Assembly: GCA_964536745.1 (NCBI GenBank)
Contig: CAZHYL010000006.1
Location: 1-54,551, forward strand
Direction: 5' to 3'
Source of the DNA: an uncultured Candidatus Saccharibacteria bacterium
GTDB taxonomy: Bacteria > Patescibacteriota > Doudnabacteria > UBA920
DNA length: 54,551 bases
Below, in pieces: positions 1 to 54,551 of this stretch (positions within the stretch are counted from its first letter, which is position 1; every line of letters starts with the position of its first letter). The notes beneath the pieces are model-generated. The model saw only the letters and a program-made list of their open reading frames with translations. It did no database searches and had not been told where the DNA came from. A program made the position numbers and the translations under genes.

Positions 1-55
1 GACTCAAAATCGTGTATCTTCGGGTGTGAGGGTTCAACTCCCTCCTCGGCCACCA
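1..55 (+). tRNA. tRNA-Leu(CAA), 5' part outside window
   Basis: Anticodon loop CT-CAA-AA, long variable arm (TGTATC-TTCG-GGTGTG), T-arm GAGGG-TTCAACT-CCCTC, discriminator A and encoded CCA at 53-55. Confidence 0.9.
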
Positions 56-109
56 GTGTTTGGCAGTCTTCATTTGCGAAGGTTGGCAGTCACAGTAAAT
101 TCGAAAACA

Positions 110-1069
110 ATGGATAGTGTAAATCAAAATCAACCCACAGTTAGTTCTAACCAGACTGAATCTTTTGAAGATGTTATTTCGTCGAACAATACTGAGGTGG
201 TTGACACAGCGGTAGTCACTGAACCGGTAAGCTTGGAGCCTTCAGAAAAAGTTTCTTACGCAGATAGTTCTATTCAAGAAATTCCTGTTTCAGAAATTGT
301 TGCAAATCCATACCAGCCTCGTAAGGTGTTTAAAGAAGAGGCTCTTCGTGAATTGGCTGAGTCTATAAAAGAACATGGAGTGATTCAACCCGTCGTTGTT
401 ACTAGAAGTCCGAATGGCTATGAGCTAGTGGTTGGTGAAAGAAGGTTTAGAGCTTCTCAACTGGCGGGGTTAACTAAAGTACCAGCGATTGTTAAAGATT
501 CTCTTCAGGATCAAACAAAGCTTGAAGTTGCTTTAATAGAAAATATACAGCGTCAAGAGTTAAATGCCATCGAAGAAGCTCAGGCTTACCAGCGGTTAAT
601 GGAGAAGTTTAATTTGAATCAGAGTGAAGTTGCAGTTAAAGTGGGGAAGTCCCGTCCAGCGGTTGCAAATACTTTGCGTCTGTTAAATTTACCCGCTGAA
701 ATTCAGCGAGCAATCATTGAGGGGAAAATTTCTGAAGGTCACGGGCGCGCTATTTTAGGATTATCAGATATCGAAAAACAACTCTTGATGTACAAGATGA
801 TTTTAGATCAAGGCATGAACGTTCGTCAGGTGGAAAATAAAGTTCGTGAATTAACAGCAAGGCCTAAAATGGATGCTGTGATGCCAGATCCAAAGTTAAT
901 GGCTGTGGAGACAACACTCCGAAGCAAGCTGGGAACACAAGTAAAAGTTGCAAGGCAGGGACGTGGTGGTAAAATTACGATTGAATTTTTTAGCGACGAA
1001 GATTTAGAAGATATTTTGCATAAAATTACAGAACAAAAAAATGAGAGCAGTGATTATCTGGTAGTATAA
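110..1069 (+). CDS. parB: ParB/Spo0J chromosome partitioning protein with acidic N-terminal extension
   Basis: NPYQPRKVF, GVIQPVVV, GERRFRA (ParB CTPase box), ALIENIQRQELNAIEEA, HTH. The ORF-track GTG at 26 lies inside the tRNA, so ATG 110 is chosen. Confidence 0.95.
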   Translation: MDSVNQNQPTVSSNQTESFEDVISSNNTEVVDTAVVTEPVSLEPSEKVSYADSSIQEIPVSEIVANPYQPRKVFKEEALRELAESIKEHGVIQPVVVTRSPNGYELVVGERRFRASQLAGLTKVPAIVKDSLQDQTKLEVALIENIQRQELNAIEEAQAYQRLMEKFNLNQSEVAVKVGKSRPAVANTLRLLNLPAEIQRAIIEGKISEGHGRAILGLSDIEKQLLMYKMILDQGMNVRQVENKVRELTARPKMDAVMPDPKLMAVETTLRSKLGTQVKVARQGRGGKITIEFFSDEDLEDILHKITEQKNESSDYLVV

Positions 1070-1074
1070 AGAAC

Positions 1075-1148
1075 CGGGGTATAGTATACCGGTAGTACGC
1101 GCCCATGGGGTGGGTGTAGACTGGGTTCGATTCCCGGTACCCCGACCA
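1075..1148 (+). tRNA. tRNA-Pro(GGG)
   Basis: Acceptor CGGGGTA/TACCCCG + A + CCA, anticodon stem CGCCC/GGGTG with loop AT-GGG-GT, T-arm CTGGG-TTCGATT-CCCGG. Confidence 0.93.
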
Positions 1149-1158
1149 AAATATCTAT

Positions 1159-1180
1159 TAAACCGCCTTCGGGCGGTTTT
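1159..1180 (+). terminator. Intrinsic terminator after tRNA-Pro
   Basis: AAACCGCC-TTCG-GGCGGTTTT. Confidence 0.8.
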
Positions 1181-1184
1181 AAAA

Positions 1185-1193
1185 TGCTATAAT
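1185..1193 (+). promoter_or_regulatory. Extended -10 promoter for the dut operon
   Basis: TGCTATAAT 30 nt upstream of dut ATG. The same TGnTATAAT type occurs at 31717, 34684 and 45932. Confidence 0.6.
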
Positions 1194-1222
1194 AATATAA
1201 AGTCTAGGTGGGTTATTTTTCT

Positions 1223-1654
1223 ATGGACACTCAACAATTACAGTTTAAAAAATTAGATAATCAAGCCATATTACCAACCAGGGGTAGCGAACATGCAGCT
1301 GGCTTGGATTTGTATTCCATCGTTAATGTTTCTATCCCGGCTCGTGGTTATGCCAGTGTTTCGACAGGGTTGTCTGTAAATATTCCGATTGGATTTTACG
1401 GAAGGATTGCACCAAGATCTGGCTTAGCAGCTAAATTTGGAATTGATACTTTAGCTGGGGTAGTGGATAGTGATTACCGTGGAGAGTTAATCGTATTACT
1501 TGCGAATCATTCTGATAAGGATTTCAACATTGCTATGGGGGATAGAGTTGCCCAGTTTGTTATTGAACAAATAATTTTACCAGAGCCAATTTTTGTGGAC
1601 GAGTTGGGCGTGACTCAACGTGGTGAAGGTGGTTTTGGTAGCACAGGTATTTAA
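1223..1654 (+). CDS. dut: dUTP diphosphatase (trimeric)
   Basis: AAGLDL, RIAPRSGLA, GVVDSDYRGE, GDRVAQ, RGEGGFGSTG. Confidence 0.97.
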   Translation: MDTQQLQFKKLDNQAILPTRGSEHAAGLDLYSIVNVSIPARGYASVSTGLSVNIPIGFYGRIAPRSGLAAKFGIDTLAGVVDSDYRGELIVLLANHSDKDFNIAMGDRVAQFVIEQIILPEPIFVDELGVTQRGEGGFGSTGI

Positions 1655-1655
1655 T

Positions 1656-2165
1656 ATGAAGCACACAAAAAAAGATTATAGTATGATTGTGCGGAACTTC
1701 ACTTTTGGAGTGGAGGATAGTTTGGTTTCTACTGTCGGTTTACTTGCAGGGATTGGAGCTGCAGGATTAGGTAAGTCTCAAATAATTGTTACTGGCTTAG
1801 TTTTAATTTTTGTGGAAGCATTTTCAATGGCTGTTGGTAGTTTGCTATCCGAGCAGTCCGTTCAGGAATATGAGGTTCATAGGGAAGTTGGTTTTTCTAA
1901 ATCTATCACAGCTGCGATTGTTATGTTTATGTCATATGTTTTGGCTGGTTTGATTCCATTGTCTCCGTTTTTCTATTCTGCATCTCATGCATCGATCTTA
2001 GTTTCAGTGGCATTAACTTTAGTTTCCCTCTTTTTATTGGGTGTAGTGAACGCAAGGATGTTTAGGGTGAGAGCATGGCGTGATGGTTTGTTCACATTAT
2101 TAATGGGCGGGATCGCGGTTGGTGTTGGAATCGCGGTCGGGCAAATTGCTGGACATATAGGTTAG
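1656..2165 (+). CDS. VIT1/CCC1 family Fe/Mn transporter-like membrane protein
   Basis: FGVEDSLVSTVGLLAG, EAFSMAVGSLLSE, GLIPLSPF, multiple TM segments. Start at ATG 1656, just after the dut stop. Confidence 0.85.
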   Translation: MKHTKKDYSMIVRNFTFGVEDSLVSTVGLLAGIGAAGLGKSQIIVTGLVLIFVEAFSMAVGSLLSEQSVQEYEVHREVGFSKSITAAIVMFMSYVLAGLIPLSPFFYSASHASILVSVALTLVSLFLLGVVNARMFRVRAWRDGLFTLLMGGIAVGVGIAVGQIAGHIG

Positions 2166-2172
2166 GTCGGTT

Positions 2173-2637
2173 ATGAAGATTCTTACTCTTGTAGTTATAT
2201 ACGATAAAGATAAAATTTTATTAGGAATGAAGAAGAGGGGCTTTGGAGCAGGGCGTTGGAATGGGTTTGGTGGTAAAGTCCATGAGGGTGAAAGTTTGCA
2301 TGATTCTGCTCAAAGAGAACTACAAGAAGAGGCGGGAATAATAGCACACGATTTGCAAAACAGGGGAAAACTGTTATTTACTTTCGAAAATGAGGAAGAT
2401 GATTTAGAGGTAAACTTATTTAGTGCAAACACTTTTTCTGGGGAGCTTGTGGAAACTGACGAAATGAAGCCTAAGTGGTTTAAAATTAATGAGATTCCCT
2501 ACGCAGAGATGTGGGCAGATGATCCTTTTTGGATGCCATTATTGTTAAGTGGTAAAAATATTACAGGCAGTATGCACTTCGATAACCCAAATAATCAAAC
2601 GATACTAAATAATTCAATTCAAGAAGATGCTAGATAA
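2173..2637 (+). CDS. Nudix hydrolase, 8-oxo-dGTP diphosphatase (MTH1/NUDT1-like)
   Basis: LLGMKKRGFGAGRWNGFGGKV, Nudix box RELQEEAG, EMKPKWF, IPYAEMWADD. Confidence 0.9.
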   Translation: MKILTLVVIYDKDKILLGMKKRGFGAGRWNGFGGKVHEGESLHDSAQRELQEEAGIIAHDLQNRGKLLFTFENEEDDLEVNLFSANTFSGELVETDEMKPKWFKINEIPYAEMWADDPFWMPLLLSGKNITGSMHFDNPNNQTILNNSIQEDAR

Positions 2638-4339
2638 AATTGTCAAAACTTTTTTTGCTTCAGCTATAGTTTTTGCTTTAGTCTTCAATGTATCTGCTGT
2701 TCAGGCAGAGCAAATCGATGATTATAAAGTTCACTCTAAGATTAATATAGATAGCTCGGTAGAAATTACTGAAGTTATTACATATAATTTTGGCGACCTT
2801 CAAAAACATGGAATTTTTCGCAATATTCCTTACGAGTACGAAACTGATGAAGGCACGTTTAAATTACGTCTAAGTGATTTCGAAGTTTGGGATGGTTCTG
2901 GCAATCCGTTATCTTTTGATAAATCGAAGTCTGGTGGGTATGTAGAGCTTAAAATTGGTGATCCAGATAAATATGTAACAGGAGTACAAGTTTACCAAAT
3001 TAAGTATAAGGTAAAGAGGGCTGTAGAATTTTTTGAGTCACATGATGAATTTTATTGGGATGCGATTGGTGACGAATGGACAATTCCAATTCAAAAAAGT
3101 TATGTAGCGATTGAATCACCTGGATCGATTACACAAGCAGTTTGCTACACCGGAGTTTATGAATCGACCGAGCAGGGCTGCCAAGTTTCGGGGGTTGGAA
3201 GTTCGAAGGTCGCAATGAGTCGGGGGGAAGTTTTAAATCCTGGGGAGGGTTTTACGATAGTTATAGGCGTCAATAAAGGTGTTTTAGTGCAACCAACCTG
3301 GAAAGATCGGTTGCTAGATACGATCATTGATAATTATATTTTAGTATGGCCACTGATAGTATTTGTAATTCTTTTCTATTTCTGGAATAAGTACGGAAGA
3401 GATGCTAAGAGAAAAAATTCAGTTGTGGCGCAGTACGATGCCCCGGATAATTTATCACCACTCTATGTTGGTTCTTTACTCAAAGGTAAGGTTGATAACT
3501 CTGCGATAACAGCAGAAGTTGTATTTTTAGCAGAGCAAGGTTATCTAACAATCAAAAGATTAGAGTATAAAAAATTAGTATTATTTACTGGCGTAGATTA
3601 CGAGTTTACAAAAGTTGAAAAACCTACAGATAAACTAGCTCCGCAAACCAAAGCTTTGTACGATAAAATATTTAATTTTAACCGGTCCACGGTAAAACTT
3701 TCCGATTTAAAGTCCGAAGTTACCTTTGGCCAAGAATTAAGGGATATCAAAAGCAAAACTACCGGCGAGTTAACTAAAAGTGGTTATTTCGTGACTAATC
3801 CTGTGAACGTAAAGGCTGTGATGTTCTTAATTATGATGCTTGCAGGTTTTGGTGGAACTTTTCTGTTTGTTAATTTTTTTGGTTTAATCGGAGGTTTAGC
3901 TTCGGTGCTTGGAGCGGTTGTGATATTTGTCTTTATGTTTTTAATGCCAGCTAGAACCAGTAAAGGTGTAGAGGCCGTAGGGCATATAATGGGACTCGAA
4001 AACTATATGACTGTTGCCGAAAAAGATCGTATGGCTTTTCATAATGCTCCTAAAAAAAGTCCTCAGATTTTTGAACAGCTTCTACCATTCGCTATTGCTT
4101 TGGGTGTAGATAAAGCTTGGTCGGAACAGTTCAAAGATTTAACCAAGGCACCAAGTTGGTATACGGATGCTTCCAATGCTAGTTTTAATTCCGCGATTTT
4201 CACCAGTTCTATGAGAGATTTTTCCAGTTCCATGTCTTCTGCAGTCAGTTCTATGACAACTTCATCCAGTGGTGGGAGTGGTTTTTCTGGCGGCGGCGGA
4301 GGAGGAGGCGGTGGAGGAGGAGGCGGCGGAAGTTGGTAA
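2627..4339 (+). CDS. DUF2207 family membrane protein
   Basis: Signal peptide, HGIFRNIP, DEFYWDAIG, FEQLLPFAIALGV, Ser/Gly-rich C-terminus ending GGGGGGSW. Confidence 0.88.
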   Translation: MLDKIVKTFFASAIVFALVFNVSAVQAEQIDDYKVHSKINIDSSVEITEVITYNFGDLQKHGIFRNIPYEYETDEGTFKLRLSDFEVWDGSGNPLSFDKSKSGGYVELKIGDPDKYVTGVQVYQIKYKVKRAVEFFESHDEFYWDAIGDEWTIPIQKSYVAIESPGSITQAVCYTGVYESTEQGCQVSGVGSSKVAMSRGEVLNPGEGFTIVIGVNKGVLVQPTWKDRLLDTIIDNYILVWPLIVFVILFYFWNKYGRDAKRKNSVVAQYDAPDNLSPLYVGSLLKGKVDNSAITAEVVFLAEQGYLTIKRLEYKKLVLFTGVDYEFTKVEKPTDKLAPQTKALYDKIFNFNRSTVKLSDLKSEVTFGQELRDIKSKTTGELTKSGYFVTNPVNVKAVMFLIMMLAGFGGTFLFVNFFGLIGGLASVLGAVVIFVFMFLMPARTSKGVEAVGHIMGLENYMTVAEKDRMAFHNAPKKSPQIFEQLLPFAIALGVDKAWSEQFKDLTKAPSWYTDASNASFNSAIFTSSMRDFSSSMSSAVSSMTTSSSGGSGFSGGGGGGGGGGGGGGSW

Positions 4340-4359
4340 AATAGAATTAAATAAAATAT

Positions 4360-4827
4360 ATGAAGTTTAATTTTTTTGTAGTGCCGGCAGTAATCATTCT
4401 TACTGCTTATATAGGAGGAAGATTTACTAGAAAAGGAATACGCGATTGGTATTCTCATCTTAAAAAACCATCTTGGACCCCGAGCGGTAAAACTATTGGT
4501 CAAATTTGGACTTTGCTTTACCTGCTCACAGGTTTTGGGATTTTATGGTTTTGGAATGTTCCAGTTTACGGGATTACTCATTACGTGATTGGAATTATTT
4601 TAATTGTAAATGCGTATTTAAATGCATTTTGGAATAAGGTTTTTTTCGTTGAACATAATTTTGCGAAAGCATATAAATGGATGATTTTCCTTAATGCAAC
4701 TACAATTTTGGTAATTCTCTTAATGCTTCCGAAATCTTTCATTGCTCCGGTACTATTAATTCCTTATGTAGTCTGGGTTGGAATCGCTACTAAATTAACT
4801 AAGCAAATATGGCATTTAAACAAATAG
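4360..4827 (+). CDS. tspO: TspO/MBR family tryptophan-rich sensory protein
   Basis: WYSHLKKPSWTP, IWTLLY, LNAFWNKVFF, LLIPYVVWVGIAT. Confidence 0.88.
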   Translation: MKFNFFVVPAVIILTAYIGGRFTRKGIRDWYSHLKKPSWTPSGKTIGQIWTLLYLLTGFGILWFWNVPVYGITHYVIGIILIVNAYLNAFWNKVFFVEHNFAKAYKWMIFLNATTILVILLMLPKSFIAPVLLIPYVVWVGIATKLTKQIWHLNK

Positions 4828-5900
4828 TATTGTTAACAAGCGTTTTATTTTTTGGATTCTCACCATCAGTAGTAGGCGCGCATCAACCAGTCATTGAACC
4901 TTCTGTCGAAAGTTCTTATTCAGAATCCGGATTGTTTTTTAAGGCGATTAGGTTGGGGGATCCAACCAAGCAATCATTGGCAAATTATGGCAATATTTCA
5001 AAACCTGGCGAAGTAGATGCGTATGTTTTTAGTCCAGAGCAGTCCGCAGAAATACCAGTAGAGCTTTTGGTTACAATTAGACCCGCCAATTCAAAGTTTA
5101 AACCAGATTTGTATGTAGTAGCTAAGTCATTGCCAGATGCTGGGTTAGTATCCGAAGGTTTACCATTCGAAATTCCAGAAGGATATAAAGCAATAAAAAT
5201 TTCTAATCAACATGATGACGGTATTTTTTATGAGCCATTTAGTTTTGAACGGTACTGGAGAGGTGAGGAAATAAAGTTATCGGTCGAGCCGAAGCAAAAT
5301 TATTTTTTGGTTATTGCCGAGCCAAATAAACAAACTGGTGACTATTCTCTTGGCGTCGGAACTGTAGAAAATTTTTCTGACGCAAGCTTCTTCGAAGTAT
5401 TACAAAATGTCTTTTTAATTAAGATGGGCGCGGTAGGTAATGTTGTCTTGCCGGCTTTAGATTTTATTGGGTTGTTTATTTTCATCGCTGGGTTTGTGGT
5501 GGGACTTGGAGCAGTAACTGTAATTGATGTAATGGGGTTCTTGGGAAGAACATCTAAGTATTGGACCGAATCTACAATCAGAGCACATAAAGTAACCAAG
5601 CCATTAATTTGGGCTGGGTTATTCTTACTTATTGTTGGTGCGGTGATAACTTATCGGGATAGTTGGTTAACTGGTGTTGCACTGTTCCAATTAATTTGTA
5701 TTCTAATATTAATTCTAAATGGATTATTTTTAACTTTCTACGTGAGTCCTAAGTTGTTAAGGCGAGAAAAGGATGGAGAAATTGCAGAAATTTTACCGAT
5801 CGCATTACGCAATAAAATTACTGTAAGTTTCGCAATCTCATTTATTGGGTGGTGGACTACGTTATTCTTATTTGTCTGGTACATTGTAGTGATGCGTTAA
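4809..5900 (+). CDS. Hypothetical protein: signal peptide, extracellular beta-rich domain, C-terminal multi-TM domain
   Basis: Long ORF overlapping the tspO stop. AHQP cleavage-like site, VDAYVF/GDYSLGVG segments, four hydrophobic helices at the C-terminus. Confidence 0.75.
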   Translation: MAFKQIVLLTSVLFFGFSPSVVGAHQPVIEPSVESSYSESGLFFKAIRLGDPTKQSLANYGNISKPGEVDAYVFSPEQSAEIPVELLVTIRPANSKFKPDLYVVAKSLPDAGLVSEGLPFEIPEGYKAIKISNQHDDGIFYEPFSFERYWRGEEIKLSVEPKQNYFLVIAEPNKQTGDYSLGVGTVENFSDASFFEVLQNVFLIKMGAVGNVVLPALDFIGLFIFIAGFVVGLGAVTVIDVMGFLGRTSKYWTESTIRAHKVTKPLIWAGLFLLIVGAVITYRDSWLTGVALFQLICILILILNGLFLTFYVSPKLLRREKDGEIAEILPIALRNKITVSFAISFIGWWTTLFLFVWYIVVMR

Positions 5901-5912
5901 AAGATTTTTTGA

Positions 5913-8561
5913 ATGAAACAAAATTGGTATCAAAAAACAATTGAACAAACCTTAGAAGAGCTAAAAAGTTCTTCAGAAGGGATTACTCAGATTGAAGCTT
6001 CTCGGAGGTTGGTTGAGTATGGTCAGAATGTGTTGCCAGAAGTAAAACCACCTTCATTATGGTGGATTTTTGCTAAACAATTTACTAGTCCACTAGTGTA
6101 TATCTTGTTGGCCGTGTGCGTGCTGGTGTTGATTATGGGTGAGTATACTGATGCGGTAGTTATTGGTTTTATTCTTGTTTTTAACGCAGTAATTGGAACT
6201 GTTCAAGAAGGGCGGGCCAATGATACGCTTCAAGCTTTAAAGAAATTTGTTCAAACAAAAGCGCTAGTTATCCGGGACGGAAAGGAAGAGTTGGTTTTTG
6301 ATTACGAGTTGGTTCCAGGTGATGTGGTGATTTTAAGAGAGGGCGATAAAATTCCTGCTGATGGAAGACTCTTTGAGGTAGTTGGTGCAACAGTAGACGA
6401 GTCTTCATTAACCGGTGAGTCGAATCCAATCGCAAAAATTATTGAGCCGATTCCAGGGGTTGAAGGATTACCTTTACTCAACCCTGCTGATCAAAAGAAT
6501 ATGCTTTTCAAAGGAACTCATCTAGTTGCTGGATCGTGCATGATGGTTGTTGTGGGCACCGGAGTACAAACAGAAATTGGTAAGCTCTCGGAAACTATTA
6601 GCAAAGTAGATACGGAGATTCCCTTACAAAAAAATATTCGGTATCTATCTAGATTAATCGTTATCACGGTTTTTTCAGTAAGTTTTATTCTGTTTTTAAT
6701 AGGGGTACAGTCTGGTATCAATAAATATGAGATGGTTAAAACGGTGGTTTCTTTAGCTGTATCTTTGATTCCCGAAGGGCTTCCTGTGGTGATGACTTTG
6801 ATTTTGGCTAATGGAGTTTGGAGAATGAGTCAGCGGAAGGCTTTGGTGAAAAAACTGGCTGCGGTAGAAGCTCTTGGTCAAACAGATGTAATAGCAGTGG
6901 ATAAAACTGGCACCATTACAAAAAATGAATTGGTTGTGAAGAAAATTTGGGTTAACGGTAAGACATTCGAGGTTACGGGCAGTGGTTATGAACCAAAAGG
7001 TGAAGTTTTGTACCACAAGCAAACTGTCTCACCAATGGATGTCCCAGAATTAATAATGGTCGGAAAATATTGTTCGTTCGCGGACGCTGAATTAATTTTT
7101 GAGCCGCAGGCTAATTCTTGGTTAATTAGTGGTGATCCAACAGAGGCTGCTTTAGTGGTCCTAGCAGAAAAACTGGGTTATAAACAGGATGATATGAAGC
7201 AACGTCACAAAGTTATTCAAGAAACTACTTTTGACTATCACAAGAAATATCGGAGTATAGTTATAGACGACGCGGAAAATAAAACTTTAGTTGTTACAGG
7301 GGCGCCCGAAGCCATTGCAAAGTTATCTGGGTTGGAACAGTCTAGTTTACATAAAGATTTAATTGAAATGGCTAGCCAAGGATTAAGGGTGATTGCCTTT
7401 GGGTTTGCAAAAGTTTCTGGGCCAATAGATTTGGATAAAGTTCCAAAAGTTTCATTTGGTGGTTTGATAGGACTGGAAGATACTTTGCACGATGAAGTGC
7501 CGCAAGCAGTTGCTGATGTCCGCAGGGCAGGTATGCGAGTAGTGATGATTACTGGTGACTGGCCAGACACTGCCAAAGCCATAGCGAAACTTGCGGGCAT
7601 ATACCGCGACGGGGATCATGTTTTGTCTGGTCAACAGCTTACAGAATTATCAGAGGATGAGTTGTTGTTAAAACTTCCTCAGACTTCTGTGTTTGCGCGA
7701 ATTAGTCCTGATAATAAATTAAAAATTGTCCAAGGTTTTCAAAAGCTTGGTTTAGTGATTGCAATGACAGGGGATGGAGTTAATGATGTCCCTCCGTTGG
7801 TGGCAGCGAACTTGGGTGTGGCAATGGGAAAAACTGGTACAGAAGTCACAAAAGAATCTGCAGATATTGTTTTGCTGGACGATAATTTTACCACTATTGC
7901 AGCGGCAGTGGAGGAGGGGCGTAATATTTATAAAACGATCAAGCGAGCGTTACTGTATTTGTTTTCAACTAGTATCGGTGAATTATTTGCGATTGCTGGG
8001 GCGTTATTTTTAGGATGGCCATTGCCTGTGACTGCGGTGCAAATTTTATGGCTGAATTTCGTTACGGATGGTTTTTTGACAGTAAGTTTTGCAATGGAAC
8101 CCAAAGAAGGCAACTTGTTGCGATTACCGTATAAAAAACCGAGTAATTTTATTATCGATAGATTGGTTATCTTTAGAATGATTCCTATGGGTTTAATTAT
8201 GGCCGGTGGAACTTTGTGGTTGTTTGGATTGTATAAAGACCTAAACATGATTCACGCTCAGACGCTTGCCTTAACATTATTGGCTGTGTACCAGTGGTTT
8301 AACGCTTGGAATAGTAGAAGCGATACAACTTCGGCTTTCAAAAACTTGTTTACTAATCGATGGTTGTTGGCGGCAATGGCTATAGTCATCACTGCTCAGA
8401 TTGCTGTAGTGCATTGGTCTCCACTGCAAAAGTTATTGGGTACTGTACCATTAACTTTGAGTGAATGGTTAATGATTGTTGGAATCGCCACTTCAATTTT
8501 CTTGTTTGAAGAGGTTGCAAAACTTGTCAGAAGAGTGCTACAAAGAAGGAAAGGAGAATAA
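5913..8561 (+). CDS. Cation-transporting P-type ATPase (type II, Ca2+-like)
   Basis: SLTGES, PEGL, DKTGT phosphorylation site, MITGD, TGDGVND, about 10 TM helices. Confidence 0.95.
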   Translation: MKQNWYQKTIEQTLEELKSSSEGITQIEASRRLVEYGQNVLPEVKPPSLWWIFAKQFTSPLVYILLAVCVLVLIMGEYTDAVVIGFILVFNAVIGTVQEGRANDTLQALKKFVQTKALVIRDGKEELVFDYELVPGDVVILREGDKIPADGRLFEVVGATVDESSLTGESNPIAKIIEPIPGVEGLPLLNPADQKNMLFKGTHLVAGSCMMVVVGTGVQTEIGKLSETISKVDTEIPLQKNIRYLSRLIVITVFSVSFILFLIGVQSGINKYEMVKTVVSLAVSLIPEGLPVVMTLILANGVWRMSQRKALVKKLAAVEALGQTDVIAVDKTGTITKNELVVKKIWVNGKTFEVTGSGYEPKGEVLYHKQTVSPMDVPELIMVGKYCSFADAELIFEPQANSWLISGDPTEAALVVLAEKLGYKQDDMKQRHKVIQETTFDYHKKYRSIVIDDAENKTLVVTGAPEAIAKLSGLEQSSLHKDLIEMASQGLRVIAFGFAKVSGPIDLDKVPKVSFGGLIGLEDTLHDEVPQAVADVRRAGMRVVMITGDWPDTAKAIAKLAGIYRDGDHVLSGQQLTELSEDELLLKLPQTSVFARISPDNKLKIVQGFQKLGLVIAMTGDGVNDVPPLVAANLGVAMGKTGTEVTKESADIVLLDDNFTTIAAAVEEGRNIYKTIKRALLYLFSTSIGELFAIAGALFLGWPLPVTAVQILWLNFVTDGFLTVSFAMEPKEGNLLRLPYKKPSNFIIDRLVIFRMIPMGLIMAGGTLWLFGLYKDLNMIHAQTLALTLLAVYQWFNAWNSRSDTTSAFKNLFTNRWLLAAMAIVITAQIAVVHWSPLQKLLGTVPLTLSEWLMIVGIATSIFLFEEVAKLVRRVLQRRKGE

Positions 8562-8564
8562 TTT

Positions 8565-8930
8565 ATGGTTATAAAAAATTTATTAGATCAAGCTAATACG
8601 AATGAGTATTTTCGCGTAGTATTGGCAACAAACAAAAGTTCACAGTTGGTTTTGATGAGCCTTTTACCAAATGAAGAAATTGGTGAAGAGGTGCACGATT
8701 TAGACCAAATTTTGTATATCACAAAAGGTACGGGTCAAGCTTTCTTGGATGGGCAAGCTACAGACATTTCTGCTGGTGACGTAATTAACGTCCCAGAGGG
8801 AGTAAAACATAATATTGTTAATACAGGCCAAGAGAGCTTAAAACTTGCAACTATATATTCACCACCAGAGCATCCAGATGGAACGGTACACAAAACAAAG
8901 GCAGAGGCTGAAGCAGCAGAACATCACTAA
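8565..8930 (+). CDS. Cupin domain protein
   Basis: EEIGEEVH-DQILY and PEGVKHNIVN cupin metal motifs, YSPPEH. Confidence 0.88.
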   Translation: MVIKNLLDQANTNEYFRVVLATNKSSQLVLMSLLPNEEIGEEVHDLDQILYITKGTGQAFLDGQATDISAGDVINVPEGVKHNIVNTGQESLKLATIYSPPEHPDGTVHKTKAEAEAAEHH

Positions 8931-8955
8931 AAAAAGACCCATCAGGGTCTTTTTT
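8931..8955. terminator. Bidirectional terminator between cupin and rpmB
   Basis: AAAAAGACCC-ATCA-GGGTCTTTTTT between convergent genes. Confidence 0.8.
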
Positions 8956-9145
8956 ATGCTGCAACTTTAGTAAGCTTTTTAGTTTTAGCTTTAATGCAGC
9001 GGGTGCAAGCTTTTACTCTGTTACCAGATTCACTGCGAGTCCATTGGAGATTAGGCTGCAGTCTTCGGGTAGAAGCTCGCATACTATGCGAACGTTTAAT
9101 GGTTTTAGAGTAAGTTTTGCCACAGACAGTACACATTCTTGGCAT
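8954..9145 (-). CDS. rpmB: 50S ribosomal protein L28
   Basis: CTVCGK...RSHSMRASTRRLQPNLQ...CTRC. Confidence 0.93.
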   Translation of the reverse strand: MPRMCTVCGKTYSKTIKRSHSMRASTRRLQPNLQWTRSESGNRVKACTRCIKAKTKKLTKVAA

Positions 9146-9209
9146 AAAAATCCTTATTATAGAATTCGATCACCCGTGGGCGAGGGAATATTTAATCAAA
9201 ATTAGTAAC

Positions 9210-9238
9210 TTGATAACTATACACTATTTGGATATAAT
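9210..9238 (+). promoter_or_regulatory. sigma70-type promoter
   Basis: TTGATA-17nt-TATAAT upstream of the 9277 ORF. Confidence 0.65.
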
Positions 9239-9276
9239 TGGCAAGTCTATATTAAAACTGAAGGGGGAGAGTGTGA

Positions 9277-9567
9277 ATGTTGGCAGAATTTTTACCCCGT
9301 GTGGTAGTGATGGGGATGGTGAATTGCATTATATTTTTGGTTTGTAATACTTTCTTTTCTTGGGTATTTCACCGCCGGTGCCAATCGTATACAAAGGAGC
9401 TTAAAATTGCATTACTCCACTTTTGTGCACTATCGATTTTTATCGTGGCAATGATATACTTTGCTGTACGGTTTAAGTTTGAAGTTGAAGAGATATTACA
9501 ACCTCTTGCTACAGTTTTTTTCTTGTCTCCAGTAGTTGCTTCGATTATAAATTCTTACTCAGATTAA
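9277..9567 (+). CDS. Small hypothetical membrane protein (about 3 TM)
   Basis: Own promoter, GGGGAG SD-like site, hydrophobic segments. Confidence 0.55.
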   Translation: MLAEFLPRVVVMGMVNCIIFLVCNTFFSWVFHRRCQSYTKELKIALLHFCALSIFIVAMIYFAVRFKFEVEEILQPLATVFFLSPVVASIINSYSD

Positions 9568-9622
9568 TTTTTAGAAAAGGTGCCGGTTCTGGTAACCTTT
9601 TTATTTATGCTAAAATATTGAT

Positions 9623-10228
9623 ATGGAAATTTTAATTACATTAGCGATTTTAATATTCTCGGTTATTGTTCATGAGGTTAGTCACGGACTGATGGCTGAA
9701 AAATTAGGGGATTACACTGCGCGCGATGCAGGCCGAATCACAATTAATCCAATCCCGCATATCGACCCATTTGGTTCAATATTGCTTCCAGGATTATTGC
9801 TTGCTGTAGGAAGCCCGATAGTATTTGGTTCGGCTAAGCCTGTGCCAGTTAATTTTGAAAACTTACGACCACGTAAATTAGGCATGGCCTTGGTTTCTAT
9901 TGTTGGGCCATTAAGTAATTTAGTTTTGGCTGTTTTGTTTATTTTACCGATTGCTTTTAACTTAGTCTCTGGTCCAGTTGCAGGGGTCTGGCTTCAAGCG
10001 TCTATCTTAAATATTGTTTTGGCAGTATTTAATGTTTTGCCGATTCCGCCACTCGATGGCAGTAAAATTTTAGCTTCCATGCTCCCAGATGGCATAATGT
10101 ACAAGTTGCTTGAAATGGAAAGATACGGGTTTTTGATTGTACTGGTGTTTTTGTTTTTGGGTTGGTTAGATAAAATTTTGCTTCCTGTGATCAATGTGTT
10201 TTTGGCCGTTTTTAATATTCGGGTATAA
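9623..10228 (+). CDS. Site-2 protease (M50) family zinc metalloprotease
   Basis: HEVSH (HExxH), NPIPHIDPFG, GPLSN, FNVLPIPPLDG. Confidence 0.95.
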   Translation: MEILITLAILIFSVIVHEVSHGLMAEKLGDYTARDAGRITINPIPHIDPFGSILLPGLLLAVGSPIVFGSAKPVPVNFENLRPRKLGMALVSIVGPLSNLVLAVLFILPIAFNLVSGPVAGVWLQASILNIVLAVFNVLPIPPLDGSKILASMLPDGIMYKLLEMERYGFLIVLVFLFLGWLDKILLPVINVFLAVFNIRV

Positions 10229-10283
10229 AAAAGCGACCCAAGCAAATTAATGCTCGGGTCGGAAGTGTTACAAAAAAATGAAG

Positions 10284-11264
10284 TTAGTTGCCGGTGGTCA
10301 CGCGACGCGCCGGTTTTTTGTTGAATGCGTCCAGGATCGGGCCGATTGCGCCGTTTCTCACGAGATGTTCGACTTTTTCCGGCACTTCGCCGAAACCTTT
10401 CACGTCCGCGAAAACTTGGCCACCCTTTCGGACGAAGAAGGTCTTTGCGCCGATGCGGACTTTGCGATCCTTTCGGATATTGGCAGTTTTCTCCGCCAAA
10501 ACCGCTTCGGCTTTGGCAATTTCGGGAGCGAAGAACTCTTCAGCGGCGTTTAGGAGCCACTGCTCGTTCTGCTCGCGGAGAGCCTCTTCGAACGCGCCGC
10601 TTTCGCGTCGCCTCAAGTGTGACACGACGCTCGCCAGCTTGGTCATGTCGCGTTCGCCGATCCACTGGCGAACCGCGATGCCCGTGATGAATGGGTCATC
10701 GGTGCTACCGCGGAAGAAGACAACGATGTTGCCCTCTTCTTTGTCGATCCTCCGGTGAAGAACCCGAAGGTTTCCATCCGAAATCAGCATCGCCTTCTCG
10801 CCGTCCATGAGTTCGATTGCCGCGTTCGTGATTTTAACGAGACTCATCTTCAGAGTGGTGAGCGAAATCAGCTTCTTCACGGGGTTATCGTAAAACGACG
10901 GCCCATGAATTACCGAAATGTTGCCGTCCGCGTCGATGCGAGCGACATCGTCCTTTCTGAATACCGTTTCGGTCGTGCTGTCCGACGACAGGATCGTCAG
11001 ACTACCGACGTGCGAAACATTGATCGGGAGGAAATTCATGTGCTTGGGGAAGAAGACCTTCCCAAACACATAGGCGAGCTCGCTCATGAGAGCGAAAATC
11101 GCCGAAGCTTTGCGAGGCTCAGCCTTCACGGGTTTCCCTCCGTAGGGGACTTTACCGTTGGCGTCCCACTGGCCGTTGCCACGATCGGTGTAGTCGTTGT
11201 GCTTGTTGCGCTGATTGTTTTTTTTCGCTTTGTTGCCGTTTCCGGCCTTCTTGTTCTTAGCCAT
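10284..11264 (-). CDS. Orphan hypothetical protein with Lys/Asn-rich N-terminus, GC-rich coding sequence
   Basis: Longest ORF in the region. AAGGA upstream of ATG 11264 (MAKNKK), upstream promoter. No family recognised. Confidence 0.65.
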   Translation of the reverse strand: MAKNKKAGNGNKAKKNNQRNKHNDYTDRGNGQWDANGKVPYGGKPVKAEPRKASAIFALMSELAYVFGKVFFPKHMNFLPINVSHVGSLTILSSDSTTETVFRKDDVARIDADGNISVIHGPSFYDNPVKKLISLTTLKMSLVKITNAAIELMDGEKAMLISDGNLRVLHRRIDKEEGNIVVFFRGSTDDPFITGIAVRQWIGERDMTKLASVVSHLRRRESGAFEEALREQNEQWLLNAAEEFFAPEIAKAEAVLAEKTANIRKDRKVRIGAKTFFVRKGGQVFADVKGFGEVPEKVEHLVRNGAIGPILDAFNKKPARRVTTGN

Positions 11265-11373
11265 TTTTTCAGTTTCCTTGCCCTGTTGGGGGCGTCTCAT
11301 TATTTAGCCAAATGGCGGCGACTCACGTTGAGTCTGTGCCATAAAAATTTCGCAAAGACAACAATCCAATTGA

Positions 11374-11430
11374 TTGTCCCGCTATTTCAAACTCATTTGA
11401 TGTCAAAAAGAGCCTCAAATAGCGGGACAA
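11374..11430. repeat. 14-bp perfect inverted repeat with nested hairpin, in the leader of the 10284 gene
   Basis: TTGTCCCGCTATTT (11374-11387) / AAATAGCGGGACAA (11417-11430), inner TTTGA-TG-TCAAA. Confidence 0.8.
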
Positions 11431-11513
11431 AACTTCATTTTTTGTAAATGTACATTAATCTGCAAGCTAAACCCTAATTACTTAAGATTTTTGCTATTTC
11501 AGATTAACTAGAA

Positions 11514-11544
11514 ATTATATCATATAATAGCACTTTTGTCAATA
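11514..11544 (-). promoter_or_regulatory. Promoter of the 10284 orphan
   Basis: Minus strand TTGACA-19nt-TATAAT with TG extension (TGATATAAT). Confidence 0.55.
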
Positions 11545-11558
11545 CTTGGTAGATATAA

Positions 11559-11585
11559 TAAAAAAGCCCTTGGTTAGGGGGCTTT
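11559..11585 (-). terminator. Terminator of the 11574 gene
   Basis: Minus strand AAAGCCCCC-TAACCAA-GGGCTTTTTT, overlapping the stop codon. Confidence 0.65.
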
Positions 11586-12293
11586 CAGTAAATGCCAAGC
11601 ATTTCGATGGTTTTCGTATAAAGTCGTGTTTTCTGTCACTCGACCTTTTCTGATTGGTGGAGTAGTAACATCACAGATGTAGTGATGTCTACGTTCGCCT
11701 TCAAAATTGGCAAGTTCAGATTTCCGAAATATATAGAAATCCTCTCGAACATCGCTTTTTGCGATCAGAATAACAAATTCAACATTACGAATCGCCTGCT
11801 TGCTAATAGGGAAGTGGTAATATTTGCAAATCGTATTCTTCCCGTAAAGCCTGGACTTGTTTCTGACTAGGGTGTAACAGAGTTTTCCTCGGATTTTAAC
11901 GTACCTCACCATTAGTCCTTCGCTGGTGTAAATTCGTTGACAAGGTATTTGCTTAACTTTAGCTTTCGCCGTAAGGATTGCTGCAGCAGATTCGGTTTCC
12001 CCTTTCATAAGCTCTTCTACCTTTTGGAGGTGTCTAGCTCTAGTGATTGCTTTTCGTCTTCCATGACCAGTTTTTTGATCTTCTGGTACTATGGTTTGAA
12101 AGTATTTGCTGTAAATTTGCCTAATGTCTTCCGGGGTTCTATTCACCTGTTTGGCTATCTGTACAAAAGTTAAGCTCGAATCGGCAAACTTTTTGTACAG
12201 GTCGTCGAACGACAGTGTGCTATTTTTGCCTCGTTTATTCTTTTCGAATTTTTGTTTAACTCGCTGAACTTTTTTATTAGATAGTCCTAGCAT
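11574..12293 (-). CDS. Basic hypothetical protein: N-terminal HTH-like segment plus possible nuclease-like C-terminal domain
   Basis: AGGAGG SD before ATG 12293 (MLGLSNK), LTFVQIAKQVNRTPEDIRQI HTH-like, FVILIA...DFYIFR...YENHRNAWHLL tail. Confidence 0.6.
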   Translation of the reverse strand: MLGLSNKKVQRVKQKFEKNKRGKNSTLSFDDLYKKFADSSLTFVQIAKQVNRTPEDIRQIYSKYFQTIVPEDQKTGHGRRKAITRARHLQKVEELMKGETESAAAILTAKAKVKQIPCQRIYTSEGLMVRYVKIRGKLCYTLVRNKSRLYGKNTICKYYHFPISKQAIRNVEFVILIAKSDVREDFYIFRKSELANFEGERRHHYICDVTTPPIRKGRVTENTTLYENHRNAWHLLKAP

Positions 12294-12323
12294 ATAACCT
12301 CCTATGCTTTGTGCTTTGCGACC

Positions 12324-12352
12324 AGTATAGCCAATTGACATATTTACTGCAA
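12324..12352 (-). promoter_or_regulatory. Promoter of the 11574 gene, overlapping the str promoter
   Basis: Minus strand TTGCAG-17nt-TATACT. Confidence 0.65.
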
Positions 12353-12363
12353 TACCTTATAAT
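12335..12363 (+). promoter_or_regulatory. Consensus sigma70 promoter upstream of the rpsL leader
   Basis: TTGACA-17nt-TATAAT, exact consensus. Confidence 0.85.
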
Positions 12364-12369
12364 TCATCT

Positions 12370-12505
12370 ACAATTCATTTGAAGCCCCTAACTGAAGGAA
12401 TTACTGACACATTGCTCGCAAGTTTGGGAAGTTATGCCTGCAAGGCTTCCAGGCAGTACCAAACCGCGAAACCAAAGAGACTGACTCTTGGTCAGTTTTT
12501 GTTTT
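12370..12505 (+). ncRNA. Candidate structured leader or small RNA ending in an intrinsic terminator
   Basis: TCGC..GTTTGG / CCAAAC.GCGA stem enclosing a TGCCTG/CAGGCA hairpin, then ACTGAC-TCTTG-GTCAGT-TTTT. Confidence 0.55.
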
Positions 12506-12546
12506 ATAAATAATTTGGGCGTGTCACCCATGATTAGTAATTAATA

Positions 12547-12634
12547 CACATTCACACTTGGGCCGAGTGGTGAGTAGGTCTGAGGAGTGTAACGACGAAG
12601 ACCGTCACGAACCCGAAGGTTAAGCGTGAATGTG
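12547..12634 (+). repeat. Palindromic hairpin element with GA-rich internal loops
   Basis: Terminal CACATTCAC/GTGAATGTG, inner GGTC-TGAGGA-GT(GTAACG)AC-GAA-GACC. Confidence 0.7.
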
Positions 12635-12641
12635 AGAGGAA

Positions 12642-12707
12642 GGCATTTGCGAATAGGCGAGCGAACAGGATGTTAAACATACTGGCGCGAGCTAATGAGC
12701 AAATGTT
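12642..12707 (+). repeat. Palindromic hairpin element, related to the 31426 element
   Basis: CATTTGC/GCAAATG termini, internal AGGCGAG and GCTAATGAGCAAAT. Confidence 0.65.
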
Positions 12708-12715
12708 CGGACGAA

Positions 12716-13141
12716 ATGCCAACAATTAACCAATTGGTGCGCAAGCCGCGTAAGCCGCTTACAACCAAGAGCAAGTCTCCGGCACTACAACGTCGCCAGA
12801 ACTTGATCAAGAACAAAACTTTGTTCATCAAAACAGGAAGCCCGTTTATGCGTGGTGTTTGTTTGAAGGTGTATACAACTACTCCAAAGAAACCAAACTC
12901 TGCTTTGCGTAAAGTGGCAAAGATTAAATTGACTAACGGTATGGAAGTACTTGCTTACATCCCAGGTGTCGGTCACAACTTACAAGAACACAGTGTGGTA
13001 ATGATCCGCGGTGGTCGTGTAAAAGATTTACCTGGTGTTCGTTACCACATTGTGCGTGGTAAATTGGACACCTTAGGCGTTGACGGTCGAAAACGCTCTC
13101 GCAGTAAGTATGGAACCAAGCGTCCATCTGCCGCTGCATAA
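12716..13141 (+). CDS. rpsL: 30S ribosomal protein S12
   Basis: [32 protein letters not shown]. Confidence 0.98.
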
Positions 13142-13145
13142 AAAA

Positions 13146-13221
13146 TTCCCCTCCTTTCTAAGGAGGGGCTAGGGGAGGTTAATTAAACCCCCACCTAGCC
13201 TCCCCCTAAAAGGGGGAGGAA
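13146..13221. repeat. C/G-run cruciform element, copy 1 (rpsL-rpsG spacer)
   Basis: TTCCCCTCCTTTCTAAGGAGGGGCTAGGGGAGG...CCCCACCTAGCCTCCCCCTAAAAGGGGGAGGAA. Confidence 0.8.
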
Positions 13222-13243
13222 TAAACTGAAAGGAATATAAACA

Positions 13244-13756
13244 ATGCCAAGAAGAGCACGAAGTTTTGAAAAAAGAACTCCACAACCAGATCCAAAATTT
13301 AGCAGTGTAAAGTACGCAAAGTTCATTAATTACTTAATGGAGCGCGGAAAGAAAACTACTTCACAGAAAATTTTCTATGCAGCTTTGGATATTGTTGAAG
13401 AAAAGATGAAAGCAAATAAGGACGCTGAAGTAACTGATAGCAGACAGGTATTCGACATTGCTTTAAAGAATGTTTCTCCAATTATGGAAATTAAAGGTCG
13501 TCGTATTGGTGGTTCCAACTACCAAGTACCAATGGAAGTGCAAGAGCCTCGTCGTACTGCACTCGGTATGAAGTGGCTAATTGCTGCAGCTCGCGCTCGC
13601 AAGGGTGCGCCTATGGCAACCAAGCTCGCACAAGAAGTTATCGATGCATACGGTAAGTTAGGTAATGCAGTAAAGAAGCGTGAAGATACACACCGTATGG
13701 CAGAAGCGAACAAAGCGTTTGCTCACTTCGCCCGATTTGGTGCTAAGAGAAAATAA
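13244..13756 (+). CDS. rpsG: 30S ribosomal protein S7
   Basis: MPRR, RRIGGSNYQVP, HRMAEANKAFAHF. Confidence 0.98.
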   Translation: MPRRARSFEKRTPQPDPKFSSVKYAKFINYLMERGKKTTSQKIFYAALDIVEEKMKANKDAEVTDSRQVFDIALKNVSPIMEIKGRRIGGSNYQVPMEVQEPRRTALGMKWLIAAARARKGAPMATKLAQEVIDAYGKLGNAVKKREDTHRMAEANKAFAHFARFGAKRK

Positions 13757-13772
13757 TTTTAAAAAATAAAAT

Positions 13773-15899
13773 ATGCCAAGAGAATATCCAATCGAAGCGA
13801 CCCGTAATATCGGGATTATCGCTCACATCGACGCCGGCAAAACTACAACTACCGAAGGTATCTTGTATAACACCGGTATGATCCATAAGATCGGTGCGGT
13901 TCACGAAGGTGAAACCGTTACCGACTGGATGGAACAAGAACGCGAACGTGGTATCACTATCACTTCCGCGGCTGTTACCTGTTACTGGAAACCCCAGTAC
14001 GTAAAAATGGCCGACGATCTTGAACAATACAAGATCAATATTATCGACACTCCAGGTCACGTAGACTTTACTGTAGAAGTAGAGCGTTCTTTGCGTGTCT
14101 TAGACGGTGCAGTTACTGTGTTCGACGGAAAAATGGGTGTAGAGCCACAAAGTGAAACTGTATGGCGCCAAGCCGACAAGTACGGTGTGCCTCGTATGTG
14201 TTTCATTAACAAGATTAACCAAACCGGTGGAGATTTTTATAAGTCACTTGAATCTATTCACAATCGGTTAACTAAGAATGCATATCCTGTTCAATTACCA
14301 ATTGGTTTTGAAAAAGATATTGTCGGTGTGGTTGACCTTGTTCAAATGAAGTCTTACACCTACAAAGATTACACAGATAAAGAATTCACAATTGGTGAAG
14401 TTCCTGCTGATATGAAAGAAAAGTGCGAAAAGTATCGCCACGAACTTATTGAAAAGGTTGTAGAGTACGACGATCAATTAATGGAAAAATATTTAGAAGG
14501 TACCGAACTTACCGAAGAAGAATTGTTAATGGCTATCCGCAAAGCTACTCGAAGTGGTGATTTTTACCCAGTGTTTGGGGGCGATGGTCGTGGTATTATC
14601 GTTCGAACTTTACTTGATGGTGTTGCAAACTTTTTACCATCTCCAACCGATAAGGGCGCTGTCAAAGGCCATAACCCAAAGACTGGTGAAGAGTTAGAGC
14701 GCAGTGCTGATGATAACGAACCTTTCTGTGCCTTAGCATTTAAAATCGCAACTGACCCATTCGTTGGACGTCTTGCTTTCTTCCGTGTTTACTCTGGAAC
14801 TTTGACTGCTGGTTCATACGTTTTGAACGCTCGCACAGGTAATAAAGAACGAGTTGGACGTATTGTACGTATGCGTGCAGACCAACGCGATGAAGTAAAA
14901 GAAGTTTTTGCAGGGGATATTTGTGCGTTGGTTGGTCCAAAAGACACAATCACTGCGGATACTCTCTGTGCAGAAAATGCTCCTATCGAACTTGAAAAGA
15001 TTAAATTTGCAGACCCAGTTATTTCCATGTCTATTGAGCCTAAGACTAAGGCCGACCAAGAAAAAATGGGTATTGCGATGCAGAAACTTGCGGAAGAAGA
15101 CCCAACCTTTAAAGTTGCATCCGACACCGAAACTCAAGAAACAATTATTTCTGGTATGGGCGAACTTCACTTGGAAATTTTGGTAGACCGTATGAAGCGC
15201 GAATTTAAAGTTGAAGCTAATGTTGGTAAGCCACAAGTTGCCTACAAAGAAACTATCAAGAAAGTTGCTACTGCAGAACACAAGTTTATTCGTCAGAGTG
15301 GTGGTCGTGGTCAGTATGGTCATGTATATCTTCGCGTTGAACCACAAGAACAAGGTAAAGGATATGAATTTATCGATGAAATTGTTGGTGGTGTAATTCC
15401 AAAAGAATACATCAAACCGATTGATAAAGGTATTCAAGAATCTGCTGCCAATGGTGTTATCGCCGGATACCCATTAGTAGATTTCAAGGCTGCTGTATAC
15501 GATGGTAGTTATCACGAAGTTGATAGTTCTGAAATGGCTTTCAAAATTGCAGCTTCCAAAGCTTTGCAAGACGCTGTAAAGAAAGCCGACCCAATTCTAT
15601 TAGAACCTGTGATGAAAGTTGTGGTTACTACACCAGAACCAAACATGGGTGATGTAATTGGTGACCTTAATAGTAAGCGTGCGAAAATCCAAGACATGGA
15701 AGACATTACTGGCCGTAAGGTTGTAACTGCTTTCGTACCATTAGCTGAAATGTTTGGTTACGCAACACAGCTTCGCAGTATGACCCAAGGACAAGCAAGT
15801 TCGATTATGGAATTCGATCATTATGAAGAAGTTCCAAAGAATGTTGCTAACGGAATTATAGAATCCCGCGCAGGCATGAATGCTCGCAAGGGACAGTAA
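13773..15899 (+). CDS. fusA: Elongation factor G with non-canonical G4/G5 motifs
   Basis: [20 protein letters not shown], domains II-V intact, syntenic after rpsG. Confidence 0.98.
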
Positions 15900-15908
15900 A
15901 CCTGAAAT

Positions 15909-15936
15909 AAAAACCGCTCGAAAGGGCGGTTTTTTT
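15909..15936 (+). terminator. Terminator after fusA
   Basis: AAAAACCGCTC-GAAA-GGGCGGTTTTTTT. Confidence 0.85.
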
Positions 15937-15952
15937 ATGCTAACATAGGAGC

Positions 15953-16384
15953 ATGAACCTTAAAGATTTAATTAAATTAGCTGGCCAACAGGGTAGAGTA
16001 GTGGTAGTTGGCGAAGATGGAGAAGTGAAGGGCGTGTTTTTATCGTATTCTGATTTTGAAAAACTTAGTGGGGAGGTGGTTACAACTAAGACACAGTTAG
16101 ACCCAGAAAAAATTAATCGAGAAATATTAGAAGCTCAATTAAAAGATACTGTGGACCTAGGCAATAAAAATTTAGAAATAATCGATAAAACTATTCAGAT
16201 GCCAACTCCGATTCAAGACATTCTTTCTAGGAGAGTAAAGGATTTATTTGTGTCGCATCCGTATGGCAGGCAAGAAGCACCAGAATATGATTTACGCCAA
16301 GAAGTAATGGACCCTAGTTTTGGTCAGGTTACAATTGAAACAGAAAGCGAAGAAGAGATTAAACCAAACTTCGACGATATCTAA
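15953..16384 (+). CDS. Hypothetical acidic protein
   Basis: Clean ORF with host-like composition, preceded by TGCTAACAT -10-like site. Confidence 0.65.
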   Translation: MNLKDLIKLAGQQGRVVVVGEDGEVKGVFLSYSDFEKLSGEVVTTKTQLDPEKINREILEAQLKDTVDLGNKNLEIIDKTIQMPTPIQDILSRRVKDLFVSHPYGRQEAPEYDLRQEVMDPSFGQVTIETESEEEIKPNFDDI

Positions 16385-16410
16385 AAAACGACGAGCAGGC
16401 TCGTCGTTTT
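16385..16410. terminator. Bidirectional terminator
   Basis: AAAACGACGAGC-AG-GCTCGTCGTTTT between convergent genes. Confidence 0.8.
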
Positions 16411-16430
16411 ATTTAAACGTACTTCCGAAA

Positions 16431-17087
16431 TTACATGGACTTGCCGCCAAGGATCATGTTGAGCAGGTCCTTGAGCGCGTAGTATTCCGGGTTGATTAGA
16501 ATCAATACCGCATAGCTGAATGATATTGCAAACCAAACACCGCAAACCACAGAAGCAAATGCCGGTAAGATACCTAGAAACCAAGTTCGGCCGGTGGTGT
16601 AATCGTCCTCGAAGTCGAACATTTTATCGTCCGGCCCAAGTTTGAACCACTTCTTGGCTACGCGGTAGTAGGTCAAAATCGTAAGCAGTAGCATCAGGGG
16701 TAGGATTACTCCTGAGATTGCTTTGGCATATTGCTGCCTGATCATGATCCGCCAAACGTCGGGTGCGATCTTTTGGATCATATCCGACACCGATGTTACG
16801 TAACCTGCAAAAAGGTCAATTCCTTTATCCAGTACGTCAGCCATAGTTTTGTTCTGGGGCGTTGAACTGGTTCCGGTAGTCGATTGCTTCTTTTCGTCGA
16901 CGAGTTGCTCGAGAAGTTTCTTCGCCTGCTGGATTTGCTCAGCAGTCAACTTTTCCTTCTCGGCGTTCGCATCGTTATTTGAAGCAACGTTAGGGTTATT
17001 CTGGTTGGTGTTCTGTCCAAAGGTGTTGTAAACACCAAGCAGCGCACAGAACACAATTGCAATAGCAAAGTATGATTTAAGTTTCAT
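16431..17087 (-). CDS. Orphan membrane protein (signal peptide, 2 TM, INPEYYALKDLL tail), GC-rich
   Basis: AAAGGAGG SD, consensus promoter, hydrophobic segments. Confidence 0.75.
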   Translation of the reverse strand: MKLKSYFAIAIVFCALLGVYNTFGQNTNQNNPNVASNNDANAEKEKLTAEQIQQAKKLLEQLVDEKKQSTTGTSSTPQNKTMADVLDKGIDLFAGYVTSVSDMIQKIAPDVWRIMIRQQYAKAISGVILPLMLLLTILTYYRVAKKWFKLGPDDKMFDFEDDYTTGRTWFLGILPAFASVVCGVWFAISFSYAVLILINPEYYALKDLLNMILGGKSM

Positions 17088-17162
17088 TGTCCCTCCTTTG
17101 GACAGTCTATTTCAAGAACTTATGTCATAGTCTGATGGTCTCATTAGTACTAATGACTCAAT

Positions 17163-17191
17163 ATTATATTGAATATGATAGGGTGTGTCAA
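17163..17191 (-). promoter_or_regulatory. Consensus promoter of the 16431 orphan
   Basis: Minus strand TTGACA-17nt-TATAAT. Confidence 0.85.
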
Positions 17192-17280
17192 GGGAGTAAA
17201 TGTAATATGTTTACTTCTCTAGAATAGAAAATAGAATTTCACTAGTTACTAAAATTGACTTTAAAATTATCTAAAAAGGG

Positions 17281-17312
17281 AAAAGCAGTTCCGGAGGCGG
17301 AACTGCTTTTTT
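17281..17312 (-). terminator. Terminator after the 17311 ORF
   Basis: AAAAGCAGTTCC-GGAGGC-GGAACTGCTTTT, A-run on the plus side. Confidence 0.75.
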
Positions 17313-17583
17313 AAATTGGCGCAAGAGTAATCGCTCCGTGTTTAATGAAAGTACCGAAAGGTTCTTCATTAACGTTGGAGTGTTGATGGGGCATGCCGAA
17401 TGGTCGGTAATGCTTGGCTGGTGTCTTGTTTCCGAACCCTCGGACATATTGAGTGATGAAGTTATATGCTTCATCTTCAGTATGATGCCAAGTGTGGAAA
17501 AATTCACCTGAGTGGGTATTATCGATTATCAGCTCCCATTTCTGGCGCCACTTTTGGGTATTATTAGAATTATGAATAGTCAT
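17311..17583 (-). CDS. Small orphan hypothetical protein (His/Trp-rich)
   Basis: AGGAGGT SD before ATG 17583, terminator directly at the stop. Confidence 0.6.
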   Translation of the reverse strand: MTIHNSNNTQKWRQKWELIIDNTHSGEFFHTWHHTEDEAYNFITQYVRGFGNKTPAKHYRPFGMPHQHSNVNEEPFGTFIKHGAITLAPI

Positions 17584-17641
17584 GATACCCACCTCCTGTA
17601 TGAATACCTTAGTTGTAACACATATCCCTCAGTTCGACAAC

Positions 17642-17670
17642 TTGACGTCTGTGATATAAAGCCTTAGAAT
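17642..17670 (+). promoter_or_regulatory. tuf promoter
   Basis: TTGACG-17nt-TAGAAT about 190 nt upstream of tuf. Confidence 0.7.
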
Positions 17671-17861
17671 ATATTGTGATTGGCGCAGCTATCGGCCGCC
17701 AATTTTAATATCATTAACTCTACTATAAAGTTTTTCTTTTGCTTTCTGGATTCCTTAGTGAAAAAAAGAGAAACCCTCTCTTTTTCCTCGTATCGATAGG
17801 GGAAGAAGCGAGGGTATCTCGAAACAGAAGATACCAAACATTATAGTACGAAAGGCAACAA

Positions 17862-19043
17862 ATGGCAGAAGCATTTGATCGCTCAAAGCCTCACTTAAAT
17901 GTGGGTACCATTGGTCACGTAGACCACGGTAAAACTACTTTGACCGCTGCTATCACTACTGTTCTTGCAAAGTCTGGTAAAGCCAAAGCTAAGGCTTATG
18001 ACCAAATCGACAATGCTCCAGAAGAAAAAGCTCGTGGTATTACTATTAATACCTCTCACAGCGAATACGAATCAGACAAGCGTCACTACGCTCACGTAGA
18101 CTGTCCTGGTCACGCCGACTATATCAAAAACATGATTACCGGTGCTGCTCAAATGGATGGTGCTATCTTGGTTGTATCAGCTGCAGACGGTCCTATGCCT
18201 CAGACTCGCGAACACATCTTGCTCGCTCGTCAGGTAGGTGTACCTTCTATCGTTGTTTATATGAACAAGGTAGACCAAGTTAGTGATCCAGAATTATTGG
18301 ATCTTGTTGAAGAAGAAATTCGTGATCTTCTAAACAAATACGAATTCCCTGGAGCAGATACTCCAATCATTCGTGGTAGTGCGTTAAAGGCTCTCGAAGG
18401 AGATCCAGCTAACGAAGAAACTATCATCAAGCTTGTAGAAGCACTTGATACTTTCATCCCAGAACCAACCCGCGAAACCGATAAGCCTTTCTTGATGCCT
18501 ATCGAAGACATCTTCACAATTGAAGGTCGCGGTACTGTAGTTACTGGTCGTATCGAACGTGGTATCATCAACCTTAACGAAGAAGTAGAAATCGTTGGTA
18601 TCAAACCAACTTCTAAGACTGTTGTTACAGGTATTGAAATGTTCAACAAGCAACTCGACAAGGGTATGGCTGGCGACAACGCTGGTCTATTACTCCGTGG
18701 TGTTAAGAAAGAAGAAGTCGAACGCGGTCAAGTACTTGCGAAGACTGGTTCTATCACTCCACACACCGAGTTCGAAGCTGAAGTTTATATTCTTACCAAA
18801 GAAGAAGGCGGACGTCACACTCCATTCTTCAAGGGTTACAAGCCTCAGTTCTACGTTCGTACAACTGACGTAACTGGTGAAGTTATCTTGCCAGAAGGCC
18901 AAGAAATGGTTATGCCTGGTGACACTGTAACTATCACTGTTAAACTTATCACTCCTATTGCCTTGGAAGAAAAAGGTAAGTTCGCTATCCGTGAGGGTGG
19001 TCGCACTGTAGGTGCTGGTGTAGTTGTAAAGATAGTAAAGTAA
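17862..19043 (+). CDS. tuf: Elongation factor Tu
   Basis: [27 protein letters not shown]. Confidence 0.99.
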
Positions 19044-19059
19044 TTTACTCTCAAAAATT

Positions 19060-19089
19060 AAACTCCTCTGCGAAAGCAGGGGAGTTTTT
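19060..19089 (+). terminator. Terminator after tuf
   Basis: AAACTCCTCTGC-GAAA-GCAGGGGAGTTTTT. Confidence 0.85.
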
Positions 19090-19162
19090 GTTGTGTGGAT
19101 AAGTAATTTGTGTAATCTTTAGATTAGTCTCATACTTAAGGTAATAATTAAATCAAATAAAA

Positions 19163-19477
19163 ATGAAATTTGATAGACAATCTTTGATTGTAGGTTTAGC
19201 AATTGGTGTCATTGTCGGTGGTGCTGCCATCGGCTACATGGATGCTAACCGTCCAAAGCCTTTGTTTTCTAGTGCAGATGGGATTCCTTGTGGACCAGAT
19301 AGTTTTGATTATGTAGGGATGTACAACGCCAACGGAAACGTTAGATATTATATGTGTTTTGATGGGAATGATTTTTATTGGTCTGTAGAGAACACCTATC
19401 GTACTGAATGGTCACCAAGTCTACCGCCAAGGTCACAACCCGGATGGGTTCCTGGTAGTGCTCCATTAACAGAGTGA
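19163..19477 (+). CDS. Small membrane-anchored hypothetical protein (two Cys)
   Basis: N-terminal TM, aromatic-rich body, followed by terminator hairpins at 19501-19528 and 19537-19561. Confidence 0.65.
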   Translation: MKFDRQSLIVGLAIGVIVGGAAIGYMDANRPKPLFSSADGIPCGPDSFDYVGMYNANGNVRYYMCFDGNDFYWSVENTYRTEWSPSLPPRSQPGWVPGSAPLTE

Positions 19478-19586
19478 TAAGCTAACATTCTTAGTGAATT
19501 AAGACAGCGGGTTAACCCCCGCTGTTTTGTTAATTAAAAAAAGAGCTGGTCAGGCTCTTTTAAAAAAATACTTTTGACCGATTTGA

Positions 19587-20141
19587 TTATTCGAGCGGGG
19601 CGATGTCCCATTCTCGAATTTTCTTTTTGAGATCGTTGATTTCCGCCTTCGACCCCATACATCCGCCCTCGAACAGGCAACGGTTGGTGAACCCGACAGA
19701 CGCGAGTTTGTCTAAACCGGCGAGTGTGCGTAGATAAACGTTACGTTCAGCGTCCCGGAATTGCTTTTCGCTGATTCCGAGATCATTTTCCGTAAGTTCA
19801 TTTCTTGCAGCGGTTTTCCGAAGTTCGGAGAAGTATTGACCGAACTTGTAGAAATACTGGATTGTTCCAGCAATCTGTTCGGCATCACCAGTGTAAACGG
19901 CACCGTTCTTGAATTCGTCGTTGTACCGGCGGAAAGTCGTGGTGATGTCTACTCTCATGTCGTTCCGTCTTTCTTCGGCGCTTTTCATGCGCGGACGAGT
20001 TGCGACGCTCGTCTGCGTGTTTGCAGATCTGAGCGGGGCAGCGGCTTGGGATTTAGTAGGTTTACTCTGATTCTGAATGAACAGGTAAACCATACCAATC
20101 CCGAATACGAAAGTAACGATTGCGATCCAAAATTTGTTCAT
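19587..20141 (-). CDS. Orphan membrane-anchored hypothetical protein, GC-rich
   Basis: TAGGAGG SD before ATG 20141 (MNKFWIAIV), consensus promoter. Confidence 0.7.
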   Translation of the reverse strand: MNKFWIAIVTFVFGIGMVYLFIQNQSKPTKSQAAAPLRSANTQTSVATRPRMKSAEERRNDMRVDITTTFRRYNDEFKNGAVYTGDAEQIAGTIQYFYKFGQYFSELRKTAARNELTENDLGISEKQFRDAERNVYLRTLAGLDKLASVGFTNRCLFEGGCMGSKAEINDLKKKIREWDIAPLE

Positions 20142-20187
20142 TTGAGTCCTCCTAAAGACAGAAATAGTTTTGATTTCGATTTTAAAT

Positions 20188-20216
20188 ATTATATCATATA
20201 TTATACTTTTTGTCAA
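20188..20216 (-). promoter_or_regulatory. Consensus promoter of the 19587 orphan
   Basis: Minus strand TTGACA-17nt-TATAAT with TG extension. Confidence 0.8.
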
Positions 20217-20250
20217 TCAGAGTAAACTTAGGATTTTCTTAGATGTATAT

Positions 20251-20279
20251 TTGACATTTGTTAATAATTGGGATAAAAT
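20251..20279 (+). promoter_or_regulatory. S10 operon promoter
   Basis: TTGACA-17nt-TAAAAT. Confidence 0.8.
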
Positions 20280-20372
20280 TCTTCTAAGTTCTGCTAGCAG
20301 TTTAGCTAGCGCTTTTAGATGCTGTAAAATGGCTTAAATAAGCCAATTACAAGCATAATTGTCAACTTATTT

Positions 20373-20696
20373 ATGGAAAAGGTCGCTCACAAGCCAAAAA
20401 TTCGCATTAAGATTCGCGCATACGATCATAAATTGATCGATCAGAGCGCGAAGCAGATTGTTGATACCGCAAAGCGCACGGGTGCTATTATTTCTGGACC
20501 TGTACCCTTGCCAACAGCTAAGCGAAAATATACTGTTTTGCGTTCAACTTTTGTACACAAAGACAGTCGTGAGCAGTTCGAAATGCGCACTCATAAGCGC
20601 ATGATCGATATTCTCGAACCTACCCCTAAGACTATAGATTCACTTACGAACCTTAGCCTTCCATCCGGAGTGGATGTAGAGATCAAAATGAGTTAG
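20373..20696 (+). CDS. rpsJ: 30S ribosomal protein S10
   Basis: [28 protein letters not shown]. Confidence 0.98.
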
Positions 20697-20806
20697 ACAG
20701 TGTGAATGAGTTCTAATCTTCCTAAAGCCTAAAAAAGCTCCAAGATTAGATAACTATTCGCCAAATACAAGCAAAGCATGGCCTTTTGGCTCAATGACTT
20801 GTTTTT

Positions 20807-20831
20807 ATGTGGTGAGTAGCCACATTTTTTT
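20807..20831 (+). terminator. Intrinsic terminator-like hairpin inside the S10 operon (rpsJ-rplC spacer)
   Basis: ATGTGG-TGAGTAG-CCACAT followed by a T-run. Confidence 0.6.
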
Positions 20832-20937
20832 ATTTCACGAAGTGAAATAACCCTTCGAAGCTTTAGCGAAGAAGGGAATTAATTAGTTAGCGATGTCCCG
20901 CCATCCGCCAGCTGGCGGAGGGACCAATCGAAACCGT

Positions 20938-21609
20938 ATGAAATTTATCGCAGGTAAAAAACTTAATATGACTCAATACTTTGCCGAAAATGGTGAAGTC
21001 ATTCCTGTAACAGTTGTTAAAGCTCCTTCTGTAGTTGTAACTCAAGTTAAAACTACTGAATCTAAAGATGGCTATAATGCTGTTCAAGTAGGTTTGAGTG
21101 CAAACGTTAAAGGGAGCAAGCATTCAAATAAAGCAAAAACTGGGCATTCAAAAAAACTTGGTAATTTCGGTTCTTTCATGGAATTCCGTGTAGAGAATCC
21201 TAGTGAATTCCAAGTTGGTCAAAAGTTAGAAGTTTCTCAATTTGAAGTCGGTGAACTCGTGAATGTTATCGGTATGATGAAAGGACGTGGTTTCGCTGGT
21301 GGTATGAAGCGTCATGGTTTCGCTGGTTTCCCAGCAAGTCACGGACACGATAAGCCTCGCAGTGTTGGTTCTATCGGACAACGTTACCCTCAACACGTTA
21401 ACAAAGGTCATAGAATGGCAGGTCATATGGGTGCTTCTCAGGTAACTGTTAAGAATTTACAAATTGTTGATGTTGACCCTAGCAAAGGATTAATCCTTAT
21501 CAAGGGAGCTGTACCTGGTAGTCCAAACGGTACTGTCCGTATTTCCACTACAGGAGTTACAAAACCTTTAGTAGCAGTTGTTGCTGAAGAGACTAAGAAG
21601 AAGAAATAA
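20938..21609 (+). CDS. rplC: 50S ribosomal protein L3
   Basis: GKKLNMTQ, KDGYNAVQVG, KGRGFAGGMKRHGF. Start set at ATG 20938. Confidence 0.97.
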   Translation: MKFIAGKKLNMTQYFAENGEVIPVTVVKAPSVVVTQVKTTESKDGYNAVQVGLSANVKGSKHSNKAKTGHSKKLGNFGSFMEFRVENPSEFQVGQKLEVSQFEVGELVNVIGMMKGRGFAGGMKRHGFAGFPASHGHDKPRSVGSIGQRYPQHVNKGHRMAGHMGASQVTVKNLQIVDVDPSKGLILIKGAVPGSPNGTVRISTTGVTKPLVAVVAEETKKKK

Positions 21610-21634
21610 GTAATCCAGTTATAATTTTTCAAAG

Positions 21635-22348
21635 ATGAAAATTGCAGTTTACAATCAAAACGCAGAACCGCAAGGTGAAATCGAAGTAAGTGAAAAGATT
21701 TTTGGTGTTAAGCCATCTCTTCATTTGCTTGCAGAAGCTGTTCGCGCTCAAGCTAACAATGCTCGCAAAGGCTTGGCTCATACCAAGACTCGTGGTGAAG
21801 TTAGTGGTGGTGGAAAAAAGCCTTGGCGTCAGAAGGGAACTGGACGCGCTCGCGCAGGATCTACTCGAAGTCCATTGTGGCGACACGGTGGTGTAACTTT
21901 CGGTCCTCGCAGTGATCGTAATTGGAGTTTAAAGATTAACAAGAAAGCAAAAGTAAAAGCTCTCTTTATGTCTTTATCCGATAAAGCTCGTGATGGAAGA
22001 TTAATAGTTGTTGAAGGTTTAAGCATGGAAGCTCCAAAGACTAAAGAATTTTTGAAGTTCATGACCGCTTTTCACGCTAAGTTAAATAACTTAGGCAAGA
22101 GACAGATGGTTGTGATGCCTAAAAAAGATGATTCAATCGTTCGCGCTTCCCGCAATCTTCCAGAAATCACTACTACACTTGCAACCAGCTTGAACGTTAC
22201 CGATATTTTGAAAGCAGACAGCATGTTAGTACTAAAAGATAGCTTGTCTGTTATCGAAAAAACTTATTTAAAAGATACTAAGAAAGTTGTAGCAAAAGCT
22301 AAGGCAGAAAAGCCAAAAGCTCCTGTTGCAAAAGCAATAGCTAAGTAA
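21635..22348 (+). CDS. rplD: 50S ribosomal protein L4 (Lys/Ala-rich C-terminal tail)
   Basis: TKTRGEVSGGGKKPWRQKGTGRARAGS. Confidence 0.97.
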   Translation: MKIAVYNQNAEPQGEIEVSEKIFGVKPSLHLLAEAVRAQANNARKGLAHTKTRGEVSGGGKKPWRQKGTGRARAGSTRSPLWRHGGVTFGPRSDRNWSLKINKKAKVKALFMSLSDKARDGRLIVVEGLSMEAPKTKEFLKFMTAFHAKLNNLGKRQMVVMPKKDDSIVRASRNLPEITTTLATSLNVTDILKADSMLVLKDSLSVIEKTYLKDTKKVVAKAKAEKPKAPVAKAIAK

Positions 22349-22358
22349 TAAAGAAGTA

Positions 22359-22766
22359 ATGGCAATTTTTTCTAAAAAAGAGAATACCGACGAAGAAGTA
22401 AAAGTACAGGATACTCCTGTAACCGATACTCCAGCTGCAGAAAATGAACCTCCAAAAATGTTGGATGTTGTTCACAGTGGTTTAACCAATAAAGGTTTAG
22501 TAGTACCACGTATTTCTGAAAAAGCTGGTTATGTTGCAAGATTTAACCAATACATCTTTACTATCTACGGTAAGCTAAACAAGATTGAAGTTAAGAAAGC
22601 TGTAGAAAAAATGTATGGTGTAAAGATCGCCAACATTAACATGGTTCAGGTACAGGGAAAGAATCGTCGCTTCCGTGCTCAACGAGGAAAGACTTCTTCA
22701 TTCAAGAAAGCTGTAATTACTTTAACTCCTGACAGCAAAAAGATTGATATCGTTGAACCTTCTTAA
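22359..22766 (+). CDS. rplW: 50S ribosomal protein L23 (acidic N-terminal extension)
   Basis: PRISEK, NKIEVKKAVEKMYGVK, FKKAVITL, position in the S10 operon. Confidence 0.93.
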   Translation: MAIFSKKENTDEEVKVQDTPVTDTPAAENEPPKMLDVVHSGLTNKGLVVPRISEKAGYVARFNQYIFTIYGKLNKIEVKKAVEKMYGVKIANINMVQVQGKNRRFRAQRGKTSSFKKAVITLTPDSKKIDIVEPS

Positions 22767-22775
22767 ATAATTGAA

Positions 22776-22840
22776 TTGTGGTCCTGAATTTATTTTAGAT
22801 TCTCTTAGGTAGAGACTTTGAAATAAGTTCGGGATTACAA
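22776..22840 (+). repeat. Long hairpin element in the rplW-rplB spacer
   Basis: 20-bp stem TTGTGGTCCTGAATTTATTT / AAATAAGTTCGGGATTACAA with four G-U pairs on the sense strand. Confidence 0.75.
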
Positions 22841-22864
22841 ACCTCGAACAAGACTCCCAAATAT

Positions 22865-23707
22865 ATGGCAGTAAAATTATACAAACCAACTTCACCAGGT
22901 CGTCGTATCCAAAGTGTTACCGATTACTCGGTTTTGTCCAAGAAGGAGAAAACTCCTAAGTCTTTGATGATTAGCAAGAATCGAACTTCTGGCCGAAACA
23001 ACACTGGTAAGATCACAGTTAGACACCGCGGTGGCGGAGCTGGAAAGAAAATTCGCGTATTGGATTTCAGCCGATTAGACCGTAAAGGAATTCCTGGAAC
23101 AGTTAAGACTGTTGAATACGATCCAACTCGTACATCATTCATCTCTCTTATCGCATACAGAGATGGGGTAAAGAGATTCATCTTAACTCCTACTGGTATG
23201 AAAGTTGGCGATAGTGTGCTGTACAGTGATACCGCTGAAATTCATCCTGGAAATCGTTTGCCTTTATCTAGTATTCCTGTTGGTAGCTTTATCCACGATG
23301 TTGAAATCATTCCAGGTCAAGGTGGTAAATTAGCTCGTAGCGCTGGAAGTTCAGTATTGCTTCAAAATATCGAAGGTGGTTATGCTTTCTTGAAACTCCC
23401 ATCTGGTGAAATCCGAAAAGTTCGTGACACCGCTTTAGCTAGTATCGGTCAGTTGTCTAATAATGATTGGATGAACGTTCGAATCGGTAAAGCTGGTCGT
23501 AGCCGTCATATGGGTTGGCGTCCACAGGTTCGTGGTAAAGTGATGAACCCTGTAGATCACCCTCACGGTGGTGGAGAAGGTAGTAACGCGATCGGTATGA
23601 AATATCCGAAGACTCCATGGGGTAAACATGCTCTTGGTGTGAAGACTCGTGATAAGAAGAAGCCATCGTCTAAGTTTATTGTTAAGCGTCGTGCTAAGAA
23701 ACGTTAA
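22865..23707 (+). CDS. rplB: 50S ribosomal protein L2
   Basis: GRNNTGKITVRHRGGG, EYDPTR, MNPVDHPHGGGEG. Confidence 0.98.
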   Translation: MAVKLYKPTSPGRRIQSVTDYSVLSKKEKTPKSLMISKNRTSGRNNTGKITVRHRGGGAGKKIRVLDFSRLDRKGIPGTVKTVEYDPTRTSFISLIAYRDGVKRFILTPTGMKVGDSVLYSDTAEIHPGNRLPLSSIPVGSFIHDVEIIPGQGGKLARSAGSSVLLQNIEGGYAFLKLPSGEIRKVRDTALASIGQLSNNDWMNVRIGKAGRSRHMGWRPQVRGKVMNPVDHPHGGGEGSNAIGMKYPKTPWGKHALGVKTRDKKKPSSKFIVKRRAKKR

Positions 23708-23718
23708 TAAATTAATTT

Positions 23719-24006
23719 ATGTCTAGAAGTTTAAAAAAAGGTCCATTTATAGATCCTCGTGTTCTCAAGAAAGTCCAAGCTGGTAAACCCGGTGATAAGA
23801 TTAAAACTTGGGCACGTGATTGCAGTATAGCCCCAGAATTCGTAGGGTTTACTTTCATGGTGCACAATGGCAAAACTCATGTTGAAGTATTTATTACAGA
23901 AAACATGGTTGGTCATAAGTTGGGTGAATTTGCTCCTACTCGTAAATTTCATGGACACGGTGGTAAGATGGCTAAAGAGCAAAAAGCTGCTGCGGCCGCT
24001 AAGTAA
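23719..24006 (+). CDS. rpsS: 30S ribosomal protein S19
   Basis: [23 protein letters not shown]. Confidence 0.98.
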
Positions 24007-24034
24007 TAAGGAATATCTTTTCTAATCTCATTAT

Positions 24035-24607
24035 ATGGCAGATAAAACTGTACAACAGAATAAGAAACAGCTCGTGAAGGCAAGTGCTCGCAATTTGCGA
24101 ATCTCTCCTCGCAAGCTTCGCCTTGTAACAAACCTTGTGAAGAACATGCGAGTTAACGATGCTTTAGTACAACTTCAGTTCACTAACAAAAAAGGTGCTG
24201 GAATGGTTGCTAAGCTTCTGCAGTCTGCAGCGGCAAATGCAGAAAATAATTTCTCTTTGAACCGCGATGGTTTGTACATTCAAAGTATCACTTGCAATAT
24301 GGGTCCGGTTTTAATGAGATCATTCCCAAGAGCTCGCGGTAGTGCATTCATTATCCGTCGTAAAATGGCTCACGTAAATGTTGTACTAGAAGAACGAGGC
24401 GTAAAGGCAAAAGCTACTGCTCAGAAGCCGGTTGCTAAAGCTAAAAAAGCAGATAAACCTGTTCAAACCGTAGAAGGTAGTGTAGGCTTGCCAGTCGAAA
24501 AGGCTGAAAAGGTGCATAATGATTTGAAAGCTAAAGAAGAACATTTTGAAAATTTGGCTGATGCTGTAGAGCAAAAGTCACGAGACGATAAGGATCTCAA
24601 GAAATAA
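24035..24607 (+). CDS. rplV: 50S ribosomal protein L22 with long C-terminal extension
   Basis: RISPRKLRLV, SAAANAENN, PRARG, about 70 extra charged residues. Confidence 0.95.
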   Translation: MADKTVQQNKKQLVKASARNLRISPRKLRLVTNLVKNMRVNDALVQLQFTNKKGAGMVAKLLQSAAANAENNFSLNRDGLYIQSITCNMGPVLMRSFPRARGSAFIIRRKMAHVNVVLEERGVKAKATAQKPVAKAKKADKPVQTVEGSVGLPVEKAEKVHNDLKAKEEHFENLADAVEQKSRDDKDLKK

Positions 24608-24619
24608 TATTTAATTAAT

Positions 24620-25297
24620 ATGGGTCATAAGATTAATCCAACTTCATTCCGTTTAAAGATTACCGATACCTGGAAATCCAAGTGGTTTTCGAAGAGTAAT
24701 TATGTGGAGATGCTAAAAGAAGATGTTCGCATTCGTGAATATCTAGAAAAGCATTTACGCAAGGCGGGTCTTTCTAGAATCGATATCGAACGTTTGAACG
24801 ACGGAACTTTAACTATCAATATTCGTACTACTAAGCCTGGTTTAATTATCGGGAAAGGTGGCGCTGGTATCGAAGAGTTAAAGAAACGTGTAAAACAACA
24901 GCTTAAGATTAAGAGTGAATTGAAAGTTAATATCGACGAAATTCGTGATCGTGATATCAACTTACATGCACAAGTTATTGCTAACGGTATTGCTGAACAG
25001 ATTGAACGTCGTGTAGCTTTCCGAAGATTAATGAAAAAAGCTCTAGAAGATGTAATGCAGGCTGGTGCAAAAGGTGTAAAGGTTGCTATCGGTGGTCGTT
25101 TAAATGGAGCAGAAATTGCTCGAACCGAACATTTGTCTTCCGGTAAAATTCCTCTTCATACTTTGCGTGCTGATATCGACTTTGCAAGATCAACCGCACA
25201 TACCACTTATGGAACCATCGGTATTAAAGTATGGATCTATCGAGGGGATGTGTTCGAGAGTAAGCAAGCTAAGGTAGAAAAGGAACAAGTAAGTTAA
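24620..25297 (+). CDS. rpsC: 30S ribosomal protein S3
   Basis: MGHKINP, PGLIIGKGG, GRLNGAEIAR, GIKVWI. Confidence 0.98.
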   Translation: MGHKINPTSFRLKITDTWKSKWFSKSNYVEMLKEDVRIREYLEKHLRKAGLSRIDIERLNDGTLTINIRTTKPGLIIGKGGAGIEELKKRVKQQLKIKSELKVNIDEIRDRDINLHAQVIANGIAEQIERRVAFRRLMKKALEDVMQAGAKGVKVAIGGRLNGAEIARTEHLSSGKIPLHTLRADIDFARSTAHTTYGTIGIKVWIYRGDVFESKQAKVEKEQVS

Positions 25298-25318
25298 AGT
25301 AGAGTAATTAAAGATTAA

Positions 25319-25398
25319 TTTCTCCCACTCTTGAGGGGGAGCCAGAGGGGGTTGAAGAAAGGACCTCCCCCGGCCCCTCCTCATGAGGAGGGGAGAAA
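25319..25398. repeat. C/G-run cruciform element, copy 2 (rpsC-rplP spacer)
   Basis: TTCTCCCACTCTTGAGGGGGAGCCAGAGGGGG...CCTCCCCCGGCCCCTCCTCATGAGGAGGGGAGAA. Confidence 0.8.
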
Positions 25399-25408
25399 AA
25401 GAACTATT

Positions 25409-25816
25409 ATGTTAATTCCAAAAAAGGTCAAACACCGCAAACATCATCGCGGTCATAATAAGGGCAAGGCTACTAGCGGAAATTCTGTTTCTTTTGGTAA
25501 CTACGCACTAAAAGCTTTAGAGGGGCGTTTCGTAACTGCACGTCAGATTGAAGCTGCACGTCGTGCTATGACTCGTAGTGTTCAGCGTGGTGGAAAAATT
25601 TGGATTCGCATTTTCCCAGATAAACCAATTACAGATCACGGTAACGAATCTGTGATGGGTAGCGGTAAAGGTGCAGTATCTCACTTTGTGGCTGTCGTTA
25701 AAAAAGGACGTATTCTTTTCGAGATGGACGGTGTAACAGAAGCACAAGCCCGAGAAGCGATGCGCCTTGCGGCACACAAGCTTCCAGTTAAGACTAAGTT
25801 TCTTATTAGAGATTAA
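25409..25816 (+). CDS. rplP: 50S ribosomal protein L16
   Basis: [25 protein letters not shown]. The upstream in-frame extension is the cruciform element. Confidence 0.97.
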
Positions 25817-25824
25817 TCAATTAT

Positions 25825-26010
25825 ATGAAGTATTCTGAATTAAGCCAAAAAACCGAAGCTGCTTTACGTAAAGAATTAGTTACTTTACAAGAAAAGCGAG
25901 AGAACCTAAAGATGAAAATCAAGTTAGGCCAGGTTAAGAATGGAAAAGAATTGTCTCTAATTCGAAAGGATATTGCAAGAATATTAACTCATTTCAGAGC
26001 TAACTTATAA
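25825..26010 (+). CDS. rpmC: 50S ribosomal protein L29
   Basis: [10 protein letters not shown], operon position. Confidence 0.92.
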
Positions 26011-26014
26011 ATAT

Positions 26015-26260
26015 ATGGAAAAGCAAGTAACAAAACAACAGATTACCGGCACAGTGGTGTCTAACAAAATGGATAAAACCGTTGTTGTTAAAGTCGATGT
26101 AGTAAAGCGACACCCTAAGTACCACAAAAGTTATACTAAATCTTATCGCTACAAAGCTCATGATGAAGATAACTCCTGTGAAATTGGTGATAAAGTTGTA
26201 ATTCAATCAGTTCGTCCGATGAGCCGCGATAAGCGTTTCACTGTACTTAAGAAAATATAA
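26015..26260 (+). CDS. rpsQ: 30S ribosomal protein S17
   Basis: [24 protein letters not shown]. Confidence 0.97.
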
Positions 26261-26280
26261 TTATTTTTTAACCAACATTT

Positions 26281-26652
26281 ATGTTACAAATTAGATCTTT
26301 AATTAAAATAGCAGACAATACTGGCGCCAAGGTCGTCAATGTGTTTAGCGTGAACGGAAAAAATAAGCGCCGTTTTGCTCGCGTTGGTGATATTGTTGCG
26401 GGTTCTGTCCGCCAAGCTGCCCCAAATGGTAGTGTAAAAAAAGGTGATAAGATCTACGCAGTAATTGTTCGAACACGTAAAGAGATTCGTCGTAAAGATG
26501 GTTCTTACATTCGTTTCGATGAAAATGCTGGTGTATTAGTAGATAAAGAAAAAGGCGAACCAAAAGGTACTCGTATCTTTGGTCCTATTCCTAAAGAAGT
26601 CAGAGATGCAGGATTTTCCAAGATTGCTTCCTTGGCTCCAGAGGTAATTTAA
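26281..26652 (+). CDS. rplN: 50S ribosomal protein L14
   Basis: [26 protein letters not shown]. Confidence 0.97.
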
Positions 26653-26656
26653 TTAT

Positions 26657-26980
26657 ATGACACAAGTTAAACTGAAAATTAAGAAAGGCGATACAGTAAA
26701 GGTATTGTCCGGTAAAGATAAGGGTAAAACTGGTAAAGTTTTGCGAGTCTTTCCTAATGCCGGCAAAGTTGTTGTAGAAAATGTGAATGTTCACACTAAG
26801 TTTGAGAGAGGTCGCACTCGTCGCCAAACAGCCCAGAAGATTAGTTTCGCAGGTCCGATGAATGTTTCCAAAGTAATGCTTGTAGATCCACACTCTGGTA
26901 ATCCAACTCGAGTTGGCTATCAAATCTTAGAGGGTGGAGTGAAGCAAAGAGTCGCTAAAAAAAGTGGTAAAGCTATTTAG
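26657..26980 (+). CDS. rplX: 50S ribosomal protein L24
   Basis: KKGDTVKVLSGKDKGKTG KOW motif. Confidence 0.97.
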   Translation: MTQVKLKIKKGDTVKVLSGKDKGKTGKVLRVFPNAGKVVVENVNVHTKFERGRTRRQTAQKISFAGPMNVSKVMLVDPHSGNPTRVGYQILEGGVKQRVAKKSGKAI

Positions 26981-26985
26981 AATAT

Positions 26986-27525
26986 ATGAACCGATTACAA
27001 GAACAATTTAATAAAGAGATTGCTCCAAAGCTTAAAGAGCAATTTGGTTACAAGAATGTGATGGCTGTACCGAAGATTAAGCAGATTAACTTGAACATTG
27101 GCGTAGGCAAATACTTAAAAGATGGACGCTTTATGGAATCTATGAAAAAAGATTTCACAAAGTTAGCGGGTCAAGCTCCTGTCGAAACTAAGGCTCGTAA
27201 ATCCATTGCTGGATTTAAGATCCGTGAAGGTCAACAAGTTGGGCTTACTGTTACTCTTAGAGGTCAAAGAATGTATGAGTTTCTAGATAAGTTAATCAAT
27301 GTTGCCTTACCTCGTGTGAAAGATTTCCGTGGATTATCCCGTAAGGGGTTTGATAAGCGTGGTAACTACAACTTAGGTCTAAAAGAACAGTTAGTATTCC
27401 CAGAAATTTCCCAAGATGCGTTAGAACACATTTTTGGAATGCAAGTTACGATCGCAACAACAGCAGGTTCAGATGAACCAGCTTACGAATTATTAAAAGC
27501 AATGAAGTTTCCCTTCAAAGATTAA
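26986..27525 (+). CDS. rplE: 50S ribosomal protein L5
   Basis: NVMAVPKI, LPRVKDFRG, FPEI. Confidence 0.98.
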   Translation: MNRLQEQFNKEIAPKLKEQFGYKNVMAVPKIKQINLNIGVGKYLKDGRFMESMKKDFTKLAGQAPVETKARKSIAGFKIREGQQVGLTVTLRGQRMYEFLDKLINVALPRVKDFRGLSRKGFDKRGNYNLGLKEQLVFPEISQDALEHIFGMQVTIATTAGSDEPAYELLKAMKFPFKD

Positions 27526-27534
27526 TTAATTATT

Positions 27535-27729
27535 ATGGCTAAAAAATCTCTAATCGCAAAAGCAAATAGAAGCTTGGTAAAGCCGAAGTTCTCGACTCGA
27601 GTAATACGGCGCTGTTTTAAGTGTGGCCGAAAAGCTGGTTTTATGAGAGACTTTTCTTTATGCCGTATTTGTTTTAGAGAATTAGCTAGCCGTGGTGAAC
27701 TCCCTGGCATCGTAAAGGCTTCCTGGTAA
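27535..27729 (+). CDS. rpsN: 30S ribosomal protein S14, zinc-binding type Z
   Basis: RCFKCGR...[19 protein letters not shown]. Confidence 0.96.
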
Positions 27730-27733
27730 ATAT

Positions 27734-28126
27734 ATGTATACAGATCCAATTTCCGACATGTTAACAAGAATTCGAAATGCACTTGCAGCTGGCAAGCAAG
27801 ATTTAGTATTGCCATACTCCAAGTTCAAGCACAGCTTAGCCACAGTTCTTTTAGAAGAAGGGTTTTTGGCTGGTGTTAATGAACTACCAGGTCGCATTAA
27901 GATGTTACAGATTAACTTAAAGTATAATCCGAATGGTGGTCCAGTAATTTCTGGAATCAAGAGAATCAGTACCCCTGGTCAACGTATTTATATGCCAGTT
28001 GCCAAAATTCCTCGCACTAACGGTGGTTTTGGAGTTACTGTAGTTTCAACTTCTAAAGGTCTTGTTACAGATAAGCGCGCTCGTAAAGATCGCATTGGTG
28101 GCGAAGTAATCTGCCAGATTTGGTAA
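27734..28126 (+). CDS. rpsH: 30S ribosomal protein S8
   Basis: DPISDMLTRIRNA, STPGQRIY, STSKG. Confidence 0.98.
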   Translation: MYTDPISDMLTRIRNALAAGKQDLVLPYSKFKHSLATVLLEEGFLAGVNELPGRIKMLQINLKYNPNGGPVISGIKRISTPGQRIYMPVAKIPRTNGGFGVTVVSTSKGLVTDKRARKDRIGGEVICQIW

Positions 28127-28136
28127 TAATAAATAT

Positions 28137-28718
28137 ATGAGTAGAATAGGAAAAAAACCAGTTGTACTTCCAAACGGCATCACTGCCGAGTTGAAAGATA
28201 ATGTACTTACTATCAAAGGTAGTAAGGGTAGTTTAGAATTACCAATTCATCCAAAAGTAATGGTAGAAGTGAAAGATGGTGAAGTAATTGTTGATGTTGC
28301 GAAAAAAGAAGATAAGCGCGAGAAAGCCCTTTGGGGATTATTCCGATCTTTAGTACAGAATATGGTAGATGGAATCAATAGTGGATTTACCAAACAACTT
28401 GATGTTGTAGGGGTTGGATTCAAAGCAGAAATGCGCGGTCAAACTTTAGTGTTGAACTTAGGCTTTTCTCATCCGATTGATTTTGAAATTCCTGCTGGAG
28501 TAGAAGTAAAGGTAGAAAAGGATCCAGCTAAAGTTACTATCCAGCAGTATCAAACAACTATTACTTTAACTAGCATTGATAAACACCTTGTTGGTCAAGT
28601 TGCTGCTAATATTCGTGAGCTTAAGAAGCCAGAGCCTTATAAGGGTAAAGGTATTCGTTATAGCGACGAAAATATTTTGCGCAAGGCCGGTAAAGTTGTT
28701 AAGGCGGTAGGAAAATAA
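28137..28718 (+). CDS. rplF: 50S ribosomal protein L6
   Basis: [25 protein letters not shown]. Confidence 0.98.
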
Positions 28719-28719
28719 T

Positions 28720-29076
28720 ATGACTAATAAGCAACAGTACAAACAATTAAAGCATCAGCTCCGCAAAGGTCGTGTTCGTGCTCGCGTAAGCGGTACCGAA
28801 TCTCGCCCTAGATTGTCTATTTTTAGATCCAATAGCCAAATTTACGCTCAGATTATAGATGACGTTAATGCAAAGACATTAGCATCCAGCTCTAGTTTGA
28901 ACTTAAAAGCTAGTGGTGATAAAACAGCTCATGCGGTTGCGGTTGGTAAAAGTATCGCGGAACAAGCTATTGCAAAGGGTGTAAAGGCAGTTGTTTTTGA
29001 TCGTGGTGGATATAAATATCATGGCCGAGTTAAAGCATTAGCAGACGCGGCTCGTGAGGCAGGACTTCAATTTTAA
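28720..29076 (+). CDS. rplR: 50S ribosomal protein L18
   Basis: [21 protein letters not shown]. Confidence 0.98.
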
Positions 29077-29087
29077 GAACTAATACT

Positions 29088-29594
29088 ATGGAAAAACGAC
29101 AACGAAAAAATAATTCCCGAGACAATAACGATAAGCAAGCTCGCGAATTCGATCAGAAGGTAGTAGAAATCAAGCGCGTTACCCGTGTAGTTGCGGGTGG
29201 TAAGCGTATGCGTTTTCGTGCTTTAGTGGTAATCGGTGATCACAAAGGTAAGGTTGGAATTGGATTAAAGAAAGGTATGGATGTGACCGAAAGTGTTAAC
29301 AAAGCTGTGAACGCTGCTAAGAAAAGCATGATTACTGTTCCGATTGTAAATGAAACTATTCCTCACGAAGTCAAGATTAAGTACAAGAGCAGTAAACTTC
29401 TTATGATGCCAGCTCGTCCTGGTACTGGTGTAATCGCTGGTGGAGCAGTTCGTAGCGTACTCGATCTTGCTGGTGTGAAGAATGTTATTAGCAAAATGAT
29501 TGGCTCGAACAATAAAACAAATAATGTTCGTGCTGCCTTCGAAGCTTTTAAAACTCTCCGCAGTAAAGAAGAAATAATGAGCACCCGTAAATAA
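29088..29594 (+). CDS. rpsE: 30S ribosomal protein S5
   Basis: RVTRVVAGGKR, GTGVIAGG. Confidence 0.98.
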   Translation: MEKRQRKNNSRDNNDKQAREFDQKVVEIKRVTRVVAGGKRMRFRALVVIGDHKGKVGIGLKKGMDVTESVNKAVNAAKKSMITVPIVNETIPHEVKIKYKSSKLLMMPARPGTGVIAGGAVRSVLDLAGVKNVISKMIGSNNKTNNVRAAFEAFKTLRSKEEIMSTRK

Positions 29595-29642
29595 CCATAG
29601 CTTCATCCCTCATTTTGAGAATGAATAACTATCTAAACTATT

Positions 29643-30077
29643 ATGATTAAATTACATCAATTAAAACGTCATCCAAAGTCTACTAAGCGCCGCAAAGTTG
29701 TTGGTCGCGGTATTGGTAGTGGGCACGGTACATACTCTACCCGTGGTGCAAAAGGGCAAAAGGCTCGCAGTGGCCACTCTAAAACTCCTGCCCGTTTTGA
29801 AGGTGGAAGACAGCCTTTGATCCGTCAAATTCCAAAAGGCCGAGGATTCAAGAGTTTAAGTGAAAGTGCATTTGCGGTTAAGCTCGATTTATTAAACATC
29901 TTTAATGACGGTGATGAAGTTACTCTAAACAGTTTGAAGGCTAAAGGGATTGTGGATGCTGGTATCGGTAGAGTTAAAATTTTAAAGGGTGATATCAAGC
30001 GTAAATTAGTAGTTCGTGTTTCTACCTCTGCCACAGCAAAGTCTGCGATTGAAGCCGCAGGTGGTAGTGTAAAATAA
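29643..30077 (+). CDS. rplO: 50S ribosomal protein L15
   Basis: VGRGIGSGHG, RGAKGQKARSG, FEGG. Confidence 0.97.
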   Translation: MIKLHQLKRHPKSTKRRKVVGRGIGSGHGTYSTRGAKGQKARSGHSKTPARFEGGRQPLIRQIPKGRGFKSLSESAFAVKLDLLNIFNDGDEVTLNSLKAKGIVDAGIGRVKILKGDIKRKLVVRVSTSATAKSAIEAAGGSVK

Positions 30078-30087
30078 CAAAATTTAG

Positions 30088-30122
30088 ATATGCCATCTTT
30101 GGTTTCACTAGAGATGGCATAT
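30088..30122. repeat. Perfect hairpin between rplO and secY
   Basis: ATATGCCATCTTTGG-TTTCA-CTAGAGATGGCATAT, no T-run. Confidence 0.7.
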
Positions 30123-30140
30123 ATTGTATAATATAAATCT

Positions 30141-31418
30141 ATGAATAAACTTAATCTGATTTGGAAAACTAAGGATTTACGATGGAAAATCGCCATTGTT
30201 CTTGGTTTGTTATTGTTAACAAGAGTTTTGGCAAACATCCCAATTCCTGGGGTAAGTGTTCAGGGTTTAAGAACATTTTTTGAAAGCAACCAGTTTTTAA
30301 ATTTATTGAATATCTTTTCTGGCGGTGGCCTAAGTAATTTTTCGATAGCTATGCTTGGTGTAGGCCCATACATCACTGCCTCTATTATTATGCAGTTATT
30401 AACTATGGTTGTACCTTCCTTAACTGAGCTACAAAAGGAAAGTGGAGAAGCTGGTCGTCAAAAAATTAATCAATATACACGCTTTTTAACCATTCCTTTA
30501 TCTGTGCTTTCAGGATTTGGAACAATTAGATTACTGCAAAGCCAGGGTGGGGCGGAATTATTAGGTGTATTTTCTCCTTTCCAATGGTTCTTAACTTTAT
30601 TAACTGTAACTGCTGGAACTTTGCTAGTAATGTGGATTGGTGAAATCATTTCTGAATATGGTATCGGAAATGGGCTTTCCTTGATTATTTTTGCTGGTAT
30701 CGTTGCTCAGCTTCCAAGTAGTATAAGTAATCTAATTTCGTTATACGACCCAAGTCAGCTTCCAACTATAATTGGTTTTGCTATTGTTGCGATTTTGGTA
30801 ATCGCTGGAGTTGTGTTTGTAACCGAAGCTCAGCGAAATGTCCCGGTTTCTTATGCAAAACGTATGCAGGGAGATCGTCAGCTGGGTGGGGTAGATTCTC
30901 ATTTACCATTAAGACTGAATCAGGCTGGTGTAATTCCAATTATCTTCGCTATCTCCTTATTGTTATTCCCAGCGATTATTGCCCAATTCTTCTTAAATGC
31001 TAAAACTCCATTGCTTGCAGAAATAGCGAGTAAGGCTATGCAGTTCACTAATAATCAGGGGTTGTGGTATGGTGTTGCATATTTCGTATTGGTTGTATTG
31101 TTTACTTATTTCTATACCAATGTTGTGGTTAATCCAGATGAAGTCTCTCAGAATTTACAAAGAAGTGGTGGTTTTATCCCAGGAATTAGACCTGGTCGTC
31201 AAACAGCAGACTACTTGTACAAAGTTTTAAATCGTATTACTTTACCAGGGTCTTTATTTTTGGGTGGAATCGCGATTTTGCCATTTATTCTTCAAACTTG
31301 GACTGGAACTCAAGCATTAACTTTTGGTGGAACCGGCTTGCTGATCGTCGTTTCTGTTGTAATTGAAAGTATTAAGCAGGTTGAGGCGCAGCTTACCATG
31401 CACGACTACCAATCTTAA
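30141..31418 (+). CDS. secY: Preprotein translocase subunit SecY
   Basis: FSIAMLGVGPYITASII, GIGNGLSLIIF, GGFIPGIRPG, GGTGLLIVV. Confidence 0.98.
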   Translation: MNKLNLIWKTKDLRWKIAIVLGLLLLTRVLANIPIPGVSVQGLRTFFESNQFLNLLNIFSGGGLSNFSIAMLGVGPYITASIIMQLLTMVVPSLTELQKESGEAGRQKINQYTRFLTIPLSVLSGFGTIRLLQSQGGAELLGVFSPFQWFLTLLTVTAGTLLVMWIGEIISEYGIGNGLSLIIFAGIVAQLPSSISNLISLYDPSQLPTIIGFAIVAILVIAGVVFVTEAQRNVPVSYAKRMQGDRQLGGVDSHLPLRLNQAGVIPIIFAISLLLFPAIIAQFFLNAKTPLLAEIASKAMQFTNNQGLWYGVAYFVLVVLFTYFYTNVVVNPDEVSQNLQRSGGFIPGIRPGRQTADYLYKVLNRITLPGSLFLGGIAILPFILQTWTGTQALTFGGTGLLIVVSVVIESIKQVEAQLTMHDYQS

Positions 31419-31425
31419 TATATCC

Positions 31426-31548
31426 AGACCTCATAATTTGCTCATAGGCTTTGTTGTTTACTTCCGTACTCGCTTTGCGTACCATTAAGTACGCGTCGCT
31501 CGTACTCAGTAAACGCCTCGCCTCTAAACAAATTCTGAGGTCTTTTTT
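31426..31548. repeat. Long interrupted hairpin after secY, ending in a T-run (probable terminator role), with a partial second copy
   Basis: AGACCTCA/TGAGGTCT, AATTTG/CAAATT, GTTTACT/AGTAAAC, GCGTAC/GTACGC. 18-bp CTCGCCTCTAAACAAATT at 31517 and again at 31627. Confidence 0.75.
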
Positions 31549-31734
31549 AATAACAAAGTTTCTTTCATATTTTGCTTCTCGAACTTTTCTCAAAAATGAG
31601 CTTCTTTCTTTTGATGCTGAAAACGGCTCGCCTCTAAACAAATTTTTGAGGCTTTTTTATTTGATATTCCTGCAGTTCTTCAGAATTGCGCTGGGTAGTC
31701 AAAACCCACTCATTTATGGTATAATAATATCAAT

Positions 31735-32091
31735 ATGGATATACAAAAACGTAATAATGAAATTCTATCAAACCCAGATTTAAATGTTCCTGCTCAGGAA
31801 GAATTAGCTCAAACTTTGGAACAACAGCCTAGTACTGTAGTGCAAGCTGAAAATACTGCTGAAGCGACAGAACCGGTAGCTGCACAATCTATAGATTTGG
31901 CGCAGCCAGAATCGCTTACTATTGAACCAGATGTTTCAAGTAATTCTGATGCACAAGAACCAGAAAAGACCGATGAAACCTTAAATGATGCATTAGTGCA
32001 TCAAAGTGCTGAAACAAGTAGTGAAGCAAGTTTTTTAAATGATATTGCAACTGGAGAAACTCCTGTAGAGAAATTGAATTCTATTCTCTAG
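31735..32091 (+). CDS. Acidic low-complexity hypothetical protein
   Basis: Follows TGGTATAAT (31717-31725), Glu/Gln/Thr-rich. Confidence 0.6.
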   Translation: MDIQKRNNEILSNPDLNVPAQEELAQTLEQQPSTVVQAENTAEATEPVAAQSIDLAQPESLTIEPDVSSNSDAQEPEKTDETLNDALVHQSAETSSEASFLNDIATGETPVEKLNSIL

Positions 32092-32120
32092 AAATTAAAC
32101 CAAACTAAACAAAAACAAAA

Positions 32121-34679
32121 ATGCCCTTTGGGATGGATTTGGATACGATCTTAATAGCCAGCTCACTACTATTTGTTTTAATAGTAGTCTTTTTTGCATT
32201 TGCGGCTTATTACTTACATAGACACTGGTATTACACAAAAGTCATTCTGCCACGTACCAAAAACTGGGTTTTCTTGGAAATTCAGATGCCTAAAGATAAC
32301 AGTGAAGATAAAGAAAGATATCAACGAGATGAAGAGCGTAAAAATTTAATTGGAATCGCAGAACAACTTTTTACAACTCTTTCTGGAATAAGTAATGAAA
32401 AATGGTTTTGGCAACCAAAAGAGTATATCAGTTTTGAGATCGCATGTATCGACAAAAAGATTTCTTTTTACATAAATTGCCCTCGAAGTTTGCAGGAGCT
32501 TATTGAAAAACAAATCCAAGCTCAATATCCTCACGCTTTTATTGAAGAGATAAAAGGCTATAATCCATTTCCGAAGACAGGTGAGATGGAAGCGACAGAG
32601 TTGAAATTGAATAAGCAATACATGTTTCCATTCCGAACTTATAAGAGTATGGAAACTGATCCGCTTAACGCGTTAACTAACGCCATGTCTAAATTAGGTG
32701 ATGGAGAAGGCGCAGCGATTCAGATAATCCTATATCCTGCAGGTCAACATTGGCAGCACAAGCCACGTCATATGGCACTGGAAATTCAGCAAGGTAAAAA
32801 TCCTAATATTGTGGCCAAGAGCGCCACGGGTAGGTTCTTTAAAGAAGTTGGCGGTGGATTGAAGGATAGTGTGATAGGTGGAATGAAACCAACGCAAGAT
32901 CAGATGCAACAACGTACCGATTTATCTGGGCGATACTCGGCTATCAATTTAACTCCTATGCAGCAAGAGATGGTTAAGAGATTTGAAGAAAAGGCCAGTC
33001 GCCCAGGTTTTAATACTAACGTTAGAATAATTACTGCTTCTGAAACGCCAGGGAGTGCGAAAGTTAACATGCACAATTTGGTATCGTCGTTTTTGCAGTA
33101 TAATATGCCACCTTTTAATGGCTTTCATATAAAAAAGCGAGCCAAGAAGCGAATAGTTAAGGACTTCATTTTTAGAATTTACCGTCGTTATGGACGAAAA
33201 AGTATTTTAAATACCGAGGAATTGGCTAGTTTGTGGCATCTTCCAACTCCGTTCCTCGAGACTCCTAATATAAAATGGTTACTTTCTAAGAAAGCTCCAC
33301 CGCCAATTAACTTGCCTAGCGAGGGAATTTTACTTGGCCGGAATATTTACCGTGGTCAGGAAACCAAGATTTTAATGGCACGCGATGATCGCCGTAGGCA
33401 TATGTATATTTTGGGTCGCACCGGCGTTGGTAAAACAGAAATCATGAAATATATGTCTGTTCAGGACATAAAGAACGGTGACGGCTTGTGTATTATCGAT
33501 CCTCACGGTGATTTTATCGAGGATGTTTTACCACACATTCCAAAAGAACGAGCAGAAGACGTAATCTTGTTTGACCCGTTCGATACTGAAAGACCACTTG
33601 GTTTGAATATGTTAGAAGTCACTAGTGAAGGTCAAAAAGATTTTGCGGTTCAGGAAATGATTTCAATTTTTTATAAGTTGGTTACAGACCCTGCGATGCT
33701 CGGCCCAATGTTTGAACATAATATGCGCAATGCGATGTTAACTTTGATGGCAGATGAAGAACATCCAGGGACAATAGTTGAAATTCCAAGAATCTTTACT
33801 GATGTAGAATTCCAGAAGTATAAAATTTCTAAACTGAAAGATCCGGTTGTAAGGGCATTCTGGGAAAAAGAAATGGCAAAGACTTCAGATTTTCACAAGT
33901 CAGAAATGCTTGGTTACTTGGTGTCTAAAGTTGGTCGCTTCGTAGAAAACTCTATGATGAGAAATATTGTTGGTCAGCCAAAGAGTGCCTTTAATTTCCG
34001 CGAAATTATGGATGAAGGAAAGATTTTACTTGTGAACTTAGCTAAAGGTAAAGTTGGGGAAATGAATGCGAAGTTAATCGGATTAATTTTAGTGAGTAAG
34101 ATTCAAATGGCAGCGCTATCGCGTGCCGATACTCCAGAAAGTGAGCGAAAAGATTTTTATCTTTATGTTGATGAGTTTCAGAATTTTATTACCGATGCCT
34201 TTTCTTCAATTTTGAGTGAAGCTCGAAAATACAAGCTTAATTTAATTATTGGTCATCAGTTCTTGGCTCAATTACAGCAACAAGCAGGGGCTCAAGGTGC
34301 TGGGAGTAGTGATTTACGTGATGCTGTGTTCGGTAATGCAGGAAGTATGGTGACTTTCCGTATCGGTGTCGAAGACTCCGAAGTAATGGCTAAAGAATTT
34401 GCCCCAACCTTTAATGAGTTTGATTTGCTTAATGTAGATAGATTTAATGCTTTCGTAAAATTGATGATCAAAGGCACTGCTTCCAAACCTTTTAATATGG
34501 CAACCTATCCATTACCAAAACCTACCGAAGCAGAAAAGAAAGTTGGGGAAGCTATTAAACAGTTATCTAGGTTAAAATTTGGAAGAGCTAGGGCAGAGGT
34601 GGAAGAAGAAATTTTAGAGGCTAGTCAGGTAGCGGAGATGATGTCGGCTGGCCCAGCAGGTATCGAAAAAACTACTTAG
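32121..34679 (+). CDS. Type IV secretion coupling protein-like ATPase (VirD4/TraG/TrwB-HerA type) with N-terminal TM
   Basis: HMYILGRTGVGKT Walker A, LYVDEFQNF Walker B, SEARKYKLNLIIGHQ. Confidence 0.88.
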   Translation: MPFGMDLDTILIASSLLFVLIVVFFAFAAYYLHRHWYYTKVILPRTKNWVFLEIQMPKDNSEDKERYQRDEERKNLIGIAEQLFTTLSGISNEKWFWQPKEYISFEIACIDKKISFYINCPRSLQELIEKQIQAQYPHAFIEEIKGYNPFPKTGEMEATELKLNKQYMFPFRTYKSMETDPLNALTNAMSKLGDGEGAAIQIILYPAGQHWQHKPRHMALEIQQGKNPNIVAKSATGRFFKEVGGGLKDSVIGGMKPTQDQMQQRTDLSGRYSAINLTPMQQEMVKRFEEKASRPGFNTNVRIITASETPGSAKVNMHNLVSSFLQYNMPPFNGFHIKKRAKKRIVKDFIFRIYRRYGRKSILNTEELASLWHLPTPFLETPNIKWLLSKKAPPPINLPSEGILLGRNIYRGQETKILMARDDRRRHMYILGRTGVGKTEIMKYMSVQDIKNGDGLCIIDPHGDFIEDVLPHIPKERAEDVILFDPFDTERPLGLNMLEVTSEGQKDFAVQEMISIFYKLVTDPAMLGPMFEHNMRNAMLTLMADEEHPGTIVEIPRIFTDVEFQKYKISKLKDPVVRAFWEKEMAKTSDFHKSEMLGYLVSKVGRFVENSMMRNIVGQPKSAFNFREIMDEGKILLVNLAKGKVGEMNAKLIGLILVSKIQMAALSRADTPESERKDFYLYVDEFQNFITDAFSSILSEARKYKLNLIIGHQFLAQLQQQAGAQGAGSSDLRDAVFGNAGSMVTFRIGVEDSEVMAKEFAPTFNEFDLLNVDRFNAFVKLMIKGTASKPFNMATYPLPKPTEAEKKVGEAIKQLSRLKFGRARAEVEEEILEASQVAEMMSAGPAGIEKTT

Positions 34680-34726
34680 CGCGTGGTATAATAAATTTAA
34701 CTATTGAAATTACATCGGACACAAAA

Positions 34727-35032
34727 ATGAACGAAAATCAACCAGAGATAGAAGTATTTTTAGATGCTTTGCTCGCTGAAAAGGGCTTGGGAATGGCTCC
34801 AGATTCCGTGAGGCAACAATTAAAAGAAGATCTCATGCCAAGACTAGAGAAGTGGTTGGTGGCTGATATTTTTCAACATTTAACAGAACAGCAAGCTCAA
34901 GAGTTTGATGAATTTTTAAATTCAACTCCGAGTCAAGAACAAATTACCGAGAAGTTTAAAAAATTCATTCCCAATTACGAAGATGTGTATCGTGAATCAA
35001 TGTTGAGTTTTAAGCAAACTTATCTTTCTTAA
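34727..35032 (+). CDS. Small helical protein, DUF5663-like
   Basis: Acidic 101-aa protein (LTEQQAQEFDEFL...IPNYE). Family assignment is from memory. Confidence 0.55.
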   Translation: MNENQPEIEVFLDALLAEKGLGMAPDSVRQQLKEDLMPRLEKWLVADIFQHLTEQQAQEFDEFLNSTPSQEQITEKFKKFIPNYEDVYRESMLSFKQTYLS

Positions 35033-35034
35033 TT

Positions 35035-38000
35035 ATGGAAAAGCAACCAGATCAAACGCCTCCAACACCCCTTACTCCAGACAAAGGTTTCGAGGAAACA
35101 TTTAATAATCCAGAGGCGGCTAAGCAAGCTGGGGAGACTGCCGAAGCTCAGCAACTGCGTGAGCAAAAAGAGCAGGTTGAAAAACAGCGAGAAGAAATAA
35201 AGCAGGCTTTAGAGAAATCAATCGTTACTCTAAAGAAATTTTTAGAAGACAATAAAGAAAAATTGTCCGATTTAGAGCGTGCCAAGATTGAATGGGCAGT
35301 GAATTCAGCAGAAAATGCCAAAAAAGAATCTTTGGATAAGGACGATGATGAATATTTGGTAAAAATTCTAAAACCAGATGGTTCGGTTACAAAAGATGCT
35401 GAAGGGAATGAAATCCAACGGAAAGAGGGTGTGCCAGTAGACGGATTAAAAGAGGCATTAGATTTAGTTGCCGAAGTTCAGAAATCAAGTAAAGAACAAA
35501 AAGAATTAGCTAGCGATAAAATCAAGCAAGCTAATGAAGTTTTGGAATACCTAAAAACCCAAGATGGGCTTGGGATTACAAAACGAGAAAATTTACAAAA
35601 CTTTTTAGATAAAAATGCCCCAGAGTTAAAATCAGACTTAGAGAATTTAGTGACTGAATGGCTTAAGCATGACCAAGATCCTTCAGGTCAGCATCACAAT
35701 GAAGTAGCAGATTCTGGAGAGTATAATTTTAAATTTTATCTAGCACAGCTAGCCGAAGCTTCCCGGCAATTACAAAGCAAGTATCAAGAACAGGCAAACA
35801 CCCCTGAACTAACTCTTGCTTTAACACCTGAAGAACTTTCAAAAATAAGGGAAACCCTACAAAATTCTTCAAAGGATTATTTTGAGACCCATTATGCTAA
35901 AAAGCATGGGCTCGGTTTAACGAAGGAAGAATCTGATCAGCAACACTTGTTTACCGAACGCGAGGCTGGATTTATAGATGAAGACACGGATTTGAGATTG
36001 ATTTTAGAAAGCAAGTATCAAGATCAAATTCCGAAATATTCAGAGTTAAGTCGGCCAGAGCAAAATTATCAGTTAGCTATGTTGGCATTGCGTGACCGTG
36101 AAGTTTTGGAAATGCCGAAAGTTCCAGAAGCAGCCGCAGAACCAGAACCTAATCCAGAACTCATTCAACCTACCCAAGAGCAAACCCCTGAAGAGGTTAA
36201 AAAGATTTTGCTTATCAATATTGATGAGATCGCGAAAAGTATGGCATGGCGTAAAGCTGAGCATAAACTCAATGAGTTTTTCCGCAATTCTGGTTATCTA
36301 AAAAAGGTTTGGAAGTCTTTTTCAGAAGATTACTACCGCGTTAAATATTATCAGGAAGCTCTTAAGGAAATCACGACCAATAATTCTTTATTAGAAGCAA
36401 TTCGCGGACGCTTGGAAGGTCAGAAGGTAGCAAGTACTAATCCAGAGCTAAAAGATTATTTCCAATTATTAGATCAGATTATTGAACAGTACGAACAGAA
36501 CTTAGTTAATACAGGAGAAAAAGGTTCTGAGCTTGGTCAAACACCAGAGGTCGCAGATTTAGTCGCGAGGATGATTTCTGCTCACGCTAGTGGGGATATC
36601 CGTCAGTGGCAGGCTTTGGGGGCAGAGTATGCTGATCCTGGCATGGACGAACGTGCTCGAGTGGAATTGTTCGTAAGAAATGAAATCGCTCCAAAAATTT
36701 CAGGAGCTAATTGGGGTAATCAACCTGCAGGCAAAGTAGGAAGGTTTTCGAAATGGATGAATCGCGGAAAAGGTGAGCCAAGTGATAAATCGATTTACGC
36801 AAATAATTTGTGGAAGATTGCAGAGCAGTATAAGGCTGGTCAAGAAAAACAGCGTGCCGATTACATGAAGTGGACTGAAGGTGAGCTGACTCCAGAACAA
36901 AAAGCAGAGTTAGAAGCAAAACTTGCCGAGCACATGAAAGGTGTTCGCGAGTTAGATATTCAATTAGGAACCAAAGAACGAGATTTATATAACAACAAGC
37001 CAAAGGGTGTTTTGAAATTATATGAAAAAGTTTTAGATGCTGCCGAAGGTAAGTGGTATGGAAAGTTACTCGCAAACCCATTAACTATTGGTATAGGTAC
37101 GGCCTTAGCCTCAAGAGGAACTATGAGCGCTTTGCGTTACGGTGGAATCGCGGCAGGTAGCGTGGCAGGGGTTGCTTTATCCCCGTATATTCTTCCTATT
37201 ATTGCTGGTGGTTTAGCGGGTGGTGCATATCGTGCTTTTCGCACTAACAAAGATTTAAAATACGACTTAGCAAGAGAGCGTCGCAATGAGACCTTAGGTG
37301 GTGATAAATCTTTATTATTAAACGAGCGTGGTGGCTTACGGTATGGTGGTATGGGATATAACGAAGCCTTGGGTGCATTAAATAGATTTCAGGGACGCGA
37401 TTTTGCTTCTTTATCTGATGATGAAAAGCAAGGTATTGCAGAACTTAAAGCCATGCGCGATTTTGAAAAACAAACTGGTAATAAAGTAGATTTGTTTTTT
37501 GCGGATGATGAATCTGGCTCAAAAACTGGCAGTGTTATTGGTTTACGTAACCAATTAGACTTAGCATTGCGTCAGTGGGAATCGCAGGTGGATCAAGCTG
37601 CTGTTAGTAGTGCGATGAATCGACTGAAAGGAGAGGTGGATAAAACTGATAAGGCAGAAAAATCTTTCCGGCACCGTAGGGCAGCGGTTTCTGGTACAGT
37701 AGGTGCTGTGGTTGGTATGGGGGCAGGGTTAGCAGCTCAAGAAGGAATCTACATTCTTGGCCGTAATTTAGGCTTGATGGAGACTAATCGTAGCAGTGCT
37801 CTAGAATATATTGCAGACAAATACACTGGAAGTGCAGAGCATAGTTGGAACTCCTTTGTGGGTAGGGCTAATAATTTAACTGTTGAAGGTGATCCGTATG
37901 TGTTTGTAGATCCTGCGACAGGAACAAAATATACTGCAGAGCAAGCTTTGGCTCTAAAGAGTTCTAGGCCAAAATTCAATATTGAAGATTTAAAAAGAGA

Positions 38001-39585
38001 AGACTGGCATGGTGTGGGCAGGAATTTTCATGGCAAGGAGTTGCAGCAGTGGCATATTTTGGACAAGAAAAGCGGTAATGTTTCGATTGATGTTCATAAT
38101 ATGATGAACAATGTTAACAAGAATATTGACCTAAATAATACAATCAATTGGGATAAAACTACAGATCCAAAGATGAATGAATTACTTTCAGAGATGCGTT
38201 CAGCAAAACAAGCTGGGAATTTGCACGAGCATATGCAAGTTCGAATTTTCCCAACCGTCGAAATGTACAATACTGGTAATGGCATTAATGTTGGTCATAT
38301 CGATGAAACTGGTCGCCTAGTTTTAGATGATGAGATGCGCAATTATGTTTTTGACGGCAATGGCAAACAGATGGCGCGAGCTATTGAAGTTGGTTATTTA
38401 GATGATCGTGGTGGTTATCATACCTTAAATACCGCTGTTGGTAGTGGGGAAGTAGGACCTCCTCCAATAGATGATGTTATTTTAGAAGAGCTAAAACCAG
38501 CTAATTATGATTTCTTCACAGCCTTGATACCTCCTTATAGACCAGTCCATGGTAGGGAAGGGGATAAAGAAAAAGGTAAAGATGAAGACAAGAAACCATC
38601 AGGTGATTCTAAGAATAAAAAAGAAGCAAGAATAATCAATCAGAAAGATTATGTAAAGGAAAAGGTAATTGGCTATTTTGATAAAGATTCTAAGCTAGCA
38701 AAGTCAGAAGATCTTACAAAGCAAATTGATAGTCTTTCCGAAAAAGATAAAGAAAAGCTCTCCGTTAACCTTGAACATATTAGAATTGATTCCGATAGCG
38801 AGCACTTGCTAAAAGATCCTGAGTTTGTCGGCAAGTTAATTGCTTTTACAAAAGATCTCGACCCATGGGTCATAAAGGGAGGCTATACAGTTGTGTTTAT
38901 GGATAAGAATAAAGATTTGCAAGTCAGTGGAAAAATTTTACAAGTAAATGCTAAGGCAGAGCTAATTAATTGGAGATTTGGTATTGCTGCTGCTAAAAGG
39001 ATTTTAGAGAAAAAGGGTGAGAAGCCTTTGGATTCAGAAAAAACTACAGATGAACCTAAAGAAACAGGCGAAGTGAAAGAGGAAGATAAAGATGATGAAA
39101 ATCGTCCAAAATGGGCTAAGAATAAGTTGGCTTGGAAACAGTTATTTGTTTGGGATAGGAATCATCAGAATGGGTTATTAGCTGATATTAATGACAATCA
39201 ACTTAAAGAAAAAATTGAAAAATCTTTCACTGAAGTAGAGAAGTTTAAAGATTTGGATGAATTAGTAGTGAAGTCAATCTTTGCAGATTTAGTTAAAAAA
39301 CGATCCAAAGCAGTGGATACTAAGCAGACTCGGATGTATGATCTTATTATTGATAGCATCATAAAGCTACCTGGTTTAACCACTGACAAGAGTAAGCAAT
39401 TAGAAAAGTATTACGATGAAGTTAGACGTAATATGAATAAGGGCGGAGTGAAGAAGAATAAAGGTGAAAAGAATAGCGGAGACACTAAAGATTCAGGTAA
39501 TGATGCTGATAAGAGAATTAAGGTAAATAATCGCGCCCAAAGAGATAAGAAGAAAAAAGAAAGTTTAGCTAAGGGGCGCAAATAA
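35035..39585 (+). CDS. 1516-aa hypothetical protein: coiled coils, two Gly/Ala-rich hydrophobic blocks, charged C-terminus
   Basis: Uninterrupted ORF starting 2 nt after the upstream stop. No recognised domain. Confidence 0.8.
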   Translation: MEKQPDQTPPTPLTPDKGFEETFNNPEAAKQAGETAEAQQLREQKEQVEKQREEIKQALEKSIVTLKKFLEDNKEKLSDLERAKIEWAVNSAENAKKESLDKDDDEYLVKILKPDGSVTKDAEGNEIQRKEGVPVDGLKEALDLVAEVQKSSKEQKELASDKIKQANEVLEYLKTQDGLGITKRENLQNFLDKNAPELKSDLENLVTEWLKHDQDPSGQHHNEVADSGEYNFKFYLAQLAEASRQLQSKYQEQANTPELTLALTPEELSKIRETLQNSSKDYFETHYAKKHGLGLTKEESDQQHLFTEREAGFIDEDTDLRLILESKYQDQIPKYSELSRPEQNYQLAMLALRDREVLEMPKVPEAAAEPEPNPELIQPTQEQTPEEVKKILLINIDEIAKSMAWRKAEHKLNEFFRNSGYLKKVWKSFSEDYYRVKYYQEALKEITTNNSLLEAIRGRLEGQKVASTNPELKDYFQLLDQIIEQYEQNLVNTGEKGSELGQTPEVADLVARMISAHASGDIRQWQALGAEYADPGMDERARVELFVRNEIAPKISGANWGNQPAGKVGRFSKWMNRGKGEPSDKSIYANNLWKIAEQYKAGQEKQRADYMKWTEGELTPEQKAELEAKLAEHMKGVRELDIQLGTKERDLYNNKPKGVLKLYEKVLDAAEGKWYGKLLANPLTIGIGTALASRGTMSALRYGGIAAGSVAGVALSPYILPIIAGGLAGGAYRAFRTNKDLKYDLARERRNETLGGDKSLLLNERGGLRYGGMGYNEALGALNRFQGRDFASLSDDEKQGIAELKAMRDFEKQTGNKVDLFFADDESGSKTGSVIGLRNQLDLALRQWESQVDQAAVSSAMNRLKGEVDKTDKAEKSFRHRRAAVSGTVGAVVGMGAGLAAQEGIYILGRNLGLMETNRSSALEYIADKYTGSAEHSWNSFVGRANNLTVEGDPYVFVDPATGTKYTAEQALALKSSRPKFNIEDLKREDWHGVGRNFHGKELQQWHILDKKSGNVSIDVHNMMNNVNKNIDLNNTINWDKTTDPKMNELLSEMRSAKQAGNLHEHMQVRIFPTVEMYNTGNGINVGHIDETGRLVLDDEMRNYVFDGNGKQMARAIEVGYLDDRGGYHTLNTAVGSGEVGPPPIDDVILEELKPANYDFFTALIPPYRPVHGREGDKEKGKDEDKKPSGDSKNKKEARIINQKDYVKEKVIGYFDKDSKLAKSEDLTKQIDSLSEKDKEKLSVNLEHIRIDSDSEHLLKDPEFVGKLIAFTKDLDPWVIKGGYTVVFMDKNKDLQVSGKILQVNAKAELINWRFGIAAAKRILEKKGEKPLDSEKTTDEPKETGEVKEEDKDDENRPKWAKNKLAWKQLFVWDRNHQNGLLADINDNQLKEKIEKSFTEVEKFKDLDELVVKSIFADLVKKRSKAVDTKQTRMYDLIIDSIIKLPGLTTDKSKQLEKYYDEVRRNMNKGGVKKNKGEKNSGDTKDSGNDADKRIKVNNRAQRDKKKKESLAKGRK

Positions 39586-39586
39586 A

Positions 39587-39620
39587 AAAACAGACCAGAG
39601 TTTTTAGGCTCTGGTCTTGT
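39587..39620. terminator. Bidirectional terminator
   Basis: AGACCAGAG-TTTTTAGG-CTCTGGTCT between convergent genes. Confidence 0.7.
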
Positions 39621-39656
39621 TAATTGTCGACCCAATTGTCGACAGGTTATGAAAAT

Positions 39657-40364
39657 TTACGAATTGTTCTGAGTGCCGCCACCGGTCTGCGGGTTGTTGG
39701 CAGGCGGGTTTGCGGGCGGGGTCCGACGAACAACCGGAGTATTCGGGTTTTCGATACCCAAATGTTGGCGGAGATCTGCAAAGAAGTTGTTCTGGGCAGC
39801 GCGATGTGTTGCGTTACGCCGATTTTCTTCTTCCATCTCTTCTTGGATGTTACGTGCTCTGCCGTTGAGCGTCCATCCCTGTGCTCTGCCGAACAGGCTC
39901 AGGATGACAAGGATGACAAGGAGAGCGATTACCCACCAAAGCCGATCAGCAATGGTCGCTACCAAACTACCGATACCCCCGAGGAAATCTTTCGGAGTTC
40001 CGTCGGGATTTTTGAACGATGCTTGTAGGATATTACGAATTTCCGTCAGAAGACCGTTGGTCTTCTTGACTTCTTCCGTGTTTTCCTTCACTGCCGCCGT
40101 GTTGTCTTTCACTGCGGCTGTGGTGTTTTTCTCTTCGTTCGCTATGTTGTCGAGCCTCGACGTGATACACGTCGGGCAATTGTTGGCCGGAGCCGATTTC
40201 TTCGGAGCGGTCTTCTTCGGAGCGGTCTTCTTCGGCGTCGGGCAGCTCGGAGTCGGCGCGGCTTTCACCACACCTTTCTCGTCCTGCGCCGAAATCGACG
40301 CGAACGAACCTAAACCCAAAACCAAAGCGATGACAAAGACGATCGAAAATGCAAAATTTTTCAT
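39657..40364 (-). CDS. Orphan exported/membrane protein with PKKTA and heptad repeats, GC-rich
   Basis: Signal peptide, 15-nt tandem repeat at 40198-40235, NTAAVK(D/E) heptads, one TM, AAGGAGG SD. Confidence 0.75.
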   Translation of the reverse strand: MKNFAFSIVFVIALVLGLGSFASISAQDEKGVVKAAPTPSCPTPKKTAPKKTAPKKSAPANNCPTCITSRLDNIANEEKNTTAAVKDNTAAVKENTEEVKKTNGLLTEIRNILQASFKNPDGTPKDFLGGIGSLVATIADRLWWVIALLVILVILSLFGRAQGWTLNGRARNIQEEMEEENRRNATHRAAQNNFFADLRQHLGIENPNTPVVRRTPPANPPANNPQTGGGTQNNS

Positions 40365-40550
40365 AACTGTATTTGGCCCTCCTTAGGCCCTGGACTGTTT
40401 AGGTCCAGTTTGATTGAATTTGTTGTTGATTTTTGTTGATTTTTACGGGCTCGGGCGGCCCAACGATTTAGGCACGCGCCTTTTAACCCGATTTCTGCAA
40501 ACTTACGAATAATCCCAAGTTCGCAAAAATCGAGTCAAAATTGACCCTAT

Positions 40551-40579
40551 AATATAGCATAGAATCTATTTTTTGTCAA
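40551..40579 (-). promoter_or_regulatory. Promoter of the 39657 orphan
   Basis: Minus strand TTGACA-17nt-TATATT with TG extension. Confidence 0.7.
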
Positions 40580-40633
40580 GGCTGGCTGACAAAAGCCTAA
40601 AAATGCATATAAATATGGTAAAATTAAGTAAAT

Positions 40634-41878
40634 ATGGAAAATAAAAAAGAAGGCTTATCTGATACTAGCCTTCAATCAGAAACAAAATTAACCCCTGCTC
40701 AAGAAATAGCTAAGCTAAACCAGGAAACTGTTCAGAATACCATGAATCGCAGGGAATTCTTTGCCAAGTTTATTGGTAAAGAGTCTAAGGAGCAAACCGA
40801 CCAAGAATTATCAAAGGTTCGTGGGGATCTTCAAGAGCTTAATCAAGATTCAGAAAAACCAGAGGAATTTCCTTCGGATGAAATAAGTTCTGATGAGCCG
40901 GCTAAAAAAACCAAGTGGCTTTTTACTCGTCGAAATATGATTGGTGCTTTGTTGGTTGGAGTAATCGCGTTTAAGTGGGATTTCGTGAGAAGATTTTTGC
41001 ATCAATGGGAAAGAAAAGAATATCCAAAAGGGCTTGCTGGTGTTATTGAAGGAATTAAAGATGAGTATCCTCATGTGGACCAAGAAGCAGATCCAGAAAT
41101 GTGGAGTAGAGAAATTGAAAATGCCTTTCCAGCTTCAGGTTTACCAAGAACTACAGAAAATTTAGGAACAGTCCTATCGCTAATTACAGCAGAAAGTGGT
41201 TTTCGCAGTGTCCCAAGAGCATATGACCAATTTGACGTAGATAATTATTTTGATGAAGAAGGTTTGCCTTTGGTGGATGCACCCTCAACTGGTGGTCCAA
41301 TGGAATTAGCTTATCAGCATGTTGTAGAATCCGAGCAAGTAACCTTGAAAGAAGCTATGGAGTTAATGAGTCGTGTTCCTGAAGGGTTGACTCATAGTTT
41401 TCGTCATTTGAACACAGTTATTCAAGCTTATCAAGAGGTTAGCGATTTGGAATTACGGCTAAAGTGTATCTTTGCTGACTGGAATAGTGGCACATATAGT
41501 AGCAGGAATGCTGGGGTGCAGCGAGTTGTTTCGGAATTGAGCGGGCAGAAATTAAATTATGATGGGTTGATTGGTGAAAAAACCAAGAGCGCTGTGAGGG
41601 ATCTGTTAGCGAAAAATAACATCACAGTAGATACTTTAGAGGAAGATCTTAAGTGGAATAGGGCAGAGAGGTTTAAGAGTTCTAATACATGGAAAGCTCT
41701 AGAGACATTATATAATGGGCCAATAACTCCTGTAGTAGCAGATACACCAGTACTTGGTTTGTACGGCTGGACAAAAGAAGTTACTACAGGGATTAGTAGT
41801 TCTGGAGAGTTTGCAGATGCTAGGTATGAAGAGTATCAGAAAATCTCAAAGTTGATGGAAAAGTTTGGAGTTAACTAA
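40634..41878 (+). CDS. DUF1615 (YaiW-like) domain protein, N-terminally membrane-anchored
   Basis: LITAESGF, TGGPMEL, FADWNSGTYSSRNAGVQ, LNYDGLIG match DUF1615 motifs as I recall them. Confidence 0.72.
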   Translation: MENKKEGLSDTSLQSETKLTPAQEIAKLNQETVQNTMNRREFFAKFIGKESKEQTDQELSKVRGDLQELNQDSEKPEEFPSDEISSDEPAKKTKWLFTRRNMIGALLVGVIAFKWDFVRRFLHQWERKEYPKGLAGVIEGIKDEYPHVDQEADPEMWSREIENAFPASGLPRTTENLGTVLSLITAESGFRSVPRAYDQFDVDNYFDEEGLPLVDAPSTGGPMELAYQHVVESEQVTLKEAMELMSRVPEGLTHSFRHLNTVIQAYQEVSDLELRLKCIFADWNSGTYSSRNAGVQRVVSELSGQKLNYDGLIGEKTKSAVRDLLAKNNITVDTLEEDLKWNRAERFKSSNTWKALETLYNGPITPVVADTPVLGLYGWTKEVTTGISSSGEFADARYEEYQKISKLMEKFGVN

Positions 41879-41882
41879 AATT

Positions 41883-41915
41883 AAAACGGGCTAGTTGAGT
41901 ACTCAACTGCCCGTT
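41883..41915. terminator. Bidirectional terminator
   Basis: AACGGGC-(T)-AGTTGAGTACTCAACT-GCCCGTT, overlapping the stop of the 41903 gene. Confidence 0.75.
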
Positions 41916-42214
41916 CTTCGTTTCCATAACCTCATTGTTTGGTATCCGGCTTCCTTGGCGAGCCAAGGAGCTGTCGTTATCAAACCCATGGTTAAGAGAT
42001 TCATTGCAATCCTTTCGATCTCTGGCGCTTCGTAGGCACGAAACGGCATCACGAGCTTGGTGGTGATTACCAAAGTGGTAATCGTTCCCAATGCCAGGTA
42101 GAGCAGATAAAGCACTGCCCAGAGATACGCTAATGGCGATCCGACTTTGTTGACGAAGCCAATAACGAAGGAAAACATCAAGAATAATAGAATTACTGTG
42201 TATTCTTTAGTCAT
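41903..42214 (-). CDS. Small 2-3 TM orphan membrane protein
   Basis: AAGGAGG SD, own promoter, basic C-terminus. Confidence 0.65.
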   Translation of the reverse strand: MTKEYTVILLFLMFSFVIGFVNKVGSPLAYLWAVLYLLYLALGTITTLVITTKLVMPFRAYEAPEIERIAMNLLTMGLITTAPWLAKEAGYQTMRLWKRRTGS

Positions 42215-42260
42215 TTTGGCCTCCTTGCCATATTCTTTGTTAGATTTTTGTATTCGCTAA

Positions 42261-42326
42261 ATTCTACCAGTTTTAGGTAGTTTTGTCAAGGTGTATATTG
42301 ACAAAACCCTTTAAATATGCTATATT
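42261..42326. promoter_or_regulatory. Back-to-back divergent promoters
   Basis: Minus TTGACA-17-TAGAAT (42261-42289) and plus TTGACA-17-TATATT (42298-42326), both with TG extension. Confidence 0.8.
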
Positions 42327-42407
42327 ACTTCGTTATCATAATATTTTGGTAATCCCCGAAAGGGGCCACATTGTCAATAAAAAAGAGGAATTTTAGAGGA
42401 AAAAAGG

Positions 42408-44348
42408 ATGAAAGAATTTCGTCAGATAGGCGACGGCACAAACGGTGCGTCGCGGTTTGAGCTGCTTTGGGCGAAGGTATTGTTTGCCTTCACCTTCTAT
42501 GTGGCTCCCTGGCTTTTTACAGCCAGTGCGGTCTTGGTTTTTATCTTGCTACCAATGGTGGTATGGATTTCCGCTGGAATCTCTACTTTGGTGTGGATGA
42601 TTCTGGGAGTCTATACGCTCCTGTTCGGTGCAAGTTATCTATTCAGTTACTTGTACCGTCACCCCGACCATAAAGTATTTGCTGGTCGCCAGTGGCTTCA
42701 TACGCCGGTGGTGGCTGTGCTTAATTTCTTGATGGGATGGATCCGTAAGGGTCACAATTTACTTTTTCATGAGGCGAAGCGAGTTAGTATTTTTCTCGTG
42801 CGAAAGAAGAAGGAATTGCTAATTTGGTCTGCCAAGAAGTTTTTGGCTGCACCATTAAAGTCAAGAATTTTTGTCACAGTTGGTGTCGCGATGATTTTAG
42901 TGCCTGCTACGATGTATGTTTTGGTAGGAACTTACGTGGAAGTGAAAAATAAGCTTCCGTACGGCGCCAACCGGATGCAATTGACCGATGCTGAGGTGGA
43001 AGAGCGAACTCAAATTGCTATCCAAGCTATGGATTGGGCAGTGTGGGGTCAATCTGATATCGACGCAAAGATTGCTTGCATGGACAAGTACAGGGATCTG
43101 ATTTACCGGTCTGCTAAGCAGAACGGCATTAGCCAAACAAAGCTCGAAGCTCTGATTTTTGTTGAAAGCGGTTGCGATGCAAAAGCTTACAATAGTGATA
43201 GCGGAGCAGCTGGTCTTGCCCAGATTCTGGTTAGCACTGGGCGAGAGCTTGGGCTGATAGATTCAGCTTACAAGATTCAGCCTCCGGCTAAAGCTGATCC
43301 GAAGAAAGATCGTCGCTACGATCCGAACTTCGCGATTCCTGCGGCTGCGAAATTCATCGCATCGCGCCAGAAGTATTGGGGCGATGAGATCTTGGCGTTC
43401 GAAGAGTACCATTTGGGACAAGGAAACTTCCGCGTCCTGATTAGTACTTATCTCGACGAAACCAATCCCACTTGGCGCGAAAAGTATCCAAAGACTTTTT
43501 CGCAAACCGCTGATCCCGATCGGGTTATTCCGAGGGCTATGTCGGACTATAAGCTGACCTACTTCAGCATCTTCTTCCGCAGAACTCCCAAGCACACGCC
43601 CAAAACGAGTGCATTTCTGCTCCAGAAAAGCGACTTCACCACGACATACATCTTCTCGATATTGTCGGCGGAAAAAGGTTTCGCGCTGAAGGCTTCGAAT
43701 CCCACTGAGTTTGCGAAGTTCCTTGAAAGTCAGAGGGAGCCAAGCGGGGACGTTGCTACTAATCGTTTTCGAACTGCTTATGCAGACAAGGAAGCGACCT
43801 ATAATACGGTTGCAGATTTGGAGAAGGCGATTTCGCGTGGCGAGATTGTGCCCGTACCTCTCAAAGGTATGGGGTACTCGCTTCGTATTGAGGGTAACAA
43901 CCCTATCGGTGAATGTGACCTCTCTAATCAGAAGAGCTATTTGTATACTTGGAAGTCCACTGCTGGACTTTTGATGTATCTGACGGCTCGGATGAAGGAG
44001 TTGGGTGCTCAGGACGTTGAGATTACTGGCTTGGTTCGGACCAATAAGAAATGGTATGAGCCGGTCAATGGTCAAAAGCCTTGCTTGACGAATACGCAAC
44101 CGAGAACTCACGTGATCGGCGCGGCATTCGATATAGGGATTAACATCAATGGCAAACGGATGAGTAAGAAAACCGAAGATATCTTGAGGTTTATGCTTGC
44201 CGATATGCTTATTGGTGGCCAGCTTAGCTGGATTCCCGAAGGCTATGCATTCCACGTTGTGGTTATGCCTGATGCTGCGCAAAATTACGAGCAGGTTTAC
44301 GACTCTGTGATGGGGGGAGCTTCGCCGCTCCCAACTGCTACAGAGTAA
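42408..44348 (+). CDS. Membrane-anchored lytic transglycosylase (SLT) fused to an M15-like Zn-peptidase (DUF5715-like) domain
   Basis: LIFVESG, GAAGLAQI, YDPNFAIPAAAKFI, YHLG. C-terminal GLVRT, HVIGAAFD (HxxxxxxD), FHV. Confidence 0.8.
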   Translation: MKEFRQIGDGTNGASRFELLWAKVLFAFTFYVAPWLFTASAVLVFILLPMVVWISAGISTLVWMILGVYTLLFGASYLFSYLYRHPDHKVFAGRQWLHTPVVAVLNFLMGWIRKGHNLLFHEAKRVSIFLVRKKKELLIWSAKKFLAAPLKSRIFVTVGVAMILVPATMYVLVGTYVEVKNKLPYGANRMQLTDAEVEERTQIAIQAMDWAVWGQSDIDAKIACMDKYRDLIYRSAKQNGISQTKLEALIFVESGCDAKAYNSDSGAAGLAQILVSTGRELGLIDSAYKIQPPAKADPKKDRRYDPNFAIPAAAKFIASRQKYWGDEILAFEEYHLGQGNFRVLISTYLDETNPTWREKYPKTFSQTADPDRVIPRAMSDYKLTYFSIFFRRTPKHTPKTSAFLLQKSDFTTTYIFSILSAEKGFALKASNPTEFAKFLESQREPSGDVATNRFRTAYADKEATYNTVADLEKAISRGEIVPVPLKGMGYSLRIEGNNPIGECDLSNQKSYLYTWKSTAGLLMYLTARMKELGAQDVEITGLVRTNKKWYEPVNGQKPCLTNTQPRTHVIGAAFDIGININGKRMSKKTEDILRFMLADMLIGGQLSWIPEGYAFHVVVMPDAAQNYEQVYDSVMGGASPLPTATE

Positions 44349-44377
44349 GTGCATCTCTTCTTTCATCCTCACCATTT

Positions 44378-44417
44378 AGAAGCGTGTTCGACATTTTGTT
44401 GGACGCGCTTCTTTTTT
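44378..44417 (+). terminator. Terminator after the SLT gene
   Basis: AGAAGCGTGTTCGAC...GTTGGACGCGCTTCT-TTTTT. Confidence 0.7.
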
Positions 44418-44534
44418 ATGTAAAAATATTTGCTTTATTTATAAGGTGTGTTATAATTTTAGCGATAGATTCTGTTTGAAATCCAAACAAAATTAAAAAT
44501 AAAAATAACTAAAACAAAAACAAGTAATAATTTC

Positions 44535-45173
44535 ATGGATAAAAATGCAAATTTGGCTTTGATTGTGCAAATGATTGAGGCTGCCGAGAAAAATATACAA
44601 TCTGCCAAGCATTTACTTAGGGAAATGGCTGGTGGCACTATACCAAAATCTTCGACTAACTTTGCCGAAAAAGCTAGTTCTCTTGGTATTGGCGATGGTG
44701 GGAAAATTGTAGAAGGGGTGTTTGATGGCCAGAATATGATAGGTTCGGATAAAAAACAGTACCCTGTACCAGCAAACTATGCTTCTAAATCTAAACTTAT
44801 TGAAGGAGATGTCTTGAAACTGACAATCGGAGATGATGGCTCGTTCATTTATAAGCAGATTGGACCAATTGATAGACGAAAAGTTATTGGTGTATTAATG
44901 CAAGATGAAAACGGTGATTATAAAGTTATTGCAGAAGGTAAAACATATCGAGTACTGCTTGCCTCGCTAACTTATTTTAAAGCCGAAGCCGGAGATGAGG
45001 TTACCATCGTGGTCCCACAAGAAGGGGAAGCACAATGGGCAGCGGTTGAAAATGTAATCAAGCATGCTTCTGGAATGGCTGTAGATAATCCAGGTTCTCC
45101 TTCCAGTTCCTATGACGAGGATATGGAAGCAGATAGCTTGGCTCAACCAGAAGTAGAAAACGAAGAATTTTAA
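44535..45173 (+). CDS. Hypothetical protein (N-terminal coiled coil, beta-barrel-like core, acidic tail)
   Basis: EGVFDGQNMIG, YPVPANYASKSKLIEGD, YKQIGP. I recall this as conserved in CPR, unverified. Confidence 0.75.
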   Translation: MDKNANLALIVQMIEAAEKNIQSAKHLLREMAGGTIPKSSTNFAEKASSLGIGDGGKIVEGVFDGQNMIGSDKKQYPVPANYASKSKLIEGDVLKLTIGDDGSFIYKQIGPIDRRKVIGVLMQDENGDYKVIAEGKTYRVLLASLTYFKAEAGDEVTIVVPQEGEAQWAAVENVIKHASGMAVDNPGSPSSSYDEDMEADSLAQPEVENEEF

Positions 45174-45194
45174 TTATAATTTATACAATTTAAG

Positions 45195-45872
45195 ATGGCT
45201 ACAAATACAGCCTCATTAAGTTTTTATCAAAAATTAACGAAATTACTGGCCGAAAAACCAGTAATTTTACAATTGCTTAAGTTTGCCGCCATTGGTTCTC
45301 TGAATACAGCTCTTGATTTTATTATTTTAAATTATTTAACCAAATCGGCGGGTATTACCTCTGGCTTATCCTTAGGTTTAGTTAACATTATTGGTTTTAG
45401 TGCAGCTACTATTCAAAGCTATATTTGGAACAGGGCATGGACTTTTGCTAGCAGTGTTGCTTCTCCGATGATTAATTTAGTCCGATTAATGTTGGTTGGT
45501 GGTTTAGGTTTCATTACTTTTGTTGCTGTTTTCTTTGGTGGACTTTCATCAGTATCCGAAAATTACTATCTATTTATGTTGGTGGTATTTTTATTTGCCG
45601 AAGTTTTGATTTGGTTTGGTTTTAAGCTTTCATTGAAGGGGTCTGGTCAAGATAAGAAAATTGGTCATGAGTTCGGTGCATTTGTAATGATTAGTATTGT
45701 TGGTGGGCTAATTAACAGCTCGATTGTAGCTGGCGCTTCTTATGCCTTAGCTCCAAATTTAGCTAATTTGATTAATATCGACACAATAAAGAATATTTCC
45801 AAGATTCTTGCGACGGCTGTTTCCTTAATTTGGAATTTTATAGGTTACAAGCTGGTAGTTTTCCGGAAATAA
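45195..45872 (+). CDS. GtrA family flippase-like protein (duplicated domain)
   Basis: LKFAAIGSLNTALDF, SYIWNRAWTF, WNFIGYKLVVF. Confidence 0.88.
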   Translation: MATNTASLSFYQKLTKLLAEKPVILQLLKFAAIGSLNTALDFIILNYLTKSAGITSGLSLGLVNIIGFSAATIQSYIWNRAWTFASSVASPMINLVRLMLVGGLGFITFVAVFFGGLSSVSENYYLFMLVVFLFAEVLIWFGFKLSLKGSGQDKKIGHEFGAFVMISIVGGLINSSIVAGASYALAPNLANLINIDTIKNISKILATAVSLIWNFIGYKLVVFRK

Positions 45873-45889
45873 GCCATATTTTTTCACTC

Positions 45890-45928
45890 AAAACCGCCTA
45901 TATTTTTTAGCAAAAATAGGCGGTTTTT
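45890..45928 (+). terminator. Terminator before dnaX
   Basis: AAAACCGCCTAT...ATAGGCGGTTTTT, followed by TGGTATAAT at 45932-45940. Confidence 0.75.
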
Positions 45929-46006
45929 GTATGGTATAATTAGAGGAGAAGAACCTGCGATTGGTGGTTCAATTTTTCTTGTTAACTATAAACTTTTTAT
46001 AACAAA

Positions 46007-47521
46007 ATGGCTGTTTTTTACCAAACATATCGTCCTCAAAATTTTTCTGAAGTTATTGGTCAGGAATCCATTGTAAAAGCTCTTCAGCAAGCATCTTCCT
46101 CTGGCAAATTAGGTCATGCTTATTTGTTTACGGGAAGTCGTGGTATTGGAAAAACAACTTTAGCAAGAATTTTAGCTAAAGCCGCCAACTGTCAGAAATT
46201 AGCTAATGGTGATCCATGTGGTAAGTGTGATTCATGCTCCGCAATTAGTAAGGGATCATTTTTGGACTGCGTAGAGATTGATGCAGCTTCTCATACAGGC
46301 GTAGATAATATTCGAGAGTTAATTGATACAATTGCTTTTCAACCAAGCATCGGAACGACTAAAGTATTTATTATCGATGAAGTTCACATGCTTTCAAAGC
46401 CTGCTTTTAACGCATTGCTGAAAACTTTAGAAGAGCCACCAAGTCATGTGATGTTTATTTTGGCCACCACAGATATTGAAAAAGTTCCCGAGACAATCGT
46501 TTCTCGTACCCAGCGATTTGATTTTCGTAAGATTACAGCCGAACAAATCAAAAAAGCTTTACAGAAGATTGTTAAAAAAGAAAAATTAGATTTACCAGAC
46601 CATGCTTTAGACATTATTGTAGAAAATAGTGAGGGCGGACTTAGAGATGCACTTTCTCAGCTTTCTATGATTATGCATTTAAACAAAGACGTTGCTGAAG
46701 AGGATGTGCATGTATTGCTTGGTACGACTTCAACTGCTACAGTCGAAGAGCTTTTGCTTATTATTGCTTCTGGGCAATCGAATTTGTTACCTGCTTTTTT
46801 TGCTAAACAAACAGAATTAAATTTTGACGCAACATCATTTACCAGAAAGGTCCTTAGCTATTTGCAACAGATTATGGAAGCACGTCTAACTAATAATAAT
46901 TTTGCTAAGAGTGAATTAGCTGCGCAATTTAGTTTACCTCAAGTTTTAAATGTGATTAGGTTGTTTTTGCGAGCCTATAAAGAAATCGATAGATCTCTAA
47001 GCCCAGAGCTTCCACTATTGCTAGCAAGTATAGAGGCCGCATTATATATGTCTGGCGGTAATATGAATTCTACTGGTACTGATGGCAGTGTAAAACAAGA
47101 GTCAAAAACTCCTGATAACCCTGTGGTGAAAATGGTTTTAGAGCCAGAAGTCGCTGTTGCAGAGCAAGTATCGGGCAGTGAATTAAACTTATCGCTGGAA
47201 GAAGTAAGTGGGTGGTGGCATGAAGTAGTAACAGAAGTAAAAAAAGTTAACAGCCCGCTGGCAACATTATTGAAAAACTCACCGTTATACGAGGTTGCAG
47301 GCAATCGGATTAGTTTGGCTGTTAAGTACCTTTTTCATAAAGAACATTTAGAAAATGTAAAAAACCGGACTCTAGTTAGCACTATCTTGAGCAAGAGGGC
47401 AGGCGGTCCGGTGGAATTTAGAGCAGTGCTGTCTAAAGAATCGGTTGGTGAAAAAATCACTGACACAGCTACTGCAGTTTCAGATGCCTTAAAAATCTTC
47501 GGCGGCGAACTCGTCGAATAA
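46007..47521 (+). CDS. dnaX: DNA polymerase III subunit gamma/tau
   Basis: YRPQNFSEVIGQ, GSRGIGKTT, zinc Cys cluster, EIDAASH, IIDEVHML, SRTQRF, GGLRDA. Confidence 0.97.
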   Translation: MAVFYQTYRPQNFSEVIGQESIVKALQQASSSGKLGHAYLFTGSRGIGKTTLARILAKAANCQKLANGDPCGKCDSCSAISKGSFLDCVEIDAASHTGVDNIRELIDTIAFQPSIGTTKVFIIDEVHMLSKPAFNALLKTLEEPPSHVMFILATTDIEKVPETIVSRTQRFDFRKITAEQIKKALQKIVKKEKLDLPDHALDIIVENSEGGLRDALSQLSMIMHLNKDVAEEDVHVLLGTTSTATVEELLLIIASGQSNLLPAFFAKQTELNFDATSFTRKVLSYLQQIMEARLTNNNFAKSELAAQFSLPQVLNVIRLFLRAYKEIDRSLSPELPLLLASIEAALYMSGGNMNSTGTDGSVKQESKTPDNPVVKMVLEPEVAVAEQVSGSELNLSLEEVSGWWHEVVTEVKKVNSPLATLLKNSPLYEVAGNRISLAVKYLFHKEHLENVKNRTLVSTILSKRAGGPVEFRAVLSKESVGEKITDTATAVSDALKIFGGELVE

Positions 47522-47542
47522 TAAAAAAATTAAGACAAAAAT

Positions 47543-49162
47543 ATGGAAGATAAAAATAAAAAAATTACATATGCGGTAATTTTACTAGCAGTACTAGCAT
47601 TAGTACTTGTGAATGTTTTTCAACCTGGGGAGTGGAGTTTTAGAGACAGAACTAACTATGATGAGCAAGAACGAATTGCTAGGGAAGAGCTGGCTCAGTA
47701 CAAAGCATTACTAGCTGCGCTTGAGCCGAACTATGCAGCAAGCCAACAATTATTAGAAAAAATTGCTACAGAAGATTTAGTTAGGCAGGAAGTAAACCAA
47801 ACATTGCAGGTTGGTCAGAGAATTGAAGTTCCACAAATTGCTGATTCTGAAATAAAGACAAATCCACGAAGCGATAAAGATTTTGTTGCAAATTATTTTA
47901 TAAAGACCCAGTCGATGTTCGACAATTTTGTTAGTGAAGCAAAACCGGAAAGTCAAAATCTGTTTGCGGACACTACAAATTTTCTAGAATTGAATCGCGC
48001 GGAGAGAACAGCAAAGAACTTGGTAGATAATTTGAAGTCTATGGAAGTTCCTGCAGAGGCCGCAGATCTTCATAAGGCAATCATCGTTGCTTACGATGAG
48101 TATGCTGATATTTTCTCTGAAGCTAAAAAATATGATTCCTCTAGCGGCACAAATCCATGGCCAACAGTTTATAACAAGTATGCCGTAATAGATAACAGGA
48201 TGGCGGTTGTGAAGTCTGAAGTCGAAGATCTTAATAAGAAATATTCTTTCGGACCTAATGAACCATTACCAGAATTTAGCTTGGTTAAAACAGCTCACGC
48301 TCAATTTGGTTTTGTGACCGTTGGGGTAGACTGGCAGATGATTTTGTATGAAGGTATTCGAACAGGGTTAGCACGTGCGTTTGCCCAGTTTAGTATTCAG
48401 ATGATAGACAAGCTGGTTGCACACATTGAAAAGAATTTTGCAATCGCAAGTCAGTTGTATTATTCGAATGAACTCGGAAGATTTTATTCGGTTGAGTATA
48501 TGAAAAAGTTTGTGAAGGATCCACTAGATCAAGATATTATTCAGAAATTCTTACCGGAATATTTCTGTGTAAATTCGAACCCGAAAGATCTTAATAAAAT
48601 TTTTACCGCTAAAGCAGCGACTAATGTTGGCGAGGATATAATAATTAATCCAGGCGATCCGGATTTTGTGCAGAAACTAGCTAGACTTGGTGGTGACGAA
48701 AAGAATTATCCATTATGGTGGGAAGGATATTATGAAAGTTTGGCTGCGCAAACAAAATCAGAAGCCCAATCGGCTGCAACGAAAGAAGTTATCAGTCCGG
48801 GGGTTAAAACTGGGCGTGACATAATCAACGGTCAGGTTAATAAGACTGTTTCTGCAATTTTCAGTGTTCAGGAATCGGCTATTAATGGAGCTATGAATTT
48901 AGGGACAAATAATGCAGAAAATGTTGCCAGTCAATTAGTTGCAGGCATTGTTCAGAATTTAGTAAATAAGTTCGTGTTTACACCAATTAGCGGAGGTGCT
49001 TCTGCCAGCGGTGGAATCGGTGTAATCAAGGAAAAAAATGTTTGTTTGGAAGTCCAGCAAATAAAACCGTTGATTCCAATTCCAGGTTCAGAATACCAAA
49101 CTCCAGATGGTCAGACCTCTACAACTCCAGTAAATACCACGCCACCATTTAATCCAAGATAG
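47543..49162 (+). CDS. Membrane-anchored hypothetical protein
   Basis: N-terminal TM, helical bundle, internal VKTAHAQ, Pro/Thr-rich tail. Confidence 0.7.
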   Translation: MEDKNKKITYAVILLAVLALVLVNVFQPGEWSFRDRTNYDEQERIAREELAQYKALLAALEPNYAASQQLLEKIATEDLVRQEVNQTLQVGQRIEVPQIADSEIKTNPRSDKDFVANYFIKTQSMFDNFVSEAKPESQNLFADTTNFLELNRAERTAKNLVDNLKSMEVPAEAADLHKAIIVAYDEYADIFSEAKKYDSSSGTNPWPTVYNKYAVIDNRMAVVKSEVEDLNKKYSFGPNEPLPEFSLVKTAHAQFGFVTVGVDWQMILYEGIRTGLARAFAQFSIQMIDKLVAHIEKNFAIASQLYYSNELGRFYSVEYMKKFVKDPLDQDIIQKFLPEYFCVNSNPKDLNKIFTAKAATNVGEDIIINPGDPDFVQKLARLGGDEKNYPLWWEGYYESLAAQTKSEAQSAATKEVISPGVKTGRDIINGQVNKTVSAIFSVQESAINGAMNLGTNNAENVASQLVAGIVQNLVNKFVFTPISGGASASGGIGVIKEKNVCLEVQQIKPLIPIPGSEYQTPDGQTSTTPVNTTPPFNPR

Positions 49163-49166
49163 AATT

Positions 49167-50414
49167 ATGGAAGATTTTAAACCTAAAACTGTAAATGATT
49201 CCGAGCCTTCGGATCAATTAACAAGTTCACTGCCTGCCAGAGAAAGTTTTAAATCTGGTTGGGGTTTGATATTAGCTGCGTTTATAGCTGGCGTGGTAGG
49301 TGGATTATACGGTTCATTAGATTTATCACATAGATCATTTTTTCAAAAGTATTTATCTGGCAGTGACGGAAACTCCGGTCAAACGCAGACTATTAAAGTT
49401 GAAGAGGAATCTGCAACTATCGATGTAGTAAAAAAAGCTAGCCCAGCAGTAGTTTCAATTGTGATATCAAAAGATATTAGTCAGATGCGTAGATTTATGT
49501 TTGATCCATTTGGAAATTTTTCTAGTCCTAATGAATCGACGGAGCCCAATATTCAAGAAGTCGGTGCTGGTACTGGATTTTTTGTATCCAAAGATGGGTT
49601 GATAATTACTAACAAGCATGTAGTGTCAGATGAAACAGCTGCCTACACAGTAGTTACGAGTGATGGGAAGTCTTACGAAGCAAAAATATTATCTGTGGAT
49701 CCGGTTAATGACATTGCCATTATTAAAATTGAAATCAATGACGCGCCATATCTTACTTTCGCTGAATCTTCTGATTTGCAATTAGGGCAAAAAGTAATTG
49801 CAATTGGAAATTCATTGGGTCAGTATCAGAATACCGTCACCAGTGGTGTTATCTCTGGGATAGGGAGAAGTATTACAGCTGGTGGGGCTGGTGAGACAGA
49901 ACAGCTTGAAGGTGTTATCCAGACAGATACGGCCATAAACAGTGGCAACAGCGGTGGTCCATTATTAAATCTTGCTGGTTTGGTGGTTGGTATTAACACT
50001 GCTGTCGACAGACAAGGACAATCGATTGGTTTTGCCATTCCTGCAAATGATGTGAAAACTGCACTCGAAAGCTATCAAGATAAAGGAAAGATTACTAGAC
50101 CATATTTAGGTGTTAGGTATCTTACAATTAACCCTGCGATTGCAAAATCTGAGAAATTACCAAAAGATTACGGAGCTTTATTGATAAGAGGGCAGGCATT
50201 AACTGATTTTGCTGTATTGCCGGGCAGCCCAGCAGACAAAGCAGGGTTAAGAGAAAATGATATCATTTTGGAATTCGCTGGGAAGAAGATTGATGAAAAT
50301 AATTCTCTTTCAAAAGTTTTAAAACAGAGTAAGCCTGGTGATAAGGTAGATCTTAAAGTATACCGAGCTGGAGAAGAGATAACCGTTTCATTAACTATTG
50401 GGGAGAATGAATGA
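49167..50414 (+). CDS. htrA: HtrA/DegP family serine protease (trypsin + PDZ)
   Basis: GTGFF, TNKHVV, DIA, QTDTAINSGNSGGPL, C-terminal PDZ. Confidence 0.95.
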   Translation: MEDFKPKTVNDSEPSDQLTSSLPARESFKSGWGLILAAFIAGVVGGLYGSLDLSHRSFFQKYLSGSDGNSGQTQTIKVEEESATIDVVKKASPAVVSIVISKDISQMRRFMFDPFGNFSSPNESTEPNIQEVGAGTGFFVSKDGLIITNKHVVSDETAAYTVVTSDGKSYEAKILSVDPVNDIAIIKIEINDAPYLTFAESSDLQLGQKVIAIGNSLGQYQNTVTSGVISGIGRSITAGGAGETEQLEGVIQTDTAINSGNSGGPLLNLAGLVVGINTAVDRQGQSIGFAIPANDVKTALESYQDKGKITRPYLGVRYLTINPAIAKSEKLPKDYGALLIRGQALTDFAVLPGSPADKAGLRENDIILEFAGKKIDENNSLSKVLKQSKPGDKVDLKVYRAGEEITVSLTIGENE

Positions 50415-50803
50415 AAATAATTGGTATAGATTACGGAACAAAACGAATAGGTGTGGCGATTTCGGATGAGACTCAAACTTTAGCTCGAGAATACGCGATT
50501 TGGCCAGCAACAGATTTCTGGGAGAAGTTGGATGAGTTGCTAGGTTTAGAACAAGTTGAAAAGGTGATAGTCGGTCTGCCACTGAATATGTCTGGAGAGG
50601 AAACAGAAAAGACTAAAGAAGTTAAAGAGTTCATCGGAGTACTTAAGTCCAAAATAAACTTACCAGTAGATTCTGTAGATGAAAGACTTTCAAGTGTAAT
50701 GGCAGAAGAAATTTCTGGTCAGTCAAAACAACTGGATAGCCTTTCGGCTCAAATATTTTTACAAAATTATTTAAATCAAAATAAAACTAATGTCTCAATT
50801 TAG
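50411..50803 (+). CDS. ruvX: YqgF/RuvX RNase H-like nuclease
   Basis: GIDYGTKRIGVAISD, VGLP, DERLSS, D-SAQIFLQ. Confidence 0.93.
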   Translation: MKIIGIDYGTKRIGVAISDETQTLAREYAIWPATDFWEKLDELLGLEQVEKVIVGLPLNMSGEETEKTKEVKEFIGVLKSKINLPVDSVDERLSSVMAEEISGQSKQLDSLSAQIFLQNYLNQNKTNVSI

Positions 50804-51797
50804 ACAAAATCCAATCAACAAGCAGTGGGTACTAATAGCACCTGGTCGAAGTAAACGCCCGGAAGACTTTCGCACCTATAGTGTGAGTTTTGGTTTGCCA
50901 GAGTTAGATCCAGCTTGTGTATTTTGTCCTGGAAATGAAGGCAAGAACCCAGACTTGTGTGATGATGTCTGTAGGATTCCTAATGATAAAAATTGGCAAT
51001 TACGTGTTATTCCTAACAAATATCAATCACTGGAAGAGACTAGAATATATAGAAATCATGATTTTTATAATTCTCGGGCAGGTTATGGCGAACACGAAGT
51101 TATCATCACTCGCGCTCATAACGAACCGCCAGCATTGCAGTCAGCTGTTTTGGTGCAACAAAGTCTAAAATTGTTTCAGGATCGCATTAAGGATATTATG
51201 AAAGATCCTGAGATTAATTACGTTCAAATTTTTCATAATCATGGCAGGGATGCCGGAGCTTCATTAATTCACCCTCATTATCAAGTGCTCGCAACACCTA
51301 TGGTGCCGCCACACGTTCATGATGAGATGCGTGGTTGTTATCATTATCATCAACAGACTGGAAAGTGTATTTATTGCGATATCATCAAGGAAGAACTAAT
51401 TCATCGAGACCGAATCGTGTATGAGGATGATTATTTTGTTGTGATGTCGGCTTATGCCTCACGCAGTCCTTTTGAAACTTGGATCTTACCAAAACGACAT
51501 CATGCTAGATTTGAAGCTACATCAGATATTGAATTACTGCATTTATCTCATGTCTTAAAGAAAGTATTAGGGTCTTTGTATGTGAAATTATCGGATCCAC
51601 CACTAAATTATTATATTCACACCATGCCCAGAGCCTCGGATAAACATATCATTCAAGAGGAAAAAAGCTATCATTGGCATTTAACTGTGTTTCCGAGGTT
51701 AACCATCTGGGCAGGTTTTGAATATGGCACAGGCATCCCTGTTAACCCAATGCCTCCTGAAGTGACAGCAAGATTTTTACGAGGAGAAATGTCATGA
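50790..51797 (+). CDS. galT: Galactose-1-phosphate uridylyltransferase
   Basis: RSKRP, CVFCPGNE, RVIPNKY, GASLIHPHYQ (HxHxQ). Confidence 0.9.
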   Translation: MSQFRQNPINKQWVLIAPGRSKRPEDFRTYSVSFGLPELDPACVFCPGNEGKNPDLCDDVCRIPNDKNWQLRVIPNKYQSLEETRIYRNHDFYNSRAGYGEHEVIITRAHNEPPALQSAVLVQQSLKLFQDRIKDIMKDPEINYVQIFHNHGRDAGASLIHPHYQVLATPMVPPHVHDEMRGCYHYHQQTGKCIYCDIIKEELIHRDRIVYEDDYFVVMSAYASRSPFETWILPKRHHARFEATSDIELLHLSHVLKKVLGSLYVKLSDPPLNYYIHTMPRASDKHIIQEEKSYHWHLTVFPRLTIWAGFEYGTGIPVNPMPPEVTARFLRGEMS

Positions 51798-52477
51798 ACA
51801 AAATTATCGTTGCAAACTGGAAGCTAAATCCTTTAACTGCCCATGAAGCAATCAACTTGGCGTCAAAAATTGACGTAGTAAGTAAGTATGAAGTTGTCAT
51901 TTGCCCTCCCGCACCTTTCATTGCGGTTGTTGATTACATGCATAAGGGAGCGCAAGATGTTTCGGCTCAAGTAAAAGGTCCTTATACAGGGCAGATATCG
52001 GCAGCTCAACTGGCAAGTTTAGATGTTAGATACTGCATTGTCGGTCATAGTGAGCGCAGAGCTCTTGGGGAAAAAGATGAAATTATTAATCAGAAAATCC
52101 ATTCACTGCTTGATTATAAAATTACTCCAGTTTTATGTGTCGGTTATGGAACTACTGTGCTTCAAGATGAGTTAGAAGTAACAGATGTGTTAGGTGGTCA
52201 ATTAACTTCGGATTTAGAAGGCGTAGATGCAAGTAAAGTGATTGTAGCTTACGAACCAGTCTGGGCTATCGGCAGTGGTCGTCCAGCAACACCAGAACAT
52301 GCCGAGCAGATTTCGTTGTACATTTCCACTAAGTTTAAAGTAAAAAGTGTTTTGTATGGTGGTAGTGTGAATAGTACAAATAGCGGTGAGTTTTTAAAAC
52401 AACATCACGTGGGTGGTTTATTGGTTGGTGGGGCATCGCTACTCCCAGATGATTTTAATGAAATAATTGCATCATGA
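51794..52477 (+). CDS. tpiA: Triosephosphate isomerase
   Basis: ANWK, GHSERR, AYEPVWAIG, YGGS, GGASL. Confidence 0.97.
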   Translation: MNKIIVANWKLNPLTAHEAINLASKIDVVSKYEVVICPPAPFIAVVDYMHKGAQDVSAQVKGPYTGQISAAQLASLDVRYCIVGHSERRALGEKDEIINQKIHSLLDYKITPVLCVGYGTTVLQDELEVTDVLGGQLTSDLEGVDASKVIVAYEPVWAIGSGRPATPEHAEQISLYISTKFKVKSVLYGGSVNSTNSGEFLKQHHVGGLLVGGASLLPDDFNEIIAS

Positions 52478-52911
52478 TATATTTAGGCGCCGATCACGGC
52501 GGATACAAATTAAAGGAACAGTTGAAAAAGTTTTTAACCAAGCAGGGACTTGAATTTAAAGACCTTGGGGCTAATAAATTTAAAGATGGTGATGATTATC
52601 CAGATTATTCTGTGAAGGTTGCTAAAGCTGTTATGAAAAATCCACTCTCTAGCTTAGGGATTTTAATCTGTAGAAGTGGACAAGGGGTATGCATGGTAGC
52701 GAATAAGTTTAGGGAAGTCCGAGCTGCATTGGTTTGGAATACAGAACAGGCAAAAGTTAGTAGAAACGATGATATGAGTAATGTATTATGTTTGCCTGCA
52801 GATTTTATTACAGTTAGCGAAGCTCAAAAGATTGTGAAAGTTTGGCTTGCTACGCCATATTCAAATGATCCACGTCATGTAAGAAGAGTAAAAAAAGTAA
52901 GTAGTCTATAA
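52474..52911 (+). CDS. rpiB: Ribose-5-phosphate isomerase B
   Basis: GADHGG, DYPD, CRSGQG, ANK, RHVRR. Confidence 0.95.
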   Translation: MIYLGADHGGYKLKEQLKKFLTKQGLEFKDLGANKFKDGDDYPDYSVKVAKAVMKNPLSSLGILICRSGQGVCMVANKFREVRAALVWNTEQAKVSRNDDMSNVLCLPADFITVSEAQKIVKVWLATPYSNDPRHVRRVKKVSSL

Positions 52912-52919
52912 GGAGTCTA

Positions 52920-53555
52920 ATGATAGTTCCAGCAATTTTAGAGAGTAACGTTAAGTCATTTCAAGAAAAATTAAAGTTAGCCATTAGTTTGAAGGGTGTG
53001 AAAACAATTCAGATTGATTTTGCGGACGGTGAATTTGTTGCCACAAAAACAATATCAGTAGATGAAGTCAAGCTTCCCAAAACTAAACATGAGTTTGAAG
53101 CACACCTGATGACAGTTGCTCCAACTAATCTTGAGGCTTATAAAAAAGTTGGCTTTGATAAGATCATTTTGCATTATGAAGCCTATGCAAGCGAGCATGA
53201 TTTAGATGAAGCATTATCTTTAATTAATAAGTTAAAAATGAAGCCAAGTTTGGCGATTTCTCCCCGAACTCCTGTTTCAGTAGTGAGGTACTTTTCGGAT
53301 ACTGTGCATTCGTTCACTTTACTGGGAGTGTTGCCAGGCAAACAAGGTCAGAAAATGCAATCAGGTACGCTAGATAGGCTTCGGGAACTTCATGATACTG
53401 TAGCTGGCGCAGAAATCGAGATGGATGGCGGGGTGAACGAAAAAAATATTGCAGAATTAATAGATGCAGGAGCAACTTTGTGCGTCACAGGCTCTGCATT
53501 ATTTGATGGTGATGTAAAAGAGAATTATCAGAATCTTCTTCAAGCTTTGAAATAA
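52920..53555 (+). CDS. rpe: Ribulose-phosphate 3-epimerase
   Basis: PAIL, DFADGEFV, EAHLM, PGKQGQ, MDGGV, GSALF. Confidence 0.9.
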   Translation: MIVPAILESNVKSFQEKLKLAISLKGVKTIQIDFADGEFVATKTISVDEVKLPKTKHEFEAHLMTVAPTNLEAYKKVGFDKIILHYEAYASEHDLDEALSLINKLKMKPSLAISPRTPVSVVRYFSDTVHSFTLLGVLPGKQGQKMQSGTLDRLRELHDTVAGAEIEMDGGVNEKNIAELIDAGATLCVTGSALFDGDVKENYQNLLQALK

Positions 53556-53558
53556 ATT

Positions 53559-54401
53559 ATGAGTCCAATCAATTTACAATTAACCGCAAATAATATTAGG
53601 CAAAGCATCATCGAAATGCTAGTTACTGCTGGTAGTGGTCACAGTGCCGGCCCGTTGGGTATGGCTGATGTATTTACTGCACTTTATTTCGAGGTGATGA
53701 AACATAAGCCAGATAATCCAGTCTGGGATGGCCGAGATAGATTGGTTTTATCTTGTGGTCACATTTGCCCTGTACTTTACGCGACGTTGGCAGAAGTTGG
53801 GTATTTTCCAAAAACCGAGCTCAAAACTTTGAGGCAATTAGGTACCAGACTCCAAGGCCATCCTCATAATTTATCGTTGCCTGGTATTGAAACAACTAGC
53901 GGTCCGCTTGCTCAAGGTGCTTCGCAGGCAGTAGGGATGGCTTTAGCTTTAAGGATTGGTAACTTGAAGAATCGAATTTATCTAGTGATGAGTGATGGCG
54001 AACAAAATGAAGGACAAATCTGGGAAGCAGTTATGCTTGCTGGAAAAGAAAGACTCCACAACTTAACGGCAATAATAGATAGAAATAATATCCAAATCGA
54101 TGGTTACACCGAAGATGTAATGCCTCTTGATGATTTGAGGGCGAAGTATGAAGCTTTCAATTGGCACGTCTTAGAAGTTGATGGTCATAATATTCAGGCG
54201 GTCATTAATGCGTACAGGGAAGCTGAAGCCGTTTATGAAAAACCAACAGTGATTATTGCTCATACAATCCCAGGTAAAGGTGTTGATTTTATGGAAGGAA
54301 AATTTGAATGGCATGGCAAGCCTCCGAAAGTGGACGAAGCTAAAATTGCCCTACAGGAACTGCGAACATTACAAGGAAAAATAAAAAGCGAACATGAATA
54401 G
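53559..54401 (+). CDS. tkt: Transketolase, N-terminal subunit
   Basis: SGHSAG, DRLVLSCGH, LQGHP, SDGEQNEGQIWEA TPP motif. Confidence 0.95.
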   Translation: MSPINLQLTANNIRQSIIEMLVTAGSGHSAGPLGMADVFTALYFEVMKHKPDNPVWDGRDRLVLSCGHICPVLYATLAEVGYFPKTELKTLRQLGTRLQGHPHNLSLPGIETTSGPLAQGASQAVGMALALRIGNLKNRIYLVMSDGEQNEGQIWEAVMLAGKERLHNLTAIIDRNNIQIDGYTEDVMPLDDLRAKYEAFNWHVLEVDGHNIQAVINAYREAEAVYEKPTVIIAHTIPGKGVDFMEGKFEWHGKPPKVDEAKIALQELRTLQGKIKSEHE

Positions 54402-54405
54402 ATGG

Positions 54406-54470
54406 TTGTAATTACTTGTTTGTCACTAGTCCTCGCAAGCTGCGGAATCGTTCCAAACAAGTAATTACAA
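54406..54470. repeat. 65-bp element with 17-bp perfect terminal inverted repeats
   Basis: TTGTAATTACTTGTTTG (54406-54422) / CAAACAAGTAATTACAA (54454-54470). Confidence 0.8.
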
Positions 54471-54487
54471 ACTGAGTAAAGAATTTA

Positions 54488-54551
54488 ATGTTAAACCAAA
54501 CACAAAAATTAAATCCTAATCTAAACAAAGATACAATAGAGCAAAAACCCA
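54488..54551 (+). CDS. Probable transketolase C-terminal subunit (truncated by window end)
   Basis: MLNQTQKLNPNLNKDTIEQKP in frame to the window edge, directly after the N-subunit. Identity inferred from context. Confidence 0.55.
   Translation, partial: MLNQTQKLNPNLNKDTIEQKP

Follow-up and report, generated by a model that had tools for sequence, protein, structure and literature searches.

A coupling-protein-type ATPase in a conserved neighbourhood between secY and dnaX adjoins a variable slot of putative envelope genes in Doudnabacteria-like Patescibacteria

Introduction

Genes related to T4SS are prime suspects in the search for how Patescibacteria obtain material from their hosts. The locus described here lies behind secY in an uncultured Candidatus Saccharibacteria bacterium (Doudnabacteria in the GTDB lineage; contig CAZHYL010000006.1), and the whole stretch of 54,551 nucleotides that was analysed is referred to as the window. 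An initial annotation, made from the letters of the sequence, had read eight genes in this locus as a candidate module for breaching a host wall, built around a VirD4/TraG-like ATPase and two cell-wall enzymes. The question raised by this locus is whether its genes constitute one conserved machine.

Results

Layout of the locus

All eight genes claimed for the interval were confirmed as ORFs within 31735-44348, six of them on the plus strand and two (39657-40364 and 41903-42214) on the minus strand. Together with two genes further downstream, the features are as follows, with related loci designated by L numbers.

31735..32091, plus strand: 118-aa acidic protein, pI 4.05, probably disordered, no family match
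32121..34679, plus strand: 852-aa membrane-anchored P-loop ATPase (Pfam profiles, motifs)
34727..35032, plus strand: 101-aa DUF5663 (PF18908) protein, pI 4.5 (47.1 bits, cutoff 23.7)
35035..39585, plus strand: 1516-aa giant membrane protein, hydrophobic segments at ~681-699, 703-728 and 882-909
39657..40364, minus strand: 235-aa exported or membrane repeat protein, signal-like N-terminus, TM segment 131-166
40634..41878, plus strand: 414-aa DUF1615 (PF07759) protein (74 bits, cutoff 25; E 1.6e-20)
41903..42214, minus strand: 103-aa small multi-TM protein, 46-48% identical to its L081 and L087 counterparts
42408..44348, plus strand: 646-aa membrane-anchored two-domain wall hydrolase candidate, SLT646 (profiles, motifs)
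44535..45173, plus strand: 212-aa protein, outside the interval of the initial annotation
45195..45872, plus strand: GtrA-family membrane protein (E 8.6e-16), part of the conserved backbone 3' of the slot

The labels originally given to the ATPase (VirD4/TraG-like), the DUF5663 and DUF1615 proteins and the SLT enzyme all hold, with curated profiles scoring above cutoff (TraG-D_C itself falling just under). The eight-gene cluster is not co-directional and comprises at least five transcription units spread over both strands. Near-consensus promoter-like sites were located upstream of the minus-strand genes and of the SLT gene, the count of such sites across the region being no higher than expected from shuffling. 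The candidate transcription signals are the following.

31696..31725, plus strand: promoter-like site, TAGTCA-18-TATAAT with TG, a consensus match only, just 5' of the acidic ORF
34663-34692: possible internal promoter with TGGTATAAT, near the start of the DUF5663 gene
39592..39617: bidirectional intrinsic-terminator-like hairpin between the convergent giant and repeat-protein genes (11 pairs on the plus strand, 9 on the minus strand, a T-rich tail after each)
40579-40551, minus strand: promoter-like site of the repeat-protein gene
42261..42326: back-to-back promoter-like sites of the small TM gene (minus strand) and the SLT gene (plus strand), both with 11/12 matches to consensus and a TG
42289-42261, minus strand: promoter-like site of the small TM gene
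44378..44412, plus strand: strong terminator-like hairpin of 16 pairs with a T-tract, 3' of the SLT gene

A conserved backbone around the ATPase

Across 80 species-representative loci, the backbone reads rplO-secY-...-acidic ORF-ATPase-(small helical ORFs)-212-aa protein-GtrA-dnaX. The ATPase occupies the same chromosomal position in all 80 species with 57-88% identity, its GC3 (0.35) is typical of the genome, and it shares at least 71% identity with more than 120 database clusters. Within 200 nt upstream of the ATPase, 66 loci carry a plus-strand ORF with a median length of 128 aa and a median pI of 4.65. Its sequence is barely conserved (the L081 counterpart of the acidic protein shares 75% identity over 64 aa), yet the acidic ORF is a positionally conserved upstream partner of the ATPase. 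No other neighbour is co-conserved with the ATPase as strongly as the 212-aa protein, which follows directly after the ATPase slot in 53 of the 80 loci and contains a stretch of ~50 residues that is invariant across 17 species; no match to it was found in Pfam, NCBIfam, PHROG or PDB. Besides GtrA, HtrA and RuvX are found among the neighbours.

A variable slot behind the ATPase gene

The slot separating the ATPase from the 212-aa gene has a median length of 781 bp (53 loci) and measures at most 200 bp in six of them, and the window's slot of 9,855 bp is the largest that is fully bounded. Besides the window, its content was recovered in four loci only: L081 and L087, with the full gene set in the same order, L002, with part of it, and L082, where the contig is truncated. 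More specifically, the DUF1615 and small TM proteins are confined to L081 and L087, while the repeat protein and the SLT enzyme also occur in L002. The 80 species-level loci yielded no homologue of the DUF1615 or the small TM protein, and among these the SLT646 homologue was limited to L002, plus a weak match in L041. The acidic ORF, ATPase, 212-aa gene, gtrA and dnaX are kept across the relatives, the wall-related genes only in the nearest ones. In relatives with ~79% ATPase identity the slot is filled by other families (F50 with F45, polytopic F40/F91, F62/F63, or F64 followed by DUF5663), and these slot genes of sister lineages are putative envelope genes unrelated to those of the window.

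The DUF5663 gene starts 47 nt 3' of the ATPase gene and ends 2 nt 5' of the giant gene. The giant protein can be divided into a charged, helix-rich N-terminal part of ~680 aa, a conserved region (930-1170) and a variable Lys-rich tail, and the positive-inside rule would place its N-terminus inside and its C-terminus outside. It matched nothing in Pfam or PDB, its homologues form seven clusters among 5.8 billion proteins, and a literature search found no mention of the DUF5663 family. A DUF5663 gene paired with a TM protein of at least 800 aa was observed in 12 related loci plus L081, L082, L083, L087 and L088. This pair lies 5' of the ATPase in the distant loci L061, L062, L070, L073, L074 (where a contig end truncates the big protein), L075 and L080, and 3' of it in L013, L014 and L025. 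In L083, the pair is found away from the ATPase and adjoins ftsZ, and in L068 a giant homologue is located 5' of the ATPase with no DUF5663 gene detected. Most loci have no such pair in the ATPase neighbourhood, and the three families of big proteins found with DUF5663 show no detectable homology to one another. Of the island genes, only the DUF5663/giant pair is found again next to the ATPase in distant Doudnabacteria, where the gene orders differ.

Divergence and composition

Protein identity between the window and L081 amounts to 93% for the ATPase and secY and 88% for the 212-aa protein, and to 61% for the giant, 56% for the DUF5663, 54% for the DUF1615, 46% for the small TM, 45% for the SLT and 36% for the repeat protein. 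Relative to L087, dN/dS equals 0.015 for the ATPase, 0.006 for the 212-aa protein, 0.15 for SLT646 and 0.38 for the repeat protein; the DUF1615 and small TM genes are saturated at synonymous sites, with flanking genes at a dS of ~0.9. The island genes change much faster than their flanks, and the wall-related ones do so at a multiple of the ATPase's rate. Nucleotide identity along L087 is a mosaic, with ~66% in the DUF1615 gene and 91% in the stretch from the ATPase to the giant. GC3 reaches 0.60 in the repeat-protein gene, 0.54 in the small TM gene and 0.53 in the SLT gene, against a window median of 0.31, so that these three island genes look foreign, and this appearance is limited to the right half of the island. 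Such heterogeneous composition and divergence point to separate histories of the genes.

The ATPase resembles T4SS coupling proteins

The ATPase scored above cutoff with TrwB_AAD_bind (41.7 bits, cutoff 20.5) and T4SS-DNA_transf (26.7 bits, cutoff 20.1) and just below it with TraG-D_C (21.9 bits, cutoff 22), and NCBIfam TraD models yielded local matches only, far under their cutoffs. The DUF87/HerA central domain matched as well (E 1e-7), and matches to FtsK-type profiles and VirB4 sequence models were marginal (VirB4_plasma, E 0.009). Its Walker A (GRTGVGKT, residues 432-439) and Walker B (in FYLYVDEFQNF, 679-689) motifs are invariant in 17 ATPase sequences. A single N-terminal hydrophobic helix (residues 3-35) precedes ~370 aa that precomputed annotation assigns to PF26449 (DUF8128), and the two-TM anchor that usually directly precedes the motor of coupling proteins is absent. 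As to the all-alpha domain inserted in the motor of coupling proteins, the structural model places helices at residues 503-615 between Walker A and Walker B, with pLDDT there mostly below 50. The top fold matches of this low-confidence model were exclusively T4SS ATPases, TrwK/VirB4 followed by Cag-beta/VirD4, and the nine best Foldseek hits were all TrwK/VirB4 (~800 columns, E 3e-7), at a TM-score of ~0.2 and a model pLDDT of 51. Because of this full-length structural alignment to VirB4, the exact class of the ATPase is ambiguous. Neither the scanned ORFs of the window nor the 80 related loci (within ~10 kb) revealed relaxase, VirB4, PrgI/VirB6 or TrbL homologues, in line with the original remark that no relaxase or VirB4 is visible. 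The profile data support an ATPase of the T4SS coupling-protein type, one that has no T4SS cluster in its surroundings.

One firmly identified cell-wall enzyme

SLT646 has N-terminal TM segments at ~17-83 and 145-180, followed by an SLT (PF01464) domain at residues 232-342 (45 bits, cutoff 21.3; E 9.6e-12), of which the catalytic-type E253-S254 and the AAGLAQI motif are conserved in three orthologues. It also matches PHROG lytic-protein families (down to E 1e-12). Its C-terminal domain (~470-640) carries the motif R544/H568/D575/E611/H616, and it belongs to a real family, of which 99 representatives were found. Among 41 aligned homologues R544, H568 and D575 are invariant, and S541, G571, A573, E611 and H616 are kept in at least 90%. 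The resulting pattern R...HxxGxAxD...E..H is of the LAS/M15 type, i.e. a metal-binding H-x(6)-D...H with an upstream Arg, and its motifs line up with those of E. coli MepK (SGYRS, HTKGQAMD and VH). Statistical similarity to M15 was nevertheless lacking, since no Pfam match emerged even at E 10, a PDB profile search found none, hhalign against E. coli MepK returned a probability of 0.2%, and a structure model with a pLDDT of 42 was too poor for a fold comparison. Of the proposed "SLT+M15-like" hydrolase, the SLT half is therefore borne out by score and motifs, and the M15 half by motifs but not by similarity. Pfam DUF5715 (PF18979) was found in 35 of the 41 aligned homologues (best E 9.5e-13), whereas SLT646 of the window itself did not match this profile. 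Both SLT and DUF5715 domains are present in 22 of the 41, and such proteins occur widely on their own.

For the DUF1615 protein, which has a weakly hydrophobic segment at ~95-121, a cell-wall role is only hinted at by sub-threshold matches to PG_binding_3 (16.8 bits, cutoff 24.6) and to a PHROG endolysin family (E 1.7e-4), and a literature search found no function attached to this family. Because the M15 assignment rests on motifs and the DUF1615 hints are all sub-threshold, one cell-wall enzyme (SLT) is firmly identified, and not two peptidoglycan-active enzymes as first proposed. The repeat protein contains three KKTAP and two NTAAVK repeats; its minus-strand reading frame is uninterrupted in L002, L081 and L087 and is an annotated gene in public records.

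Discussion

The interval probably combines two layers, an old core and a younger, variable part, and is not one conserved machine. The small acidic protein and the 852-aa coupling-protein-type ATPase form a core unit of Doudnabacteria-like Patescibacteria, and the slot behind them has expanded to 9.9 kb in this lineage, with DUF5663 and the giant directly behind the ATPase and with four separately transcribed, rapidly diverging putative envelope genes (repeat, DUF1615, small TM and SLT-DUF5715). We infer a transport role, in which the ATPase might act as a hexameric, membrane-associated motor handing DNA or protein to a membrane channel. This channel could belong to a T4SS whose genes lie elsewhere, or consist of membrane partners specific to the lineage. 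As a partner or client in contact with the ATPase, the DUF5663/giant pair would be the best candidate, and the other island genes could encode proteins of the surface and of wall remodelling that are exposed to strong pressure to diversify or turn over. Among these, the SLT-peptidase might play a VirB1-like role by opening peptidoglycan locally in a presumed target wall. One could go further and picture the DUF8128 coupling ATPase as a minimal VirB4-independent translocon with acidic, 212-aa and interchangeable giant and DUF5663 chaperone-like partners, moving DNA, nucleotides or effectors between epibiont and host and using the slot as a swap site for host-specific surface parts, but we consider this picture improbable.

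That all eight genes would form one host-interaction module, with ATPase-powered export or import via the giant and wall enzymes breaching the host wall, seems unlikely to us. It draws strength from a bona fide T4SS of Embleya, in which an ATPase homologue has a large TrbL-like membrane protein and an SLT+NlpC/P60 hydrolase for neighbours, from the parallel between the SLT646 architecture and the VirB1-like hydrolases of Gram-positive T4SS (PMC12102498), from L081 and L087, which retain all the genes in the same order, and from the fast evolution of the surface genes, which fits host or phage interaction. However, co-occurrence, whose absence the initial annotation itself had named as a refutation, fails beyond the closest relatives (largely so for six of the eight genes among the 80 relatives), and sister lineages carry unrelated genes in the same slot. 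The number of transcription units on both strands, the uneven composition and divergence, the sub-threshold hints at a wall role of DUF1615 and the wide occurrence of SLT-DUF5715 proteins on their own all argue in the same direction, and synteny suggests that the ATPase functions normally in relatives without the island. A conserved host-breaching module is not supported, even though the analogy in the initial annotation has a precedent.

A housekeeping role, in which the ATPase would be an FtsK-like DNA translocase and its neighbours would serve the cell's own envelope growth and septation, is distinctly improbable. Its core position between secY and dnaX in every relative, the extreme purifying selection, the GtrA, HtrA and RuvX neighbours, the ftsZ-adjoining DUF5663/giant pair of L083 and the phage homologues that are annotated as helicase/translocase in replication and partition regions would all fit, but the profile matches speak for VirD4/TraD rather than FtsK, the nearest homologue with an informative context is encoded as a T4CP within a conjugative cluster, and divisome parts usually diverge more slowly than the giant and the island genes do. 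It is very improbable indeed that the interval represents a decayed ICE or prophage remnant inserted after the spc operon, with the ATPase as a leftover transfer or packaging motor. Members of the ATPase family are common both among plasmids (236 records) and among Bacillus phages (phrog_5156), and three island genes have atypical GC3, but the ATPase itself is fixed in position in 80 species with the dN/dS and GC3 values given above, and patchy presence is limited to the insert that separates it from the 212-aa gene, with the foreign look confined to the right half. Moreover, profile searches matched no integrase/recombinase or relaxase family, no boundary repeats of at least 10 nt were found around the interval, and no tRNA flanks it, the sole one found being located at 1075-1148.

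The locus shows one orphan coupling-protein family as a strictly conserved core gene with two previously unnoticed fixed partners (the acidic ORF and the 212-aa protein), adjoining a hot spot of rapid envelope-gene exchange next to which a two-gene cassette of DUF5663 and a giant membrane protein repeatedly lands. These observations turn a vague module idea into specific, testable pairings, and caution against assigning the wall hydrolases nearby to a conserved machine.

Comparison with known systems

Solitary coupling-protein-like ATPases were already said to be known in CPR, and indeed Quinonero-Coronel et al. 2025 (PMC12102498) give 5,713 T4CP homologues in Patescibacteria, only 148 of which lie near virB4. 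The same paper raises possible exaptation of these orphans and describes the Southlakia T4CP homologue as dispensable for epibiotic growth. The situation of the window's ATPase (VirD4-like, widespread, rarely near virB4) is that of these orphans, and the secY-ATPase-212-aa-gtrA synteny, DUF8128, the variable slot and the DUF5663/giant pairing were not found described in the text consulted.

With VirD4, TraD, TrwB and Cag-beta the ATPase shares a membrane-anchored P-loop motor, invariant Walker A and B motifs and T4CP Pfam matches above cutoff, but it differs from T4CPs in having one TM helix and an N-terminal domain of ~370 aa in place of a two-TM anchor. Its likeness to VirB4/TrwK consists of its size (~800-850 aa), two-domain layout and the full-length TrwK fold matches of the low-confidence model (E 3e-7), and a homologue on a C. 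botulinum plasmid follows a TrbC/VirB2 pilin gene, as virB4 does; its sequence profiles, however, favour VirD4/TraD. The phrog_5156 ATPases of Bacillus and Geobacillus phages (phage G gp156, SP-10, CP-51, TP-84 and 0105phi7-2 gp33) resemble it over the full length including the N-terminal domain (E 6e-97 to profile, 21-24% identity), and in phage 0105phi7-2 small ORFs directly precede the ATPase gene, as in the window. Unlike in the window, these genes lie in early or replication-partition regions of the phages with no envelope or secretion genes nearby, indicating that the ATPase family also works outside T4SS contexts.

SLT646, in turn, resembles VirB1-like hydrolases of Gram-positive T4SS, which combine SLT with CHAP or NlpC-P60 (PMC12102498), in its membrane anchor, its N-terminal SLT domain with E-S motif and its second, peptidase-like C-terminal domain. 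It departs from them in that the second domain is of the DUF5715 type with an LAS/M15-like metal motif, and not a cysteine peptidase, and in that the gene is not beside a T4SS channel gene but forms its own fast-evolving transcription unit with atypical GC3.

Among T4CPs, the closest comparison is with plasmid NZ_CP108778 of Embleya sp. NBC_00896, on which the ATPase homologue WP_331738717.1 (26% identity over residues 78-798, a stretch that takes in the DUF8128 region; E 5e-69) holds the T4CP position in a complete monoderm T4SS. The cluster runs in the order TrbL-like, PrgI, VirB4-like ATPase, homologue, Replic_Relax and SLT+NlpC/P60, and its separate VirB4-like ATPase matches the window's ATPase at E 5e-5, compared with 5e-69 for the homologue in the T4CP slot. 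The window's ATPase differs in belonging to the chromosomal core, and in none of 80 relatives does a gene for VirB4, PrgI, VirB6 or a relaxase lie within 10 kb of it. Given this Embleya cluster, the pairing of this type of ATPase with an SLT-peptidase hydrolase has a real precedent.

Gene content of the locus

The initial annotation had proposed eight ORFs between 31735 and 44348, all of which were recovered. Together with the 212-aa gene that lies outside this interval, they are:

31735–32091 (+), acidic protein, 118 aa
32121–34679 (+), ATPase, 852 aa
34727–35032 (+), DUF5663 protein
35035–39585 (+), giant membrane protein, 1516 aa
39657–40364 (–), repeat protein, 235 aa
40634–41878 (+), DUF1615 protein
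41903–42214 (–), small TM protein, 103 aa
42408–44348 (+), SLT enzyme (SLT646), 646 aa
44535–45173 (+), 212-aa protein

The reading of the second ORF as a VirD4/TraG-like ATPase was upheld by Pfam, with TrwB_AAD_bind and T4SS-DNA_transf above the cutoff and TraG-D_C just below it, and its first ~400 residues correspond to PF26449 (DUF8128) in the precomputed annotation of identical or near-identical database proteins. Pfam likewise bore out DUF5663, DUF1615 and the SLT domain of the 646-aa protein. No curated family matched the acidic protein (pI 4.05), the giant protein or the small TM protein, and curated family searches with the repeat protein returned sub-threshold local matches only. PDB sequence searches with SLT646, the DUF1615 protein, the 212-aa protein, the giant protein and its alignment, and a DUF5715-type domain profile yielded nothing significant, and an Rfam scan of the whole window gave no match. 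A defence system is not indicated at the locus, PADLOC having returned only a local mad8/HerA-type P-loop match.

The repeat protein and small TM protein genes lie on the minus strand, and the rest of the window is almost wholly co-oriented, with ParB first, followed by the str/S10/spc ribosomal operons as far as secY. The plus-strand ORF 39673–40386, whose Arg/Cys/Ser-rich product has an antisense-like look, was rejected because the minus-strand ORF has signal/TM features and promoter- and terminator-like sites of its own, and stays open in three relatives. ORF 31451–31783 (110 aa, TTG start) was taken as spurious because of its overlap with the acidic ORF and the lack of homologues in the related loci.

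A conserved backbone around the ATPase

For the comparison of relatives, one genome per species was scanned, 512 were returned, and the best 80 of these 512 (57–88% ATPase identity) were taken with 10-kb flanks, after which a backbone was derived from tblastn, phmmer/jackhmmer and all-against-all clustering of the ORFs in these 80 loci. This backbone starts with rplO, secY, zero to four genes, an acidic ORF of ~128 aa and the ATPase, and continues with up to three small helical ORFs (of families F29 and F19, which hhalign shows to be related), the 212-aa protein, GtrA, dnaX, a 539-aa exported protein, HtrA and RuvX. The acidic ORF was found upstream of the ATPase in 66 of the 80 loci, with a median pI of 4.65 and an almost unconserved sequence.

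The ATPase belongs to the core genes and not to the island. Over its full 852 residues, more than 120 database clusters share at least 71% identity with it, and about half of the alignment columns, Walker A and Walker B included, are invariant among 17 sequences. Its strongest partner is the 212-aa protein, which directly follows the slot (the stretch between the ATPase and 212-aa genes) in 53 of the 80 loci and contains a stretch of ~50 residues that is invariant in 17 species (EGVFDGQNMIG..KQYPVPANYASKSKL.EGDVLKLTI..DGSFIYKQIGP). With a dN/dS of 0.006 against the close strain L087, its conservation is at the level of ribosomal proteins, and it matched nothing in Pfam, NCBIfam, PHROG or PDB.

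Metagenome contigs of other organisms in the same samples matched the window only over ~35 nt (34152–34187, the Walker B segment), which shows that this coding stretch is conserved at the nucleotide level across species. One assembled contig (run X28) joins window position 34183 to 44712, skipping 10,528 nt and leading from the Walker B region of the ATPase to the point where the conserved part of the 212-aa gene begins; its shorter side measures 27 nt, and it is probably either an assembly chimera formed via conserved words or derived from a relative that lacks the island. Many relatives (L016–L060) carry F23, a ~121-aa protein with a zincin-like HEIGHH motif, two genes 5′ of the ATPase, and HAD-like and CYTH-like small enzymes occur between secY and the ATPase in many relatives as well; the window's clade has neither F23 nor these enzymes.

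A variable slot between the ATPase and the 212-aa gene

Beyond the ATPase, the interval delimited in the initial annotation consists of sequence inserted into a variable slot. Measured from the ATPase stop codon to the 212-aa gene, this slot has a median length of 781 bp, and in six species it does not exceed 200 bp. At 9,855 bp, the slot of the window is the largest with both ends present; about ten relatives from its clade have slots that reach or exceed roughly 10 kb. The island content of the window is limited to its nearest relatives: L081 has all of the genes in the same order, L087 shares the content, L002 has it without DUF1615 and the small TM gene, and L082 has it on a contig that ends early. 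At ~79% ATPase identity, the slot of relatives holds other, mostly unannotatable envelope-type proteins. Among these are a charged protein of ~380 aa paired with one of ~95 aa, polytopic membrane proteins of 510–530 aa, proteins with a multi-TM N-terminus and a beta-rich C-terminus, secreted proteins, and a TM protein of ~950 aa with DUF5663 behind it; Pfam gave nothing above threshold for ten representative slot proteins of other lineages. No integrase, tRNA or boundary repeat was found to mark the insert.

The two layers of the locus are set apart by their evolutionary behaviour.

Protein identity to L081, and dN/dS against L087
secY: 93%; not computed
ATPase: 93%; 0.015
212-aa protein: 88%; 0.006
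GtrA: 76%; 0.034
Giant protein: 61%; 0.054
DUF5663: 56%; 0.059
DUF1615: 54%; 0.10 (dS ~3, saturated)
Small TM protein: 46%; saturated
SLT enzyme: 45%; 0.15
Repeat protein: 36%; 0.38

Against a dS of ~0.9 in the flanking genes, the saturation at DUF1615 and the small TM gene suggests that older alleles were swapped in at these positions. The nucleotide alignment to L087 is a mosaic: identity is 91% over the stretch from the ATPase to the giant gene and ~66% across most of DUF1615, and the repeat protein gene, the small TM gene and the SLT gene's N-terminal region contain patches that could not be aligned. GC3 reaches 0.60 in the repeat protein gene, 0.54 in the small TM gene and 0.53 in the SLT gene (window median 0.31), and is genome-typical in DUF1615 and the giant gene. 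The giant gene itself (window 35035–39585 versus L087 1335–5885) has a dS of 0.39, compared with 0.85–1.1 in the ATPase, DUF5663, 212-aa and GtrA genes flanking it, which suggests either a more recent exchange between the window and L087 lineages or an unusual synonymous constraint.

A proposed cassette of DUF5663 and the giant protein

DUF5663 occurs in 12 of the 80 loci, where a protein of ~800 aa or longer, with TM segments rich in Gly/Ala, is its direct neighbour or lies no more than one or two genes away (in L074, this big partner is cut by the contig end). The pair is located immediately downstream of the ATPase in the window's clade, immediately upstream of it in a distant clade (58–60% ATPase identity), and 7–10 kb downstream in L013, L014 and L025; in L083 it adjoins ftsZ, without the ATPase. 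The big partners belong to three families (giant, F42 and F64) among which hhalign shows similarity at the level of TM segments only, and the family of the giant protein comprises seven clusters among 5.8 billion proteins. DUF5663 was unrelated, by hhalign, to F19, F29 and F45, the small helical families 3′ of the ATPase in other lineages. We read DUF5663 and the giant protein as a self-contained two-gene cassette with a clear, non-exclusive tendency to sit by the ATPase. Judging from the positive-inside rule, the giant protein would start with a charged, helical cytoplasmic part of ~680 aa, cross the membrane three times and end in an external part of ~600 aa, which comprises a conserved core (930–1170) and a variable Lys-rich tail.

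Transcription signals

Promoter- and terminator-like sites represent consensus matches only, and the total of promoter-like sites was not above shuffle expectation, with the best-scoring sites lying in intergenic gaps. A promoter-like site precedes the acidic ORF, and no terminator was found in the gaps between the acidic ORF and the ATPase (29 nt), the ATPase and DUF5663 (47 nt), and DUF5663 and the giant gene (2 nt); a possible internal TGGTATAAT lies 5′ of DUF5663. The convergent giant and repeat-protein genes are separated by a bidirectional hairpin, back-to-back near-consensus promoter-like sites lie 5′ of the small TM and SLT genes, and a strong terminator-like site follows the SLT gene. 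From this layout, the interval is predicted to comprise at least five transcription units, and a possible single operon can be limited to the acidic ORF, ATPase, DUF5663 and giant genes. RNA-labelled wastewater runs gave sparse 1–3x contigs across all genes and, as DNA carry-over is possible, hold no operon information.

The putative wall enzymes

At its N-terminus SLT646 carries TM segments, and E253-S254 and GLAQI are conserved in its SLT domain. A full HMMER scan linked its C-terminal domain to 99 representative proteins, and among 41 aligned homologues of this domain 35 have Pfam DUF5715 and 22 have SLT too. With both domains in 22 of 41 homologues, the SLT + DUF5715-type enzyme is a widespread, stand-alone architecture. 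Residues R544, H568 and D575 are invariant and E611 and H616 conserved, aligning with the SGYR, HxxGxAxD and H motifs of E. coli MepK in a comparison that was not significant. The earlier "M15-like" label thus finds agreement in the motifs but not in the significance of the comparison, and appears reasonable but unproven. The SLT646 structure model (pLDDT 42, three sequences) was too poor for domain-level conclusions. The papers searched attach no function to the DUF1615 family, and hints of peptidoglycan binding were sub-threshold.

Organism and surroundings of the locus

In the databases, ATPase homologues appear under the names Candidatus Doudnabacteria or Patescibacteria group, and some SPIRE-type MAGs bear an automatic "Saccharibacteria" label. 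Near-identical sequence is present in wastewater and activated-sludge metagenomes. With ParB at the window start (26–1069), nearly all genes on one strand and a steadily climbing cumulative GC skew, the window probably lies on one replichore, near the origin; a published survey places T4SS genes near dnaA in some Patescibacteria.

Between fusA and tuf, an insertion of three family-less ORFs at 15953–17592 (143 aa, +; 218 aa, –, with signal/TM features; 93 aa, –) breaks the usual str operon order. GC3 values of 0.51–0.70 (window median 0.31) were found for the minus-strand genes at 10284–11300, 16431–17087, 19587–20216, 39657–40364 and 41903–42214 and for the SLT gene (42408–44348). These minus-strand genes are five of the window's six long (at least 100 aa) minus-strand genes, the sixth (11574–12341) having a GC3 of 0.37. 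The high-GC3 genes are mutually non-homologous, several have signal or TM features, and they have the look of small envelope genes that were acquired separately and now sit wedged among housekeeping operons.

Interpretation and relation to known systems

The initial annotation had suggested that the eight genes form a module for breaching a host wall, a proposal that is not backed by co-occurrence, transcription structure or evolutionary history. The best-supported interpretation is one of two layers, namely a conserved orphan T4SS-type motor unit and an adjoining site of envelope-gene swapping. The module idea survives in a reduced form, in which DUF5663 and the giant membrane protein may be working partners of the ATPase, with a VirB1-like hydrolase as a plausible accessory in the window's lineage.

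Sequence profiles group the motor with VirD4/TraD/TrwB. Its structure model (pLDDT 51, 17-sequence alignment) was too poor for domain-level conclusions, and a fold search with it, weak in its result, returned T4SS ATPases as all of the best matches, with TrwK/VirB4 first for the full length and Cag-beta/VirD4 after TrwK/VirB4 for the C-terminal half. An Embleya plasmid carries a complete monoderm T4SS (TrbL-like, PrgI, Mom-like, VirB4-like ATPase, the homologue, Replic_Relax and SLT+NlpC/P60), in which the window ATPase matches the protein in the T4CP slot with an E-value of 5e-69 versus 5e-5 for the VirB4-like ATPase of the same cluster. The ATPase family can therefore be classed as a motor of T4SS type that comes nearest to coupling proteins. 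Its N-terminus, a single TM + DUF8128, is atypical, so that it does not fully qualify as a T4CP in the strict sense. The other Embleya T4SS parts had no detectable counterpart in the 80 CPR loci.

Outside Patescibacteria, full-length homologues including the DUF8128 part occur in Bacillus/Geobacillus phages (phrog_5156, E 6e-97), where they sit in early or replication-partition regions of large and temperate phages without an assigned function (JN638751 (gp156), NC_019487, KF554508, KY565347, OQ317942). Such full-length homologues also occur on plasmids, 236 in all, from Streptomyces, Staphylococcus, Bacillus, Clostridium, haloarchaea and Sulfolobus, and on C. botulinum pCLK a TrbC/VirB2 pilin gene lies directly 5′ of the homologue.

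Within Patescibacteria, two published studies (PMC12102498, PMC11665869) describe thousands of T4CP homologues away from virB4, leave their role open, and report the T4CP homologue of Southlakia to be dispensable. New in relation to these are the fixed synteny and partners of the DUF8128-type family, the variable slot beside the ATPase, the DUF5663/giant cassette, and the link of the ATPase family to a complete actinobacterial T4SS.
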